Shown here piece after piece: positions 1 to 57,564 of a stretch of 57,564 bases of DNA (position 1 is its first letter; every line of letters starts with the position of its first letter). The notes under the pieces were generated by a model, which saw only the letters and a list, made by a program, of their open reading frames with translations, was not told where the DNA came from and did not search any database. Origin of the DNA: a virus (taxonomy: Duplodnaviria > Caudoviricetes). The stretch lies in IMG/VR virus record IMGVR_UViG_3300004816_000007, positions 1 to 57,564 of that record; one strand, 5' to 3'. A program made the position numbers and the translations under genes.

Positions 1-31
1 AATATTAAATTAATGAAAAAGAGGTATAGAA

Positions 32-883
32 ATGTTATATATAGACAGAAGAAAAGAAATATTATCTTTAATTACTCAAAATGGTTCTGTAAAAGTTAAT
101 GATTTGGCAAAAAAATATGAAGTAGGAGAGGCTACTATACGAAGAGATCTTAAATTTCTATCAGAAAAATATGGCGTAGAGCTAACCTATGGTGGAGCTT
201 TTCTAAATGAAATAGACAATTATAAGCAAATAGCTGAAATGAATATTAATAAAAAAAGAACTAATGCTATTTTAGGAGATAAGTTAAAAACTATATGGGG
301 TAAATCTTATATTTTAGACAGAATTGGAGATATAGAATTTAAAATATCACCAATGTCTTTCTATCAGGTTAATCCTGTTCAAACGGAGAAATTATATAAT
401 AAGGTATTAGAATTTGCAGATTTATCAGGGGATGAAATAATCTGGGATGCATACTGTGGAATTGGAACAATAACGTTATTTCTTGCTAAACAAGCAAAAA
501 AAGTTTATGGGGTTGAAATTGTTCCAGATGCTATAAAAAATGCGAAGGAAAATGCTAAAGTAAACAATATAGAAAATACTGAATTTTTTGTTGGAAAAGC
601 CGAAGACGTAATAACTGAACAATTTAATAATAATAAAATAAAGCCAGATATAATAGTTGTTGATCCTCCAAGAAAAGGGTGTGATAAAAAACTATTAGAT
701 ACAATGATTAAAATGAGTCCGAAAAAAATAATCTACGTTTCCTGTGATCCTGCAACATTAGCAAGGGATGTAAAGGTACTAGTAGAAAATGGGTATTTGC
801 TGGAAGTAGTACAACCAGTTGATATGTTTCCACAGACGGTGCATGTGGAGACGGTGGTATTGATGTCAAGGGTTGAGAAATAG
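32..883 (+). CDS. rlmD: Chimeric ORF: DeoR-type HTH N-terminus fused to the C-terminal catalytic half of 23S rRNA (uracil-5)-methyltransferase RlmD/RumA; last codons supplied by the prophage
   Basis: aa 1-60 DeoR pattern (RRKEIL...SVKVNDLA...[10 protein letters not shown]...TYGGA); from ~aa 72 RlmD motifs [45 protein letters not shown]. Confidence 0.8.
842..869 (+). other. Left attachment junction (att site) in rlmD 3' end
   Basis: CATGTGGAGACGGTGGTATTGATGTCAA; this arm is an imperfect inverted repeat of 53567-53593. Confidence 0.8.
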
Positions 884-1000
884 AAAGATTGAAAGTATAG
901 AAAATAAGGGGTTTTGTATATTTTGCTGATTTGCAGAATGGCAGAAACCCTTATAAATAGTTGATTTGTGGGAATATATCCACTGTGAAAAAGTCGCATA

Positions 1001-1069
1001 GTTGAGTAGACAAGTTAGATTTTGGATAGGTTGAGTAGATGGGATTGTTGTAAAAGTAAGTTGAGTTAA
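1001..1069 (+). repeat. Three GTTGAGT direct repeats at ~30-bp spacing just inside the left junction
   Basis: GTTGAGTAGA 1001, GTTGAGTAGA 1030, GTTGAGTTAA 1060. Confidence 0.55.
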
Positions 1070-1279
1070 AGATTATTTTTGGGTAAATTGTGGTAAGGGA
1101 TGTACCTAAACTAAAAAAGTAAAAGGTAATCTTTTTTACAAGAATAAGTTGTTCTGTTTTATTTAGGTTACTTTCTCTTTGTATTGAGATATAGTGCTTT
1201 TTTAGAATCTTTTTAATATTAATAAGTATAAATGATTTGTTTTAAAACAAGATGGAGAGCATATCAAAAATTAATTAGC

Positions 1280-1308
1280 TTGACATTATACGCAATTGCG
1301 TATAAAAT
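1280..1308 (+). promoter_or_regulatory. Sigma70-type promoter with a 20-bp palindromic operator in the spacer
   Basis: TTGACA 1280-1285, 17 nt, TAAAAT 1303-1308; perfect palindrome TTATACGCAATTGCGTATAA 1286-1305. Confidence 0.8.
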
Positions 1309-1337
1309 AAAAATTGATTTATTATAGGGGGCGAAGT

Positions 1338-1517
1338 ATGGAGTATTTATCAGTTAAAGAAACAGCACAAAAGTGGAATATTTCAGTAAGACGTATTCAA
1401 GCTTTGTGTGAACAAGGTAGAATAGAAGGCGCAATGAAAGTAGGTAATGCTTACATAATTCCCAATAATTCACATAAACCAGAAGATAGAAGAAAAAAGA
1501 ATAATAATATCAAATAA
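1338..1517 (+). CDS. Small HTH_17/excisionase-like DNA-binding protein, probable regulator of the methyltransferase operon
   Basis: MEYLSVKETAQKWNISVRRIQALCEQGRIEGA.KVG.AYIIP pattern; ATG 1338 after GGGGG. Confidence 0.8.
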   Translation: MEYLSVKETAQKWNISVRRIQALCEQGRIEGAMKVGNAYIIPNNSHKPEDRRKKNNNIK

Positions 1518-1539
1518 ATTTAAAAGAGGGATAAATAAA

Positions 1540-2691
1540 ATGTATAAAACGATTGATTTGTTTGCAGGTATAGGTGGAATAAGAAGAGGGTACGAGATGA
1601 CAGGGAAATTTGAGAATGTATTATCAGCTGAAATTGATAAATATGCTTGCATTACTTATGAACATATATATGATGAAAACCCTTATAATGATGTTACTTC
1701 AGAAGAGTTTAAAGAAAAGGTTGCAAATATTAAATATGATACTTTACTGGCTGGGTTCCCATGTCAAGCATTCAGTAGAGCTGGTAAACAAGAAGGTTTT
1801 TTGGATAGTACAAGAGGAACCTTATTCTTCGATGTCGCAGAAATAATAAAAAGAACAAGACCAAAGACTTTTATGCTAGAGAACGTAGACAATTTACTAA
1901 GTCATGATAAAGGAAACACTTTTAAGGTAATATTAGAGGTGCTTATTAATGAGTTGGATTACAAAATAGTAGGTGTTGAGAAAAATGCAGATGGTAAACT
2001 AATATATGATAATAAAAACTTCATAAGAAATTCTAGAAATTTCGGAATTCCACAAAATAGACCTAGAGTATATATTATGGGCTTTAATAGAAAGTATTTT
2101 GGAAATCAAGTTGATAATTTACCACAAAAGAATTTACCTCAAAAAAGAGATGGAAGTCCAATTTATAGAGATTTAAATGATTTGTTAGAATTTGGTGCAC
2201 CTCCAGAATTTTATGTTGCACAAGGTTATTTAGATACTTTAAAAAGGCATAGAAATAGACATGAAGGGAAAGGAAATGGATTTGGGTATATGGTAGTAAA
2301 CGAACCTAGTATTAAAAATCCCTATTCAAATGCTATTTTGGCTACAGGAGGTTCAGGAAAAGAACGTAATTTAGTATATGACCCACAAGAGGGAATTGCT
2401 GGAAAAATATTAAAAGGAAAACGAACACCTTTAAATAATGAGAATATCCGCCATATGACACCTACAGAGTGGGGTAAATTGCAAGGTTTTATAGGTTATG
2501 CATTTATTAATAAATTTGGTGAAGATAAGTTTACATTTCCACCCAATGTAAGTAAAACACAACTTTATAAACAATTTGGGAATTCTGTAACTATTCCCGT
2601 AATAGAACAAATGGCATTATATATGAATAATTGTCTTGAATTTTTGGAAACAAAGAAGAATCAAAGGGATATATATGAAAACGCAATTTAA
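1540..2691 (+). CDS. DNA cytosine-5 methyltransferase (M1)
   Basis: Motifs DLFAGIGG, AGFPCQAFS, LENV, PQNRPRVY, YKQFGNSV. Confidence 0.95.
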   Translation: MYKTIDLFAGIGGIRRGYEMTGKFENVLSAEIDKYACITYEHIYDENPYNDVTSEEFKEKVANIKYDTLLAGFPCQAFSRAGKQEGFLDSTRGTLFFDVAEIIKRTRPKTFMLENVDNLLSHDKGNTFKVILEVLINELDYKIVGVEKNADGKLIYDNKNFIRNSRNFGIPQNRPRVYIMGFNRKYFGNQVDNLPQKNLPQKRDGSPIYRDLNDLLEFGAPPEFYVAQGYLDTLKRHRNRHEGKGNGFGYMVVNEPSIKNPYSNAILATGGSGKERNLVYDPQEGIAGKILKGKRTPLNNENIRHMTPTEWGKLQGFIGYAFINKFGEDKFTFPPNVSKTQLYKQFGNSVTIPVIEQMALYMNNCLEFLETKKNQRDIYENAI

Positions 2692-3514
2692 ATTTATTGA
2701 TTTATTTGCGGGAATAGGCGGCTTCCATCTTGGTTTAACAACGTGTGGTGGAGAATGTGTTATGGCGTGTGAAATAGATGCTGTAGCAAAAGAAACATAC
2801 TATAAAAATTATGGAATTATGCCATTTGGAGATATTTGTAATCTGTCTTCTGCGAGCCTTCCTGATTATGATCTATTATGTGCAGGATTCCCCTGTCAAC
2901 CATTCAGCAATATTGGAAATAAGGAAGGATTAGACGATCCTAGAGGAGCATTAATTTTTGAAGTTATTAGGATAATAACTGAAAGTAAGCCAAAATCGTT
3001 TTTGTTGGAGAATGTTAAAGGTTTACTTACTCATGATAAAGGTAAGACTTTCAGTAAAATTTACAATTTACTTAATGCCTGTGGTTATGATATATCTTAC
3101 AAAGTTCTAGAAGCAAAGGACTTTGGTATACCACAGATAAGAAAAAGACTTTTCATAGTAGGGATAAGAAAAGATTTAAATATCTGCTTTGAATTTCCTA
3201 TTCCTACAGGGTGTGAAAAAAAATTATCTGATATATTAAGGGGAAAAACAGAGAGAGAATTTGCTTATACTATTCGAATAGGTGGTAGACATTCAGGTAT
3301 AGATAACAAGTTTAATTGGGATTGTTATAAAGTTGATAATGAGCTTAGATATTTAACAATAGAAGAATGTTTACAACTCCAAGGTTTCCCAAGAAATTTT
3401 TATTTAGCAGGTAATCAAAGTTTAAAGTATAAGCAAGTTGGGAATGCAGTGCCCACCGTTGTAGTAGAGGCAATTGGAAAACAATTATGTAAATATAATA
3501 TATATAAATATTAA
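2675..3514 (+). CDS. DNA cytosine-5 methyltransferase (M2)
   Basis: DLFAGIGG, AGFPCQPFS, LENVKG, PQIRKRLF, LQGFP, YKQVGNAV; start reassigned to ATG 2675. Confidence 0.95.
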   Translation: MKTQFKFIDLFAGIGGFHLGLTTCGGECVMACEIDAVAKETYYKNYGIMPFGDICNLSSASLPDYDLLCAGFPCQPFSNIGNKEGLDDPRGALIFEVIRIITESKPKSFLLENVKGLLTHDKGKTFSKIYNLLNACGYDISYKVLEAKDFGIPQIRKRLFIVGIRKDLNICFEFPIPTGCEKKLSDILRGKTEREFAYTIRIGGRHSGIDNKFNWDCYKVDNELRYLTIEECLQLQGFPRNFYLAGNQSLKYKQVGNAVPTVVVEAIGKQLCKYNIYKY

Positions 3515-3552
3515 ACCAAACCGACTTAAATTAATGAGTTGGTTTGGTTTAA
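3511..3552. terminator. Bidirectional hairpin terminator between convergent genes
   Basis: TTAAACCAAACCGACT ... AGTTGGTTTGGTTTAA inverted repeat. Confidence 0.75.
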
Positions 3553-3560
3553 AAATACAT

Positions 3561-4340
3561 TTATTTGTGTGCTCTTATATGAAGTGCTCCTCTATAATTG
3601 CCGCTATGATATTGAGTCCAACGACCTATGCTTGCTGCATTAGGTTTGCAATAGGTATTTTTATCATAGTTTGAAGGCATTCCCTTTTTAGCTCTTATAC
3701 TAAATATTAACTTGTCCCAAATATTATCTACAGCTTTATCTGGAGTTAAAATATTCCAAGTATGCGGATTGTCAGGTTGAATATAGTCAAGTATGTATTT
3801 AGCAGGATGTTTTGAAGGTCCCCTGCCAGACCCAATAAATAAAAAATACTCCAACACAGGCTTAAGAATATGTTTTGCATTTCTAAAAGGCGAGTTAATA
3901 TCAGAATTTCTAATATCTTCTGTAATTATCCCTTTAAATCGCAACTCCCAATATTGGTCTACAAGAGTGTCAAGCTGGTTAATGTTTACTCCTACATAAT
4001 TGCATGCAGTTTCAAATCCAGGACGTGCAGTATGATTAACCAGTGCAGGTGGTGCAGCTGAAAAAGATTTTAAAGAATAACCTTCTTGGTTTATATAAAC
4101 ATCGCTTTTATCGAATACACCTGCTTTTGTGATTCCGAGCATATTTGACAAATTACTTAATTGGATATCACTTAATAGACTAAAATTATTTGGCATACCA
4201 TTAGGTATTGACTTGTATTCTGAATTAGCAAAACCAACACTTCTAATGGGCATACCGTTAAATTTTAATCCATTATCTCTCATTAAAACTAAATAAAGTT
4301 TAATTAATAGTTCATCTCTTTCTCCTGAATTCATGTTCAT
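3561..4340 (-). CDS. Putative type II restriction endonuclease
   Basis: KSDVYIN...GYSLKS resembles a PD-(D/E)xK-variant active site; adjacent to C5 MTases. Confidence 0.6.
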   Translation of the reverse strand: MNMNSGERDELLIKLYLVLMRDNGLKFNGMPIRSVGFANSEYKSIPNGMPNNFSLLSDIQLSNLSNMLGITKAGVFDKSDVYINQEGYSLKSFSAAPPALVNHTARPGFETACNYVGVNINQLDTLVDQYWELRFKGIITEDIRNSDINSPFRNAKHILKPVLEYFLFIGSGRGPSKHPAKYILDYIQPDNPHTWNILTPDKAVDNIWDKLIFSIRAKKGMPSNYDKNTYCKPNAASIGRWTQYHSGNYRGALHIRAHK

Positions 4341-4346
4341 TTCTCC

Positions 4347-5330
4347 TTATTTTTCAAATATTTGTATTTCTGATAAATATCTTTCTGGTGTTGTAAGAGT
4401 TTGCACAACATCAGAGTAAGCATCAATTGTTGGATCGTTAATAATGAATTTACTAATTCGTTCTATATGGTCGTTAGAATAGAAGAACCAGCCTTCAACA
4501 ATATCTAATTCCTTAGTACACACTTTAAATTCATTTTTCATTAGTACATCAAGGGTATTAATCAATTTTAATGAATTATTTAATTTTTCTTCTAAATTTT
4601 TTTTCTTTTTTATTGCTCTGGTAGAACAAGTTACTAAATCAGATTTATATTTTACTATTTTATTATTTAACCTTTCAATTTTCTTTTTAGTTCTATCATA
4701 CTTCAATGCAACCTCTGTATGCAATGGACATAGTAGATGTATACCATCAGGTAGTTCACCTCTTTTTCCAGAAACTCGTTCTATATCATGAGGCAATCCC
4801 CGTGAAGAAAATTGAAAAAGCCATATTCGGTAAACTTTTTTATCAATCATAAGTAAAACATCTGTGTGGTCGCCACTATCTTGCCTTGAATTTAGTTCTG
4901 TTGAAACAGCAAATCCATAATTTCTTAGTTTATTCTCAATTTGATATGCAAAGTCAGGTTCCCTAAGTAGCGATGTAAGAGTTCGCAATCCCCGGGCAAC
5001 TGCACCATTTATCTTTTCTATAGTAGTAGATGAATCTAATAATTTACTAATTATTGCCACTAGATATGTGACTGGTGTAAAATTATTATCATCTATTAAA
5101 TCATGAAATACTTCTGAATATGTAAATTTTAATCGTAAATTACCTTCTTCAGTTTTTGGAAGTCTTTCTGAAGCATATCCATTTATATTTTTATCTAATA
5201 TTCTTAATGATTGAAAACAAAGTTTAGTTTGATTTAGGAGAGTTTCATCTGTAATATTTAGTTCATTTAATGCTTCTCTGAAAGTTTTTGTATTCCATTC
5301 TTTACATTTGTCTCTAATATTTATCATCAT
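4347..5330 (-). CDS. Putative second restriction endonuclease with coiled-coil insertion
   Basis: LREPDF...DSGDHTDVLL...YRIWLFQ nuclease-like pattern; Lys-rich helical insert; RM context. Confidence 0.45.
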   Translation of the reverse strand: MMINIRDKCKEWNTKTFREALNELNITDETLLNQTKLCFQSLRILDKNINGYASERLPKTEEGNLRLKFTYSEVFHDLIDDNNFTPVTYLVAIISKLLDSSTTIEKINGAVARGLRTLTSLLREPDFAYQIENKLRNYGFAVSTELNSRQDSGDHTDVLLMIDKKVYRIWLFQFSSRGLPHDIERVSGKRGELPDGIHLLCPLHTEVALKYDRTKKKIERLNNKIVKYKSDLVTCSTRAIKKKKNLEEKLNNSLKLINTLDVLMKNEFKVCTKELDIVEGWFFYSNDHIERISKFIINDPTIDAYSDVVQTLTTPERYLSEIQIFEK

Positions 5331-5412
5331 GATTTTCTCCTTTTAAATTAATATTTTTAAAACTATGCCACGTAAGGGTGTTTTGAAATTTAACATAAAT
5401 AAATCTCCTGTA

Positions 5413-5619
5413 TCATTCCCTAATAGTTTCCATGATATCTTCTAGTTTACAGTTCAAAGTTTCACATATCTTAAGCAATACATCTGTTGTAATGTTATCA
5501 CCTCTGCCAAGCTTAGCTATGGAGGCAGAGCTTATTCCAGTGGCATTTTTTAAATCCTGTTTATTCATATTTTTATCAATTAACATTTTCCATAGTTTGT
5601 TGTAACTTATTCGTAGCAT
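5413..5619 (-). CDS. Xre/Cro-family HTH transcriptional regulator
   Basis: ISYNKLWKMLIDK.MNK.DL...GIS..SIAKLG......DVLLKIC..L.C...DIME. Confidence 0.9.
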   Translation of the reverse strand: MLRISYNKLWKMLIDKNMNKQDLKNATGISSASIAKLGRGDNITTDVLLKICETLNCKLEDIMETIRE

Positions 5620-5649
5620 TTTGCCACCTCCGTTTTAGGATTTATATTT

Positions 5650-7482
5650 TCAATCATGGTACACGTCATGTAAAAATCCATAACGGCTTTCATTATATTT
5701 ACTTTTATATTTGTCTTGTGTAAATTCAATTACTTTAGCACCTGCCGCTTCATAATCTAAGTCTGGTAGGTCTTTTGTATTTTCTATAACTATTGTTTGT
5801 CCTTCAGATTGATTGTCAATAAAGTATTGGAATAAGGCAGTTCTCATACTCGTAGGTGCATTATCTTTAACACCTTGATCCAAACCAAGTAAAGGGGTAT
5901 CTACTACAAAGATTCCTGGTTTATAGACAGCACTTTCTTGCAAATACCGTCTAAAGGTTAACCCTAACACAGTATTGATAAATGCCCAATAGCCCTTACC
6001 GTGACTATCTTCTTTAGTGAAACCATTAATTTCTAAATCAAAAGTCCCCATGTTGAAATGAGCAGTATTTAAATTCTCATATTTGCAGTCAGTTAGAATT
6101 GAAAATGCTATTTTGTCTATACGAGAATTAAAATCTACTGGGTAATGTTCTTTCGGCTTAAATTTATCTTTATCTAAATCTGCGTTTTTCTCCTGCTTTT
6201 GCAGTTCTGAAATCCAATCCTGTGAAACATTATGTAGAATAGTGGATTCTTGCTGTAATTGTGTATAAGTGTGATATTGTTGTATTCCTTCTCTTAATTT
6301 ATCTGCCTGCGGAGTAAGTTCTGTTTCAATCCATTTTTCAATATCAGCTCTTCGGGTTTCAAGGTAATTAATCTTTTCCTGAACTTCGTTTAAAGTTGAA
6401 ACAATATCATTTTCACTTTCGTTCAACCCTTGCAATTGTTTGATTATACGATTTAATTCAGCTCTTGATGCTTCAATATAAGATTTTCTTTGTGTCGGAC
6501 GGATACTTGCATTACAGAATGGACATTTTTTATTCTTGTCTATAGACTGTAAATGTACTTCTCCATCTACGATAAAGGTAAGTCTTTTTATATCAGCTGT
6601 ATATTGTGTTTTCAACGATTGAAAGTGTGAATGAGTTACTTTAGTTTCTGCCTCTTGTTCTTTAAAAGTTAGTAAAGTGCTGAGTAGATCTTTGCTTTCT
6701 TCTGTGGCAGCTGCGATAGCTTCTTCGGTTTGGGAGAGGTTATCAATTAATTTTTGCATCTCTTCTTCGATATCTAAATCGCCATAAACAGATAGCGCTT
6801 TTTTTAATTCTTCTCTTTTTTTAGACATTTGAGAAATTCTACCATTAACAAATTGTCGAACCGCATCCTTTTTAGCTTTGCTAATTTCATCCTTATCTTG
6901 TTCTTCTATATTTGGATAATCATTGCCAGTGAGAAGATATAATAGGGATGCAAAAAAATAAGGGTATTGCGTAGGTGATGTAGGTAAAAGGACAGACTTT
7001 GGATTTTCAATATCCTGTTCTTTTAACCAAAAGAGTCTTATAAGAGTATTCCATTTTAGACGTTGCCTAGCAAAATCTTGGTTTTTTATTATCATTGGCA
7101 GAGTATCAATACCTATTAGCTTGAGCCATAGTTCATTTAAGACTGGTTTCTTATTTCCGTTGCTTTTATATTCAATGTCATAGTCACCATCATCAATTGA
7201 AGCAATTTCAGTAACCACGTTTACTATATTTTTTCCAAGCGTTCGGGAAAGATGAATAGAGCCTTTTGGAGTCATAATGTCTAGACTAACACTATCATAT
7301 CCTGTTTGTTTTTTCTCAAAAGGTTTTTTGATTACCCCCATAGCAAATTGTATGCATTTTAATACACAGGTCTTTCCAGAATCAGAAACACCACAGATGA
7401 GATTTAACCCCTTATTAAATGTTACTGAAGCAGGTGATTTCTCCGAGCCAGTTGCTGTAACTTTAGTTATATAAAATGCCAT
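5650..7482 (-). CDS. SMC/Rad50-like ABC ATPase of an ABC three-component (Lamassu-like) system
   Basis: Walker A GVSDSGKT, long coiled coils with central CPFC hook, Walker B FVVDTP. Confidence 0.85.
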   Translation of the reverse strand: MAFYITKVTATGSEKSPASVTFNKGLNLICGVSDSGKTCVLKCIQFAMGVIKKPFEKKQTGYDSVSLDIMTPKGSIHLSRTLGKNIVNVVTEIASIDDGDYDIEYKSNGNKKPVLNELWLKLIGIDTLPMIIKNQDFARQRLKWNTLIRLFWLKEQDIENPKSVLLPTSPTQYPYFFASLLYLLTGNDYPNIEEQDKDEISKAKKDAVRQFVNGRISQMSKKREELKKALSVYGDLDIEEEMQKLIDNLSQTEEAIAAATEESKDLLSTLLTFKEQEAETKVTHSHFQSLKTQYTADIKRLTFIVDGEVHLQSIDKNKKCPFCNASIRPTQRKSYIEASRAELNRIIKQLQGLNESENDIVSTLNEVQEKINYLETRRADIEKWIETELTPQADKLREGIQQYHTYTQLQQESTILHNVSQDWISELQKQEKNADLDKDKFKPKEHYPVDFNSRIDKIAFSILTDCKYENLNTAHFNMGTFDLEINGFTKEDSHGKGYWAFINTVLGLTFRRYLQESAVYKPGIFVVDTPLLGLDQGVKDNAPTSMRTALFQYFIDNQSEGQTIVIENTKDLPDLDYEAAGAKVIEFTQDKYKSKYNESRYGFLHDVYHD

Positions 7483-7488
7483 TTGGGA

Positions 7489-7941
7489 TTACTCCTTTCT
7501 TATTGATTTAGAGGCTTTTCGGCTAATCAAGTTAAGAAGCTCTTTTTCGTTTTTTGAGTCCATATATACGATGGCTTTCTGAGCCTGTAATCTGTATTCA
7601 ATCGCATAATCTGAGGTCAGTGAACCACTTAATGCTTGTCCACGTTCTGAAATAGAGTATTGGAAGCCGTCCTTTGAATATGAAACTTTTATCATGTTTT
7701 CAAGCACAAGTTGTTTTATTGCATCTTGTGCCAAAGCTCTCCTTGTAGAAAATTCGGAAAAGCTAAACTCATTATCACCATGAAGATTACTATTAGAAAG
7801 ACCAAACTCTTTTGAATAATTGGAAATGAAATCTGCTGTAGCTAGTTTATCTAATGTGAATCTCTTATTTTCTGATATAGATAAGACAAGTAACAATCTC
7901 ATGGATATTTCAAATATTGTATTAAAAACTGTGTTATTCAT
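7489..7941 (-). CDS. ABC three-component system middle component
   Basis: FNT.FE...R.L..L / DF....F...NLHG...F...EF..RR pattern; sits between CTD gene and ABC ATPase; start uncertain (7941-7968). Confidence 0.7.
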   Translation of the reverse strand: MNNTVFNTIFEISMRLLLVLSISENKRFTLDKLATADFISNYSKEFGLSNSNLHGDNEFSFSEFSTRRALAQDAIKQLVLENMIKVSYSKDGFQYSISERGQALSGSLTSDYAIEYRLQAQKAIVYMDSKNEKELLNLISRKASKSIRKE

Positions 7942-8926
7942 CTTCATCCACCCAACGAATGCAACCATCGTTTACCAATAGATGACATGTTCCTTTCTTT
8001 TCTTTTGGACCTACAAGGTTTTGAAGATTCTCTAAAACAGATGTGGTAGAGCAATCCACTACTTTTTTCATTACGGCTAACAGTCTCTTATATCCATCAT
8101 CATAGTCATCCCAGAGTGTATCTTTAATATAATCATGTGTTTCAGATTTCCACTTTTTCGCATGTGCCTCTCCTTTTTCAAAGGATTCCCGAATAAAACG
8201 GTCAATACGTATGGCACTATAATAATTGATCCGTTGATCAGAAAAGTTTCTTCTATATTTCATAGGCAAAGAGTTTAAATCAGCTTTTGTCAATTTACCA
8301 GATTCTATAGCCTCTGCATAAGCGGCAAGAAGTTCACAGACATATTTTTCTTCTTCTGGAGCAATATCTTGCGGAGGTTCAATCTCTTTTGGAATAGATA
8401 TTTCAACACTTCCGATATGTAATTTACCATCAGATTCATCATAATAAATAGTTTGTGGTGGTAAAGAATTTACTTTGGCAGGGAGGGTTGAATTAGTGAT
8501 ACTAGATGATTCCCTACCTTCATAAATATCATCTAAAATTTGAAGGAATAAATCAGCACAGGCATAACCTAAATCTTCGTCAGAATTAAAATCTGGAACC
8601 ATTGTTCGCAATTCGTTTTCAATAGCCATTTGATTGTGCTCGTTAAGCTCATTTATATACTTTGCGAATTTATCTGTATTTTTGTGGCTGATAACTATAT
8701 GTACTTTCTTTTGATTTAAAGGGTTAGTACCTTTAAATAAACGATCTAGGGAATCTGGTGCAAGTGTTTCAAAAGGATTATATTTTCCATCTTCAGATAG
8801 TTTTATTTCTTCTATTGATTGAGGGTTTCTCATAATATTGTCTACAAGTAACAGAAAAAATTCATGTGGTTTAAACGTTGTATCACTATGTTTAAATAAT
8901 ATATTCGCAAATTCACTAAAGAGCAT
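7934..8926 (-). CDS. ABC three-component system CTD-containing protein with helical, possibly DNA-binding, N-terminus
   Basis: C-terminal EE.YV.ELL.AY..., F.DQR..YYSA, DGY.RL..V, KKG.CH.LVND..I.WV; first gene of the three-gene operon. Confidence 0.7.
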   Translation of the reverse strand: MLFSEFANILFKHSDTTFKPHEFFLLLVDNIMRNPQSIEEIKLSEDGKYNPFETLAPDSLDRLFKGTNPLNQKKVHIVISHKNTDKFAKYINELNEHNQMAIENELRTMVPDFNSDEDLGYACADLFLQILDDIYEGRESSSITNSTLPAKVNSLPPQTIYYDESDGKLHIGSVEISIPKEIEPPQDIAPEEEKYVCELLAAYAEAIESGKLTKADLNSLPMKYRRNFSDQRINYYSAIRIDRFIRESFEKGEAHAKKWKSETHDYIKDTLWDDYDDGYKRLLAVMKKVVDCSTTSVLENLQNLVGPKEKKGTCHLLVNDGCIRWVDEDE

Positions 8927-8949
8927 TATCTACCACCTCCAACTATATT

Positions 8950-8979
8950 TCCGAATCATTCCGAACTTCTCCGAGTCCT
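8950..8979. promoter_or_regulatory. Three TCCGA boxes in 10-bp phase, candidate operator
   Basis: TCCGAATCAT TCCGAACTTC TCCGAGTCCT directly upstream of the 8926 start. Confidence 0.5.
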
Positions 8980-9214
8980 TCCTTAATGGATGGACTTTTT
9001 TTTGTACAATTTTATTAGTGATTAAGTGATATGGAGAAGAAATTGCAATATTTTAAAGTCTTTTAAGATTATAGCACGAAAATTTATATTTTACCAGAGG
9101 AAAAGTTTACGATTGCAAATACATTAACAGAATTTGTCGAATTTTTCTTCAATAAGATATCCAGTGCTTGAATTTAATAAAGGTCAATCATGATAAAGAA
9201 AGTAGGTGGAAAAA

Positions 9215-9358
9215 ATGGTGTAACATAATACATCTCAAACATCTAAGAGAATTGCATCAAAAGCTAATAAACATCTCAGTAATGGATGTTACAGCAAAAA
9301 TTTCTAATTGGTTGCTAACGGTATTTTAAGTCAATCAAGATCAAGCGGAAACAAATAG
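9215..9358 (+). pseudogene. Degraded small basic phage protein gene
   Basis: SD-like AGGTGG then ATG GTG TAA, followed by HNTSQTSKRIASKANKHL..G.YSK and frameshifted LVANGILSQSRS*, resembling small QTS..VAS.AS..L...S..A..LSQ proteins. Confidence 0.4.
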
Positions 9359-9466
9359 TTTTCAATTTAAATTGATAGGCAGAGACAGATTTGAAAAATC
9401 AGCCTTGCCTATCCACAAAAAGCAGTAATAAAAAGAGCGGTTAACGCTTAACAAAATAAATCTCAA

Positions 9467-9651
9467 TGTCCGAGATGCGCATTAGGACGGCGGGATGCAT
9501 AAGAGTTCAGAACACAGTGATAAAGACTGTGTTTGGAATGAAGATGCACCCACCGTGGTTTCCTGCGCCCAATTTTGGACAAGTGGAGTCTGTGGTCATC
9601 TTCGCCACAGGCTCTTTTTGTATTCCGCCGTCAATGCCAGGACGGAAAGGA
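9467..9651 (+). ncRNA. Structured cis-regulatory leader RNA (attenuator-like) upstream of the sigma-like gene
   Basis: GC-rich island with nested stems 9467-9581, terminator hairpin 9586-9619 and alternative pairing 9479-9505/9612-9637. Confidence 0.6.
9586..9624 (+). terminator. Intrinsic terminator within the leader
   Basis: GAGTCTGTGG/CCACAGGCTC stem followed by TTTTTGTATT. Confidence 0.65.
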
Positions 9652-9658
9652 ATACTTA

Positions 9659-10207
9659 ATGAAGATTCGAGTTTTATATGAAGACAACATCAAAAACGGT
9701 CACAAGTTCTACACCACAATTGAAATTCCAGATGATGACTACAGCGTCATGCTGGATATCGATTATGAGCAGCGTCTTGCGGAGGCAAAGCCTGAAAAGA
9801 AAGCAGGAGTAAAGCGCTGTGAAACGGTGCAGGAAATGTTCGATATGATGAACAAAAAGGAATACAACCACTGGCGTAGGTATCATAGACATCTAGGCAA
9901 TCCAAAGACTTTTTATCGCAAGGATGATGAATCTGAGGATGAAACTGATGTAATGGATACCATTGCAGACGATACACAAGAAATTGAACGTAATCACCAA
10001 TATGAATATGAGGATGTGTGTCAAAAGGTGCGTTCTGCTCTTGGTAAAAAACAGGAATGGGCAGACATCTTTATTGCAGTAAGAATCGATGGGACTCCCA
10101 TAAGAGAATATGCCAAGAGATTAGGTGTAAATGAAAACAACATTACAAAAAAACTAAAACGCGCAGAGAAAAAATTAAAAGAAATTTTCGAAAAACGTCA
10201 GATTTGA
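9659..10207 (+). CDS. Phage sigma70 region-4-like transcription factor
   Basis: C-terminal HTH DGTPIREYAKRLGVNENNITKKLKRAEKKLK; SD GAAAGGA before ATG 9659. Confidence 0.75.
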   Translation: MKIRVLYEDNIKNGHKFYTTIEIPDDDYSVMLDIDYEQRLAEAKPEKKAGVKRCETVQEMFDMMNKKEYNHWRRYHRHLGNPKTFYRKDDESEDETDVMDTIADDTQEIERNHQYEYEDVCQKVRSALGKKQEWADIFIAVRIDGTPIREYAKRLGVNENNITKKLKRAEKKLKEIFEKRQI

Positions 10208-10236
10208 CCTTCTCTCAAGGCTACTAGGTAGGAGGT
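10191..10236 (+). promoter_or_regulatory. Bipartite repeated motif, copy 1
   Basis: AAAAACGTCAGATTT-N13-GGCTACTAGGTAGGAGGT. Confidence 0.7.
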
Positions 10237-10272
10237 CAAGCCTCCAAATAAAAATTTAAGGAGGTAATTCTG

Positions 10273-10941
10273 ATGAGAGAATTAATACCTAAAGACAAAT
10301 ATGGTGTGTTTGCCGACAGAAAGGATACTGCAAGAGTAGACAGCTTATATGTGGCAGAGTTCTTTGAAAAACAACACAAACATGTTCTGCGAGATATTGC
10401 AAGAATCACTGAACCCAAATCTGGGCTGAGTGAAGATTTTATTCATTCTAATTTTAAATCTGATTTTTATAAGGATAGTACAGGTAGAAAGCTACCCTGT
10501 TATTTTATGACTCGTGATGGCTTTACAATGCTGGTGATGGGATATACAGGGCAAAAAGCAATGAAATTTAAAGAACTTTATATTCGTAGATTCAATGAAA
10601 TGGAGAGCTTCATTAAAACCCTTGTTTCTGCAAGACAAGAATTTCCATTGTTAACCGCAAACATAAAGCTACTGCATGAAAATCCTAAACCCTATCACTT
10701 CAGTAATGAATGCAATATGTTAAATCGCATCGTTATCGGAATGACGGCAAAGCAGTTTAGGTTAGCAAATGGGATAGAAAAAGGTAAAAGTATCCGCCCT
10801 TATCTATCCGATGAGCAGATTACAATGCTAGATACATTACAAAAAGTGGATGTAGGCTTATTAGTAGCTATTCCAGATTACGGGCAGCGTAAGCGTTATT
10901 TGGAATGGTACAAGTTGAAAATGGAAGAAAACAAAAATTAA
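10273..10941 (+). CDS. Rha family phage regulatory protein
   Basis: VDSLYVAEFFEKQHKHVLRDI, Y.MTRDGFTMLVMGYTG.KAMKFKE.YI..FNEME. Confidence 0.9.
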   Translation: MRELIPKDKYGVFADRKDTARVDSLYVAEFFEKQHKHVLRDIARITEPKSGLSEDFIHSNFKSDFYKDSTGRKLPCYFMTRDGFTMLVMGYTGQKAMKFKELYIRRFNEMESFIKTLVSARQEFPLLTANIKLLHENPKPYHFSNECNMLNRIVIGMTAKQFRLANGIEKGKSIRPYLSDEQITMLDTLQKVDVGLLVAIPDYGQRKRYLEWYKLKMEENKN

Positions 10942-10955
10942 GGAGGGGTTTTACT

Positions 10956-11177
10956 ATGTTTTATGTGAAGGAAAGATTGAATGATTCTATGGAGATATCC
11001 ATTGAAATAACTGATGAGAATGTTTTTTGTCACTGCCCAATGTGTGGTGCTGAAGTAATGGTTGATATTGGAGAAATCTTAGGTGATGGTGAAAGTGATT
11101 TATTTGGTACTGCAATATATTGTAGCGAATGTAGTAAAAAGATTAGAGATGAGGGTAGTTATGATGAACATAAATAA
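10956..11177 (+). CDS. Small zinc-ribbon phage protein
   Basis: CPMCG...CSECS; SD AAGGAGG before ATG 10956. Confidence 0.7.
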   Translation: MFYVKERLNDSMEISIEITDENVFCHCPMCGAEVMVDIGEILGDGESDLFGTAIYCSECSKKIRDEGSYDEHK

Positions 11178-11598
11178 ATTTAATGCTGAAAGATATCACG
11201 ATCCTACTCCCTATGAAGCAATAACCAATATTGTAAAGGAAGAGAAAGCAGCGTTAAAACCTGCTTTCCGTCCATTGGTGTACATTTGCTCCCCTTTTAG
11301 TGGTAATACCAAATACAACATCAAACGAGCACAGGAGTTTTGCCGTTTTGCATTAGAGAATGGAAATATTCCTCTAGCACCTCATCTCATGTTTCCACAA
11401 TTTATGAATGATGCTAATCCGAAAGAACGTGACCTTACCATTTTCATGGATATTATCCTTATGGGTAAATGTCAGGAAGTATGGGTACTTGGTGATGTCA
11501 TATCTAATGGTATGAGCATCGAAATTAATAAAGCAAAAAGTCGCAAACAAAAGGTCAGATATTTTAATAGCGAGTTTGAGGAGGTAGATACGTTATGA
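11161..11598 (+). CDS. DUF4406/nucleoside deoxyribosyltransferase-like phage protein
   Basis: VYICSPFSG, P.APHL.FPQF, C.EVWV.G..IS.GM..EI..A. Confidence 0.75.
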   Translation: MMNINKFNAERYHDPTPYEAITNIVKEEKAALKPAFRPLVYICSPFSGNTKYNIKRAQEFCRFALENGNIPLAPHLMFPQFMNDANPKERDLTIFMDIILMGKCQEVWVLGDVISNGMSIEINKAKSRKQKVRYFNSEFEEVDTL

Positions 11599-13952
11599 AA
11601 ATAGCATATGGTAACAGCCGATTGGATAAGAAATGGAAGAACAGTGATGTTACCTGGAAAGAGTTCTGTAATCGAGTCAAAACAACGCAACGTACTACTG
11701 AAACTCAAGAAGAATATCGCAAGATGAAAAAGGGCGGACAGGATTCCATTAAGGATGTTGGTGGCTTTGTCGGTGGTCATTTAAAAAATGGAAGAAGAAA
11801 GAAAGGCAATGTATTATCACGATCTATGCTTACACTTGACATGGATTATGGAACACCCGATATATGGGATAAAATTTTTACTTTATTTCCATATCAAAGT
11901 TGTATTTATTCAACACATAAACACACACCGAAAAGTCCAAGATTACGTCTTATTATTCCTCTTTTAAGAGATGTTGGTGAAGAGGAGTATGCTGCAGTTA
12001 GCAGAATGGTTGCAAAAGAAATCGGGATAGATCTTTTCGACGATACAACCTACGAACCGGAAAGATTGATGTATTGGCCGTCCACCTCTAGGAACGGTGA
12101 GTTTGTATATAAGGAAAAAGATGGGGCATTGCTTGATCCAGATATATTTTTAGATAAATACGATGATTGGCATGATACAACAACTTGGCCAGTATCAAGC
12201 AGGCAATCTGAAGTAATAAATCGCTCATTAAAAGAACAAGCTGACCCACTTTCTAAAGAAGGGATTGTCGGTACATTTTGCCGTACTTATTCCGTGAGAG
12301 CAGCAATTGATAAATTTCTCAAAGATGTATATGAACCTTCTGTTATTTCAGGCAGATATGATTATGTGCCTGCTGATTCAAGTGCTGGTGTCATTATCTA
12401 TGATGATAAGTTCGCATATTCCCATCATGCGACAGATCCTGTAAGTGGTAGGTTATTAAATACTTTTGACCTTGTTCGTATCCATAAATTTGGCAATCTT
12501 GATGATAGAGTAGCACAAACAACATCCCCCAGCAAACTTCCATCATATGTAGCTATGTGTGAGTTTGCCATTAAAGATGAAGAAGTAAAGGTACAGTTTG
12601 CAAAAGAGCGTATGGAACAAGCTGTAGTTGAGTTTGCACAAAGTGATTGGCAGACAGCACTTGAACTAGATAAGCAAGGAAAAATCAAAGAAACTCTTGA
12701 TAATATTGTTCTTATTCTTCGAAATGATTCGGAACTGCAGTCCATTGCTTTTAATAAGCACCGTGATGGCATTGACGCAAAAAATGGACTACCTTGGGTA
12801 CAGATGAAGGATGGTTGGAACGATTCCGATAATGCAGCATTGAAAGTGTATCTTTCTAATAAATATGGAATTTATTCACCTACAAAAACAAAGGATGCAA
12901 TACTTGCTGTGGCAGCAGAACGTGCCTATCACCCTATAAAAGAGTATCTCGACAACCTACCGCAATGGGATGGTGTGAGAAGAGTTGAAACTTTGCTTGT
13001 CGATTATTTTGGAGCAACGGATAATTCCTATACAAGAGCAGTTACAAGAAAGATGATGGTTGCAGCGGTAACCCGTATTTATCATCCAGGTACAAAGTTT
13101 GACAGTGTACTTATACTTAACGGCCCACAAGGAATTGGTAAGTCCACATTCTTTGCAAAGCTTGCTGGGGATTGGTTTTCTGATAGCTTAACTCTTACGG
13201 ATATGAAAGATAAATCTGGTGCTGAAAAGCTGCAGGGATATTGGATTTTGGAACTAGGAGAACTTAATGGCATGCGAAAAACCGATGTAGAAACGGTAAA
13301 ATCCTTTATTACCCGTGTGGATGATAAGTACCGCGCATCGTATGGGATTAATGTGGAAAGTCATCCCAGACAGTGTATTATTGTAGGCTCAACCAATGCT
13401 GAAAGCGGTTTTTTGCGGGATATAACAGGCAACCGTAGATTTTGGCCTGTACCAATACAAGGTGGGTCAAAAAAGAAATCTTGGCAAATGTCTATATATG
13501 ATGTGGAGCAGATATGGGCAGAAACTTTACTTATGTATGCAAAAGGAGAAAAACTCTATCTTGAAGGTCAAGAGGCTAATATTGCAACACTTGAACAGGC
13601 AGATGCAATGGAATCAGATGAACGTGAAGGATTGGTTCGCAGTTACCTTGATGTCTTTCTACCTAAGGATTGGGACAATATGTCTTTATTCGAACGTCGT
13701 AATTTTCTAAACGGTAGTGAATTTGGAGGGGATAACCATGAAGGTACAGTTAAGCGCACTCTTGTCTGTAATATGGAAATATGGTGTGAATGTTTTGGAA
13801 AAGAGGCATCTGCATTAAAACCTGCTGATTCATATGCTATTGCTGCCATTATGCGTAAGCTCTCCGATTGGAACAAGTACAAAGGGAACAAGAACGGAAC
13901 AATGATGTTCCCAATATACGGTAAGCAGCGTTGTTACTCTCGAAATGAGTAA
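11595..13952 (+). CDS. VapE/VirE-family primase-helicase (replication protein)
   Basis: N-terminal primase-like LTLDMD / STHKH..PRLR; SF3-type ATPase GPQGIGKST, ELGEL, GSTN, GNRRFWP. Confidence 0.9.
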   Translation: MKIAYGNSRLDKKWKNSDVTWKEFCNRVKTTQRTTETQEEYRKMKKGGQDSIKDVGGFVGGHLKNGRRKKGNVLSRSMLTLDMDYGTPDIWDKIFTLFPYQSCIYSTHKHTPKSPRLRLIIPLLRDVGEEEYAAVSRMVAKEIGIDLFDDTTYEPERLMYWPSTSRNGEFVYKEKDGALLDPDIFLDKYDDWHDTTTWPVSSRQSEVINRSLKEQADPLSKEGIVGTFCRTYSVRAAIDKFLKDVYEPSVISGRYDYVPADSSAGVIIYDDKFAYSHHATDPVSGRLLNTFDLVRIHKFGNLDDRVAQTTSPSKLPSYVAMCEFAIKDEEVKVQFAKERMEQAVVEFAQSDWQTALELDKQGKIKETLDNIVLILRNDSELQSIAFNKHRDGIDAKNGLPWVQMKDGWNDSDNAALKVYLSNKYGIYSPTKTKDAILAVAAERAYHPIKEYLDNLPQWDGVRRVETLLVDYFGATDNSYTRAVTRKMMVAAVTRIYHPGTKFDSVLILNGPQGIGKSTFFAKLAGDWFSDSLTLTDMKDKSGAEKLQGYWILELGELNGMRKTDVETVKSFITRVDDKYRASYGINVESHPRQCIIVGSTNAESGFLRDITGNRRFWPVPIQGGSKKKSWQMSIYDVEQIWAETLLMYAKGEKLYLEGQEANIATLEQADAMESDEREGLVRSYLDVFLPKDWDNMSLFERRNFLNGSEFGGDNHEGTVKRTLVCNMEIWCECFGKEASALKPADSYAIAAIMRKLSDWNKYKGNKNGTMMFPIYGKQRCYSRNE

Positions 13953-14153
13953 CGGTAGTTCACTTGTTCTTAGGTTGTTTCCGATGTTGTTTTCTTAAAA
14001 ACATAGGAAATATCGATACTTTGGCTTTTGAGGAATAACAGGAACAAGAATTTACATACTTAACAATTAATTAAAAATAAAAGGTAAGTAGCGTGTGCAT
14101 ATGTATGTGTGCGCGCGTATAGGAAAATCGTCCAAAGTTGTACCTGTTGTTCC
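13870..14153. repeat. GGAACAA(G) direct/inverted iteron-like repeats, candidate replication origin
   Basis: GGAACAAG 13870, 13885, 14041; GGAACAA 13896; CTTGTTC 13963; GTTGTTCC 14146; AT-rich stretch ~14055-14082. Confidence 0.5.
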
Positions 14154-14176
14154 TTATGCCGGAAACGGAGGATTTT

Positions 14177-14458
14177 ATGCAAGAAAAATATATAGAAAGA
14201 AAGCTTGTAGCAGTAGTGAAAAAAATGGGAGGAATGGCACCCAAATTTGTAAGTCCTGGTTTAGATGGTGTGCCAGACAGAATTGTGCTATTACCTATGG
14301 GGAAAATTGCTTTTGTTGAATTAAAGGCCCCTGGTAAAAAAATGAGGGCTTTACAAGTAAGACAAAAAGATAAGTTGGAATCACTTGGCTTTTCAGTTTA
14401 CTGCATTGATAGAATTGAGCAGATTGGAGGGATACTCAATGAAATACAATCCACATAA
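14177..14458 (+). CDS. VRR-NUC domain nuclease
   Basis: EK.IE..L, GVPDRIVL, FVELKAPG, LQ; SD GGAGG. Confidence 0.9.
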   Translation: MQEKYIERKLVAVVKKMGGMAPKFVSPGLDGVPDRIVLLPMGKIAFVELKAPGKKMRALQVRQKDKLESLGFSVYCIDRIEQIGGILNEIQST

Positions 14459-15791
14459 ATATCAAAATTATGCAACAGACTTTATTTTAAAGCACCCCGT
14501 ATCTGCGGTATTTCTTGAAATGGGTCTTGGTAAAAGTATAATTACTTTAACTGCTATATTTGAACTCTGCATGGACAGCTTCCTTGTTAGAAAAGTTCTA
14601 GTGATTGCGCCTCTTCGTGTGGCGAGAGATACATGGCCTGAGGAAATAGAGAAATGGGATCATTTAAAAGGACTTTCCTATTCTGTGGCAGTGGGTAGTG
14701 AAAAAAATAGAATAAATGCTCTTATGAAAAGAGCAACGGTTTATATCATTAATCGTGAAAATGTAGATTGGCTTGTAAATAAGAGTGGTATTCCTTTTGA
14801 TTTTGATATGGTTGTTATTGATGAGCTGTCATCATTTAAATCCTATGGTGCCAAGCGGTTCAAAAGTCTTTTGAAAGTTAGACCCAAAGCAAAAAGGATT
14901 GTTGGTCTAACAGGTACTCCTTCAAGTAATGGACTTATGGATTTATGGGCAGAGTTTCGGATCCTTGATTTGGGTCAAAGACTTGGAAGGTATATCACCC
15001 ACTACCGTAATACCTTCTTTTGCCCAGACAAACGGAATGCTCAAATGATTTTTTCATATAAACCACTTCCAGGTGCTGAGGAGAAGATTTATAAGCAGAT
15101 ATCAGATATTACTATCTCCATGAAATCCTGTGATTATCTGAAAATGCCAGAATGCGTGATAAACAAAGTCTTTGCTTATCTTGATGATAAAGAATGGTCG
15201 ATATATTCGGATTTTAGAGATGATATGGTGGCAAAACTGGGGGATGATGAAATTGATGCAGCTAATTCTGCGGTTCTTTCAGGGAAACTCCTCCAGATGG
15301 CAAATGGTGCTGTCTATGATGAAGAAAATAGAACACATCATATTCATAACCGTAAACTTGATATTCTTGAAGATTTAATTGAAGGTGCTAATGGTAAGCC
15401 TGTACTTATCGCCTATTGGTATAAGCATGACTTTGAACGAATAAATAAAAGGTTTAATGTAAGACAGATAAAAACATCAAAAGATATTAAGGATTGGAAT
15501 GAAGGTAAAATTCCAATTGCTGTAATTCATCCTTCATCTGCAGGACATGGTCTAAACCTTCAAAAAGGAGGTTCAACGCTTATATGGTTTGGTCTTACTT
15601 GGTCTTTAGAACTCTACAGCCAAACAAATGCAAGGCTTTACAGGCAAGGGCAAAAAGATACGGTTGTCATCCACCATATAATTACAAAAGATACAATTGA
15701 TGAAGATGTAATGAAAGCACTTATCAGAAAAGAAAACTCCCAAGCCGCTTTAATTAAAGCTGTAAAAGCAAAGTTGGAGGTGGTGCGATGA
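14439..15791 (+). CDS. SNF2-family helicase
   Basis: EMGLGKS, VIDELS, LTGTP, SAGHGLNLQ, QTNARLYRQGQ. Confidence 0.9.
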   Translation: MKYNPHKYQNYATDFILKHPVSAVFLEMGLGKSIITLTAIFELCMDSFLVRKVLVIAPLRVARDTWPEEIEKWDHLKGLSYSVAVGSEKNRINALMKRATVYIINRENVDWLVNKSGIPFDFDMVVIDELSSFKSYGAKRFKSLLKVRPKAKRIVGLTGTPSSNGLMDLWAEFRILDLGQRLGRYITHYRNTFFCPDKRNAQMIFSYKPLPGAEEKIYKQISDITISMKSCDYLKMPECVINKVFAYLDDKEWSIYSDFRDDMVAKLGDDEIDAANSAVLSGKLLQMANGAVYDEENRTHHIHNRKLDILEDLIEGANGKPVLIAYWYKHDFERINKRFNVRQIKTSKDIKDWNEGKIPIAVIHPSSAGHGLNLQKGGSTLIWFGLTWSLELYSQTNARLYRQGQKDTVVIHHIITKDTIDEDVMKALIRKENSQAALIKAVKAKLEVVR

Positions 15792-16012
15792 TTGAACCGT
15801 ATGAACAACTTGCAAATGCTATTATATTGCAAGCTGTTAAAGATTATAGGGATGCATTAAAAAAAATTAAAAATTGTCCTCGTTATGAACCTGCAAAAGG
15901 TACCATAGCTGAAGTGGAGAGATTTTTCCACTCTGATTGTTATAGAGAACTTTCTTCTATTGATGGGGATTTTTTGATAACGAAACTAAGAATGGAGGTG
16001 TTTGGGGAATGA
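15788..16012 (+). CDS. Conserved phage hypothetical protein
   Basis: PYEQLANAIILQAVKDYR...EVERFF.S; coupled to neighbours. Confidence 0.75.
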   Translation: MIEPYEQLANAIILQAVKDYRDALKKIKNCPRYEPAKGTIAEVERFFHSDCYRELSSIDGDFLITKLRMEVFGE

Positions 16013-16434
16013 AAGCTAAAGAATATTTACATCAGGCTTACAGACTTGATCAAAGGATAAATTCAGACATTGAAGAAATAGAACGTTTAAGAGCGATGGC
16101 AACAAGTGTTTCTTCTCCAAACTGGGATGAGAAGGTTAGCCATTCCCCTAATACTAATGCTCCATTTGTGAGATGCCTTGAGCGGATAGTGGATTTAGAA
16201 AATAAAATCAATGCTGAGGTTGATCGCCTTGTGAATCTTAAAGAACAAGTCCGTGAAGTAATAGAAAAAGTGTCAAACACTGATGAGCAGATGGTTCTTC
16301 GTTATCGTTATATTCATAACCTCACTTGGGAACAGATTGGTGATGAACTAAATGCTGATAAGAGTACAGTCAGAAGATGGCATGGGAATGCATTAAACCA
16401 TGTAGTGTTACCAGAAAAACCAATAACAATTTAA
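16009..16434 (+). CDS. DUF1492/ArpU-like late transcriptional regulator
   Basis: MKAKEYL.QAY..., VLRYRYI...TWEQI...L....TVRRWH..AL. Confidence 0.8.
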   Translation: MKAKEYLHQAYRLDQRINSDIEEIERLRAMATSVSSPNWDEKVSHSPNTNAPFVRCLERIVDLENKINAEVDRLVNLKEQVREVIEKVSNTDEQMVLRYRYIHNLTWEQIGDELNADKSTVRRWHGNALNHVVLPEKPITI

Positions 16435-16519
16435 AAGTTGCATCGAAATAAGCAGTTTTGAGCAGAGATAAGCACCTTACATTTATGATATAGTATAATC
16501 AGCAAAAAAGAATTGATAT

Positions 16520-16553
16520 AAGCCTTGTGGGAGAAATTCCTGCAAGGCTTTTT
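16520..16553 (+). terminator. Intrinsic terminator
   Basis: AAGCCTTGTGGGA/TCCTGCAAGGCTT stem plus T-run. Confidence 0.6.
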
Positions 16554-16579
16554 ATATGCTTGAAAAGGGAGGTGAAGAT

Positions 16580-16939
16580 GTGCCAAGAAAACCAAAACAT
16601 CCATGTAGCTATCCTGGATGCCCAAACCTAACAGACGGACAGTACTGTGAAATTCATAGGACACAAGAGCGAAGACGCTACGATAAGTATGAGCGTTCTA
16701 AAGATGTTAATAAAAAGTATGGAAGAGCCTGGAAAAGAATCCGTGACAGATATATTTCGCAACATCCTTTGTGTGAAATGTGTCAAAAAGACGGCAAACT
16801 AACTCCCGCAAAAGAAGTACATCATATTGTTCCTATCTCTCAAGGTGGTACACATGATAAAAGTAATTTAATGTCTCTTTGTAAATCTTGTCACAATAAG
16901 ATTCATTTTGAACTTGGTGATAGACAGATCCGTAAGTGA
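16580..16939 (+). CDS. Terminase-associated HNH endonuclease
   Basis: PLCEMC...EVHHIVP..GGTH..SNLMSLCKSCHNKIH; GTG start after GGAGGTG. Confidence 0.9.
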   Translation: MPRKPKHPCSYPGCPNLTDGQYCEIHRTQERRRYDKYERSKDVNKKYGRAWKRIRDRYISQHPLCEMCQKDGKLTPAKEVHHIVPISQGGTHDKSNLMSLCKSCHNKIHFELGDRQIRK

Positions 16940-17058
16940 CCTAGGGGGGATCTTGATCTCTACACCTTTTATGACGGGCAACGGCTTGGGGTCTTGCGTA
17001 CAAAAATCAGAAATCAAAGGGGGTATTAACCCTATCAAAGGAAGTGGGGTGTATAGGG

Positions 17059-17598
17059 GTGGCAAAGGACGGTACTGCAAGAGGTGGTCAGCGAGTTGGT
17101 TCAGGTAGAAAAAGCAAAGCATTAACAGACAAAATTGCTGACGGAAGATTAAAAGGCACAAGGGTACTTCCGGAGCCTACTGATATTGAAGGAGCAGATA
17201 TACCGCCTGTAAAAGATTATCTAAAGGCGGCTCAGAAAAATGGTAAAGACCTATGTGCTGAAGGAGTGTATAAAGATACATATCAATGGCTTAAGGAACG
17301 TGGCTGTGAAATGTTAGTAAACAACCAGCTTATCGAGCAATATGCCATGAGCGTTTCCCGTTGGATTCAATGTGAGGAATGTATCTCTGAATATGGATTT
17401 CTTGCCAAACATCCAACAACTGGAAATGCTATAGCATCTCCATATGTATCAATGAGTCAGACCTACATGAAACAGGTAAATCAGTGTTGGTATCAGATTT
17501 ATCAGATAGTGAAAGAAAACTGTAGCGTTGAGTATGGAGGAAATAGTCCACAAGACGATTTGATGGAGCGATTACTTACTGCGAGGAAAGGAAAATGA
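17059..17598 (+). CDS. Terminase small subunit (P27 family)
   Basis: RGG.R.GSGRK N-terminus, LIEQYA...RW..CE, IASPYV; follows HNH. Confidence 0.8.
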   Translation: MAKDGTARGGQRVGSGRKSKALTDKIADGRLKGTRVLPEPTDIEGADIPPVKDYLKAAQKNGKDLCAEGVYKDTYQWLKERGCEMLVNNQLIEQYAMSVSRWIQCEECISEYGFLAKHPTTGNAIASPYVSMSQTYMKQVNQCWYQIYQIVKENCSVEYGGNSPQDDLMERLLTARKGK

Positions 17599-17599
17599 T

Positions 17600-17758
17600 A
17601 TGAAAAAAGAATTAACACAATTTATGAAAACACTGGAAAACAATAAAAGCAATCTGACCTATCAGCAGTTTCGTACCATTAAGGGTCAGGCATTTGCGGG
17701 AGATATTGAAGGGGCAAGAAAAGGTTTATTCAAACTATTAGAAAGGCGGTGTGGGTAA
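17600..17758 (+). CDS. Small phage hypothetical protein (52 aa, below ORF-track cutoff)
   Basis: MKKELTQF...LTYQQFRTIKGQAFAGDIEGARKGL; SD upstream; TAATG overlap with next gene. Confidence 0.7.
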   Translation: MKKELTQFMKTLENNKSNLTYQQFRTIKGQAFAGDIEGARKGLFKLLERRCG

Positions 17759-18999
17759 TGAATATTGAAAAAAAGAATACAGTAGATTTACTTCCCGCTG
17801 ATTATAATCCTCGTAAGGATTTAAAACCAGGGGATGCTGAATATGAAAAGTTGAAACGTTCCATTGAACAATTTGGTTATGTTGAGCCTGTTATCTGGAA
17901 CAAGGCTACAGGACGTGTTGTTGGTGGACATCAAAGATTAAAGGTGCTCATGGATATGGGAATTACCGAGGTTGATTGCGTTGTTATTGAAATGTCAGAT
18001 GAAAAGGAAAAGGCTCTTAACATTGCTCTTAATAAAATAAGCGGTGATTGGGATAAAGATAAACTCGCCTTATTAATTTCTGATTTGCAAGGGACAGATT
18101 TTGATGTATCACTTACTGGGTTTGAACCCGAAGAATTGGATGACCTTTTTAAAGATACGCTAAAAGATGGTATCCATGATGATGACTTTGATGTCGATGA
18201 AGAGCTTAAGAAACCAACTATGTCAAAAACAGGAGATGTGTGGTTTTTAGGAAATCACCGTTTAGTTTGCGGTGATTCTACCAAAGCAGAAACTTATGAT
18301 TTGCTTATGGGTAAGAAAAAAGCAAATTTGGTTATAACAGACCCTCCGTACAATGTAAATTACGAAGGTAGTGCAGGTAAGATTAAAAATGACAACATGG
18401 AAAATGATACGTTTTATCAATTCCTTTTTGATGCTTTTACTAATATGGAAAAGGTCATGGCAGAAGATGCAAGCATTTATGTGTTTCATGCAGATACAGA
18501 GGGGCTAAATTTCCGCAAAGCATTTGCTAATGCCGGATTTTATTTATCTGGTACTTGTATTTGGAAAAAGCAAAGCTTAGTGCTTGGACGTTCTCCTTAC
18601 CAATGGCAGCATGAACCAGTACTGTTTGGATGGAAGAAAAAAGGAAAACATCAGTGGTACACAGGCAGAAAAGAATCCACAATCTGGGAATTTGATAAAC
18701 CAAAGAAAAATGCTGACCATCCTACCATGAAACCAATACCTCTGCTTGCTTATCCAATTATGAATTCCAGTATGAGTAACTGTATTGTACTAGATCCATT
18801 TGGAGGTTCAGGAAGTACACTAATTGCCTGTGAGCAGACTAACCGTATCTGCCATACTGTAGAACTTGATGAAAAATACTGCGATGTTATTGTAAAAAGA
18901 TATATTGAACAGGTCGGTTCTTTTGATAATGTAAAAGTGCAGAGAGAGGGTCTTACCTACTCCTACAAAGAAGTGGAGGTAAGCGATGAAACAAAATAA
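17758..18999 (+). CDS. ParB-like domain fused to N6/N4 amino-methyltransferase
   Basis: PADYNPR, VVGGHQR, TDPPYN, HPTMKP, VLDPFGGSGST. Confidence 0.9.
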   Translation: MNIEKKNTVDLLPADYNPRKDLKPGDAEYEKLKRSIEQFGYVEPVIWNKATGRVVGGHQRLKVLMDMGITEVDCVVIEMSDEKEKALNIALNKISGDWDKDKLALLISDLQGTDFDVSLTGFEPEELDDLFKDTLKDGIHDDDFDVDEELKKPTMSKTGDVWFLGNHRLVCGDSTKAETYDLLMGKKKANLVITDPPYNVNYEGSAGKIKNDNMENDTFYQFLFDAFTNMEKVMAEDASIYVFHADTEGLNFRKAFANAGFYLSGTCIWKKQSLVLGRSPYQWQHEPVLFGWKKKGKHQWYTGRKESTIWEFDKPKKNADHPTMKPIPLLAYPIMNSSMSNCIVLDPFGGSGSTLIACEQTNRICHTVELDEKYCDVIVKRYIEQVGSFDNVKVQREGLTYSYKEVEVSDETK

Positions 19000-20863
19000 A
19001 CCTCAGTCAATGAGTGGACTTACCCTCGGTAGCCTTTTTGACGGTTCGGGTGGTTTTCCATTAGGCGGCTTGATATCCGGTATAACCCCTGTGTGGGCAT
19101 CGGAAATTGAGCCGTTTCCTATTAGAGTAACAACAAAAAGGCTACCCTTTATAAAACATTATGGTGATGTTTCAAAACTAGATGGTGCCAAAATAGAACC
19201 AGTGGATATTATTACATTTGGTTCACCCTGTCAGGATATGTCCGTTGCAGGTAAGCGAAAAGGCTTAAATGGTAATCGCTCAAGCCTTTTTTATGAGGCA
19301 ATAAGAATTATAAAAGAAATGAGGTGTACAACCAATGGCAAATATCCAAGATATATTGTATGGGAAAATGTACCTGGAGCATTCTCCTCAAACAAGGGAG
19401 AAGACTTTAGGGCGGTCCTCGAAGAAATCTGTAAAATCAAAGATGCCAGTATTACAGTTCCTAAACCTAAGAAATGGTCAGCTGCAGGAGAAATCATGGC
19501 AGATGCGAGAATCGCATGTGGTAGATTCTCCGTTGCATGGAGAGTGCTTGATGCTCAATACTGGGGAGTTCCCCAACGAAGAAAACGTATCTTCCTTGTC
19601 GCAGATTTTGCAGGTAGGGGTGCCGGAGAAATATTATTTAAGTCAGAAGGCTTGTCTGGGTATTCTGCGGAGAGCTTCCGCTCGTGGCAAAGAACTACCT
19701 CCGATGCTATCAAGGGCATTAAAGAAACAAGCACTGTCTGCTTAAATGACCAAGGTGGAAAAAGAATGGATGTAACAAAAGATGTGACCTGCACCCTTCG
19801 TGCAGAAAGCCATCATCCCCCACTTGTATTTGAAAATCATTCACAGGATTCCCGATATAAGGGGCCACTTGATGTATCACAGACCGTTCTTTCAACTTTT
19901 GGTACTGGTGGTAATAATCAACCTTTTGTAGTAGAAACACCTAAGACACTGAAAATCCGATGTGGTTGTGAGGGTGGCGGGAAAGGTGCATTGATACAAG
20001 ATGATATTTCAGCCACCCTTGGTTGTAATAATGATCAAACTTTGTTTGTGCCAAAGGTATACGGTATTTGTTCCAAGGAGAGTAATTCTATGAAATCAGA
20101 TAATCCAAACAGTGGGATTTATGAGGCAGATACATCAAGAACTATTGATGCTAATGGTAGTAATCCATCCTGTAATCAAGGTGGTATGGCTGTGGTGGAA
20201 AGCTATGCACTGCAAGGATCTATGATTGGCAGAAAGGATAAGAATGGACCACAAGGTGATGGCATCGGTGAGGACATTTCATTTACCCTTAATACAGTAG
20301 ATCATCATGCAGTTGCTTATGGGATTGATCGTGCCGCATTTAATCAAGGGAAAAATGCAAAGTATAGTTTTGCAGTCGATGAAGAGGTTGAACCGACTAT
20401 GGTTGCAAAAGGACCAGGTGCTGTTGCTCATCCTACTTACAGTGCAAGTAAGGCATCGTTTTTCACTTCTGCAAAAGAAGAACTGGCAAACACTTTGGTA
20501 GCTACAGATTATAAAGATCCTCCACTTATTAATGATGTTGATGGACTTGATTATATTGTTCGAAGGCTAACACCAATTGAATGTGCAAGTTTACAGGGAT
20601 TCCCAAAATGGTGGTGTAGTAATCTTGAAACAAAAAATCCAACTCAGGATGAAATTATTCTGTGGAAGGAAATCTTCAAAGTTCATGTAAAAGCAATTGG
20701 TAAAAATACAAAACCAAAGACGGATAACCAAATTAGAAAATGGTTACAAAAACCGCATTCAGATTCTGCAGAGTATAAGATGTGGGGCAATGGTGTGGCT
20801 CTTCCTTGTGTATGTTTTGTATTATCGGGAATTGTGTGGTTTACACAATTTGATAGCAAATAA
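18986..20863 (+). CDS. Phage DNA cytosine-5 methyltransferase (alpha chain) with long repetitive variable region
   Basis: SLFDGSGG, FGSPCQD, WENVPG, VPQRRKR, RRLTP.EC..LQGFP, YKMWGNGV. Confidence 0.9.
   Translation: MKQNKPQSMSGLTLGSLFDGSGGFPLGGLISGITPVWASEIEPFPIRVTTKRLPFIKHYGDVSKLDGAKIEPVDIITFGSPCQDMSVAGKRKGLNGNRSSLFYEAIRIIKEMRCTTNGKYPRYIVWENVPGAFSSNKGEDFRAVLEEICKIKDASITVPKPKKWSAAGEIMADARIACGRFSVAWRVLDAQYWGVPQRRKRIFLVADFAGRGAGEILFKSEGLSGYSAESFRSWQRTTSDAIKGIKETSTVCLNDQGGKRMDVTKDVTCTLRAESHHPPLVFENHSQDSRYKGPLDVSQTVLSTFGTGGNNQPFVVETPKTLKIRCGCEGGGKGALIQDDISATLGCNNDQTLFVPKVYGICSKESNSMKSDNPNSGIYEADTSRTIDANGSNPSCNQGGMAVVESYALQGSMIGRKDKNGPQGDGIGEDISFTLNTVDHHAVAYGIDRAAFNQGKNAKYSFAVDEEVEPTMVAKGPGAVAHPTYSASKASFFTSAKEELANTLVATDYKDPPLINDVDGLDYIVRRLTPIECASLQGFPKWWCSNLETKNPTQDEIILWKEIFKVHVKAIGKNTKPKTDNQIRKWLQKPHSDSAEYKMWGNGVALPCVCFVLSGIVWFTQFDSK
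19335..19745 (+). CDS. Overprinted (+1 frame) methyltransferase beta-subunit-like protein
   Basis: SSLSQIL..VPEKYYLS.KAC.GILRRA..RGK.LP..L..AL; own SD GAGGTG 8 nt before ATG. Confidence 0.7.
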   Translation: MANIQDILYGKMYLEHSPQTREKTLGRSSKKSVKSKMPVLQFLNLRNGQLQEKSWQMRESHVVDSPLHGECLMLNTGEFPNEENVSSLSQILQVGVPEKYYLSQKACLGILRRASARGKELPPMLSRALKKQALSA

Positions 20864-20962
20864 GTTATCTGTTTTCTACATTTAAAAAGTGTTGAAATCT
20901 CTTGCTATTTCTATGCTTTAGAGTGATATATGTATATACAAAAAAGAAGGAGGTTTCACACT

Positions 20963-21634
20963 ATGATTATTAAGTATAATGTTTCTGGCAAGGAACGAAA
21001 AAAACTAGTTCACGCTATTGCAAGATGGTTGGAGTGCGATGTGAAATATTTAGGTGCTCCGACATTTGCTTACAGGGTAGATAATTTTACCATTGATAAA
21101 GATGGTAACCTTGCCTTTGAAGACAAAACTGACAGCGAAATAGCAGATCGTTTGATTGAACATCTCTATGATGAAGGCTATGAATGTGAGAATATAGCTG
21201 AAGAACCACAAGGTATTGCAATTCAAATGCCACTGGAAGGATTTGACGATGGTTCACTTAAGAACCTACGCACCCTAGTTAAGGCAAAAGGCAATCTTAT
21301 TAAAAAAGCAATTGGGGTAAATGAACTTCCAATTAACATCCTTAATGATAGATTGGATTTTCCTTGGTTTCCCGAAGAGCCTACTCCAGATGAAGTAAAG
21401 GCATATATGCATTTTATAACGGCTCTTTGCAATTTGGCAAAGAAACAAAAAAGGGTAACTGTAAAGAAAAAAGATATCGATAACGAGAAGTATGCATTCC
21501 GCTGTTTCCTTTTAAGGCTTGGCTTTATTGGAAATAAGTATAAGGAAGAACGCAAGATTCTTCTTCACAGATTAACAGGGTCTACAGCATTTAAAAATGG
21601 CAAAAAGAGTGAGGAGGTGAAATCATGCGAGTAA
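20963..21634 (+). CDS. Conserved phage protein (often labelled virulence-related protein)
   Basis: G.ERK.LV..I, YLG.PTFAY, FPWF, NEKYAFRCFLLRLGFIG; SD AAGGAGG. Confidence 0.7.
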   Translation: MIIKYNVSGKERKKLVHAIARWLECDVKYLGAPTFAYRVDNFTIDKDGNLAFEDKTDSEIADRLIEHLYDEGYECENIAEEPQGIAIQMPLEGFDDGSLKNLRTLVKAKGNLIKKAIGVNELPINILNDRLDFPWFPEEPTPDEVKAYMHFITALCNLAKKQKRVTVKKKDIDNEKYAFRCFLLRLGFIGNKYKEERKILLHRLTGSTAFKNGKKSEEVKSCE

Positions 21635-21861
21635 TTTCTAAAGAGGAACTAAAAAGCCTTCGTAAGCAATTTACAGCAGGGTGTCGAGTTGAACTTCTAC
21701 AGATGGATGACATACAAGCACCTCCGATTGGAACAAAAGGAACAGTTATTGGTGTTGATGATATTGGTTCAATCATGGTGAAATGGGACAATGGCTGTGG
21801 CCTTTCAGTAGCCTATAGCGAAGATAGGTGTAGGAGGATTGACAATGAACAAGATAATTAA
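21625..21861 (+). CDS. DUF4314 family protein
   Basis: G.RVEL..MDD..APPIGTKGTV.GVDDIG.I.VKWDNG. Confidence 0.85.
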   Translation: MRVISKEELKSLRKQFTAGCRVELLQMDDIQAPPIGTKGTVIGVDDIGSIMVKWDNGCGLSVAYSEDRCRRIDNEQDN

Positions 21862-22024
21862 AGAGCAGATTCTTGCAGTTCGTGATACAGGCCTTACCAA
21901 TATGTTTGATATCCATGCGGTACAAAGAATTGCCTATGAGATGGATTTTTATGAACTAGTGAATTTTCTTGAAGAAGAAAAGGAAAAGTATGTGAAATTC
22001 ATAATCAACGGTCAGGAGGATTAA
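21845..22024 (+). CDS. DUF5049 family protein
   Basis: IKEQILAVRDTGLTNMFD..AVQRIA...FYELV. Confidence 0.8.
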   Translation: MNKIIKEQILAVRDTGLTNMFDIHAVQRIAYEMDFYELVNFLEEEKEKYVKFIINGQED

Positions 22025-22027
22025 GTT

Positions 22028-22255
22028 ATGTGGAAAGAAGGAAGTTTGAAAGTTTATAAAAGTATTTTCCACTACTGGATGAAAGTTTATGATGAAAGCA
22101 GTAAGTTCGGTATTGATGGAGGTAGGGTCAGCAAACTTACTTTAAAGCGTAACGGTGAAATTGTATGCAACTATGATAGAGGTTGGGATATAAAGCCGGT
22201 TGATAAAGAAACACAGCTTGCACTCGAGGTACTTCTCCACAGTGAGAATCACTAA
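22028..22255 (+). CDS. Conserved phage hypothetical protein
   Basis: MWKEG...K.YDE.S.FGI.GG..SKL...NYDRGWDI.P; SD AGGAGG. Confidence 0.75.
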   Translation: MWKEGSLKVYKSIFHYWMKVYDESSKFGIDGGRVSKLTLKRNGEIVCNYDRGWDIKPVDKETQLALEVLLHSENH

Positions 22256-22366
22256 TTTGCAAAATAAAATATAAATGGATAGGGATTGAGCTATAGGGCT
22301 CTTTCTCTCATAATACAGCTGAAATAAGGCTGTATTTTTATGTTTACAAAAAGGAGGTGACCGCAT

Positions 22367-23968
22367 ATCAGAAAGCTGAAGGAATACAAACCGACTCGAT
22401 TTAAAGCAAAGGATTCATACTATGATAAGGATGCTGCAGATTATGCGGTCGGTTTTATAGAATGTTTATGTCATACCAAAGGTATATGGGCAGGAAAGCC
22501 GTTTGAACTAATTGATTGGCAGGAGATAATAATTCGTGATATTTTTGGCATTTTAAAGCCAAATGGCTACAGGCAGTTTAATACGGCATATATAGAGATA
22601 CCAAAAAAAATGGGTAAATCAGAAATCGCTGCAGCTGTGGCATTATTACTTTGCTGCGGCGATGGTGAGGAACGTGCTGAAGTTTATGGGTGTGCTGCTG
22701 ACCGTGGGCAAGCTACCATTGTTTTTGATGTGGCAGCCGATATGGTACGTATGTGTCCAGCACTGAATAAGCGAGTGAAAATTCTCGCATCGCAGAAAAG
22801 AATCATCTATTTGCCTACTAATAGTTTTTATCAAGTGCTGTCCGCTGAGGCCTACAGCAAACACGGATTTAATATTCATGGGGTTGTATTTGATGAGTTG
22901 CATACGCAGCCCAATAGAAAACTTTTTGATGTAATGACAAAAGGCTCTGGTGATGCCAGAATGCAGCCATTGTATTTTCTTATCACTACAGCTGGAACGG
23001 ATACAAAATCTATCTGTTACGAAACACATCAAAAAGCAAAAGACATCTTGGAAGGCAGAAAGATTGACACTAGATTTTACCCAGTTATTTACGGTGCAGA
23101 TGAATCGGATGATTGGACTGACCCAAAAGTATGGAAGAAAGCAAATCCCTCTCTTGGAATTACAGTTGGCATTGATAAGGTAAAGGCTGCTTGTGAATCT
23201 GCAAAGCAAAACCCTGCTGAAGAAAACTCTTTCAGACAATTAAGGCTTAATCAATGGGTAAAACAAGCAGTTCGTTGGATGCCAATGGATAAGTGGGATA
23301 AATGTGCCTTTGCTGTATCAGAGGAAGATTTAAAAGGCAGAGTCTGCTATGGTGGTCTTGACCTTTCTTCTACAATAGATATCACGGCATTTGTGCTAGT
23401 ATTCCCACCAATAGATGAAGATGACAAGTATCATGTTTTACCTTATTTTTGGATACCCGAGGAGAACCTTGATTTAAGAGTAAGACGTGACCACGTTCCT
23501 TACGATGTATGGGAAAAACAAGACTTTCTTAAAACAACCGAGGGTAATGTTGTTCATTATGGTTTTATAGAGAAATTCATAGAGGAACTTGGCATGAAAT
23601 TTAACATAAGAGAAATTGCTTTTGACCGTTGGGGTGCTGTTCAGATGGTACAAAACCTTGAGGGCATGGGGTTTACCGTTGTTCCATTTGGACAGGGATT
23701 TAAAGATATGAGTCCTCCAACAAAAGAATTAATGAAACTAGTATTGGAAGAGAAAATGGCGCATGGTGGGCATCCTGTTTTAAGGTGGATGATGGATAAT
23801 ATCTACATCCGTACCGACCCAGCAGGCAATATAAAACCGGATAAAGAAAAATCAACAGAGAAAATTGATGGTGCTGTGGCAACGGTTATGGCTCTTGACA
23901 GAGCAATCCGCTGTGGTAATGATACGAGTGCTTCGGTATATGACGAGCGAGGGATTTTGTTTATTTGA
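22367..23968 (+). CDS. terL: Terminase large subunit (ATC start)
   Basis: Walker A EIPKKMGKSE, Walker B VVFDELH, ITTAG, nuclease GLDLS, KIDG; frame open from ATC 22367 behind AAGGAGGTG. Confidence 0.9.
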   Translation: MRKLKEYKPTRFKAKDSYYDKDAADYAVGFIECLCHTKGIWAGKPFELIDWQEIIIRDIFGILKPNGYRQFNTAYIEIPKKMGKSEIAAAVALLLCCGDGEERAEVYGCAADRGQATIVFDVAADMVRMCPALNKRVKILASQKRIIYLPTNSFYQVLSAEAYSKHGFNIHGVVFDELHTQPNRKLFDVMTKGSGDARMQPLYFLITTAGTDTKSICYETHQKAKDILEGRKIDTRFYPVIYGADESDDWTDPKVWKKANPSLGITVGIDKVKAACESAKQNPAEENSFRQLRLNQWVKQAVRWMPMDKWDKCAFAVSEEDLKGRVCYGGLDLSSTIDITAFVLVFPPIDEDDKYHVLPYFWIPEENLDLRVRRDHVPYDVWEKQDFLKTTEGNVVHYGFIEKFIEELGMKFNIREIAFDRWGAVQMVQNLEGMGFTVVPFGQGFKDMSPPTKELMKLVLEEKMAHGGHPVLRWMMDNIYIRTDPAGNIKPDKEKSTEKIDGAVATVMALDRAIRCGNDTSASVYDERGILFI

Positions 23969-23984
23969 AAGGAGTGTGATTTTT

Positions 23985-25319
23985 ATGAGCATATTTAGCG
24001 GCCTTTTTCGGTCAAGAGATAAACCTACTAACAGAACTGTTGGTTCAAGCTATGCCTTCTTTTTAGGAGGTTCAAATTCTGGGAAAGTTGTGACAGAACG
24101 TTCTGCTATGCAGATGACAGCGGTTTATTCTTGTGTTCGTATTTTAGCAGAGGCGGTTGCGGGTTTGCCTTTACACCTTTATCGCTATACTGATGATGGT
24201 GGCAAAGAAAAAGCACTTGACCATCCGTTATATCATCTGTTCCATGAAGAGCCTAATCCTGAAATGAGTTCATTTGTGTTTAGAGAAACGCTTATGACTC
24301 ATTTGCTTTTATGGGGTAATGCTTATGCACAGATAATTCGTAATGGTAAGGGGCAAATAGTTGCACTCTATCCGCTTATGCCAAACAAGATGACAGTGGA
24401 TAGAGATGAAAACGGTCAGCTGTATTATCTATATACCAGATCATCGGATGAAGCTCAAATTATGAAAGGGGTCACAGTCAAACTTAGTACTTCTGATGTT
24501 CTGCATATTCCTGGACTTGGGTTTGATGGTCTTGTTGGATACTCGCCAATTGCAATGGCAAAGAATGCTATTGGTCTTGCAATTGCCACAGAAGAATATG
24601 GAGCAAAGTTTTTTGCTAATGGGGCAGCACCAAGTGGTGTGCTTGAACATCCAGGAACAATTAAAGACCCTAGCAAAGTTCGTGAGGCTTGGCAGACACA
24701 GTTTGGAGGCAGTGCTAATTCCAACAAAATAGCTGTGCTTGAAGAAGGAATGAAATATACACCGATATCAATTTCACCCGAACAGGCACAGTTTCTTGAA
24801 ACAAGAAAATTTCAGATAAATGAGATTGCTCGAATTTTCCGAGTACCACCACATATGGTTGGTGATTTGGAGAAGTCGAGCTTTTCTAATATTGAGCAAC
24901 AATCACTAGAATTTGTAAAATACACACTTGACCCTTGGGTAGTTCGTTGGGAGCAATCGTTGTCACGTATTCTTTTTACTCCAGATGAAAAAAAGAAATA
25001 CTTCTTTAAATTCAATGTAGAGGGACTGCTTAGAGGTGACTATGCAAGCCGTATGAACGGTTATGCGACAGCAAGGCAAAATGGTTGGATGTCTGCAAAT
25101 GATATTAGAGAACTAGAAAATCTTGACCGAATACCTGCAAAAGATGGTGGTGACCTCTACCTTGTTAATGGCAATATGCTCCCACTTAATAGTGCAGGTG
25201 CTTTTGCAGATAATGAAAGCAACAATGAAGGAGAGGAGGAAAAATCTGATGAAGAACAAGAAATTCTGGGTGTGGAAGAATCAAACAGACGAAAAGCAGG
25301 ACGTAGAACGAGTACTTGA
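23985..25319 (+). CDS. HK97-family portal protein
   Basis: AVYSCVRILAE.VA.LP, LLWGNAY, G.SPI, QFLETRKF...EIARIFRVP. Confidence 0.92.
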   Translation: MSIFSGLFRSRDKPTNRTVGSSYAFFLGGSNSGKVVTERSAMQMTAVYSCVRILAEAVAGLPLHLYRYTDDGGKEKALDHPLYHLFHEEPNPEMSSFVFRETLMTHLLLWGNAYAQIIRNGKGQIVALYPLMPNKMTVDRDENGQLYYLYTRSSDEAQIMKGVTVKLSTSDVLHIPGLGFDGLVGYSPIAMAKNAIGLAIATEEYGAKFFANGAAPSGVLEHPGTIKDPSKVREAWQTQFGGSANSNKIAVLEEGMKYTPISISPEQAQFLETRKFQINEIARIFRVPPHMVGDLEKSSFSNIEQQSLEFVKYTLDPWVVRWEQSLSRILFTPDEKKKYFFKFNVEGLLRGDYASRMNGYATARQNGWMSANDIRELENLDRIPAKDGGDLYLVNGNMLPLNSAGAFADNESNNEGEEEKSDEEQEILGVEESNRRKAGRRTST

Positions 25320-25986
25320 ACTTTATGGCACAATTGCAGAGGAAAGTTGGTTTGATGATGATGTAACTCCAGCAATGTTTAAAGAAGAACTCTTTAGAGG
25401 CAATGGTCCTATTACGATATGGATTAATTCGCCTGGAGGAGATTGTATTGCAGCAAGCCAGATTTATTCTATGCTTATGGACTACAAGAGTGATATAACT
25501 GTGAAGATTGACGGTATTGCTGCTAGTGCCGCATCCGTTATTGCTATGGCAGGTACAAATGTTTTAATGGCTCCTACTGCACTTATGATGATTCATAATC
25601 CTGCAACTATTGTAGTTGGTGACCATGAAGATATGCAAAAAGCTATGGATATGCTCGGTGAAGTTAAGGAAAGTATTATCAATGCTTATGAAATCAAGAC
25701 TGGTCAATCGCGCACTAAACTTTCGCATCTTATGGATTCAGAAACATGGATGAATGCAAACAAGGCAATAGAATATGGCTTTGCAGATGATGTGCTTAAA
25801 GATGAAAAATTAACCGATATTACCGTTTCTGCATATGCATTTTCTAGAAAAGCCGTTGCAACCAATCTGCTTAACAAAATTGCGGAAAAGACTACACACG
25901 TAACTGCAGTGAAAACTGCTAAACCCGAAGGACGCTCTGTTGAAGAACTGAAAGAGCGTCTTTTTGCTATTAAAAAATATTTATAA
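25249..25986 (+). CDS. ClpP-like head maturation protease
   Basis: INSPGGD, GIAASAASVIAMAG, MMIHNP, ETWM.A..A...GFAD; between portal and capsid. Confidence 0.9.
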   Translation: MKNKKFWVWKNQTDEKQDVERVLELYGTIAEESWFDDDVTPAMFKEELFRGNGPITIWINSPGGDCIAASQIYSMLMDYKSDITVKIDGIAASAASVIAMAGTNVLMAPTALMMIHNPATIVVGDHEDMQKAMDMLGEVKESIINAYEIKTGQSRTKLSHLMDSETWMNANKAIEYGFADDVLKDEKLTDITVSAYAFSRKAVATNLLNKIAEKTTHVTAVKTAKPEGRSVEELKERLFAIKKYL

Positions 25987-26001
25987 ATGGAGGAATTACC
26001 T

Positions 26002-27198
26002 ATGACTATTACAGAAATGCGTGAGAAACGTGCAAAGATGTGGAATACAATGGAAGGTTTCCTTGATACCCACAGAAATGAAAAGGGTGTTTTAAGTAGC
26101 GAAGATGATGCTACTTACACCAATATGGAAAAAGACCTTGATGATCTCACTAATGAAATCAAACGTATGGAGCGAAAAGATGCCATTGAGGCAGAACTTA
26201 ATAAGCCTGTGAATATACCCCTTACTGAAAAACCTATGAATGTCAAAGATCATAACAAAACTGGGCGTGGCTCCAATGAATACACAAAGAGTTTCTGGAA
26301 TGTAATGCGTTCCAAGACTCCAATACCATCTGCTATAAATGCTCTGCAGGTCGGGACTGATTCGGAGGGTGGCTACCTTGTTCCTGATGAGTTTGAGCAT
26401 ACATTAGTTGAGGCTCTCCAAGAAGAGAACATTTTTCGTCAGCTTGCAAAGATTATCCAGACTTCTAGTGGTGACCGCAAGATTCCAGTTGTTGCAACTA
26501 AAGGCTCTGCCTCTTGGATTGATGAAGAAGGTGCTTTCACTGAGAGTGATGATTCCTTTGGACAGGTGTCTATCGGTGCTTATAAGCTAGGCACAATGAT
26601 TAAGGTGTCCGAAGAACTCTTAAATGACAGCGTGTTTGATCTTGAGAGCTATATTACTAAGGAATTTGCTCGCCGTATTGGAACCAAAGAAGAAGAGGCA
26701 TTCTTTACTGGTGATGGTTCTGGAAAACCTTTAGGTATTCTTGCTACAACAGGTGGAGCCCAAACAGGTATCACAACAAAAGGAGAAAATGCTATTACGT
26801 CTGATGAGATAATTGATCTATTCTATAGCCTTAATGCACCTTATCGTAAGAATGCCATATGGATTCTTAATGATGCAACTATAAAGGCCATTAGAAAGCT
26901 TAAAGATGGCAGTGGTCAGTATTTATGGCAACCTTCCCTTACTACAGGAACTCCTGATACTTTATTGGGAAGACCGGTTAAAACTTCTGCTTATATGCCT
27001 ACTATTGCAGCAGGAGCAAAGACTATTGCATTTGGTGACTTTGGTTATTATTGGATTGCAGACCGTCAAGGTAGATCTTTTAAGAGACTTAATGAATTAT
27101 ATGCTGCAACCGGACAGGTTGGGTTCCTTGCATCTCAACGTGTAGATGGGAAACTTATTCTTTCAGAAGCTATTAAAGTTCTTGCGCAGAAATCTTAA
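26002..27198 (+). CDS. HK97-family major capsid protein
   Basis: Coiled-coil delta domain, GGYLVP.EF, VSEELL.DS, G.G..KP.GI, G.YLWQP, FGDF. Confidence 0.92.
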   Translation: MTITEMREKRAKMWNTMEGFLDTHRNEKGVLSSEDDATYTNMEKDLDDLTNEIKRMERKDAIEAELNKPVNIPLTEKPMNVKDHNKTGRGSNEYTKSFWNVMRSKTPIPSAINALQVGTDSEGGYLVPDEFEHTLVEALQEENIFRQLAKIIQTSSGDRKIPVVATKGSASWIDEEGAFTESDDSFGQVSIGAYKLGTMIKVSEELLNDSVFDLESYITKEFARRIGTKEEEAFFTGDGSGKPLGILATTGGAQTGITTKGENAITSDEIIDLFYSLNAPYRKNAIWILNDATIKAIRKLKDGSGQYLWQPSLTTGTPDTLLGRPVKTSAYMPTIAAGAKTIAFGDFGYYWIADRQGRSFKRLNELYAATGQVGFLASQRVDGKLILSEAIKVLAQKS

Positions 27199-27211
27199 GG
27201 AGGAATGACCT

Positions 27212-27442
27212 ATGAGTTATAATGCTAAAAACTATACCGAACAGGGCGGCGAAAAAACCGTTATTGGTGGAACTCTTGAAATCAGTGGCACTCTAGAAAT
27301 TAAGGAGGGTGCTACAATTTCTGGTCTCCCCAAAGCTGAAATGCAGGCAGACAGTACAGCAGAAGATATATCAAGTCTTGTTACAGATTTTAATGCACTT
27401 CTTACAAAACTTAAAGCTGCTGGTTTTATTGCAACGGAATAA
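27212..27442 (+). CDS. Head fibre/decoration-like protein
   Basis: NYTEQGG..TVIGG.L, DFNALL.KLK.AG; follows capsid gene. Confidence 0.65.
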   Translation: MSYNAKNYTEQGGEKTVIGGTLEISGTLEIKEGATISGLPKAEMQADSTAEDISSLVTDFNALLTKLKAAGFIATE

Positions 27443-27459
27443 CAAAGGAGGAGGTGGTG

Positions 27460-27777
27460 ATGGCAACTACAGGATTACTTGATAAAGTAAAGCAAAATCT
27501 CATAATCGACCATACGGCAGATGATGTGCTACTTAGCAGTTATATCACTGCCGCCATTTCTTATGCGGAAAGTTATCAGCATATTGAAGAAGGTTATTAT
27601 ACAACTAATGTTATGCCTGCTACTACAGAACAAGCAATAATTATGCTTGTAAGTCATTTTTATGAATCAAGAGATGGTTCTACAGGTGGATTCTTTGCAG
27701 ACAATGTTTCTGCAAGTCAGCAAGTTTGGAATACGGTCAATCTTCTTTTGCGGCTTGACCGTGATTGGAAGGTGTAA
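27460..27777 (+). CDS. Head-tail connector (gp6-like)
   Basis: VK.NL.IDH..DD.LL.SYI.AA..YAE; position. Confidence 0.8.
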   Translation: MATTGLLDKVKQNLIIDHTADDVLLSSYITAAISYAESYQHIEEGYYTTNVMPATTEQAIIMLVSHFYESRDGSTGGFFADNVSASQQVWNTVNLLLRLDRDWKV

Positions 27778-27778
27778 G

Positions 27779-28120
27779 ATGAGTTTTGGAAAGATGAACA
27801 GTTTTGCTGATATTAAAGCAATAACAAAAACAAAAGATGCTGAAGGGTTTGCTACTATTGCAGAAACATCACTTGCTCATGTTCGTGTTTATAGAGAAGG
27901 CAGGCATGGGAGTGTGCGTTGGGCAAACCTTGCTGCTTTTTCGGAGGCTACAGACCTTTTTAGATTCAGAATTATTCCGGGAGTTACTGTTACAACTGAG
28001 CATTTCATTGAGTGTGATGGTGAGCATTTTGATATTATTTCTGTAGAAAATGTTAAAGGACGTGGAATGTATATAGAGGTTTTAGCTAAAAAGGTGGTGA
28101 GTACGGTTGGCAAAGGTTGA
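27779..28120 (+). CDS. Head closure/head-tail adaptor protein
   Basis: KD.EGF, F.FR.IP, FDI.SVE; position. Confidence 0.75.
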   Translation: MSFGKMNSFADIKAITKTKDAEGFATIAETSLAHVRVYREGRHGSVRWANLAAFSEATDLFRFRIIPGVTVTTEHFIECDGEHFDIISVENVKGRGMYIEVLAKKVVSTVGKG

Positions 28121-28538
28121 TATAAAGATGCCAGAAGATTTTCTACTTAAAATGTCTAGACTTGGGGACAAGAGTGATGATATTGCAGAAAAGGTACTTG
28201 AGGCGGGTGGTGATGTTGTCCTTTCTAAAGTAAAAAGGAATCTGTCATCTGTGATTGGTAAGAATACAAAGTATGAATCTCGTTCCACAAGAGAACTTAC
28301 AAACGCTCTTGGTGTAACTGCAGTCAAAATGGACAGAAACGGTAATCACAATGTAAAAATTGGTTTTGCGGAACCAAGGTCTGACGGAGAAAGCAATGCT
28401 AAACTTGCCAATATTATTGAGTATGGTAAGCATGGTCAGCTTGCAAAGCCTTTTTTGAAACCGGCAAAAAGTTCCTCAAAAGCAGAGTGCATATCTGTTA
28501 TGCAAAGCACATTTGAAGAGGAGGTTCAAAAACTATGA
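28107..28538 (+). CDS. HK97 gp10-like tail completion protein
   Basis: IIEYG...Q.AKPFLKPA. Confidence 0.8.
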   Translation: MAKVDIKMPEDFLLKMSRLGDKSDDIAEKVLEAGGDVVLSKVKRNLSSVIGKNTKYESRSTRELTNALGVTAVKMDRNGNHNVKIGFAEPRSDGESNAKLANIIEYGKHGQLAKPFLKPAKSSSKAECISVMQSTFEEEVQKL

Positions 28539-28879
28539 GTGTTCTATCTGATTTGAAAAATACATTGGAACCTTTATTAATCCCTATTGAAACAGGGGTA
28601 TTTTCTAATAATGCTCCATCTAGATACATCGTAGTTGTGCCTATGTATGACACTTTTGAGCTTCATGCAGATAACGTACCTAGGATTGATGTTCAAGAGG
28701 CTCGGATTTCTTTGTTCTCTAAAGGAAGTTATACAACAGCGAAAAATGCTATCGTGCGAGCATTACTCTCTGCTGATTTTACAATTACCGCACGAGGATA
28801 TGTCGGTTACGAAACCGAAACAGGCTATCATCACTATAATGTGGATGTAGCTAAATTTTATGAAATGGAGGAAAACTAA
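28535..28879 (+). CDS. Putative tail terminator protein
   Basis: Size and position before major tail protein; YETETGYHH. Confidence 0.6.
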   Translation: MSVLSDLKNTLEPLLIPIETGVFSNNAPSRYIVVVPMYDTFELHADNVPRIDVQEARISLFSKGSYTTAKNAIVRALLSADFTITARGYVGYETETGYHHYNVDVAKFYEMEEN

Positions 28880-29467
28880 ATGGCTACAATTGGTCTTGAT
28901 AAACTTTATTATGCTCCGATTACTGAAGATGCAGTTACAGAAGAAGAAACCTATGACACCCCCGTACAGCTTGCAAAGGCGATTTCTGCTGAATTATCTG
29001 TGGAACTTGCTGAGGCTACTCTTTATGCAGATGATGGAGCATCTGAAGTTGTAAAGGAATTTAAAAATGGTACGCTTTCTCTTGGTGTGGATGATATTGG
29101 AACAGCAACGGCTGCAGCACTTACGGGGGTATCTGTTGATAACAATAATGTTGTTATTTCTGCAAGTGAGGACGGTGGTAACCCAGTTGCGATTGGATTT
29201 CGTGCTAAGAAATCTAATGGTAAGTATAAGTATTACTGGCTTTATCGTGTTAAGTTCGGTGTTCCAGCTACAAATCTTGCTACCAAAGGTGATAGTATTA
29301 CATTTTCTACACCTACCATTGAGGGGACTGTACTTCGCAGAAATAAAGCAGATGCAAGTGGCAAGCATCCATGGAAAGCTGAAGTTACTGAAGGAGATGC
29401 TGATGTTCCGGCATCTGTTATTAGTGATTGGTACACTCAGGTTTATGAACCTAATTTTGTAGAGTAA
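28880..29467 (+). CDS. Major tail protein (phi13-like)
   Basis: IGL..LYYA, LYADDG, AIGFRA....G...Y.WLY..KF, TKG.SI.F.TPTI.G. Confidence 0.88.
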   Translation: MATIGLDKLYYAPITEDAVTEEETYDTPVQLAKAISAELSVELAEATLYADDGASEVVKEFKNGTLSLGVDDIGTATAAALTGVSVDNNNVVISASEDGGNPVAIGFRAKKSNGKYKYYWLYRVKFGVPATNLATKGDSITFSTPTIEGTVLRRNKADASGKHPWKAEVTEGDADVPASVISDWYTQVYEPNFVE

Positions 29468-29480
29468 GGAGGAACGATAA

Positions 29481-29864
29481 ATGAATAATGAACGTACAGC
29501 AAATATTATGATTGGTGATGAAGAACATAAACTTCTTCTTACCACAAAGGCAACAAAAGAAATTGCAGGTCGATATGGTGGTCTTGAAAACCTTGGTGAT
29601 AAGCTGATGAAATCAGAAAATGTTGAAATGGCTCTTTCCGAAATCGTATGGCTCATTACGTTGCTTGCAAACCAAAGCATTCTCGTTTATAACCTTAAGC
29701 AAAAGGAACAGCCAAAGGATTTGCTTACGGAAGATAAGGTAGAAATTCTGACTAGTCCTATTGATTTGGCTGAATACAAAGAGGCCATTATGAATGCTCT
29801 TTATAAGGGCGCAAAACGAAATATAGAAAGTGAACCAGAATCAAAAAACATGGTGGCCCCGTAA
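29481..29864 (+). CDS. Tail assembly chaperone (gpG-like)
   Basis: Between major tail and tape measure genes; ends at slippery A AAA AAC. Confidence 0.75.
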   Translation: MNNERTANIMIGDEEHKLLLTTKATKEIAGRYGGLENLGDKLMKSENVEMALSEIVWLITLLANQSILVYNLKQKEQPKDLLTEDKVEILTSPIDLAEYKEAIMNALYKGAKRNIESEPESKNMVAP

Positions 29865-30052
29865 GTGATGAAGAATTATTTACGAGGCTTTTATATTACG
29901 GCATTAGTCAATTGCATCTTACACAAGATGAGTTTTGGCTGATGCCGTTTGGTTTATTGCTTGATTTATGGGAGTGCCATAAGCAGTATAACGGTTTATC
30001 TCGTCCTAAACGGGAAATGTTTATTGATGATATTATACCGGATGGAATCTGA
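29843..30052 (+). CDS. -1 frameshift extension of tail chaperone (gpGT-like)
   Basis: -1 frame open from AAAAAAC 29843-29849: HGGPVSDEELFTRLLYYG...EFWLMPFGLLLDLWECHKQ...GI*. Confidence 0.7.
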   Translation, partial: KKHGGPVSDEELFTRLLYYGISQLHLTQDEFWLMPFGLLLDLWECHKQYNGLSRPKREMFIDDIIPDGI

Positions 30053-30069
30053 CAAAGGAGGTGGAAAGC

Positions 30070-32673
30070 ATGGCAGATAATTTTGGTTTGAAAATAGGTC
30101 TTGAGGGCGAAAAGGAATTCAAGAAGGCTCTTACTGAAATCAATCGAACCTTTAGGGTTCTTGGATCTGAAATGAAACTAGTAGCATCACAATTTGATAA
30201 AAATGATAATTCTGTACAGGCTCTTACAGCTAGAAATCAAGTCTTGAATAAAGAAATTGACGCTCAAAAGAGTAAGATTGCAACTCTGCGTGATGCTTTA
30301 AATAATGCTGCCACTTCCTTTGGAGAGAATGACCGTAGAACACAAAATTGGCAGATACAGCTAAATAATGCATTGGCTACTCTAAACAATATGGAACATG
30401 AACTTGACCAAAATAATTCTGCACTTGTAGAAGCAAACTCCAACTATGATGATGCCGAAGAATCTCTTAATAATATGAATAGTGAAATGGATGATGTTAC
30501 AGACAGTGCAGATGATATGGGTGATGAAATTGAAGATGCAGGTGACTCTGCCCAAAAGTCTGAAAATAAGTTTAAGGGGTTAGGTACTGCGCTCAAATCA
30601 GTAGGTGTCGCAATGGGTGCAGTAGTTGTAGCTGCCGGTGCTGCAGCTGTCAAACTAGGTAAAGAGGTTATATCAGCTTATTCTGATTATGAACAGCTTG
30701 TCGGTGGTGTCGATACTTTATTCCAAGAATCATCGGGTAAACTACAACAATATGCTGCTAATGCATATAAAACGGCAGGTCTGTCTGCAAATGAATATAT
30801 AGAAAATGTTACAGGTTTTTCTGCAAGTTTGATTTCTAGTCTTGGTGGTGACACAGAAAAAGCAGTGGAATATGCTGATATGGCTATAACGGATATGTCT
30901 GATAATGCTAATAAAATGGGTACGGATATGTCTGCCATTCAAAATGCATATCAGGGATTTGCAAAGCAGAACTATACGATGCTCGATAATTTGAAACTCG
31001 GATATGGAGGTACCAAGACCGAGATGGAAAGATTGCTTGCTGATGCAGAGGCTATATCGGGTATCCACTATGATATATCATCGTATGCAGACGTTGTTTC
31101 TGCAATTCATGTAATACAGGAAAATATGGGAATAGCAGGAACTACTGCGGCAGAGGCAGAGCATACAATTTCCGGTTCTATTAATTCACTGCAATCTTCA
31201 ATCAGTAACTTAGTTGTAGGTTTCGGTAATGCGGATGCGGATATGGAATTGTTATGCCAAAATGTTGTGGATGCATTTAAAAATGTGGTAACAAATATAA
31301 CTCCAATCATTGCAAATATTGTGGATGCACTTCCTACGGCAACAGGGGCTCTATTAGAGTCGGTATCAGATTTGTTGCCAATGTTAATACAGACAGTTAC
31401 AGATTTATTTTCTCAAGTGTTAAATACCCTCTTGAATTTACTGCCTAACCTTATCTCCGCGGCTGTAGATGCTGTTATCACAATTGTAGATACAATAATT
31501 GAAAATCTACCACTACTGATAGATGCAGCGGTTCAGCTGATAGCAACTTTGGTTCTGGGCATTGGTGAGGCACTACCACAACTAATCCCTGCAGCAGTAA
31601 ATGCAATTGTTACAATTGTTCAAGGATTGCTTGAAAATCTTCCTATGTTGCTTGATGCGGCACTTCAACTGATATTAGGTTTGACACAGGGACTTCTTGA
31701 TGCAATTCCTCAATTAATTGCAGCACTTCCTACAATCATTACGGCAATTGTGGAGTTTCTTATTAATGCAGTACCCCAGATTATTGATGCAGGTATTCAG
31801 CTTTTGACTTCCCTTGTGTCTGCTTTACCGGAGATTATTACAGTAATTGTAGAGGCGATTCCACAGATAATAGATGGAATTCTTACTGCAATACTGAGTG
31901 CTATTCCCCAACTAATTCAAGCAGGCATTGATTTGCTTGTTGCTCTGATACAAAACTTGCCAATAATCATTACTACAATTGTGAGTGCAATACCTCAGAT
32001 TATTTCAAGTATTGTAAACGCTCTTGTGAGCAATATTGATAAGATTATTATGGCAGGCGTTCAGCTTTTCGTTGCATTGATTCAGAATCTACCTACCATT
32101 ATTGTTGAGATTGTAAAAGCTGTTCCGCAAATAATTGCAGGAATTGTTTCTGCCTTTACAAATAGTATGGGAAAGATCGTAGAAATCGGTGGCAACATTG
32201 TAAAAGGTCTGTGGCAAGGAATTCAACAGCTTTCATCATGGCTATGGGATAAGGTCAGTGGATGGATTAGTGGTATTTGGGATGGAATCTGTGACTTCTT
32301 TGGTATTCATTCTCCATCAAAGCAAATGGGATGGGTAGGAGAAATGCTTGTTAAAGGTCTTGCTAATTCCATTAATAATAATGGTGATAATGCTGTGAAA
32401 GCAGCTAAGGTTATGAGTAATGATATTAACGATGTTATGACTGGTCTTGCTGATGATATGAATACGGCACTTCCATCCAACTTTTCTGTGAATACATCGG
32501 GTGGAGATGTTATTTCAAATATAGCACCTTCTTCTAATGGCTTTGGAGGGTCTCTTGTTACGGTTCAGCAGATGGTTGTTCGGAGTGATGAAGATATACG
32601 AAAAGTATCACAAGAATTATATAATTTGATTCAAACCGGCTCACGTGCTCAAGGTCGGTTTACAACTGCTTAG
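30070..32673 (+). CDS. Tape measure protein
   Basis: Coiled-coil N-terminus, periodic Pro-containing amphipathic repeats (P.II.A...L), FFGIHSPS motif. Confidence 0.9.
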   Translation: MADNFGLKIGLEGEKEFKKALTEINRTFRVLGSEMKLVASQFDKNDNSVQALTARNQVLNKEIDAQKSKIATLRDALNNAATSFGENDRRTQNWQIQLNNALATLNNMEHELDQNNSALVEANSNYDDAEESLNNMNSEMDDVTDSADDMGDEIEDAGDSAQKSENKFKGLGTALKSVGVAMGAVVVAAGAAAVKLGKEVISAYSDYEQLVGGVDTLFQESSGKLQQYAANAYKTAGLSANEYIENVTGFSASLISSLGGDTEKAVEYADMAITDMSDNANKMGTDMSAIQNAYQGFAKQNYTMLDNLKLGYGGTKTEMERLLADAEAISGIHYDISSYADVVSAIHVIQENMGIAGTTAAEAEHTISGSINSLQSSISNLVVGFGNADADMELLCQNVVDAFKNVVTNITPIIANIVDALPTATGALLESVSDLLPMLIQTVTDLFSQVLNTLLNLLPNLISAAVDAVITIVDTIIENLPLLIDAAVQLIATLVLGIGEALPQLIPAAVNAIVTIVQGLLENLPMLLDAALQLILGLTQGLLDAIPQLIAALPTIITAIVEFLINAVPQIIDAGIQLLTSLVSALPEIITVIVEAIPQIIDGILTAILSAIPQLIQAGIDLLVALIQNLPIIITTIVSAIPQIISSIVNALVSNIDKIIMAGVQLFVALIQNLPTIIVEIVKAVPQIIAGIVSAFTNSMGKIVEIGGNIVKGLWQGIQQLSSWLWDKVSGWISGIWDGICDFFGIHSPSKQMGWVGEMLVKGLANSINNNGDNAVKAAKVMSNDINDVMTGLADDMNTALPSNFSVNTSGGDVISNIAPSSNGFGGSLVTVQQMVVRSDEDIRKVSQELYNLIQTGSRAQGRFTTA

Positions 32674-32684
32674 GGGGTGAACTT

Positions 32685-33461
32685 ATGGGTTTTTCTTATA
32701 ATGATATATCTTCAAATAACATGGGACTTAAAGCCAGACTTACTTCATGGCAAGTCTGTGGGGGTATGCGAAATTTCACGACAACTGTTCCAGGAAAATA
32801 TGGTGTAACAGATTTTGGTGCAGACTTTGATTCCCGTGAAATTACAGTAGCTTGTAATATCTTTCCCAAGCATACATTCTCTGCGTTAGTTGAAACAATT
32901 GATGAAATTTCTACATGGCTTGACCCTATGCAGGGATTAAAACAACTTATTTTTGATACAGTACCTGATAGATATTTCATGGCAAGATTAAACGATAAGG
33001 TTGATTGTGAGAGGCTCATTCGTTCAGCTGGAAGTTTTAATTTAAAGTTTTTTTGCCCAGATCCATTTGCTTATGCGGTAATAGATGAAAGCTACAATAT
33101 TACGAACGAAGGGGCTCATACGGTTATAAGGACCAAAGGCAATATCAAATCAAATCCAATCTATTGTGTTGAGGGAACAGTTACCGCAGGTGTGAGTAAT
33201 TATATAACGATTACAACTAATAGCAAAGAATTAAAGATAGTAAATGCGGTTTTGTCAGGCAATGAAACACTTGTAATTGATACGGATAAAATGACCGCCT
33301 ATGTCGAGGATGAAAATGGTATAGTTATGAGAAATGCTCTGCCATATTTGGAAGAATTAAATTTTCCATACCTTGATGTTGGCGAAAATACTATAACAAT
33401 AGAAACAAGTAATGCTACTTTTACCAAATTGAATATTTATGCAAAGAGTAGATGGAGGTGA
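32685..33461 (+). CDS. Distal tail protein (Dit)
   Basis: VPG..G, L.FD..PDRY..A, F.CPDPFAY, L..GEN.I. Confidence 0.8.
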   Translation: MGFSYNDISSNNMGLKARLTSWQVCGGMRNFTTTVPGKYGVTDFGADFDSREITVACNIFPKHTFSALVETIDEISTWLDPMQGLKQLIFDTVPDRYFMARLNDKVDCERLIRSAGSFNLKFFCPDPFAYAVIDESYNITNEGAHTVIRTKGNIKSNPIYCVEGTVTAGVSNYITITTNSKELKIVNAVLSGNETLVIDTDKMTAYVEDENGIVMRNALPYLEELNFPYLDVGENTITIETSNATFTKLNIYAKSRWR

Positions 33462-33465
33462 TTGA

Positions 33466-35991
33466 ATGTCTTTAAAAACAATTCTAAATAAGCAGACAGA
33501 TTTCACAGGTGAATTCCCAGTTGATTATGCAAAATCCGGACTATGGAGATTTAATGATACATCTGTTGATGATGATTATTATGTTACTGATTCTTCTGGG
33601 TTAAACCGTAAGATGAAGATTGTGAACTATTTAGGGACAACTGCTAGTTTACTTAATGGTCAAAAGGGCGGATATGTAAGGATTAACATTAATAATCCCT
33701 CTACAGAAAAGACATATCTCAAAGTAGAAAATGACGGTAGTTTTTTTGCTGATATAGGTGAACGCATTATTGTTGGTGGTTGGATGAAACCGACAACTTA
33801 TTCTGTTGGAAACACATATTGTCCCATATTTAATACTCGATATGGTCCTGGACAGCCAATTTTTTATCTTTCCCTTTATCGTGGAAGACCGAGAATTATG
33901 CTTTATAATTCATCTGGTTCACTTATATTGGATAAATCACTCACACCAACCATTACGCTTGTAAACGGAGGTGTATATTTTATTGCAATGGTAATAGAGG
34001 CAAATAATAAAAAAGCTTGGATTGTTTTGGGTGACCGTGACAGTGGTGAAAGCTGGGTATCAGATGAAAATACATTCACAGGGACGCTTAATCCCTCTTG
34101 TGTGGCTGACATTGTTATGGGTATGCACGCTGATGCTTACTGGTATGCAGGTAGCTTTGATGATTGGTTTCTAGATATGGATTCTAATCTAACAACAGAT
34201 GACCTTGTAAATTATTTTAATGCATCCCTTTGTGCAAATGGTGGTGATACAAGTGGAAATATTGATGCTATTACGGAACCAGGGACAGTTATGTTACGTA
34301 GTACAAATGGTGTATATAAAATAGAAGGTACACTTTATACGGCACCTGCTGTTTGTAATTTATCTGGTACAGGTAAGGTATCTGTTACAAGTGAATATAT
34401 CTCGGGTACAACAGCTGTCGGTACAATTGAAACTTCTACAAGTGATGACCTTATTAACTGGAGTGATTGGGTTGCAGTTCCAACGGATGGGAAACTAAAA
34501 TCACCAAATAGAGCCTATATTCGCTTTAGAGTAATGCTAAGTACTACGGATACAAGCAAGACTCCAAAGCTTTCGGAGATTAGGTTATATGATATTCCAA
34601 AGTCACCTTATGAAAAAATTGGCTATGCAAGACCGGTGGTCCTTGATAGTAACGGTGCATGGGAAGCTGTTCTTGAAAATGCTTACAATATTGTGGTTAC
34701 AAGCGAAATTAACGGTGAAGATACACTTTCTTTCAACATTCCATATCGTGACACAAAGAGAGAATATATTGACAGTGAAAAGAAAATACAAATTGTCGAT
34801 GATATTTATAAAGTTCGTACTATTACGGATATAAAGGATAGTGAAGGTAATCTTGCAACAGAGGTGTATGCAGAAGCAGAGTTTTATGATCTCACTTTTT
34901 CAGTTAGAAAAGAGGAATACAAATTTGATGCAGAAACAGCAGAGGTTGCCATGGCATATGCTCTTGAAGGAACAGAGTGGAGCGTTGGTACAGTTAATGT
35001 TAAGACAAAGAGAACTTGGACCAGTACTGAAAAAAATGCTCTTTCAATTCTTCGCAGTATAGCAGATCTTCACGGCGGTGACCTTGTCTTTGACTGTCCA
35101 AACAGGCTGGTACATCTTCTGAGTGTAAATGGTAAGGATAGTGGTGCCTTGTTTGCGTATAAGAAGAATATGAAAAGCATTAAACGTGTGGTAGATACGA
35201 GAAGTCTTGTAACAAGGATTTATGCTATTGGTGCGGATGGCCTAACCTTTGCTGATATAAATAATGGCAAACCTTATATTGAGAATTATACCTATTCATC
35301 TGATATTCGTATTACTACGTTAGATTGTTCCTCATTTACTAATCCTTATCAAATGAAAGAGTATGCCGAAATGCGACTTGCTGAGTACTGTAAACCATCT
35401 ATTTCCTATGTTCTTAATGCCATGGACTTATCTGTTCTTACAGGATATGAACATGAGTCTTGGTCACTTGGGGATTATGTTCATGTTGAAGATAAAGACT
35501 TAGGACTTTCTGTTACAACCCGTGTAGTTCGCAGAGAATATAATTTGCAGGAGCCGTGGAATACAGTACTTGAACTTTCTACTACGCTTAAGAATCTTGG
35601 AAGTTCTGCAAGTCAATGGGATAATGTGGCCGATTCTTTAGAGGGTACGAGCATGGTTACCAATAATGATATTCGTGAAATGGTGCCTTTTAATCTTCTC
35701 CGAAATTCCCGTGCAGATGATGGTATGGCATATTGGGTAAACTCAGGTTTTGAGGCGGATAGTGATAATGGTGTAAGTGGCACAGCATCTTTTAAAGCGA
35801 CAGGAGTGGCAGGGATGACGAAAAGTATGTCTCAGACAGTTTATCCTGCGAATCGGTCAAGTTACACGTTATCTGCTCAGATTGCCTCTGAAGATTTAGA
35901 AAAGTTAAGTAATGATTCACAGGTAGGTTTTGAAGTGGTTATTGAATATGAAGATGGAACTACAGAAACACGATTTATTGATTTGTATTAG
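33466..35991 (+). CDS. Tail spike/Tal-like protein with N-terminal LamG-like and C-terminal partial jelly-roll domains
   Basis: LWRFN...GSFDDW (LamG-like); EING..TL.F, KN...IKR..D...LVTRIY..G.DGL, LGD.V.V.D (prophage tail endopeptidase-like). Confidence 0.75.
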   Translation: MSLKTILNKQTDFTGEFPVDYAKSGLWRFNDTSVDDDYYVTDSSGLNRKMKIVNYLGTTASLLNGQKGGYVRININNPSTEKTYLKVENDGSFFADIGERIIVGGWMKPTTYSVGNTYCPIFNTRYGPGQPIFYLSLYRGRPRIMLYNSSGSLILDKSLTPTITLVNGGVYFIAMVIEANNKKAWIVLGDRDSGESWVSDENTFTGTLNPSCVADIVMGMHADAYWYAGSFDDWFLDMDSNLTTDDLVNYFNASLCANGGDTSGNIDAITEPGTVMLRSTNGVYKIEGTLYTAPAVCNLSGTGKVSVTSEYISGTTAVGTIETSTSDDLINWSDWVAVPTDGKLKSPNRAYIRFRVMLSTTDTSKTPKLSEIRLYDIPKSPYEKIGYARPVVLDSNGAWEAVLENAYNIVVTSEINGEDTLSFNIPYRDTKREYIDSEKKIQIVDDIYKVRTITDIKDSEGNLATEVYAEAEFYDLTFSVRKEEYKFDAETAEVAMAYALEGTEWSVGTVNVKTKRTWTSTEKNALSILRSIADLHGGDLVFDCPNRLVHLLSVNGKDSGALFAYKKNMKSIKRVVDTRSLVTRIYAIGADGLTFADINNGKPYIENYTYSSDIRITTLDCSSFTNPYQMKEYAEMRLAEYCKPSISYVLNAMDLSVLTGYEHESWSLGDYVHVEDKDLGLSVTTRVVRREYNLQEPWNTVLELSTTLKNLGSSASQWDNVADSLEGTSMVTNNDIREMVPFNLLRNSRADDGMAYWVNSGFEADSDNGVSGTASFKATGVAGMTKSMSQTVYPANRSSYTLSAQIASEDLEKLSNDSQVGFEVVIEYEDGTTETRFIDLY

Positions 35992-36002
35992 GAGGTGGAC
36001 TT

Positions 36003-36200
36003 GTGGCCTATTTTTTAAGAACAACAGAAAAGATAACCACTCGAAGTTATTCTTCAAAAGTTAAGTCCATTACCGTTAGTGTCTGTATAACTAATTGCAC
36101 AGGCACATTTTATATTACTGATTTGTTTTTACAAGCAGGATCTGTTGCTACTGGATGGGTAGGTCATCCGTGCGAAATAAGGTGGACTTTAGATGGCTAA
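36003..36200 (+). CDS. Small tail-associated protein
   Basis: SD GGAGGTG, GTG start; paralogous to the N-terminus of the next gene. Confidence 0.65.
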   Translation: MAYFLRTTEKITTRSYSSKVKSITVSVCITNCTGTFYITDLFLQAGSVATGWVGHPCEIRWTLDG

Positions 36201-36777
36201 AACTTCTTTTATTCGATTAGCAGAAGTCATAAATAAAAAACAAAATAAAAGAGTTGTTAGTGTAATTATTAAACCTACCATAAACAATTGCACTGGAACA
36301 ATACGGTTTACTGATCTTCATCTTCAAGAAGGACCAGTACTTAACGGTTATACTCCACATACAGAGAGCAGAATTTTAAAATTCCGTGAAGACGGCGATA
36401 TCAAATCACCTGTTTGGTTTAACGGTGTGGTGAGGTCTGAGGAAACAATCATTTTATTTAATGTTGGAGAAACATCTGCTGGTCTTAATATTCATATTTA
36501 TCCAAAGTCTGATATGAAAGAAGGTTCAGTTAAGTTGTGTCAAGGTGTTAGCGGTCAGAAGGTATCTTTCCCAAATTCAATTGCAAAAGATGGTGACTTG
36601 GCACTCCTGGCGTCTACAAGGGAGTGTACAAAAAATGGTGTCAATGAACCAAAGGATGGCTTTTATCAATATAGTGCTGCTTGGGATTCAAAACATAAGG
36701 TAACCCTTGAACAAGGTAAAACAGCGAGAGTACTATTTTATATGCAAGAAATGCAGGATGGAGGTAAGCCATTTTGA
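36193..36777 (+). CDS. Tail-associated protein
   Basis: Beta-rich; overlaps neighbours in the tail operon. Confidence 0.65.
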   Translation: MAKTSFIRLAEVINKKQNKRVVSVIIKPTINNCTGTIRFTDLHLQEGPVLNGYTPHTESRILKFREDGDIKSPVWFNGVVRSEETIILFNVGETSAGLNIHIYPKSDMKEGSVKLCQGVSGQKVSFPNSIAKDGDLALLASTRECTKNGVNEPKDGFYQYSAAWDSKHKVTLEQGKTARVLFYMQEMQDGGKPF

Positions 36778-39242
36778 TAGACAAACTAAAAGGTAAAAAA
36801 ATCATGGTGTGGACATTTATGGGCAATACCAGAATGTATCAAGCACTTCAAAGTTACGGTGACCGTATTGACACTGTTGGACTTTTTTCATTTAAGGTCA
36901 GAGCCACAGGTGAAATATATGAAACTGGAGTAAGTATCAGCAGTATGCTTACCTATATTAATCAATATCCTCATATCAAATGGCTACTTACTATATCAAA
37001 TGATGGTACCAACAGTATCTTCAAGGCACTGCGAGATAATACAAATGGTGCACAGGATATGTTTCTTTCTGAAATCGTCCGAATTATGGAGAAGTATCCG
37101 TGGTGTAGTGGTATTGATATCGACCTTGAAAAGGGTGACGATTATTCCACACACGCAGCAGCAACAGCAATGTTTTGTAATATATACAATACAGTAAAAG
37201 CATATGATTCAACGAAACTCATGAATATCTGCCTTCCTGGAATGACAAGTGTCAATGGTTCAGTTGGTGGTGAAAACTGGTGCGTTTATGCTGATTTAAA
37301 CAATTATTGTGATACGGTTTCTATTATGAGTTATGGAATGGCATGGGCTGGATCTGCTCCTGGGCCTGTTTCTCCGCGCAGTTGGCTTGAGGATATATAT
37401 GATTATGCGGTTACTGTTATAAACCCAGAGAAAATATTTTTTGGAATGCCTGCATATGGATGGAATTGGCGAATTCATGATACACCCGAAAACCTCGGTA
37501 GGACTTATCGAGGAACTTCTAATACTTACTATGCGGCAAAATACTGGATGACTGGAATATATAATTTTACAGATGATGCACCTCCACAACCTTTTATTCC
37601 TATAGTAGCTTATTGGGATGATAATAATAAAGTGCCATGGGCTTTACCTCATGTTTATGATTATATGGAAGGAAGGGACGCTATAAGTTATGAATATCCT
37701 CAAATGCAGGAAACATATAACGGAAGGCATTATCTAACAGCATATAGTAAGCAACAGCATACAGAATTTGGAACAATTTATATTGACCACGATGCTATGC
37801 CAGACAGCTATTCAGGTGTTGTTTCTGTATCTGAGACGATGACTACTCTTGGTGATGAAGGCGAAGCTACATATAATTTTTCGGTATCACAATCTGGTAC
37901 TTATGATGTAGCAATACAGCTTTGCTATCCTTTTTGGGATAAAAACAGCATTTATGTATCTCTTGATGGTGATATTGCGCATTTTTCTGAGAGTCGACTA
38001 TGGTGGCCATATTGGCGGACTACCTTTTGGACAACTCTTGCAAGCGGTATTTCTCTATCAGTGGGGACTCATACAATTACCATTTCTGTTGGAGTAAATG
38101 GTGTGCAGTTTTATGGCTTTAAAGTTTGTTCTTCATTTAGTGAAGAATCTACAGTTGGGGAGGCTATATATAGACTTGCACCCAGACAATTTAAAGATGT
38201 AAAGGGTGATATGGTAGGCCCTGCCACAGGTTTTAAACTGACGCTTGAAATGCTACGAAGAAAGCCAGATTCAGCGCTTGTTTGGTATGAGGATTTTAGA
38301 GATGATAACCCATTACCTGAGAGCTATTGGACAACTCTATCTGGACAATGGAGTGTCTGGCAGGATGGGAGTAGTATAGAAACAAGACCGTACTCACAAT
38401 TAGAAGGATACGGCGAGCTTGCTTGGAATTATAACAGTTTTTCTGATATACATTTAAGAGCACAGATAATATTTCCAGAAAATTTCAGTGGTAAGGCTGG
38501 CATTTTTCTTGGGAATCTATTTTGTTGTTTTAATTATGGTAGCCAAGCAATTGAATTGTATGAAGGGGCTACACTTAAAGGAAGTTATTTTACCAGCTTT
38601 TCCAAAACTACTGATGAAGAGCTTCGTTCTAATCCAAATGTGTATACACTTGAAATGCGTAAACGTGGGAACACAGTAAGGGTGTATTCATCTGCATCCC
38701 ATACTTTACGTTTTACAGCTACAGTTAGCAATGGCAGCGGTTATGCTGGTATTCGTTCAGATAGCAACGTTAATTGTCAGCTTTTAAGACTAGGTGATGC
38801 ATGGACTTATGAACCATATGAACAGTTTGATGTTTATATGCCAGATGGTAGCTTTAAAAGCTTTGGTAGAATATCTCGTAGTCACTGCATCTGGGATAAT
38901 AAATTTAAGGTGTTCACTCTCACATCGGATATAGAAGAGCCATCAACTAGAACGGAGGATATTTCTCTTGATTATGATTTCTTTCATTCAGATATAATGA
39001 CTTCTGTTACTTGTGGTAATGATTATACTGCAAGAATTGTACCGAGGGATATCAATATTTGGATATCAAGAATTTTCTTGGGTGATGCTGATGGCTTTTC
39101 CATTCTTTACTACCAAGATGTAGATAGTCTTGTATATTGGGCAAACGAGGCGGCATACCGATGGAAGTTACGAGGAATGTGTATATGGTCACTCGGTCAA
39201 GAAGATATGAGGTTGTGGAAATGGTTGCCAAAACAAACATAA
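36774..39242 (+). CDS. GH18 glycoside hydrolase with inserted carbohydrate-binding-like domains (probable virion enzyme)
   Basis: GIDIDLE catalytic motif, IMSY, PGPVSP..W, KI..G.P.YG..W, C-terminal LRG..IWSLGQED. Confidence 0.8.
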   Translation: MIDKLKGKKIMVWTFMGNTRMYQALQSYGDRIDTVGLFSFKVRATGEIYETGVSISSMLTYINQYPHIKWLLTISNDGTNSIFKALRDNTNGAQDMFLSEIVRIMEKYPWCSGIDIDLEKGDDYSTHAAATAMFCNIYNTVKAYDSTKLMNICLPGMTSVNGSVGGENWCVYADLNNYCDTVSIMSYGMAWAGSAPGPVSPRSWLEDIYDYAVTVINPEKIFFGMPAYGWNWRIHDTPENLGRTYRGTSNTYYAAKYWMTGIYNFTDDAPPQPFIPIVAYWDDNNKVPWALPHVYDYMEGRDAISYEYPQMQETYNGRHYLTAYSKQQHTEFGTIYIDHDAMPDSYSGVVSVSETMTTLGDEGEATYNFSVSQSGTYDVAIQLCYPFWDKNSIYVSLDGDIAHFSESRLWWPYWRTTFWTTLASGISLSVGTHTITISVGVNGVQFYGFKVCSSFSEESTVGEAIYRLAPRQFKDVKGDMVGPATGFKLTLEMLRRKPDSALVWYEDFRDDNPLPESYWTTLSGQWSVWQDGSSIETRPYSQLEGYGELAWNYNSFSDIHLRAQIIFPENFSGKAGIFLGNLFCCFNYGSQAIELYEGATLKGSYFTSFSKTTDEELRSNPNVYTLEMRKRGNTVRVYSSASHTLRFTATVSNGSGYAGIRSDSNVNCQLLRLGDAWTYEPYEQFDVYMPDGSFKSFGRISRSHCIWDNKFKVFTLTSDIEEPSTRTEDISLDYDFFHSDIMTSVTCGNDYTARIVPRDINIWISRIFLGDADGFSILYYQDVDSLVYWANEAAYRWKLRGMCIWSLGQEDMRLWKWLPKQT

Positions 39243-39253
39243 TGATGTTACAG

Positions 39254-39279
39254 GCATCTGCAAAAGCAGGTGCTTTTTT
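39254..39279 (+). terminator. Intrinsic terminator
   Basis: GCATCTGC AAAA GCAGGTGC TTTTTT. Confidence 0.65.
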
Positions 39280-39309
39280 AATACAGATTTTAAAGGAGGA
39301 TATGAGTTT

Positions 39310-39720
39310 ATGAAACAAATTTGGAGTGTTATTCAAGCCGTATTTACGGCGGTCGGTGGATTTCTTGGTTGGTTCTTGGGGGGTGTAGATGGGTTTCTAT
39401 ATGCGCTGATTGCTTTTGTGGTCATTGACTATCTTACAGGTGTTATGTGTGCCATTGTAGATAAGAAACTATCAAGTGAAGTGGGTTTCAAAGGAATTTG
39501 CCTTAAGGTGCTTATTTTTACTCTGGTAGGTGTTGGGAATATCTTGGACAATTATGTGCTTGGAGAAGGAAATGCTGTAAGAACTGCCGTAATTTTTTTC
39601 TATTTGTCCAATGAAGGTATTTCTTTATTAGAAAATGCTGCGCATATTGGACTTCCAATTCCCGAGAAGTTGAAAGAAGTATTAGAGCAGTTACATAACA
39701 AAGGCGGTGAAAATGAATGA
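39310..39720 (+). CDS. Phage holin (holin_4 family)
   Basis: GG.DG.L.AL..F..IDY.TG, SS..GFKGI..K, NEG.S.LEN....GLPIP..L. Confidence 0.92.
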   Translation: MKQIWSVIQAVFTAVGGFLGWFLGGVDGFLYALIAFVVIDYLTGVMCAIVDKKLSSEVGFKGICLKVLIFTLVGVGNILDNYVLGEGNAVRTAVIFFYLSNEGISLLENAAHIGLPIPEKLKEVLEQLHNKGGENE

Positions 39721-40655
39721 AGTTAGTTAAAAATATTTTGACAAAAAATCCTTGTTATGTTGCAGGAAAAACAATAACAGTTAAAGGTTTGATGCTGCAT
39801 TCAGTTGGTTGTCCTCAGCCGAGTGCAGCTGTATTTATTAAAAATTGGAATAGTGAAAGCTATAATAGAGCCTGTGTGCATGGCTTTATTGATGGAAATG
39901 ATGGTACGATTTATCAGACTTTGCCGTGGAATCATAGAGGGTGGCACTCTGGTGCAGCTGCAAATAACACTCATGTTGGCATTGAAATGTGTGAGCCAGA
40001 CTGTATTAAATATACTGGCGGTGCCACATTCATTTGCTCTGACATGGCTATGGCAAAAGAGGTAGCAACGAGAACGTATAATGCTGCTGTAGAGCTTTTC
40101 GCCTATTTGTGTGAGAAGTTTAATCTAGACCCCCTTGCAGATGGTGTGGTTATTTCCCACTCGGAAGGACATAAACGTGGAGTTGCATCAAATCATGCAG
40201 ATCCAGAACATTTATGGAATCAGCTTAATATTGGCTATACAATGGACACTTTCCGTGCTGCTGTTAAGGAGAAAATGGGAAAGACAACTCAACCTGCGCC
40301 AACCAAAGATACGACGAATAAATACCCAGAAAAGCTGACTACCGGTTACTACCGTGTTCGTAAAAATTGGAATGACAAGAAGACCCAGCTTGGAGCATAT
40401 CGAGTGCTTGTAAATGCAAAAGCACAGGTGGATAAGAATCCTGGATATTATGTTTTTTCTGATAGTGGTGTACGCATTTATCCAATTTCTGAAAACATAA
40501 CCTACAGAGAATATACAGTTGTTAAAGGAGATTCACTGTGGACCATTGCACATAAACTGCTGGGCAGCGGTATACGCTATACAGAAATTAAGGCGCTTAA
40601 CAATCTTACATCTAATACTATTTACAGCGGTCAAATATTGAAAATTCCTAACTAA
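39717..40655 (+). CDS. Endolysin: Amidase_2 plus LysM
   Basis: LMLHS, WHSG...N...GIE, ISHSE...S.H.DP; C-terminal YTVVKGDSLW.IA...I..LN. Confidence 0.9.
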   Translation: MKLVKNILTKNPCYVAGKTITVKGLMLHSVGCPQPSAAVFIKNWNSESYNRACVHGFIDGNDGTIYQTLPWNHRGWHSGAAANNTHVGIEMCEPDCIKYTGGATFICSDMAMAKEVATRTYNAAVELFAYLCEKFNLDPLADGVVISHSEGHKRGVASNHADPEHLWNQLNIGYTMDTFRAAVKEKMGKTTQPAPTKDTTNKYPEKLTTGYYRVRKNWNDKKTQLGAYRVLVNAKAQVDKNPGYYVFSDSGVRIYPISENITYREYTVVKGDSLWTIAHKLLGSGIRYTEIKALNNLTSNTIYSGQILKIPN

Positions 40656-40660
40656 AACGT

Positions 40661-40702
40661 ATGCCCTTGGAGGTTTAAAACTTCTGAGGGCATTATTTTT
40701 TT
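40661..40702 (+). terminator. Terminator closing the late operon
   Basis: ATGCCCTTGGAGG/CTTCTGAGGGCAT stem plus T-run. Confidence 0.75.
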
Positions 40703-40713
40703 ATCTTTTTTCT

Positions 40714-40758
40714 AAAAACGTCAGATTTCTCTTTCTCTTAAGGCTACTAAGTAGAGGG
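40714..40758 (+). promoter_or_regulatory. Bipartite repeated motif, copy 2
   Basis: AAAAACGTCAGATTT-N13-GGCTACTAAGTAGAGGG. Confidence 0.7.
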
Positions 40759-40794
40759 CAACAAATTAAACGCTCTCAGAAAGAGGTGAAAGTT

Positions 40795-41013
40795 ATGAAA
40801 CACAATTTGAAGATAAGTGTTTCAAAAGAACCACAAACAGGCGGAATTGTTACTTGCCGTAATGTCAGCATTAGGGAAAAGATACTTTGTTTTCTCTTTG
40901 GAAATAAACAACGAGTAACTATTCTTGTTCCAGGAGATAGCATCGAGGAACTTGCCATTTGTGAGACTAAGAAAGGAGGAACCGATGATGAGCAAAATCA
41001 AGTTACTGCTTGA
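40795..41013 (+). CDS. Conserved phage hypothetical protein
   Basis: MKHNLKISVSKEP...; SD GAGGTG. Confidence 0.7.
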   Translation: MKHNLKISVSKEPQTGGIVTCRNVSIREKILCFLFGNKQRVTILVPGDSIEELAICETKKGGTDDEQNQVTA

Positions 41014-41305
41014 TGTGGTTAGTGATATGCGTTCACTTGCAGATAGTATACAAACAGTTTGTGATGCAATGGGTACTGATGAATCTGCAGAATCTACTAA
41101 ATTAACCACAGAAACAAAGCCAACGAAAGAAACAAAATTAACACTTGAAGAAGTACGTGGTGTGCTTGCCCAAAAGAGCCAGATTGGATTTACATCAGAA
41201 GTAAGAGCAATTATTCAAAAGTATGGTGTCAACCGTTTAAGTGAAGTTGATCCAAAGCACTATGCTAAAATCTTAAAAGCAGCGGAGGTATTGGGTAATG
41301 AGTAA
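40985..41305 (+). CDS. Conserved phage hypothetical protein
   Basis: LTLEEVR..LA.KS..G....V..II.KYG...LS..DP..Y; SD AGGAGG. Confidence 0.7.
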   Translation: MMSKIKLLLDVVSDMRSLADSIQTVCDAMGTDESAESTKLTTETKPTKETKLTLEEVRGVLAQKSQIGFTSEVRAIIQKYGVNRLSEVDPKHYAKILKAAEVLGNE

Positions 41306-42437
41306 TCATGCAGTACTATCCGCATCCGCTTCACACAGGTGGCTAAATTGTCTACCGTCAGCAAGGCTTGAACTAGAATTTGAAAATAAAAGTTCCGAGG
41401 CAGCAAAGGAAGGAACGGCAGCTCATGAATTGTGTGAGCATAAATTAAAGAAAGCACTCCATATAAAGCGTAAGTGCCCTCTTTCAGAATATGAAGGTAA
41501 TGACATGGAAAGATACACAGATATGTATGTAGAGTTTGTTATGGAACAGTATGAAATGGCAAAGCAAGTATGCAAAGATCCTATTGTTCTTATTGAACAG
41601 CATCTTGACTTCTCATGCTATGTACCGGATGGATTTGGCACGGGAGACTGTATCATAATTGCCGATGATAAATTGCATATAATTGATTTTAAATACGGTA
41701 TGGGTGTTCTTGTTGATGCAGAAAACAATCCTCAGATGAAATTATATGCCTTGGGTGCGCTTGAAATCTATGACAGTCTTTATGATATAAAGGAAGTGGC
41801 AATGACCATCTTCCAGCCAAGACGTGAGAATGTCAGCACTTGGACTATTGCTGTTGATGAACTCAAAACTTGGGCAGAAGATGAACTAAAACCAAAAGCT
41901 ATTATGGCCTATAACGGAGAAGGTGAATATGTTCCAGGCGAGTGGTGTACTTTCTGCAGGGCAGCTGTCCGTTGTAGGGCAAGAGCCGAAGAAAAGTTAA
42001 AATTAGCACAATCAGAGTTTAAACTTCCACCATTACTTACAGATGCAGAAATAGAAGAAATTCTTGCTATTCTTCCTGATCTTACAAAATGGGCAAATAA
42101 AATTACAGCGTATGCTTTAGATGCAGCAGTTAACCATGGAAAAGAGTGGTACGGCTTTAAAGTTGTGGAGGGTCGCTCAGTTCGTAAGTATAAGGATGAA
42201 GATGCTGTAGCAGAAAAGGCAATGGCAAATGGATATAAGGACATTTATCGAAAGTCACTTATTCCAATGACACAGATGCAAAAATTAATGGGTAAAACCA
42301 AATTTGAGGAAATTCTTGGTGACCTTATTTACAAGCCACTAGGAAAGCCTACACTTGTTCCAAACTCAGACAAGCGAAAGGCTTATAACGTAACAAATGC
42401 CATAAACGAATTTAACGAATACAAGGAGGAAATGTAA
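41298..42437 (+). CDS. DUF2800 PD-(D/E)xK (Cas4-like) exonuclease
   Basis: HA.LS.S..HRWL.C, EGT.AH, FGTGD, IIDFKYG, Q..LYALG, C.FC...C. Confidence 0.85.
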   Translation: MSNHAVLSASASHRWLNCLPSARLELEFENKSSEAAKEGTAAHELCEHKLKKALHIKRKCPLSEYEGNDMERYTDMYVEFVMEQYEMAKQVCKDPIVLIEQHLDFSCYVPDGFGTGDCIIIADDKLHIIDFKYGMGVLVDAENNPQMKLYALGALEIYDSLYDIKEVAMTIFQPRRENVSTWTIAVDELKTWAEDELKPKAIMAYNGEGEYVPGEWCTFCRAAVRCRARAEEKLKLAQSEFKLPPLLTDAEIEEILAILPDLTKWANKITAYALDAAVNHGKEWYGFKVVEGRSVRKYKDEDAVAEKAMANGYKDIYRKSLIPMTQMQKLMGKTKFEEILGDLIYKPLGKPTLVPNSDKRKAYNVTNAINEFNEYKEEM

Positions 42438-42438
42438 A

Positions 42439-42990
42439 ATGGCTAATAATATTAATAAGACAAAGGTTATCACAGGTATAAACACAAGACTTTCTTATTT
42501 TCATGGATGGGAGCCAGTATCTATTAACGGCGGTGCTGAAAAGTACAGTGTATCTGTTCTTATTCCAAAGGATGATAAGGAAACGATTAATGCAGTAAAT
42601 GCAGCTGTTGATGCAGCAATCGAGGAAGGTATTGCTAAGTTTGGTGGTAAAAAGCCAAACAAGGCTGCTATAAAACTTCCACTACGTGATGGCGATGTGG
42701 AGCGTGATGATGAAGCTTACAAAGGACATTATTTTATCAATGCTAACAGCATGACAGCACCTCAAATTGTAGACAGATCTGTAAAACCTATTATGGATCG
42801 TTCTGAAGTGTACAGTGGTTGTTATGCTAGAGTTTCTCTAAATTTCTATGCATTCAATTCTAATGGCAATAAAGGAGTTGCTTGTGGACTAGGTAATATC
42901 CAAAAGATTAAGGACGGAGAACCCCTCGGAGGAAAAACTTCTGCAGCAGATGATTTTACAACTCTTGAAGAGGATGACTTTCTTTCTTAA
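42439..42990 (+). CDS. DUF2815 single-stranded DNA-binding protein (T7 gp2.5-like)
   Basis: KYS...LIPK, PLRDGD, YSGCY, GL.NIQK..DGE.LGG, acidic tail ending DDFLS. Confidence 0.85.
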   Translation: MANNINKTKVITGINTRLSYFHGWEPVSINGGAEKYSVSVLIPKDDKETINAVNAAVDAAIEEGIAKFGGKKPNKAAIKLPLRDGDVERDDEAYKGHYFINANSMTAPQIVDRSVKPIMDRSEVYSGCYARVSLNFYAFNSNGNKGVACGLGNIQKIKDGEPLGGKTSAADDFTTLEEDDFLS

Positions 42991-43007
42991 TCAGTATGCT
43001 TACTTAC

Positions 43008-43044
43008 AGGTGGTGGAGGAATACCCTTTGCCACCTTTTTTTTT
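43008..43044 (+). terminator. Intrinsic terminator between ssb and polymerase genes
   Basis: AGGTGGTGGAGG/CCTTTGCCACCT stem plus T-run. Confidence 0.65.
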
Positions 43045-43061
43045 AGAAAGAGAGGTGTGTA

Positions 43062-45002
43062 ATGCAGAATTTAGAAATAGATATTGAAACATATTCATCA
43101 GTAAATCTTTCCAAAAGCGGTGTTTATCGTTATGCAGAGGCAAGTGACTTTGAAATATTGCTGTTTGGATATTCTATCGATGGAGGCAAGGTAAATGTAA
43201 TAGATCTGGCACAATGTGAAACACTGCCGAAAGAAATAATTGATGCCTTAGAAGATGAGAATGTAACAAAGTGGGCTTTTAATGCTCAGTTTGAACGTAT
43301 TTGTTTATCACGGTTTTTAGGATTTCCTACAGGTAAATATTTAAATCCTGAATCATGGAAATGTTCAATGGTATGGTCTGCCTATATGGGACTTCCTTTA
43401 TCTTTGGTAGGTGTAGGTGCGATTCTTGGACTTGAAAAGCAGAAACTTACTGAAGGCAAAGACTTAATTCGATATTTCTGTGTTCCGTGCAATCCTACAA
43501 AGAAAAATGGTGGACGTACTCGTAATCTACCTAAGCATGATTTAGAAAAATGGAAGCGCTTTAAAGTTTATAATAAGCGAGATGTAGAAACTGAAATGCA
43601 AATTCAACAAAGACTTTTTAAATTCCCTGTGCCAGATAGTGTATGGGATGAATATCACCTTGACCAGGAGATAAATGATCGTGGTATTAAGGTGGATGAG
43701 GTATTTGTAAAACAGGCACTTGCTGTAGATAAGATATCTCATGATAAGCTTATGACAGTTATGCAGGAACTAACCAAACTTGAAAATCCAAATTCTGTCC
43801 AACAGATGAAACAGTGGCTTTCGGAAAATGGACTGGAAACAGATACTCTTGGTAAAAAAGCAGTAGCAAAACTTATAGAGGATGCTCCAGAACGTTTAGT
43901 AAAAGTACTTAAACTCAGACAGCAACTTGCCAAATCATCTGTAAAGAAATATACGGCAATGGAAAATGCAATGTGTAGGGATAGTCGTGTCAGAGGTATG
44001 TTCCAGTTTTACGGTGCAAACAGGACGGGGCGCTTTGCAGGAAGGCTTGTGCAGTTGCAGAACCTACCACAGAATCATATATCAGATCTTAGTGAGGCTC
44101 GTGGCCTCGTGAGAGGTGGCAACTACGATGCCCTTGATATGCTTTATGAAGATATTCCTGATACTTTATCACAGCTTATACGCACAGCTTTTATACCAAA
44201 GGATGGTACACGGTTTATAGTAGCTGACTTTTCTGCAATCGAGGCTCGTGTGATTGCTTGGTTTGCTGGAGAACAGTGGCGAGCAGAGGTATTTGCAAGT
44301 GGTGGTGATATCTACTGTGCATCGGCAAGTCATATGTTTAAAGTTCCTGTCCAAAAGCATGGTGTTAATGGCCATTTAAGGCAGAAAGGTAAAATTGCAG
44401 AATTGGCCCTTGGTTATGGTGGTTCAGTTGGTGCATTAAAGTCTATGGGGGCATTAGAAATGGGACTTGATGAAGAAGAACTCAAGCCACTTGTTGATGC
44501 ATGGAGACAAACCAATCCAAACATTGTAAGGCTTTGGTGGGATGTTGATAATGCCGTTAAGAAGTGTATCAAAGAAAGGAAACCTAAAGAAAGCCATGGG
44601 ATTAAGTTCTTTTGTAAAAATGGAATGTTATTTATTGTTCTACCTTCTGGTAGAAAACTTGCCTATGTCAAACCACTAATTGGAGAGAATCGGTTTGGTG
44701 GTGAATCAGTTACCTATGAAGGTGTTGGTGGAACAAAAAAATGGGAACGTTTAGAAAGCTATGGTCCAAAATTTGTGGAAAACATCGTTCAGGCTGCTTC
44801 CCGTGATCTTTTACTTTATGCCATGCAAACACTTAGGCATTGTTCAATAGTTGCTCATGTGCATGATGAAATTATAATAGAAGCTGATTCAAGCCTATCC
44901 CTTGATGTAGTATGCGAGCAGATGAGTGGAGTCCCTCACTGGGCAAAGGGGTTAATCCTTCGAGCCGATGGCTACACTTGTGATTTCTATCAAAAAGATT
45001 GA
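43062..45002 (+). CDS. Phage family A DNA polymerase with 3'-5' exonuclease
   Basis: DIETYS, AFNAQFE, TGRFAG..QLQNLP, ADFSAIEAR, RQKGK.AELALGYG, HVHDE. Confidence 0.92.
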   Translation: MQNLEIDIETYSSVNLSKSGVYRYAEASDFEILLFGYSIDGGKVNVIDLAQCETLPKEIIDALEDENVTKWAFNAQFERICLSRFLGFPTGKYLNPESWKCSMVWSAYMGLPLSLVGVGAILGLEKQKLTEGKDLIRYFCVPCNPTKKNGGRTRNLPKHDLEKWKRFKVYNKRDVETEMQIQQRLFKFPVPDSVWDEYHLDQEINDRGIKVDEVFVKQALAVDKISHDKLMTVMQELTKLENPNSVQQMKQWLSENGLETDTLGKKAVAKLIEDAPERLVKVLKLRQQLAKSSVKKYTAMENAMCRDSRVRGMFQFYGANRTGRFAGRLVQLQNLPQNHISDLSEARGLVRGGNYDALDMLYEDIPDTLSQLIRTAFIPKDGTRFIVADFSAIEARVIAWFAGEQWRAEVFASGGDIYCASASHMFKVPVQKHGVNGHLRQKGKIAELALGYGGSVGALKSMGALEMGLDEEELKPLVDAWRQTNPNIVRLWWDVDNAVKKCIKERKPKESHGIKFFCKNGMLFIVLPSGRKLAYVKPLIGENRFGGESVTYEGVGGTKKWERLESYGPKFVENIVQAASRDLLLYAMQTLRHCSIVAHVHDEIIIEADSSLSLDVVCEQMSGVPHWAKGLILRADGYTCDFYQKD

Positions 45003-45013
45003 TGTAATCTTAT

Positions 45014-45059
45014 AAAAACGTCAGATTTCACCTCTTACTATGGCTACTAGGTAGGAGGT
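45014..45059 (+). promoter_or_regulatory. Bipartite repeated motif, copy 3
   Basis: AAAAACGTCAGATTT-N13-GGCTACTAGGTAGGAGGT. Confidence 0.7.
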
Positions 45060-45067
45060 GTTTTTAT

Positions 45068-45292
45068 ATGAACATTAAAGAAGTTACAAATGGAATGCCT
45101 ATCATAGGTGAAGTAAAGAAAAAATCAAATGAACAGTTACAACATGAATATGACTATATTAGAGCAGATCAAATAACAAAAAGGATGTTTGAAAAAGGCC
45201 TTATTACTGAGGATGAATTAAATAAAATAACTGAATTGAATCGCAAGTATTTCTCCCCAAGTTTAGTCGAGATAATGCCTTGTAATCGTTGA
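45068..45292 (+). CDS. SHOCT-like small protein preceding the recombinases
   Basis: EYDY..A..I...M..KGLIT.DE..KI..LN...FSP. Confidence 0.7.
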   Translation: MNIKEVTNGMPIIGEVKKKSNEQLQHEYDYIRADQITKRMFEKGLITEDELNKITELNRKYFSPSLVEIMPCNR

Positions 45293-45334
45293 TATATAAA
45301 GGTTTCAGAGGTAATATGTGACACTGACAAGGAG

Positions 45335-46909
45335 GTGAAGACTGTGAAGAAAGTAACAAAAATTGAACCAGCATCTGTTTCTTCCATTGTTCAGAAAAAA
45401 TTACGAGTAGCAGCTTATTGCCGGGTATCAACAACAAGTGAAGAACAGCTTGAGAGCCTAAATGCTCAAAAGGAACATTATGAAAAATATATAAAGGCTC
45501 ATTCAGAATGGGAGTTTGTTGGGTTATATTATGATGAGGGTATTACAGGTACCAAGAAAGAAAAGCGTAAAGGCTTACAGGCAATGCTTACTGCTTGTGA
45601 ATTAAAACAGATTGATTTTATTATTACTAAATCAATCAGCAGGTTTGCAAGGAATACACTGGATTGTTTGGAAATGGTTCGAAAGCTGATAGGTCTTGGG
45701 ATATTCTTATATTTCGAGAAGGAAAACCTAAATACGCAATCGATGGAGAGTGAATTAATACTTTCTATTTTAAGCAGTATGGCACAGGATGAATCTACGT
45801 CCATCTCACAAAATAGCAAGTGGAGTGTGCAATCACGTTTTAAAAAAGGTACATTTAAAATTTCTTACCCTCCATATGGCTATGCTAATATTGATGGAAA
45901 GATGGAAGTTATTCCAGAAAAAGCAGAAATAGTAAGGGGGATTTTTAGGCGAGCTTTAGCTGGGAAAGGCTGCTATACCATTGCCAGAGAATTAAATGAA
46001 AGTAATGTACCAACAAAAAAAGGTGGAAAATGGACTGGAACATCGGTTAGAGGAATATTATCCAATGAAAAATATACTGGAGATGCCCTTTTTCAAAAGA
46101 CATATACAGATAGTCAATTTAATCGTCATATAAATTCCGGACAACAAGAACAGTATCTTGTAACCAATCATCATGAGGCTATTATAAGCCACAAGGATTT
46201 TGATAGGGTTCAGGCTGTTATTAGACAACGTGGTAGCGAGAAAAGCGTCAAAAAGGGCAGTTCAAAATATTTAAACAGATATGTTTTGTCTGGGAAAATT
46301 ATCTGTAGAAAGTGCGGGGGTCACTTTAAAAGAAGAACGCATTATACAGCTAAGGGGTCCTACATTGCTTGGACTTGTCAAACTCATATTGAACATAAAG
46401 ATAAATGTACAATGAAATATATCAGAGAGGATGAAATTCATAAAGCTTTTGTGCTTATGATGAATAAGCTGGTATTTGGATATAAGGTAGTGCTGAAACC
46501 TTTGCAGGTGGCGTTAAAAACAATGAACAGTGAAGAAAGAATTACAGCACTTGCTGATTTAGATGAACGCATAGTAAAAAATACAGACCGTAAGCGTGTT
46601 ATAACAGAACTTGTGGGAAAAGGATTTTTAGATGCGACCTTTTTTACTAAAGAGTTGTCAGACATAGCGGCAGAGGCAGAAATGCTGGGACAAGAGAAAA
46701 AAAGGCTTGAAAATTCAGCCACAGGAAATCAAAAACAGCGTTTAGAATTGGATACCCTTATTCATTATATTGTTAAAAAGCCAGAGATTAGAGAATTTGA
46801 AGATACCCTCTTTGAACGGTTTGTAGAGGACATCGTTGTGTATTCTAGGAATGAAATTGGATTTTGCATGAAATGCGGTATTACGCTGAGAGAAAGGATG
46901 GTGAACTAA
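45335..46909 (+). CDS. Large serine recombinase 1
   Basis: [32 protein letters not shown] Zn ribbon, coiled coil. Confidence 0.93.
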   Translation: MKTVKKVTKIEPASVSSIVQKKLRVAAYCRVSTTSEEQLESLNAQKEHYEKYIKAHSEWEFVGLYYDEGITGTKKEKRKGLQAMLTACELKQIDFIITKSISRFARNTLDCLEMVRKLIGLGIFLYFEKENLNTQSMESELILSILSSMAQDESTSISQNSKWSVQSRFKKGTFKISYPPYGYANIDGKMEVIPEKAEIVRGIFRRALAGKGCYTIARELNESNVPTKKGGKWTGTSVRGILSNEKYTGDALFQKTYTDSQFNRHINSGQQEQYLVTNHHEAIISHKDFDRVQAVIRQRGSEKSVKKGSSKYLNRYVLSGKIICRKCGGHFKRRTHYTAKGSYIAWTCQTHIEHKDKCTMKYIREDEIHKAFVLMMNKLVFGYKVVLKPLQVALKTMNSEERITALADLDERIVKNTDRKRVITELVGKGFLDATFFTKELSDIAAEAEMLGQEKKRLENSATGNQKQRLELDTLIHYIVKKPEIREFEDTLFERFVEDIVVYSRNEIGFCMKCGITLRERMVN

Positions 46910-47344
46910 ATGGCATCACACATACCTTATGGTTATGTAATTAAAGATGGTAAGGCTGTAATTGATGAAGTTTGTGCTAAGCAGGTTAGTCAACTATATG
47001 AAAATTATTTGTCTGGTGATAGTTTGCAAAATGCAGCCGCTAAGGCAGGTATCAATACATGGCATGGAACAGTATCAAGAATACTTGAAAATAAAAAGTA
47101 TCTTGGGACAAAGTATTATCCTTCTATTATTGAAAGAGGTATATTTGAAACAGTTCAGAAAGAGCGCCATAGAAGAGCAGTGGCGTTGGGAAGAGTCAAA
47201 GAGGAAACTGCAAATGAGCCACCTGCACTGGATGTCCCTTCTGCCCTGCCAAAGTTTTGGATGAAACCGTTAGAGGTTAAATTTCAAGACCCCTATAAAC
47301 AAGCTGAATTTGCTTATAGCCTAATAGAAAGTGAGATGAGTTGA
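46910..47344 (+). CDS. Small recombinase-domain protein (middle gene of triplet)
   Basis: HIPYGY.I.DG, IL.N.KYLG..YYP.II....F; no catalytic resolvase domain. Confidence 0.8.
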
Positions 47345-47345
47345 A

Positions 47346-48914
47346 ATGGCAGTAAGAAACATAATGGTTATTCCTGCTAAAGCAAGAGTTGGAAACACCG
47401 CATCAGAAGTACAGATACTCAAATTGAGAGTAGCTGCTTACTGCCGTGTTTCTACGGAAAGTGATGAGCAGGCTACTAGTTACGAGGCACAGATAGAGCA
47501 TTATACAGAACTGATTAATAAGAATCCAGAATGGAAACTTGCAGGGATTTACGCCGATGATGGAATAAGTGGTACTAATACTAAAAAGCGTGAAGAGTTT
47601 AATCGTATGATTGATGAGTGTATGGCAGGAAATATTGATATGATAGTGACTAAATCCATCAGTCGATTTGCACGAAATACTCTTGATTGCTTGAGATATA
47701 TCCGTCAACTTAAAGATAAGAATATTCCTGTATATTTTGAAAAAGAGTCTATAAACACAATGGATGCTAAGGGAGAGGTATTACTTACCATTATGGCATC
47801 CCTTGCCCAACAGGAGAGTCAGTCATTGAGTCAGAACGTAAAGCTTGGGTTGCAATATCGATATCAACAAGGCATTGTCCAAGTTAACCACAATAGATTC
47901 CTTGGATACACTAAAGATGAGGAAGGCCATTTAATTATAGAGCCGAAAGGCGCTGAAGTTGTAAAAAGAATTTATCGTGAGTACTTAGAAGGGGCAAGCT
48001 TGATTGAAATAGCAAGGGGGTTAATGGCAGATAATATTTTGACATCTGCAGGGAAAGAAAAATGGCGATCCGAAACTATCAAAAAGATATTACAAAATGA
48101 AAAATATATCGGAGATGCCCTTTTGCAAAAAACCTATACAGTGGACTTTCTTACTAAAAAACGAGTAAAAAATGATGGTATTGTTCCTCAGTATTATGTG
48201 GAAAACAACCATGAACCTATCATACCACGAGATTTATATCTGCAGGTTCAAGAAGAAATGGAACGTAGAAAAAATATCCACAGCGGAAAAAGCGGAAAAA
48301 AGAGGGTTTACAGCAGCAAATATGCTCTTTCCACCATAGTAATTTGTGGACGCTGTGGGGATATATTTCGAAGAGTCCATTGGAATAACCATGGCTGTAA
48401 ATCTATTGTTTGGCGATGTGCGAGCAGACTTGACAAAACAGCAGCAGATTGTTCAGCACGAACTATACGAGAAGAAGATTTGAAAAGTGCAGTGGTGCAG
48501 GCAGTCAATAAAGTGTTTGAATCAAAAACACAATTTATGGATATTCTGAATCGAAATATTTCAGTGGTCATGAATCAAGTTGATAGCAGTGAAATAGAAC
48601 TGATAAATCAAAAATTGGAACAGTTGCAAAAGGAACTGCTTAAGCAAGCAAATAACAACCAAGACTACTCTATTCTTGCTAATGAGATTTACAGACTTAG
48701 AGATGAGAAGGAAACAGCAATGGCTAAAAATGCTGGATTCTCAAGTCAAAAACAAAGAATGGCTGAAATGACAAAATTCCTTAAAGAGCAGGAAAGTATT
48801 TCTAAAGAATATGATGAGCATATAGTGCGTAAATTGATAGAAAGGATTACGGTCTATGATGAAAGACTTACAGTTGAGTTCAAATCAGGGATGGAGCTTG
48901 ATGTGGAGATGTAG
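47346..48914 (+). CDS. Large serine recombinase 2
   Basis: [35 protein letters not shown]. Confidence 0.93.
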
Positions 48915-48936
48915 ATGATAACAGCAAATAAGAGAT

Positions 48937-48978
48937 AAAATACCTTGTCGGATAGTTATAATGCGACAAGGTATTTTT
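48937..48978 (+). terminator. Terminator after recombinase operon
   Basis: AAAATACCTTGTCG/CGACAAGGTATTTT inverted repeat. Confidence 0.75.
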
Positions 48979-48990
48979 ATGATTTTTGTA

Positions 48991-49065
48991 ATTAGTCAAT
49001 ACAAATTAGTCTATTAGTATTGACTAATACTAATTTCTGCATTATACTGGAAACAGTAAATTAGT
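48991..49065 (+). promoter_or_regulatory. Sigma70 promoter overlapped by an ATTAGT/ACTAAT operator array
   Basis: TTGACT 49020, 17 nt, TATACT 49043; 12-bp inverted repeat 48991-49002/49017-49028; six ATTAGT/ACTAAT boxes. Confidence 0.7.
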
Positions 49066-49082
49066 GTACGGAGGTATAACCA

Positions 49083-49610
49083 ATGAATAGAAATATTAAT
49101 ATTTCCATAGATGAAGATGTATATGAAAAGTTTTGTCTTGCGGTGAATCTAACAAAAGATAAGGAAAATGATGCGATAGAATCTTCCATGAGATGGTATA
49201 TTGCCAAGACGTTTGAAAAGGCATCTCAAGATTATAATCCGAAAGTAGCAACAAAGAAAATTGCAAATGAAAGTAATGATTATTATGGAAAGGCTATTCA
49301 GCGTATACCTGTTTGGGCATTGAAACCTACTCAGTATAATCATAAAATTATCAGAGCATATTTTGAGGCTGTTAATATTGCAGGACAAGCCACTATTGCA
49401 ATGATGGAGCAATTGTGCAGTGATAAAGAACATCCAGAATTATATGTTCCAACTTTCAAAAATAATTATTCCCAGATGAAAATTGATGGTCCTAAAAGTC
49501 ATGGCAAAGTGTTTGAGGATGATGGGAATAACGTATGGATTTGGAGTGAAGTTGAAGAAATACTCATGAAATATAAATCAAGTTTTTGTAGTGAGGAGGA
49601 ATTAAGGTGA
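49083..49610 (+). CDS. Hypothetical protein with ribbon-helix-helix-like N-terminus
   Basis: NINISIDEDVYEKF...IE..MR.YI strand-helix-helix pattern; SD GGAGGT. Confidence 0.55.
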   Translation: MNRNINISIDEDVYEKFCLAVNLTKDKENDAIESSMRWYIAKTFEKASQDYNPKVATKKIANESNDYYGKAIQRIPVWALKPTQYNHKIIRAYFEAVNIAGQATIAMMEQLCSDKEHPELYVPTFKNNYSQMKIDGPKSHGKVFEDDGNNVWIWSEVEEILMKYKSSFCSEEELR

Positions 49611-51298
49611 GCGAGTTAATTGATGACAGCATAAGTATCTATGAGGCTTTGCAGAATATTAAAAATGGAAAATATGTTATGCCTGCATTCCAAAGGCAGT
49701 ATGTCTGGAATATGGAGCAGATAGAAAAACTATGGGATTCAATTCTATTGGATTATCCAATAGCAACATTCTTATTTTGGCATGTGGATGATGACAACGT
49801 AACTTGGGATACATATTTCTGCAATTTCCTATCTGAAGTTACTTTTGACAGTAGAAAACAAGCAGACAGCGTGAATTATGAATTAAGTAATATTGATGTA
49901 AAGATTACAAATACAGCAGTACTTGATGGACAGCAGAGATTAACTTCACTGTTTCTTTCTTTATTAGGTCAAGCTTTTATTCGACAAAAGCACGCAAGAA
50001 GGAAAAATGGTGGTGGCATTGTTACAAAATTGTTGATTGAACTTAATAAGAATAAACTGACTGTTGATGAAGAAGAGTACAATAGCAAGAAGTATGACAT
50101 TAAGTTCAGTGAAAAGGTTGGGAAACTAAGTCCGACACAATTTGAAATTAAATGTATCTTAGATCCTAAATTTCAAGATGAAACAACCAGGTATAAAGCT
50201 ATTGAAGATGCCATTGCTAATGTTCCGGCAGACAGTAAAGAGTATGCAAGAGGTATTTTAAATAAGCTGTACATTAAAATATTTGTTGATAAGTTGATTC
50301 GGTTTACGGAAATACATGATATGAAACAGGATGATGCTTTGGAAATGTTCGTAAGATTTAATAGCGGTGGAAAAGCTCTTAAAAAATCTGAAATAACAAT
50401 GTCTATTCTTGAGGCATACTGGCCAAGTGCAAAAACTGAATTTGGAAGACTTCTCGTGGATTCTTATGCCGGATTTGGCTCGGATTTTATTATCCGTTCT
50501 GCTCTTATGCTTTATGGTGATGTTGTAAAATCCAATATTAGCAAACAAATAGCTGAGGAACTTAAGAACAATTGGAGTGAATTTAAAAGGGCATTAAAAA
50601 ATTTGGAAGCCGTGCTAAAAGGAATGAAGATTGAAGTTAGGCGTTTTTCAAGTAGCTGGAACGTGCTATTGCCTATACTCTACTTTATTTATTATAACCC
50701 GGATTATGAAAATAACCTTGATGGAATCCGTGCCTATTTAATTAGGGCAATTCTGTTTACATATTTTCAATCTGGTACAACTGGGAAACTACAGCAGATG
50801 AAGAGTAGAATCAATGAAAATGATTACGAAATTACTGTTGATATGCTTAATCAGATGAATGATCTCAGAGTCACTGATGGTAAAATTGAGGATATTCTTA
50901 ATACTGAAAAAGGTAGTAGAGTTGCTGGGGAGGCCTTATATTATCTCAGTTTAGACTGGATAAATAAAAATTTCAAGTATGAGCAAGACCATCTACATCC
51001 CTTCGATAGGTTTGATGGTAGTAAGCCGATATCCGTTTCTATGGAAGAATGGCGAAGATGGAGAGGCAACCGTAATAGACTGGCGAATTTGCACCTACTG
51101 GAAGGCAGAAGTAATGGCAGCAAGAATGATATGAGACTTGTTGATTATTACAATGATATGAATGATGAACAAAAAGCAGAGTTCTGTAAGCAGTCTTTCA
51201 TTCCACAAGGTATTTCACTTGAACTTGAGAATTTTGGTGAGTTCTATGAAAAGAGAAAAGCAATTCTGGCAGAGAAGCTTAGTGGACTGTTAGGCTAA
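49607..51298 (+). CDS. DUF262 + HNH protein (GmrSD-like modification-dependent restriction family)
   Basis: P.FQRQYVW, VLDGQQRLTSL, F.RFN.GG..L; C-terminal EQDHLHP...LANL.LL...N..KN. Confidence 0.85.
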   Translation: MSELIDDSISIYEALQNIKNGKYVMPAFQRQYVWNMEQIEKLWDSILLDYPIATFLFWHVDDDNVTWDTYFCNFLSEVTFDSRKQADSVNYELSNIDVKITNTAVLDGQQRLTSLFLSLLGQAFIRQKHARRKNGGGIVTKLLIELNKNKLTVDEEEYNSKKYDIKFSEKVGKLSPTQFEIKCILDPKFQDETTRYKAIEDAIANVPADSKEYARGILNKLYIKIFVDKLIRFTEIHDMKQDDALEMFVRFNSGGKALKKSEITMSILEAYWPSAKTEFGRLLVDSYAGFGSDFIIRSALMLYGDVVKSNISKQIAEELKNNWSEFKRALKNLEAVLKGMKIEVRRFSSSWNVLLPILYFIYYNPDYENNLDGIRAYLIRAILFTYFQSGTTGKLQQMKSRINENDYEITVDMLNQMNDLRVTDGKIEDILNTEKGSRVAGEALYYLSLDWINKNFKYEQDHLHPFDRFDGSKPISVSMEEWRRWRGNRNRLANLHLLEGRSNGSKNDMRLVDYYNDMNDEQKAEFCKQSFIPQGISLELENFGEFYEKRKAILAEKLSGLLG

Positions 51299-51330
51299 TT
51301 CTTTCATTAAAAATTGTAAGGGGTGAGAAA

Positions 51331-53379
51331 ATGCTTGTTACAAGAGGCATAGCAATGACGGATGGTTTAAATAGGAAAAATCATTTTATATCGTTAAATG
51401 CAATTATCAATGCATACGAAGAAACTTGGAAATATGGAACACCATCCAATCTGAATCATGATAGTACAAAATTTGTTGGATGGACTTTTGTTAATGGAAT
51501 ATATATGGAGCCAGGAAAAGCTTATGTAACAAATGAAATGCGGATTCCAGAAAATGATACCGAGCACAAGAACTTCTTACGTAGGAATATGGAATACTTA
51601 TATAGAAAGTATTACCTTGAAAGAAAAGATAAGTATGATAAGTTAAAAGAACTATTAGGAAAGAATTTATCATGTGAATCACGTCCAGCATTGATTAGTT
51701 GCATAGCCTATGAAGATAAAGGAATACTATATAAAATTTTTCCTGAAATAAAAGACAAGATGCACAAAGGGTTGATTAATATGAATCAATTAACTCCTGT
51801 TCTTCCAGGAATATATAAAATGGATAAATATATTATTTTTGCACATAGATTTTTTAGACGTAATTGTTCAATGCTAAATTCATTAAATGATGAGTTTTTG
51901 CAAAGACTACAAAATTTGTCATTAGAAGATTTGAATGTACAAGTTGCACTGGATCCAGACCTAATAGGACTCTTCGGTACAGAAATGTCAGAATTAGAAT
52001 ACCAATACTGGTGGGGACCAAAATTTAATGAGGATTTATCAATGATTCCTCTGGGGGTGACAAAGCATGAAAATGAAAGTTATGACAATATTTTTTCTAA
52101 CCTTTGTTTTACCGAGTTTGGCTGGTATATGCAAGATGGACGTCAAACTTTTGAATGTGAAGAAGTAATTGATAAAGCAAACGTACAAAATGATGAGAGC
52201 GAGTACTATGGATGTCGATTTGTTCATAGTATGTTAAATCCTATAACAAAATTGCCAAATCATTTAGATGGTGCAATAAGAGCATACACTGATGAACAAA
52301 TCATAGGACGCTTAGAAATGAGTATAGATAAATCTGAAAGAGATACTTGGTATACAAAATTATGGCGAATTGACAATGATATGCCGGTGAGTTTATGGAA
52401 GGAACTCATTACACATTATTATCGGGACAATATGCTAATTGGTGAGTATTTTTGCGGAGAAGATAATAAATTCAAAAATATATTATTAGAAGAGAAAGAA
52501 GAAAACGAAACTGTACCATTTGAAAAATATGTTCCTACAAATATGAGTAAAGGTGATGGTATTCGCTTCTATTTTAGATACATTCCAAAAGTTAACATTA
52601 ATGAAAAGTATGATGTTGTGATAAGAAGCAATGAATTTTTAATATGGAATCAAACTAAAACAAAAGTAATGGAAACGGAAACCATTACAGTGCTAAAATT
52701 GCTAAAAAGATATGGTATAAAAGTTCTTTTTCCTGTTACAGCACGTGTTGGACATGAAGACTTAGTATTTAACTTTCCAACGTTTGTGTGTGTCAATTAT
52801 GAAACTGCTGCAAAAGTCCAACAAGCAATGTATAATCTTTGCATAGCATGGAGTAGTAACAATAATGATAGGCTTATTTCATATTCAATAATTGTAAATG
52901 AAAGTGATGATGCAATAGAACTTTCATTTGCAGGTCATGTGGATGATATGGTTAGTATTTTTGATGACGAAGGAAACAGATTTCCTAATAAGCAAAATTT
53001 ATATAAGTGGATTGAAAATTTGTATGCAAAGAATAATAAAAATGGAGTTGCGGATCAACATCCAAAAGTGAGTGATTTGTTGACCAGTGCAGGAAACTTA
53101 CGATATAAAAGACAACTTGTACCTGCTAAATTTCTTGAAAATATTAAGATAGAAAACCACAATATGATAGTAGAGTTTATCGAGAAAAAAGAAACGGTTA
53201 CTGAAATGGTTGAGAATCAAGTAGGGATTGCTCCTATATATTTAATAGAAAATACACGATGTTCGAAATGTGGAAAAGAATATATTTCATGTGATTGTGT
53301 GAAATTTATTGATGATTGTAGTGAAATTATTGAAAAGTTTCACTTTTTAGGTGCTACATGGACAAATCGGCATGCTTGA
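51331..53379 (+). CDS. Large hypothetical protein with prohead-protease-like termini; putative defence protein
   Basis: 682-aa ORF in operon with DUF262; N-terminal P...NHD...VG and C-terminal CSKCG...C.C...GATWTNRHA. Confidence 0.6.
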   Translation: MLVTRGIAMTDGLNRKNHFISLNAIINAYEETWKYGTPSNLNHDSTKFVGWTFVNGIYMEPGKAYVTNEMRIPENDTEHKNFLRRNMEYLYRKYYLERKDKYDKLKELLGKNLSCESRPALISCIAYEDKGILYKIFPEIKDKMHKGLINMNQLTPVLPGIYKMDKYIIFAHRFFRRNCSMLNSLNDEFLQRLQNLSLEDLNVQVALDPDLIGLFGTEMSELEYQYWWGPKFNEDLSMIPLGVTKHENESYDNIFSNLCFTEFGWYMQDGRQTFECEEVIDKANVQNDESEYYGCRFVHSMLNPITKLPNHLDGAIRAYTDEQIIGRLEMSIDKSERDTWYTKLWRIDNDMPVSLWKELITHYYRDNMLIGEYFCGEDNKFKNILLEEKEENETVPFEKYVPTNMSKGDGIRFYFRYIPKVNINEKYDVVIRSNEFLIWNQTKTKVMETETITVLKLLKRYGIKVLFPVTARVGHEDLVFNFPTFVCVNYETAAKVQQAMYNLCIAWSSNNNDRLISYSIIVNESDDAIELSFAGHVDDMVSIFDDEGNRFPNKQNLYKWIENLYAKNNKNGVADQHPKVSDLLTSAGNLRYKRQLVPAKFLENIKIENHNMIVEFIEKKETVTEMVENQVGIAPIYLIENTRCSKCGKEYISCDCVKFIDDCSEIIEKFHFLGATWTNRHA

Positions 53380-53566
53380 TTAGGATATAGTTAGAATGAC
53401 AGTTGTTAGAGGATTGTATTATGACATTCTATTTATCGCCACAACCTTTTAGCTGTCAACGATATGCCTTAGGTAGTTTCAATAATAATTACAATATATG
53501 GTAAATATAAGAGCGAAAAGCAGTCAAAGTTATTATAATATGTTACCTAAACGAAAGTGGGTGGAG

Positions 53567-53631
53567 TTGACATTATATAAGTCCTCTCGAGCCATGTTGA
53601 GTGCTGTTGCTCACTTAAATTAAAAAAATAA
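53567..53631 (+). other. Right attachment junction including displaced rlmD 3' end
   Basis: TTGACATTA arm at 53567; CAT GTT GAG TGC TGT TGC TCA CTT AAA TTA AAA AAA TAA = HVECCCSLKLKK* at 53593-53631. Confidence 0.8.
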
Positions 53632-53635
53632 GTGC

Positions 53636-55153
53636 TTAAGATATTGATTTTAATAACTTACGGTTATAAACTTTAGAAGAAGAGAAAGTATAAAATACTT
53701 TCAACTCTCCGTTTTTAGAAATTTCAATACGATTAATTAATAAGTTAATAAGTTCTCTATCTATTGTTTCTAGTTCTAAAATACTTTGTAATTGAGATTT
53801 GATACTGCTAATATCAAGTCTCTCTTTTTTTGCTTCAATGGATAGTAAATCTAGTTCTTTTTGGTTTTTCTCGATTTGCTTATTTGTATCTTCTACATAA
53901 AATTTGTATTCATCTCTAGTAATATTTGAGTCTAGCATTTCATCGAGATAGAGTTTTTTCTTTCTTTTAAGGTTATCAATCTTATTAGTCAAAGAAGAAA
54001 TTTTCTTCTCGTTCTTTTTTTGCTCTTTTTGAAGTTTTTTATCAATATCAATGTTTATATTGCTTTCTTTTAGAAAGGCTTTAACATCTCTTTTTATAAT
54101 ACTGATTAAGTGTTGTTCTCTAATTATGTCATTAGAGCAAGCTTCTTTTCCACGTCTTAATCGGTTTCTACATAAGTAGCCTTTACAGTTTCCACGCCAC
54201 CAATAGGGACTTCCACACTCTGAACAGAATATAAAGCCTGTGAATAAGTGTCTGTTATCAGTATACCTAGTAGTTTTTCCTTTTCCACCGTGTGTCTTAA
54301 GAGCTAATTTTTCTTGAACTAGGTTAAAAGTAGTTTCGTCAATAATTGCTTCGTGTGTATCACGAACCCAAATCATTTCATCTTTAGAAACCATTTCTCT
54401 ATTCTTACTTGTTGTGCTTACAGACGTTTCACGGTTTTGAACAAGATGTCCTAAATAGTGATAGTTCATAAGAATTTTTTTTACAGTAGAACTTTGCCAA
54501 TACCAACCCGCATTACTGCGACCTACAACTTGTCCTGGGGTAGGGTATTTTTCTTTGTCAAGATGTCTTGCTATTGCTTCTTGACCTTTTCCTTCAAGAT
54601 ACATTTTAAAAATCAGCTTAACAACATCTTCTGTATAGTCATTTCTTTTGACAAGTTTCTTATTTTCTACCGTATAGCCATATGGAGGAATAGAACCTAA
54701 GTATTCACCTCTAGCTTGTTTCATCTTGAATACAGCTTTAATTCTATCGCTAGTGTTTTTACTTTCTGTCTCATAAATCCACGCATACAAGCCGAAAATC
54801 TTGTTCTTTTCTCTGTCAAAAGTATCAATCTTACCGTCTAAACTTAAAATTCTTACTTTCTTTTCAACTGACATTTGTTCAAGCCAAGTAAGGATATGAA
54901 TATTACGTCCTAAACGACTTAACTCTTTGACTATTATAATGTCAAAATCTCCTTTCTCAATATCATTGACCATTTTGTTAAACGCAGGTCTTTTTTTACG
55001 TCCTGTGCCTGAAATTCCTTCATCAACATAGAAACGACATAACTCATAGTCATTCTCTTTAATGTAATTAAGGAATAAAGCTTCTTGGTTCTTGATACTG
55101 TCTTTTTGTTCTTCTCTGTTTGTGCTTACTCTAAAATAACCTACTGCTTTCAT
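53636..55153 (-). CDS. Large serine recombinase (integrase of second element)
   Basis: GYFRVST, DEGISG, KELSRLGRN, PPYGY, THEAII, CSECG, coiled coil. Confidence 0.93.
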   Translation of the reverse strand: MKAVGYFRVSTNREEQKDSIKNQEALFLNYIKENDYELCRFYVDEGISGTGRKKRPAFNKMVNDIEKGDFDIIIVKELSRLGRNIHILTWLEQMSVEKKVRILSLDGKIDTFDREKNKIFGLYAWIYETESKNTSDRIKAVFKMKQARGEYLGSIPPYGYTVENKKLVKRNDYTEDVVKLIFKMYLEGKGQEAIARHLDKEKYPTPGQVVGRSNAGWYWQSSTVKKILMNYHYLGHLVQNRETSVSTTSKNREMVSKDEMIWVRDTHEAIIDETTFNLVQEKLALKTHGGKGKTTRYTDNRHLFTGFIFCSECGSPYWWRGNCKGYLCRNRLRRGKEACSNDIIREQHLISIIKRDVKAFLKESNINIDIDKKLQKEQKKNEKKISSLTNKIDNLKRKKKLYLDEMLDSNITRDEYKFYVEDTNKQIEKNQKELDLLSIEAKKERLDISSIKSQLQSILELETIDRELINLLINRIEISKNGELKVFYTFSSSKVYNRKLLKSIS

Positions 55154-55329
55154 TACGCAACCTCTCTTTCCGAGATTGCTCTTGTCTCTTCTTTATTATA
55201 GTTCTCTTTTATAATTTCATCAATCTTGTTATTAAAATATACGTTTAGTAAATCTTCTAGTGACTTACTGTTTTCATTTAAAAACACCCTTTCATTTATA
55301 GTGTATTCTTTCTCTTTTTTCTTAGTCAT
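55153..55329 (-). CDS. 58-aa protein coupled to the recombinase (candidate directionality factor)
   Basis: MTKKKEKEYTINERVFLNENSKSLEDLLNVYFNNKIDEII...EREVA*; SD GAAAGGCGG; TAATG overlap with recombinase. Confidence 0.6.
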   Translation of the reverse strand: MTKKKEKEYTINERVFLNENSKSLEDLLNVYFNNKIDEIIKENYNKEETRAISEREVA

Positions 55330-55572
55330 ACGATAGACCGCCTTTCTATCACGTCCTTTATTGCGTGATTGGCTCTCAAATAGAAATTTGGTCTCTTATA
55401 AGAGTAAAGTGTCTAAAGTATAAACTCTTTTTTAAAATAATGCTGTAAAAAATCAAAAAATCTTTATCTTTGTAGAAAGGTAACAAAAACATAGCCCCCG
55501 TTTTTCTTATATTTATATTCTTTTTACATATCATACATAAAACAATTTGATAAATAGAGGGGGTTAACACAT

Positions 55573-55767
55573 ATGGAACCAGTTATAACGACACCTGATT
55601 ACACACAGCTAATCGAAACAATAATTCAATATCAACTTGATAATTACGACATACAACAAGAAATCTTAGAGCTATTAACTACTCAAACTGCTTATATAAA
55701 CCTAGTAATGGCTTTAGTATTTTTTATGTCCTGTATATCATTTTATCGCTTTTTAAAGAACAAATAA
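55573..55767 (+). CDS. Small single-pass membrane protein (candidate virion coat protein)
   Basis: Acidic N-terminus, C-terminal hydrophobic helix, basic tail RFLKNK; SD GAGGGG. Confidence 0.55.
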   Translation: MEPVITTPDYTQLIETIIQYQLDNYDIQQEILELLTTQTAYINLVMALVFFMSCISFYRFLKNK

Positions 55768-55852
55768 CAACATAGGGTGTGTGAGAGAGACCTGTCTACC
55801 TCTCACGCCCGTTTTAAATTAACTATTAAAAACGAAAGGAGGAACATTAATA

Positions 55853-57283
55853 ATGTTTAACACAATTCAAAAAATACTAATTACATTACTAATTACAACT
55901 ATATTAATTTTTACTATTTCTCCATATGCTTTTGCCGAAACAGGCGGAGGTGGAGCAACTGGAACGTGGTCAGATGATGCTGTCTCTGGACAATGGGATG
56001 GTGCTTCATACGACCACGCAGACACAGTAAGTCATTTAGATTCACTATTCTTGGATACTTACAACACAGCGAACGGAACATCTTTAAACTCATTAGGTGA
56101 GCTTATAGACGACCCAACTTTCTTGGTTATGTATCAAACAAGCGATAGATTCTTAGAGGTTTGGAAAATTAAAGACGGATTCACTAATGTAGGTGAACTT
56201 AGACAAGTTCGTATAGCTCAAGAAAAAAGTGGGACATACGGTGATTATGTAGATTATTCTAATCTGATGGATGGGTTTGTTCTTTACAATACAGAAAATG
56301 GATTATATTACTTTGACGGTGATAACCTAAACAGACGTGTAATCGCTCAACCTAATGTAGATGAGCCTCTTGATACTTCTTTAATTCAAGAAATTTTTCA
56401 AGATTTTTATTATCGTGAAACTTATGATAATTTGACTAATACTCTTTTATCTACAGACGTTACAGATAATTTTGCTATTCTAGGTCTTTCTAGTTCTTAT
56501 GAATATATATATTCATCTAGATTTATCAGAGACCTTGACCTTAATACCTTATATGCTCCATTTGAGCCTATAACTTATATAGAGCCTGATAGAGATTTAA
56601 CTAATTATCCAACTTGGTTACCTCAGCCACCACTTCCACCTGAAGGTTTTGAATGGAATTATTATTTAATCACTCATGAATCTGTAACTGTCAACGACGG
56701 TCAAGGATTTTGGAATGTATACTATTTTAAAGACTTCCAGCCTGGAATTTGGTATAACATAGAGGATAATATAAACGGCTATTATAAATTTGCTATGACT
56801 GAGGTTTATACAGCTCAATACGTTAACCCTGATAACGGATGGTCTTCTGTTTATCTTGATAGTGGCGAAACATTTGATTATTTGGCTTATGCGACAGAGA
56901 ATTTTCCTTTTGATAAAACCACTTTAGAACAAAAAGATAAGTATGTTGTATCTACTAATTTAGAGCTAACAGATATATTTGCTCCTGATGAGTCAATTGG
57001 CTTTGAGACAGGCTATGAGCCTTGGAATCCTGATAATCTTTCTAATCCCAATATCGTTACTGAGCCAATCGAGTTAAATGTTCCTGATACTGGTGCTGGA
57101 AGTGTTGATTTTAACGAGTCTGTTACTGAAATGAGTGAGTTTATTCAATCAGGTAACATTCAAAACACTTTCAATTTACTTGCTATGACGTTAACGTGGT
57201 TACCATCTCCAATTGTTTCTATTATGAGTTTTGGTTTCTTGGTAGGTTTTCTCGTTATGATAATCAAGTTTGTAAGGGGGTAG
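55853..57283 (+). CDS. Secreted, C-terminally anchored protein (pIII/adsorption protein-like)
   Basis: Signal peptide ending AFA, GGGG linker, acidic/aromatic body, Pro-rich linker, C-terminal TM plus KFVRG; SD AAGGAGG. Confidence 0.55.
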   Translation: MFNTIQKILITLLITTILIFTISPYAFAETGGGGATGTWSDDAVSGQWDGASYDHADTVSHLDSLFLDTYNTANGTSLNSLGELIDDPTFLVMYQTSDRFLEVWKIKDGFTNVGELRQVRIAQEKSGTYGDYVDYSNLMDGFVLYNTENGLYYFDGDNLNRRVIAQPNVDEPLDTSLIQEIFQDFYYRETYDNLTNTLLSTDVTDNFAILGLSSSYEYIYSSRFIRDLDLNTLYAPFEPITYIEPDRDLTNYPTWLPQPPLPPEGFEWNYYLITHESVTVNDGQGFWNVYYFKDFQPGIWYNIEDNINGYYKFAMTEVYTAQYVNPDNGWSSVYLDSGETFDYLAYATENFPFDKTTLEQKDKYVVSTNLELTDIFAPDESIGFETGYEPWNPDNLSNPNIVTEPIELNVPDTGAGSVDFNESVTEMSEFIQSGNIQNTFNLLAMTLTWLPSPIVSIMSFGFLVGFLVMIIKFVRG

Positions 57284-57288
57284 AGTAG

Positions 57289-57534
57289 ATGACAACTAAT
57301 GAGTTTCAAAGCTTAATGGAATTGTTCTCTCACATTTCAGGTCTCTTTATGAACTTCCTTGCTAATTTTCACATAGTAGGTAATGTATCGTTGTTAGATT
57401 TCTTTATCACGTTAGCTGTTGTTAAGATTTCATTTAAATTTCTATTATGGTATTTTGGTGATGAGCTTAGACAGATTGACGTTGAGGCTAGAAAAAAAGA
57501 ACGTATTAAAAAACCATTCACTAAAAAAGACTAG
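57289..57534 (+). CDS. Small membrane protein (pVI-like position)
   Basis: 81 aa, hydrophobic N-terminal two thirds, basic C-terminus, directly after the anchored protein. Confidence 0.5.
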   Translation: MTTNEFQSLMELFSHISGLFMNFLANFHIVGNVSLLDFFITLAVVKISFKFLLWYFGDELRQIDVEARKKERIKKPFTKKD

Positions 57535-57564
57535 GGTAAACCTAGTCTCAGATTGTAGACAAAG

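Follow-up and report, generated by a model that had tools for sequence, protein, structure and literature searches.

How is the first gene of a phage early operon controlled when the RNA in front of it can fold in two mutually exclusive ways? The question is raised by a 57,564-nt IMG/VR record (57.6 kb; "the window" hereafter, meaning the whole stretch of DNA that was analysed) of a tailed phage. The window encodes a terminase, portal, major head and tape measure proteins, a DNA polymerase and several methyltransferases, with a methyltransferase fragment at 32–883 and serine recombinases towards the right end; a tRNA/tmRNA scan found none. The leader sits in a 730-bp gap between a minus-strand ABC-3C defence cassette (5650–8926) and the first gene of a rightward operon. 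It is placed exactly at the entry of the early operon, directly beyond a variable defence-gene slot, and a promoter-like site located 5′ of it is flanked by an inverted repeat.

The rightward operon encodes, in this order, a 182-aa sigma-region-4 protein, a Rha-family regulator, a DUF7768 protein, a VapE-type primase-helicase and an SNF2 helicase. The gated gene (9659–10,207, plus strand) codes for the 182-aa protein, which is composed of a conserved N-terminal domain of unknown function and a C-terminal sigma-70 region 4 domain. The protein matches Pfam Sigma70_r4_2 (E = 1.5e-6, 28.2 bits, cutoff 25.7) and phrog_11138 and scores below the cutoff of NCBIfam sigma70-ECF. A search of PDB sequences with a profile of the family gave zero matches. 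The start codon and N-terminus are kept in 10 of 10 aligned homologs. The gene after the gated one is Rha/antirepressor-like, and from the gene order we infer that the leader may control lytic commitment, as the preliminary description of this locus had proposed.

Our analysis points, with a probability of roughly three in four, to a cis-acting leader RNA that gates this first early gene at two levels via two mutually exclusive folds. The leader probably helps decide when the phage early genes switch on. Six strands, named L, X, X′, the terminator 5′ arm with its loop, the terminator 3′ arm with X″, and the Shine–Dalgarno (SD) region, form the helices of these folds, exclude one another in their pairing and covary.

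The unconstrained minimum free energy (MFE) fold of 9440–9665 (−89.9 kcal/mol) is the state that we call OFF, and none of 200 dinucleotide shuffles of the segment folds as well (mean −58.0, s.d. 4.5; z = −7.13). It consists of a rod, an intrinsic terminator and a hairpin on the SD, all on the plus strand. The rod comprises P1 (9467–9476 with 9572–9581), P2 (9477–9481 with 9564–9568), P3, in which X (9487–9500) pairs with X′ (9544–9556), and the P3b/P4 hairpin (9505–9539), a covarying stem with a variable loop that occurs in both folds. Its 5′ strands (9467–9481) and 3′ strands (9564–9581, with a conserved U-run) are defined by the MFE fold and by covariation, the former in helices 1–3. The terminator (9585–9620) has a 12-bp stem, the loop CAUCUUC (9597–9603) and a U-tract (9616–9619); in a scan of 8800–10,400, the stretch 9585–9615 with its T-run is the sole terminator-like site (one, versus 0.6 expected). 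The following segment (9612–9632) contains CUCUU, the U-tract and X″ (9620–9632), the anti-SD strand of the OFF fold. Here GTATTCC (9620–9626) pairs with GGAATAC (9649–9655) and CCGTC (9628–9632) with GACGG (9641–9645), so that the SD region (9641–9655, AAGGA at 9647–9651) is paired with X″. The preliminary description had listed the stems of this state within 9467–9661 and proposed that they leave the terminator and a hairpin touching the SD free to form. All of these stems are present where it had placed them, and the MFE fold contains both the terminator and the hairpin. Prefix folds and the upstream sequences of 22 loci reveal a further small 5′-proximal hairpin, GAGCG-GUUAA-CGCUU (9435–9449), which stands in most homologs and is variable in sequence.

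About 110 homologous leaders were gathered from Bacillota phages and prophages by searches with the downstream protein, which gave 52 + 57 + 4 viral loci and 54 genome loci across Bacillota. Loci with a leader identical to a kept one or with too little upstream DNA were dropped, as were, by choice, the near-duplicates L135 and L154. A covariance model built on 34 diverse leaders finds a full-length match in 100 of 100 sources (the window and 99 loci), with 101 matches in total since one locus, L093, has two. The primary sequence is very highly conserved within the main clade, and the alignment of the 34 leaders has only nine invariant columns. Covariation was assessed on an alignment of 99 distinct leaders fitted to the OFF fold (A3) and on an unfitted MAFFT alignment of the 34. 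The shuffle controls used below do not amount to a probability, and counts of cells changed on both sides are inflated by shared descent because most leaders are near-identical.

Across the 99 distinct model-aligned leaders, 89.7% of the cells of the OFF fold are paired and 46 of 63 pairs are changed on both sides. The changes occupy 255 cells, compared with 70.2 in shuffles, and none of 500 shuffles reaches this number; slid controls give 35–50% pairing. Individual helices behave alike: the X:X′ helix (helix 4), the putative anti-antiterminator, is 91.2% paired, P3b/P4 (helix 6) 92.6% with 13 of 13 pairs changed on both sides, and the terminator (helix 8) 93.2% of cells in the 99 leaders with 7 of 11. 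The two X″:SD helices (9 and 10) are 94.6% and 84.0% paired, with 6 of 7 and 5 of 5 pairs changed. The terminator is degenerate in L117 and L120, and L117 has no predicted terminator. On the unfitted MAFFT alignment, the OFF fold remains 81.3% paired (slid controls 36–46%). RNAalifold recovers only 11 pairs from this alignment, namely the terminator and three pairs of a nascent hairpin described below, and misses the rod; we attribute this to misaligned divergent rows and still count it as a result against the fold. At many helix positions, G-U alternates with G-C or A-U on the plus strand (for example GU 51 / GC 47), and the covariance model scores the window at 215 bits on the plus strand and 16 bits on the minus strand. 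Both observations indicate that the element is an RNA of the plus strand.

For the second state, the preliminary description had proposed a long-range helix between the region of X and the region upstream of the start codon. Its core is a helix of 13 contiguous pairs between G9486–C9498 and G9620–C9632 (X:X″; 11 Watson–Crick and two G-U). X (9486–9500), together with the adjoining AAGAG (9501–9505), has three alternative partners: L, X′ and X″. In the window, the X:X″ duplex is predicted at −26.5 kcal/mol, compared with −19.2 kcal/mol for X:X′. The leader contains an anti-SD strand and an upstream strand that can remove it, with duplex energies of −26.5 vs −17.7 kcal/mol. Among model-aligned leaders, X:X″ is 87.5% paired, 7 of 13 pairs are changed on both sides, and the changed cells number 39 versus 16.9 in shuffles (slid controls 30–56%); on the MAFFT alignment, pairing is 81.1%. 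X binds its own partner with a mean energy of −22.8 kcal/mol and the partner from another lineage with −15.8 kcal/mol, the mean for X:X′ being −14.3 kcal/mol. The extension AAGAG:CUCUU is 92.8% paired with 4 of 5 pairs changed on both sides (14 cells versus 1.5 shuffled), and its slid controls at +1 to +3 are also high owing to the U-run. The X:X″ core and the AAGAG:CUCUU extension of the proposed helix thus covary in the homologous leaders. Its other end, GCATT (9479–9483) with AATGC (9633–9637), exists in the window and falls to 63.5% pairing across homologs, compared with 63.9% in shuffles.

In the preliminary description, this long-range helix was also held to remove the terminator base, the U-tract and the SD hairpin together. 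Pairing that involves the U-tract and what follows it cannot prevent termination because the downstream RNA has not yet been made when the polymerase decides, which led us to search for the true antiterminator. We find it in the strand UGAAGAUG-CACCCACC (9539–9554), which pairs with the terminator 5′ arm and loop (9585–9604) at −14.8 kcal/mol in the window. This strand belongs to a segment (9539–9556) of X′ and its GAAG flank that pairs either with X in the rod or with the terminator 5′ arm and loop. The sequence CAUCUUC of this loop, conserved to an unusual degree, complements GAAGAUG on the 5′ flank of X′; its conservation is explained by its being part of the antiterminator. Across homologs, the antiterminator is 88.3% paired, with 10 of 15 pairs changed on both sides (28 cells versus 7.3 in shuffles; slid controls 33–57%). 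Compensatory variants include AGAAGUACC/GGUACUUCU in L125 and helices of 8–11 paired nucleotides in L100 and L168. Counting against it, the antiterminator energy barely differs between own and foreign partners (−14.6 vs −12.1 kcal/mol, s.d. 4.0).

The complete ON fold is a three-way junction of the outer helix between X + AAGAG and CUCUU–X″, the P4 hairpin and the antiterminator, and it leaves the SD free. On the unfitted alignment, it is 78.8% paired with 20 of 33 pairs changed on both sides (slid controls 39–51%). The two mutually exclusive states of the preliminary description thus both recur in homologs with compensatory changes. In single-sequence folding of 20 representatives, when X′ is barred from upstream pairing, X:X″ appears in 13, the antiterminator in 10 and both in eight, X:X″ being absent in seven, which counts against the reading; the cost of these folds is 3.0–13.7 kcal/mol, with 13.7 in the window. 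Forcing X:X″ in the window gives −77.2 instead of −89.8 kcal/mol, a cost of 12.6 kcal/mol, and the window's ON fold being 12.6–13.7 kcal/mol less stable than OFF counts against the two-fold reading.

Folding of growing prefixes reveals a third partner of X. Segment L (9460–9471, plus strand; AUCUC-AA-UGUCC), whose 3′ part also begins the 5′ strand of P1, is predicted to pair with X in a nascent hairpin, H0, before X′ exists: AUCUC (9460–9464) with GGGAU (9492–9496) and UGUCC (9467–9471) with GGACG (9485–9489). Of 22 representatives, 21 have H0 as their prefix fold. Its pairing on alignment A4 reaches 92.3%; both sides have changed in 5 of 10 pairs, giving 11 such cells compared with 1.8 in shuffles (slid controls 38–51%). 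Segment L is nearly invariant across homologs even though it is unpaired in the OFF fold, and pairing with X in H0 explains the near-invariance of this apparent linker before P1.

The apical loop of H0 carries the palindrome ATGCGCAT (9475–9482, plus strand), which is also part of the 5′ strand of P2 and has a single occurrence in the window. All 22 distinct variants have a Watson–Crick palindrome of at least 6 nt (6–10 nt) at this place, in 11 different sequences that include TGCGCA, ATGGCCAT, TAGCGCTA, TAGCTA, TTGCAA, GGCGCC, GCTGGCCAGC, GGTCGACC and TCTCGAGA. Elsewhere in the leader, a palindrome is present in 0–5 of 22 variants, apart from the ATGCAT end of X, where 13 of 22 have one. There is no palindrome in the 3′ strand of P2, which does not track the change from GCGC to GGCC either, and the self-complementarity of the 5′ strand is required by neither fold. 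Prefix folding predicts that the self-complementary sequence is exposed in a hairpin loop, as in a kissing loop. The sigma-like protein was considered as the partner that would set the specificity of the palindrome, and was rejected: 195 locus pairs have proteins at least 93% identical, and two of them have different palindrome cores. In these two (L048 and L094, each versus L093), the proteins are 95–97% identical, which argues weakly against a protein partner.

These strands suggest the following order of events, in which the choice of fold is probably made during transcription. H0 would form first, with L holding X. The outcome would then hinge on X′ displacing L, or failing to, before the terminator has been transcribed. 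If it does, the rod would form with X:X′ as the anti-antiterminator, the terminator would fold and the gene would be OFF; in any RNA that is read through in this state, X″ would close the SD. If X′ stays free, it may pair with the emerging 5′ arm and loop of the terminator, acting as the antiterminator and letting the polymerase read on. After read-through, X + AAGAG would capture CUCUU, the U-tract and X″, leaving the SD open (ON). The candidate triggers, ranked by plausibility only, would be a factor or an RNA–RNA contact acting on H0 and the palindrome, a rod-stabilising protein by analogy with the pyr or rplJL leaders, and transcription speed. A leader peptide was discarded as a candidate: homologs preserve neither the ORF at 9466–9681 nor that at 9495–9659, most of them read AAG where the window has ATG at 9466, and the frames are disrupted by indels. 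This makes a stalled ribosome an unlikely trigger.

A protein-free form of this device can be imagined, in which nascent leaders kiss via the palindrome in the loop of H0, holding X away from X′ until the antiterminator has formed. We regard this as unlikely. If true, expression of the activator would climb sharply as nascent leaders become locally more concentrated through a higher genome copy number or more promoter firing. Differing palindromes would prevent cross-talk between co-resident phages, and the leader would be a specificity-coded RNA switch for commitment or immunity.

Transcription of the region was followed in contigs, the only material used from 24 listed sequencing runs, in which 9–12% of the sampled words are present. 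RNA-library contigs of 229 nt (X3) and 220 nt (X4) cover 9453–9671 and 9453–9630, respectively; contigs show neither ends, strand nor level. Longer RNA-library contigs from a third study (X12 and X13) run through the leader, and contigs cannot measure the efficiency of a terminator. That such contigs cross the terminator is listed as a point against the reading, with the qualification that contigs are blind to ends and efficiency.

Quite unlikely, in our judgement, is that only the OFF fold matters, the leader being a constitutive damper or stabiliser (a structured 5′ UTR with a leaky terminator and a closed SD) and the ON helices by-products of the resemblance between segments. OFF is indeed the lowest-energy fold in 18 of the 20 representatives. 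X′, X″ and L resemble each other and X resembles the SD region, so that some cross-pairing is expected, and X:X″ already reaches −15.8 kcal/mol with a foreign partner. Yet the terminator loop and the GAAG flank of X′ have no role in OFF and are conserved and covary together, AAGAG covaries with CUCUU, and the nearly invariant segment L, unpaired in OFF, covaries with X. In several homologs, moreover, the folds lie within 3–5 kcal/mol of each other, and in L049 the fold with the lowest energy contains X:X″.

A metabolite or ion riboswitch, with the rod or H0 as an aptamer and a ligand shifting the balance of folds, appears very unlikely to us. Points in its favour are the architecture, in which a sensor precedes a terminator/antiterminator and SD sequestor, the very high primary-sequence conservation in the main clade and the near-isoenergetic folds of some homologs. 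However, few unpaired nucleotides are invariant across divergent clades, given the nine invariant columns in the 34 leaders. Alternative pairing accounts for every conserved "loop" segment of the rod (AAGAG, GAAG and the terminator loop), and this speaks against a ligand pocket of the classical kind. There is also no match to a riboswitch in Rfam. The preliminary description had recognised no family for a leader gating the sigma-like gene, and a scan of Rfam agrees: none of the 4227 models of Rfam 15, which include T-box, PyrR-site, ribosomal leader, riboswitch and C4 antisense RNA models, matches anywhere in the window at the gathering threshold. A permissive scan of 9300–9750 gave only four matches, with E values of 3.1–7.6 and scores of 9–18 bits versus thresholds of 43–208.

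The preliminary description had also likened the leader to the antisense-controlled immunity RNA of P4 (CI). A terminated RNA of about 160 nt that, like P4 CI or P1 c4, regulates other transcripts in trans is highly improbable. In its favour, a stable and structured RNA carrying X, which is complementary to the downstream X″, would be released at a strong terminator, and the short contigs of two studies cover mainly the leader, a weak point because contigs are blind to ends and levels. Against this, the terminated RNA has X enclosed in its rod, and pairing of X with X″ would open the ribosome-binding site, not close it. In a search of the phage window for an antisense partner elsewhere, no other complement of at least 13 nt was found, the best being 12 nt (E = 0.6). 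A second copy of the leader was looked for in the window record, which has only one. The contigs, too, extend past the terminator.

Finally, a DNA-level element (an operator, cruciform or recombination site) is scarcely credible: a position-specific palindrome that varies between phages resembles the specificity types of operators and repressors, and an inverted repeat surrounds the upstream promoter-like site, but the G-U alternation with G-C or A-U is confined to the plus strand, the covariance model favours that strand by 215 to 16 bits, and the element, which includes a canonical terminator as well as an SD sequestor, stops precisely at a start codon.

The leader of the two-fold reading is not tied to a single gene. 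A 16-nt leader motif matched 93 viral stretches, 80 of which were examined. Among these 80 listed matches, 54 precede a gene of the window's type, 12 are full leaders before other first genes (158–209 bits, each ending at the start codon) and 14 are chance matches without a leader. Three of seven scanned proteins encoded by these other first genes pass the Pfam cutoff for sigma-70 region 4 and one lies just below it. Overall, at least five other small genes counted as sigma-region-4 have this leader 5′ of them. Whatever the gene, the 3′ end of the leader is always the start codon of the first gene. The occurrence before varied first genes suggests a cassette that is independent of one particular downstream protein.

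In a phage collection, the only matches are Streptococcus phage Javan630, Erysipelothrix phage phi1605 and Ruminococcus phage NatCom_38182, the last of which GenBank lists under "Ca. Heliusvirales". The family may correspond to the streptococcal m46.1-type phages. The group consists of common prophages of Clostridia, Lachnospiraceae, Erysipelotrichaceae, enterococci and streptococci, and leader-bearing prophages of this group are widespread in gut and soil. Literature searches on Heliusvirales, phi1605, the m46.1 prophage and the mechanism turned up no account of the leader or of early-gene control in the group. A term search within one article on Heliusvirales (PMC11283538) gave zero occurrences of riboswitch, non-coding, sigma, lysogen, repressor and VirE.

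The leader is accordingly a conserved, portable control cassette. With six interlocking strands and two covariation-supported folds that would couple termination to translation, it offers a clean model for co-transcriptional strand exchange. It may also give a practical means to predict or manipulate prophage induction in gut bacteria, and its palindrome is a concrete lead towards the missing signal.

Several known RNAs share parts of this design. The dimerisation initiation site of HIV-1 is a palindromic kissing loop. Like it, the phage leader has a self-complementary loop of 6–10 nt whose sequence differs by lineage while self-complementarity is kept. In contrast to it, dimerisation of the phage leader is hypothetical, the palindrome also takes part in base pairs of the OFF rod, and the setting is the control of bacterial genes.

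P4 CI and P1/P7 c4 are phage immunity RNAs. The leader resembles them as a structured RNA from the leader of an early operon that is complementary to a downstream site of the same transcript. In contrast to them, it has no Rfam match at the gathering score and no second target in the window. In those RNAs, downstream complementarity blocks expression; here the sole downstream complement is X″, the anti-SD strand, and pairing would activate by removing that strand.

The erm- and cat-type leaders are examples of translational attenuation. These leaders, like the phage one, hide the SD in a hairpin from which it is freed when an upstream strand changes partner. In them, strand 2 swaps between strands 1 and 3, whereas here strand 1 swaps between 2 and 3. 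The phage leader further differs in having no conserved leader peptide. A related case is the vmlR leader, which reportedly combines transcription and translation attenuation (PMC9226507).

A close likeness is to the pyr leader with PyrR, a Firmicute attenuator of the terminator/antiterminator/anti-antiterminator type, and to the B. subtilis rplJL leader with L10(L12)4, an attenuator of the same class (PMC4538822). In this class, as predicted for the phage leader, three successive mutually exclusive helices decide intrinsic termination, and the 5′-most helix, here the rod with X:X′, ties up the antiterminator strand and favours the terminator. The phage leader likewise has a terminator directly 5′ of the gene, an antiterminator on the terminator 5′ arm and a helix that sequesters the antiterminator strand. 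Binding proteins are a feature of pyr and rplJL. The leader studied here belongs to a phage, is matched by none of the Rfam models for such leaders, and would lock the SD as well through the same strand X; it also has the nascent hairpin H0, which sequesters X beforehand. The leader, which falls in no Rfam family, is best read as working like the Firmicute terminator/antiterminator/anti-antiterminator attenuators, extended by an SD sequestor that the same strand operates.

At 12 loci among the matches listed, the leader, a roughly 200-base structured RNA with two alternative folds, reaches the start codon of a different first gene, with scores of 158-209 bits against the covariance model (L183, L188, L195, L196, L211, L221, L223, L227, L232, L233, L238 and L243, where L-numbers denote homologous loci). 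The first genes of seven of these 12 loci were scanned (L183, L195, L211, L223, L227, L232 and L233), and three of the seven, those of L195, L223 and L227, pass the Pfam cutoff for sigma-70 region 4. The first gene of L232 falls slightly under this cutoff, that of L233 gives only a weak HTH match, and those of L183 and L211 have no assigned function, although the L183 gene contains DUF2971.

L093 carries the leader twice: a diverged additional copy (1720-1916; 84.7 bits with the covariance model) lies approximately 380 nt upstream of its regular leader. This extra copy is followed by a 23-codon stump (L093:1926-1997) that resembles the N-terminus of the sigma-region-4 gene of L195 and L238. 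Together, the extra leader and the stump look like a recombination scar. Three further leader-bearing contigs, L065, L072 and L077, belong to MAGs labelled Methanolobus, Dissulfurispiraceae and Thermotogaceae, all outside Bacillota; these labels may be binning artefacts.

The window encodes a second small sigma-region-4 protein, of the DUF1492 type and with weak RinA-like similarity (16009-16434, plus strand). Its gene precedes the HNH and terminase genes, and the protein is probably the late activator. A search of the window detected no leader directly in front of this gene.

Upstream of the leader, an inverted repeat is observed on the plus strand at 9372-9414, with arms GATAGGCAG (9374-82) and CTGCCTATC (9406-14) that flank a promoter-like TTGATA-16-AAAAAT on both sides. 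The repeat is kept in a subset of loci, namely the window, L002, L003, L017, L025, L038, L041, L051, L052 and L108, and may represent an operator through which a protein repressor acts on the promoter of the leader. The remnant of a small Lys/Ser-rich ORF, broken by two stop codons, lies at about 9226-9360 on the same strand; the ORF is intact in the Streptococcus phage Javan630 (Javan630_0053, 47 aa), and the version in the Erysipelothrix phage phi1605 has 42 aa.

The right end of the window (45335-55153) houses three large serine recombinase genes, at 45335-46909, 47346-48914 and 53636-55153 (minus strand). A restriction gene of the GmrSD type is also located there, at 49607-51298. At the left end, profile matches reveal an ORF (32-883, plus strand) in which an HTH_DeoR N-terminus is fused to the C-terminal half of a tRNA/rRNA uracil-5-methyltransferase (profile positions 169-356 of 357), which looks like a recombination junction within an rlmD-type gene. 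Two C-5 cytosine DNA methylase genes (1540-3514, plus strand) lie to the left of a complete three-gene ABC-3C defence cassette (AAA_23 ATPase, MC2 and CTD6; 5650-8926, minus strand), located immediately upstream of the leader. Javan630 carries an ATPase cassette identical to this one in kind and position.
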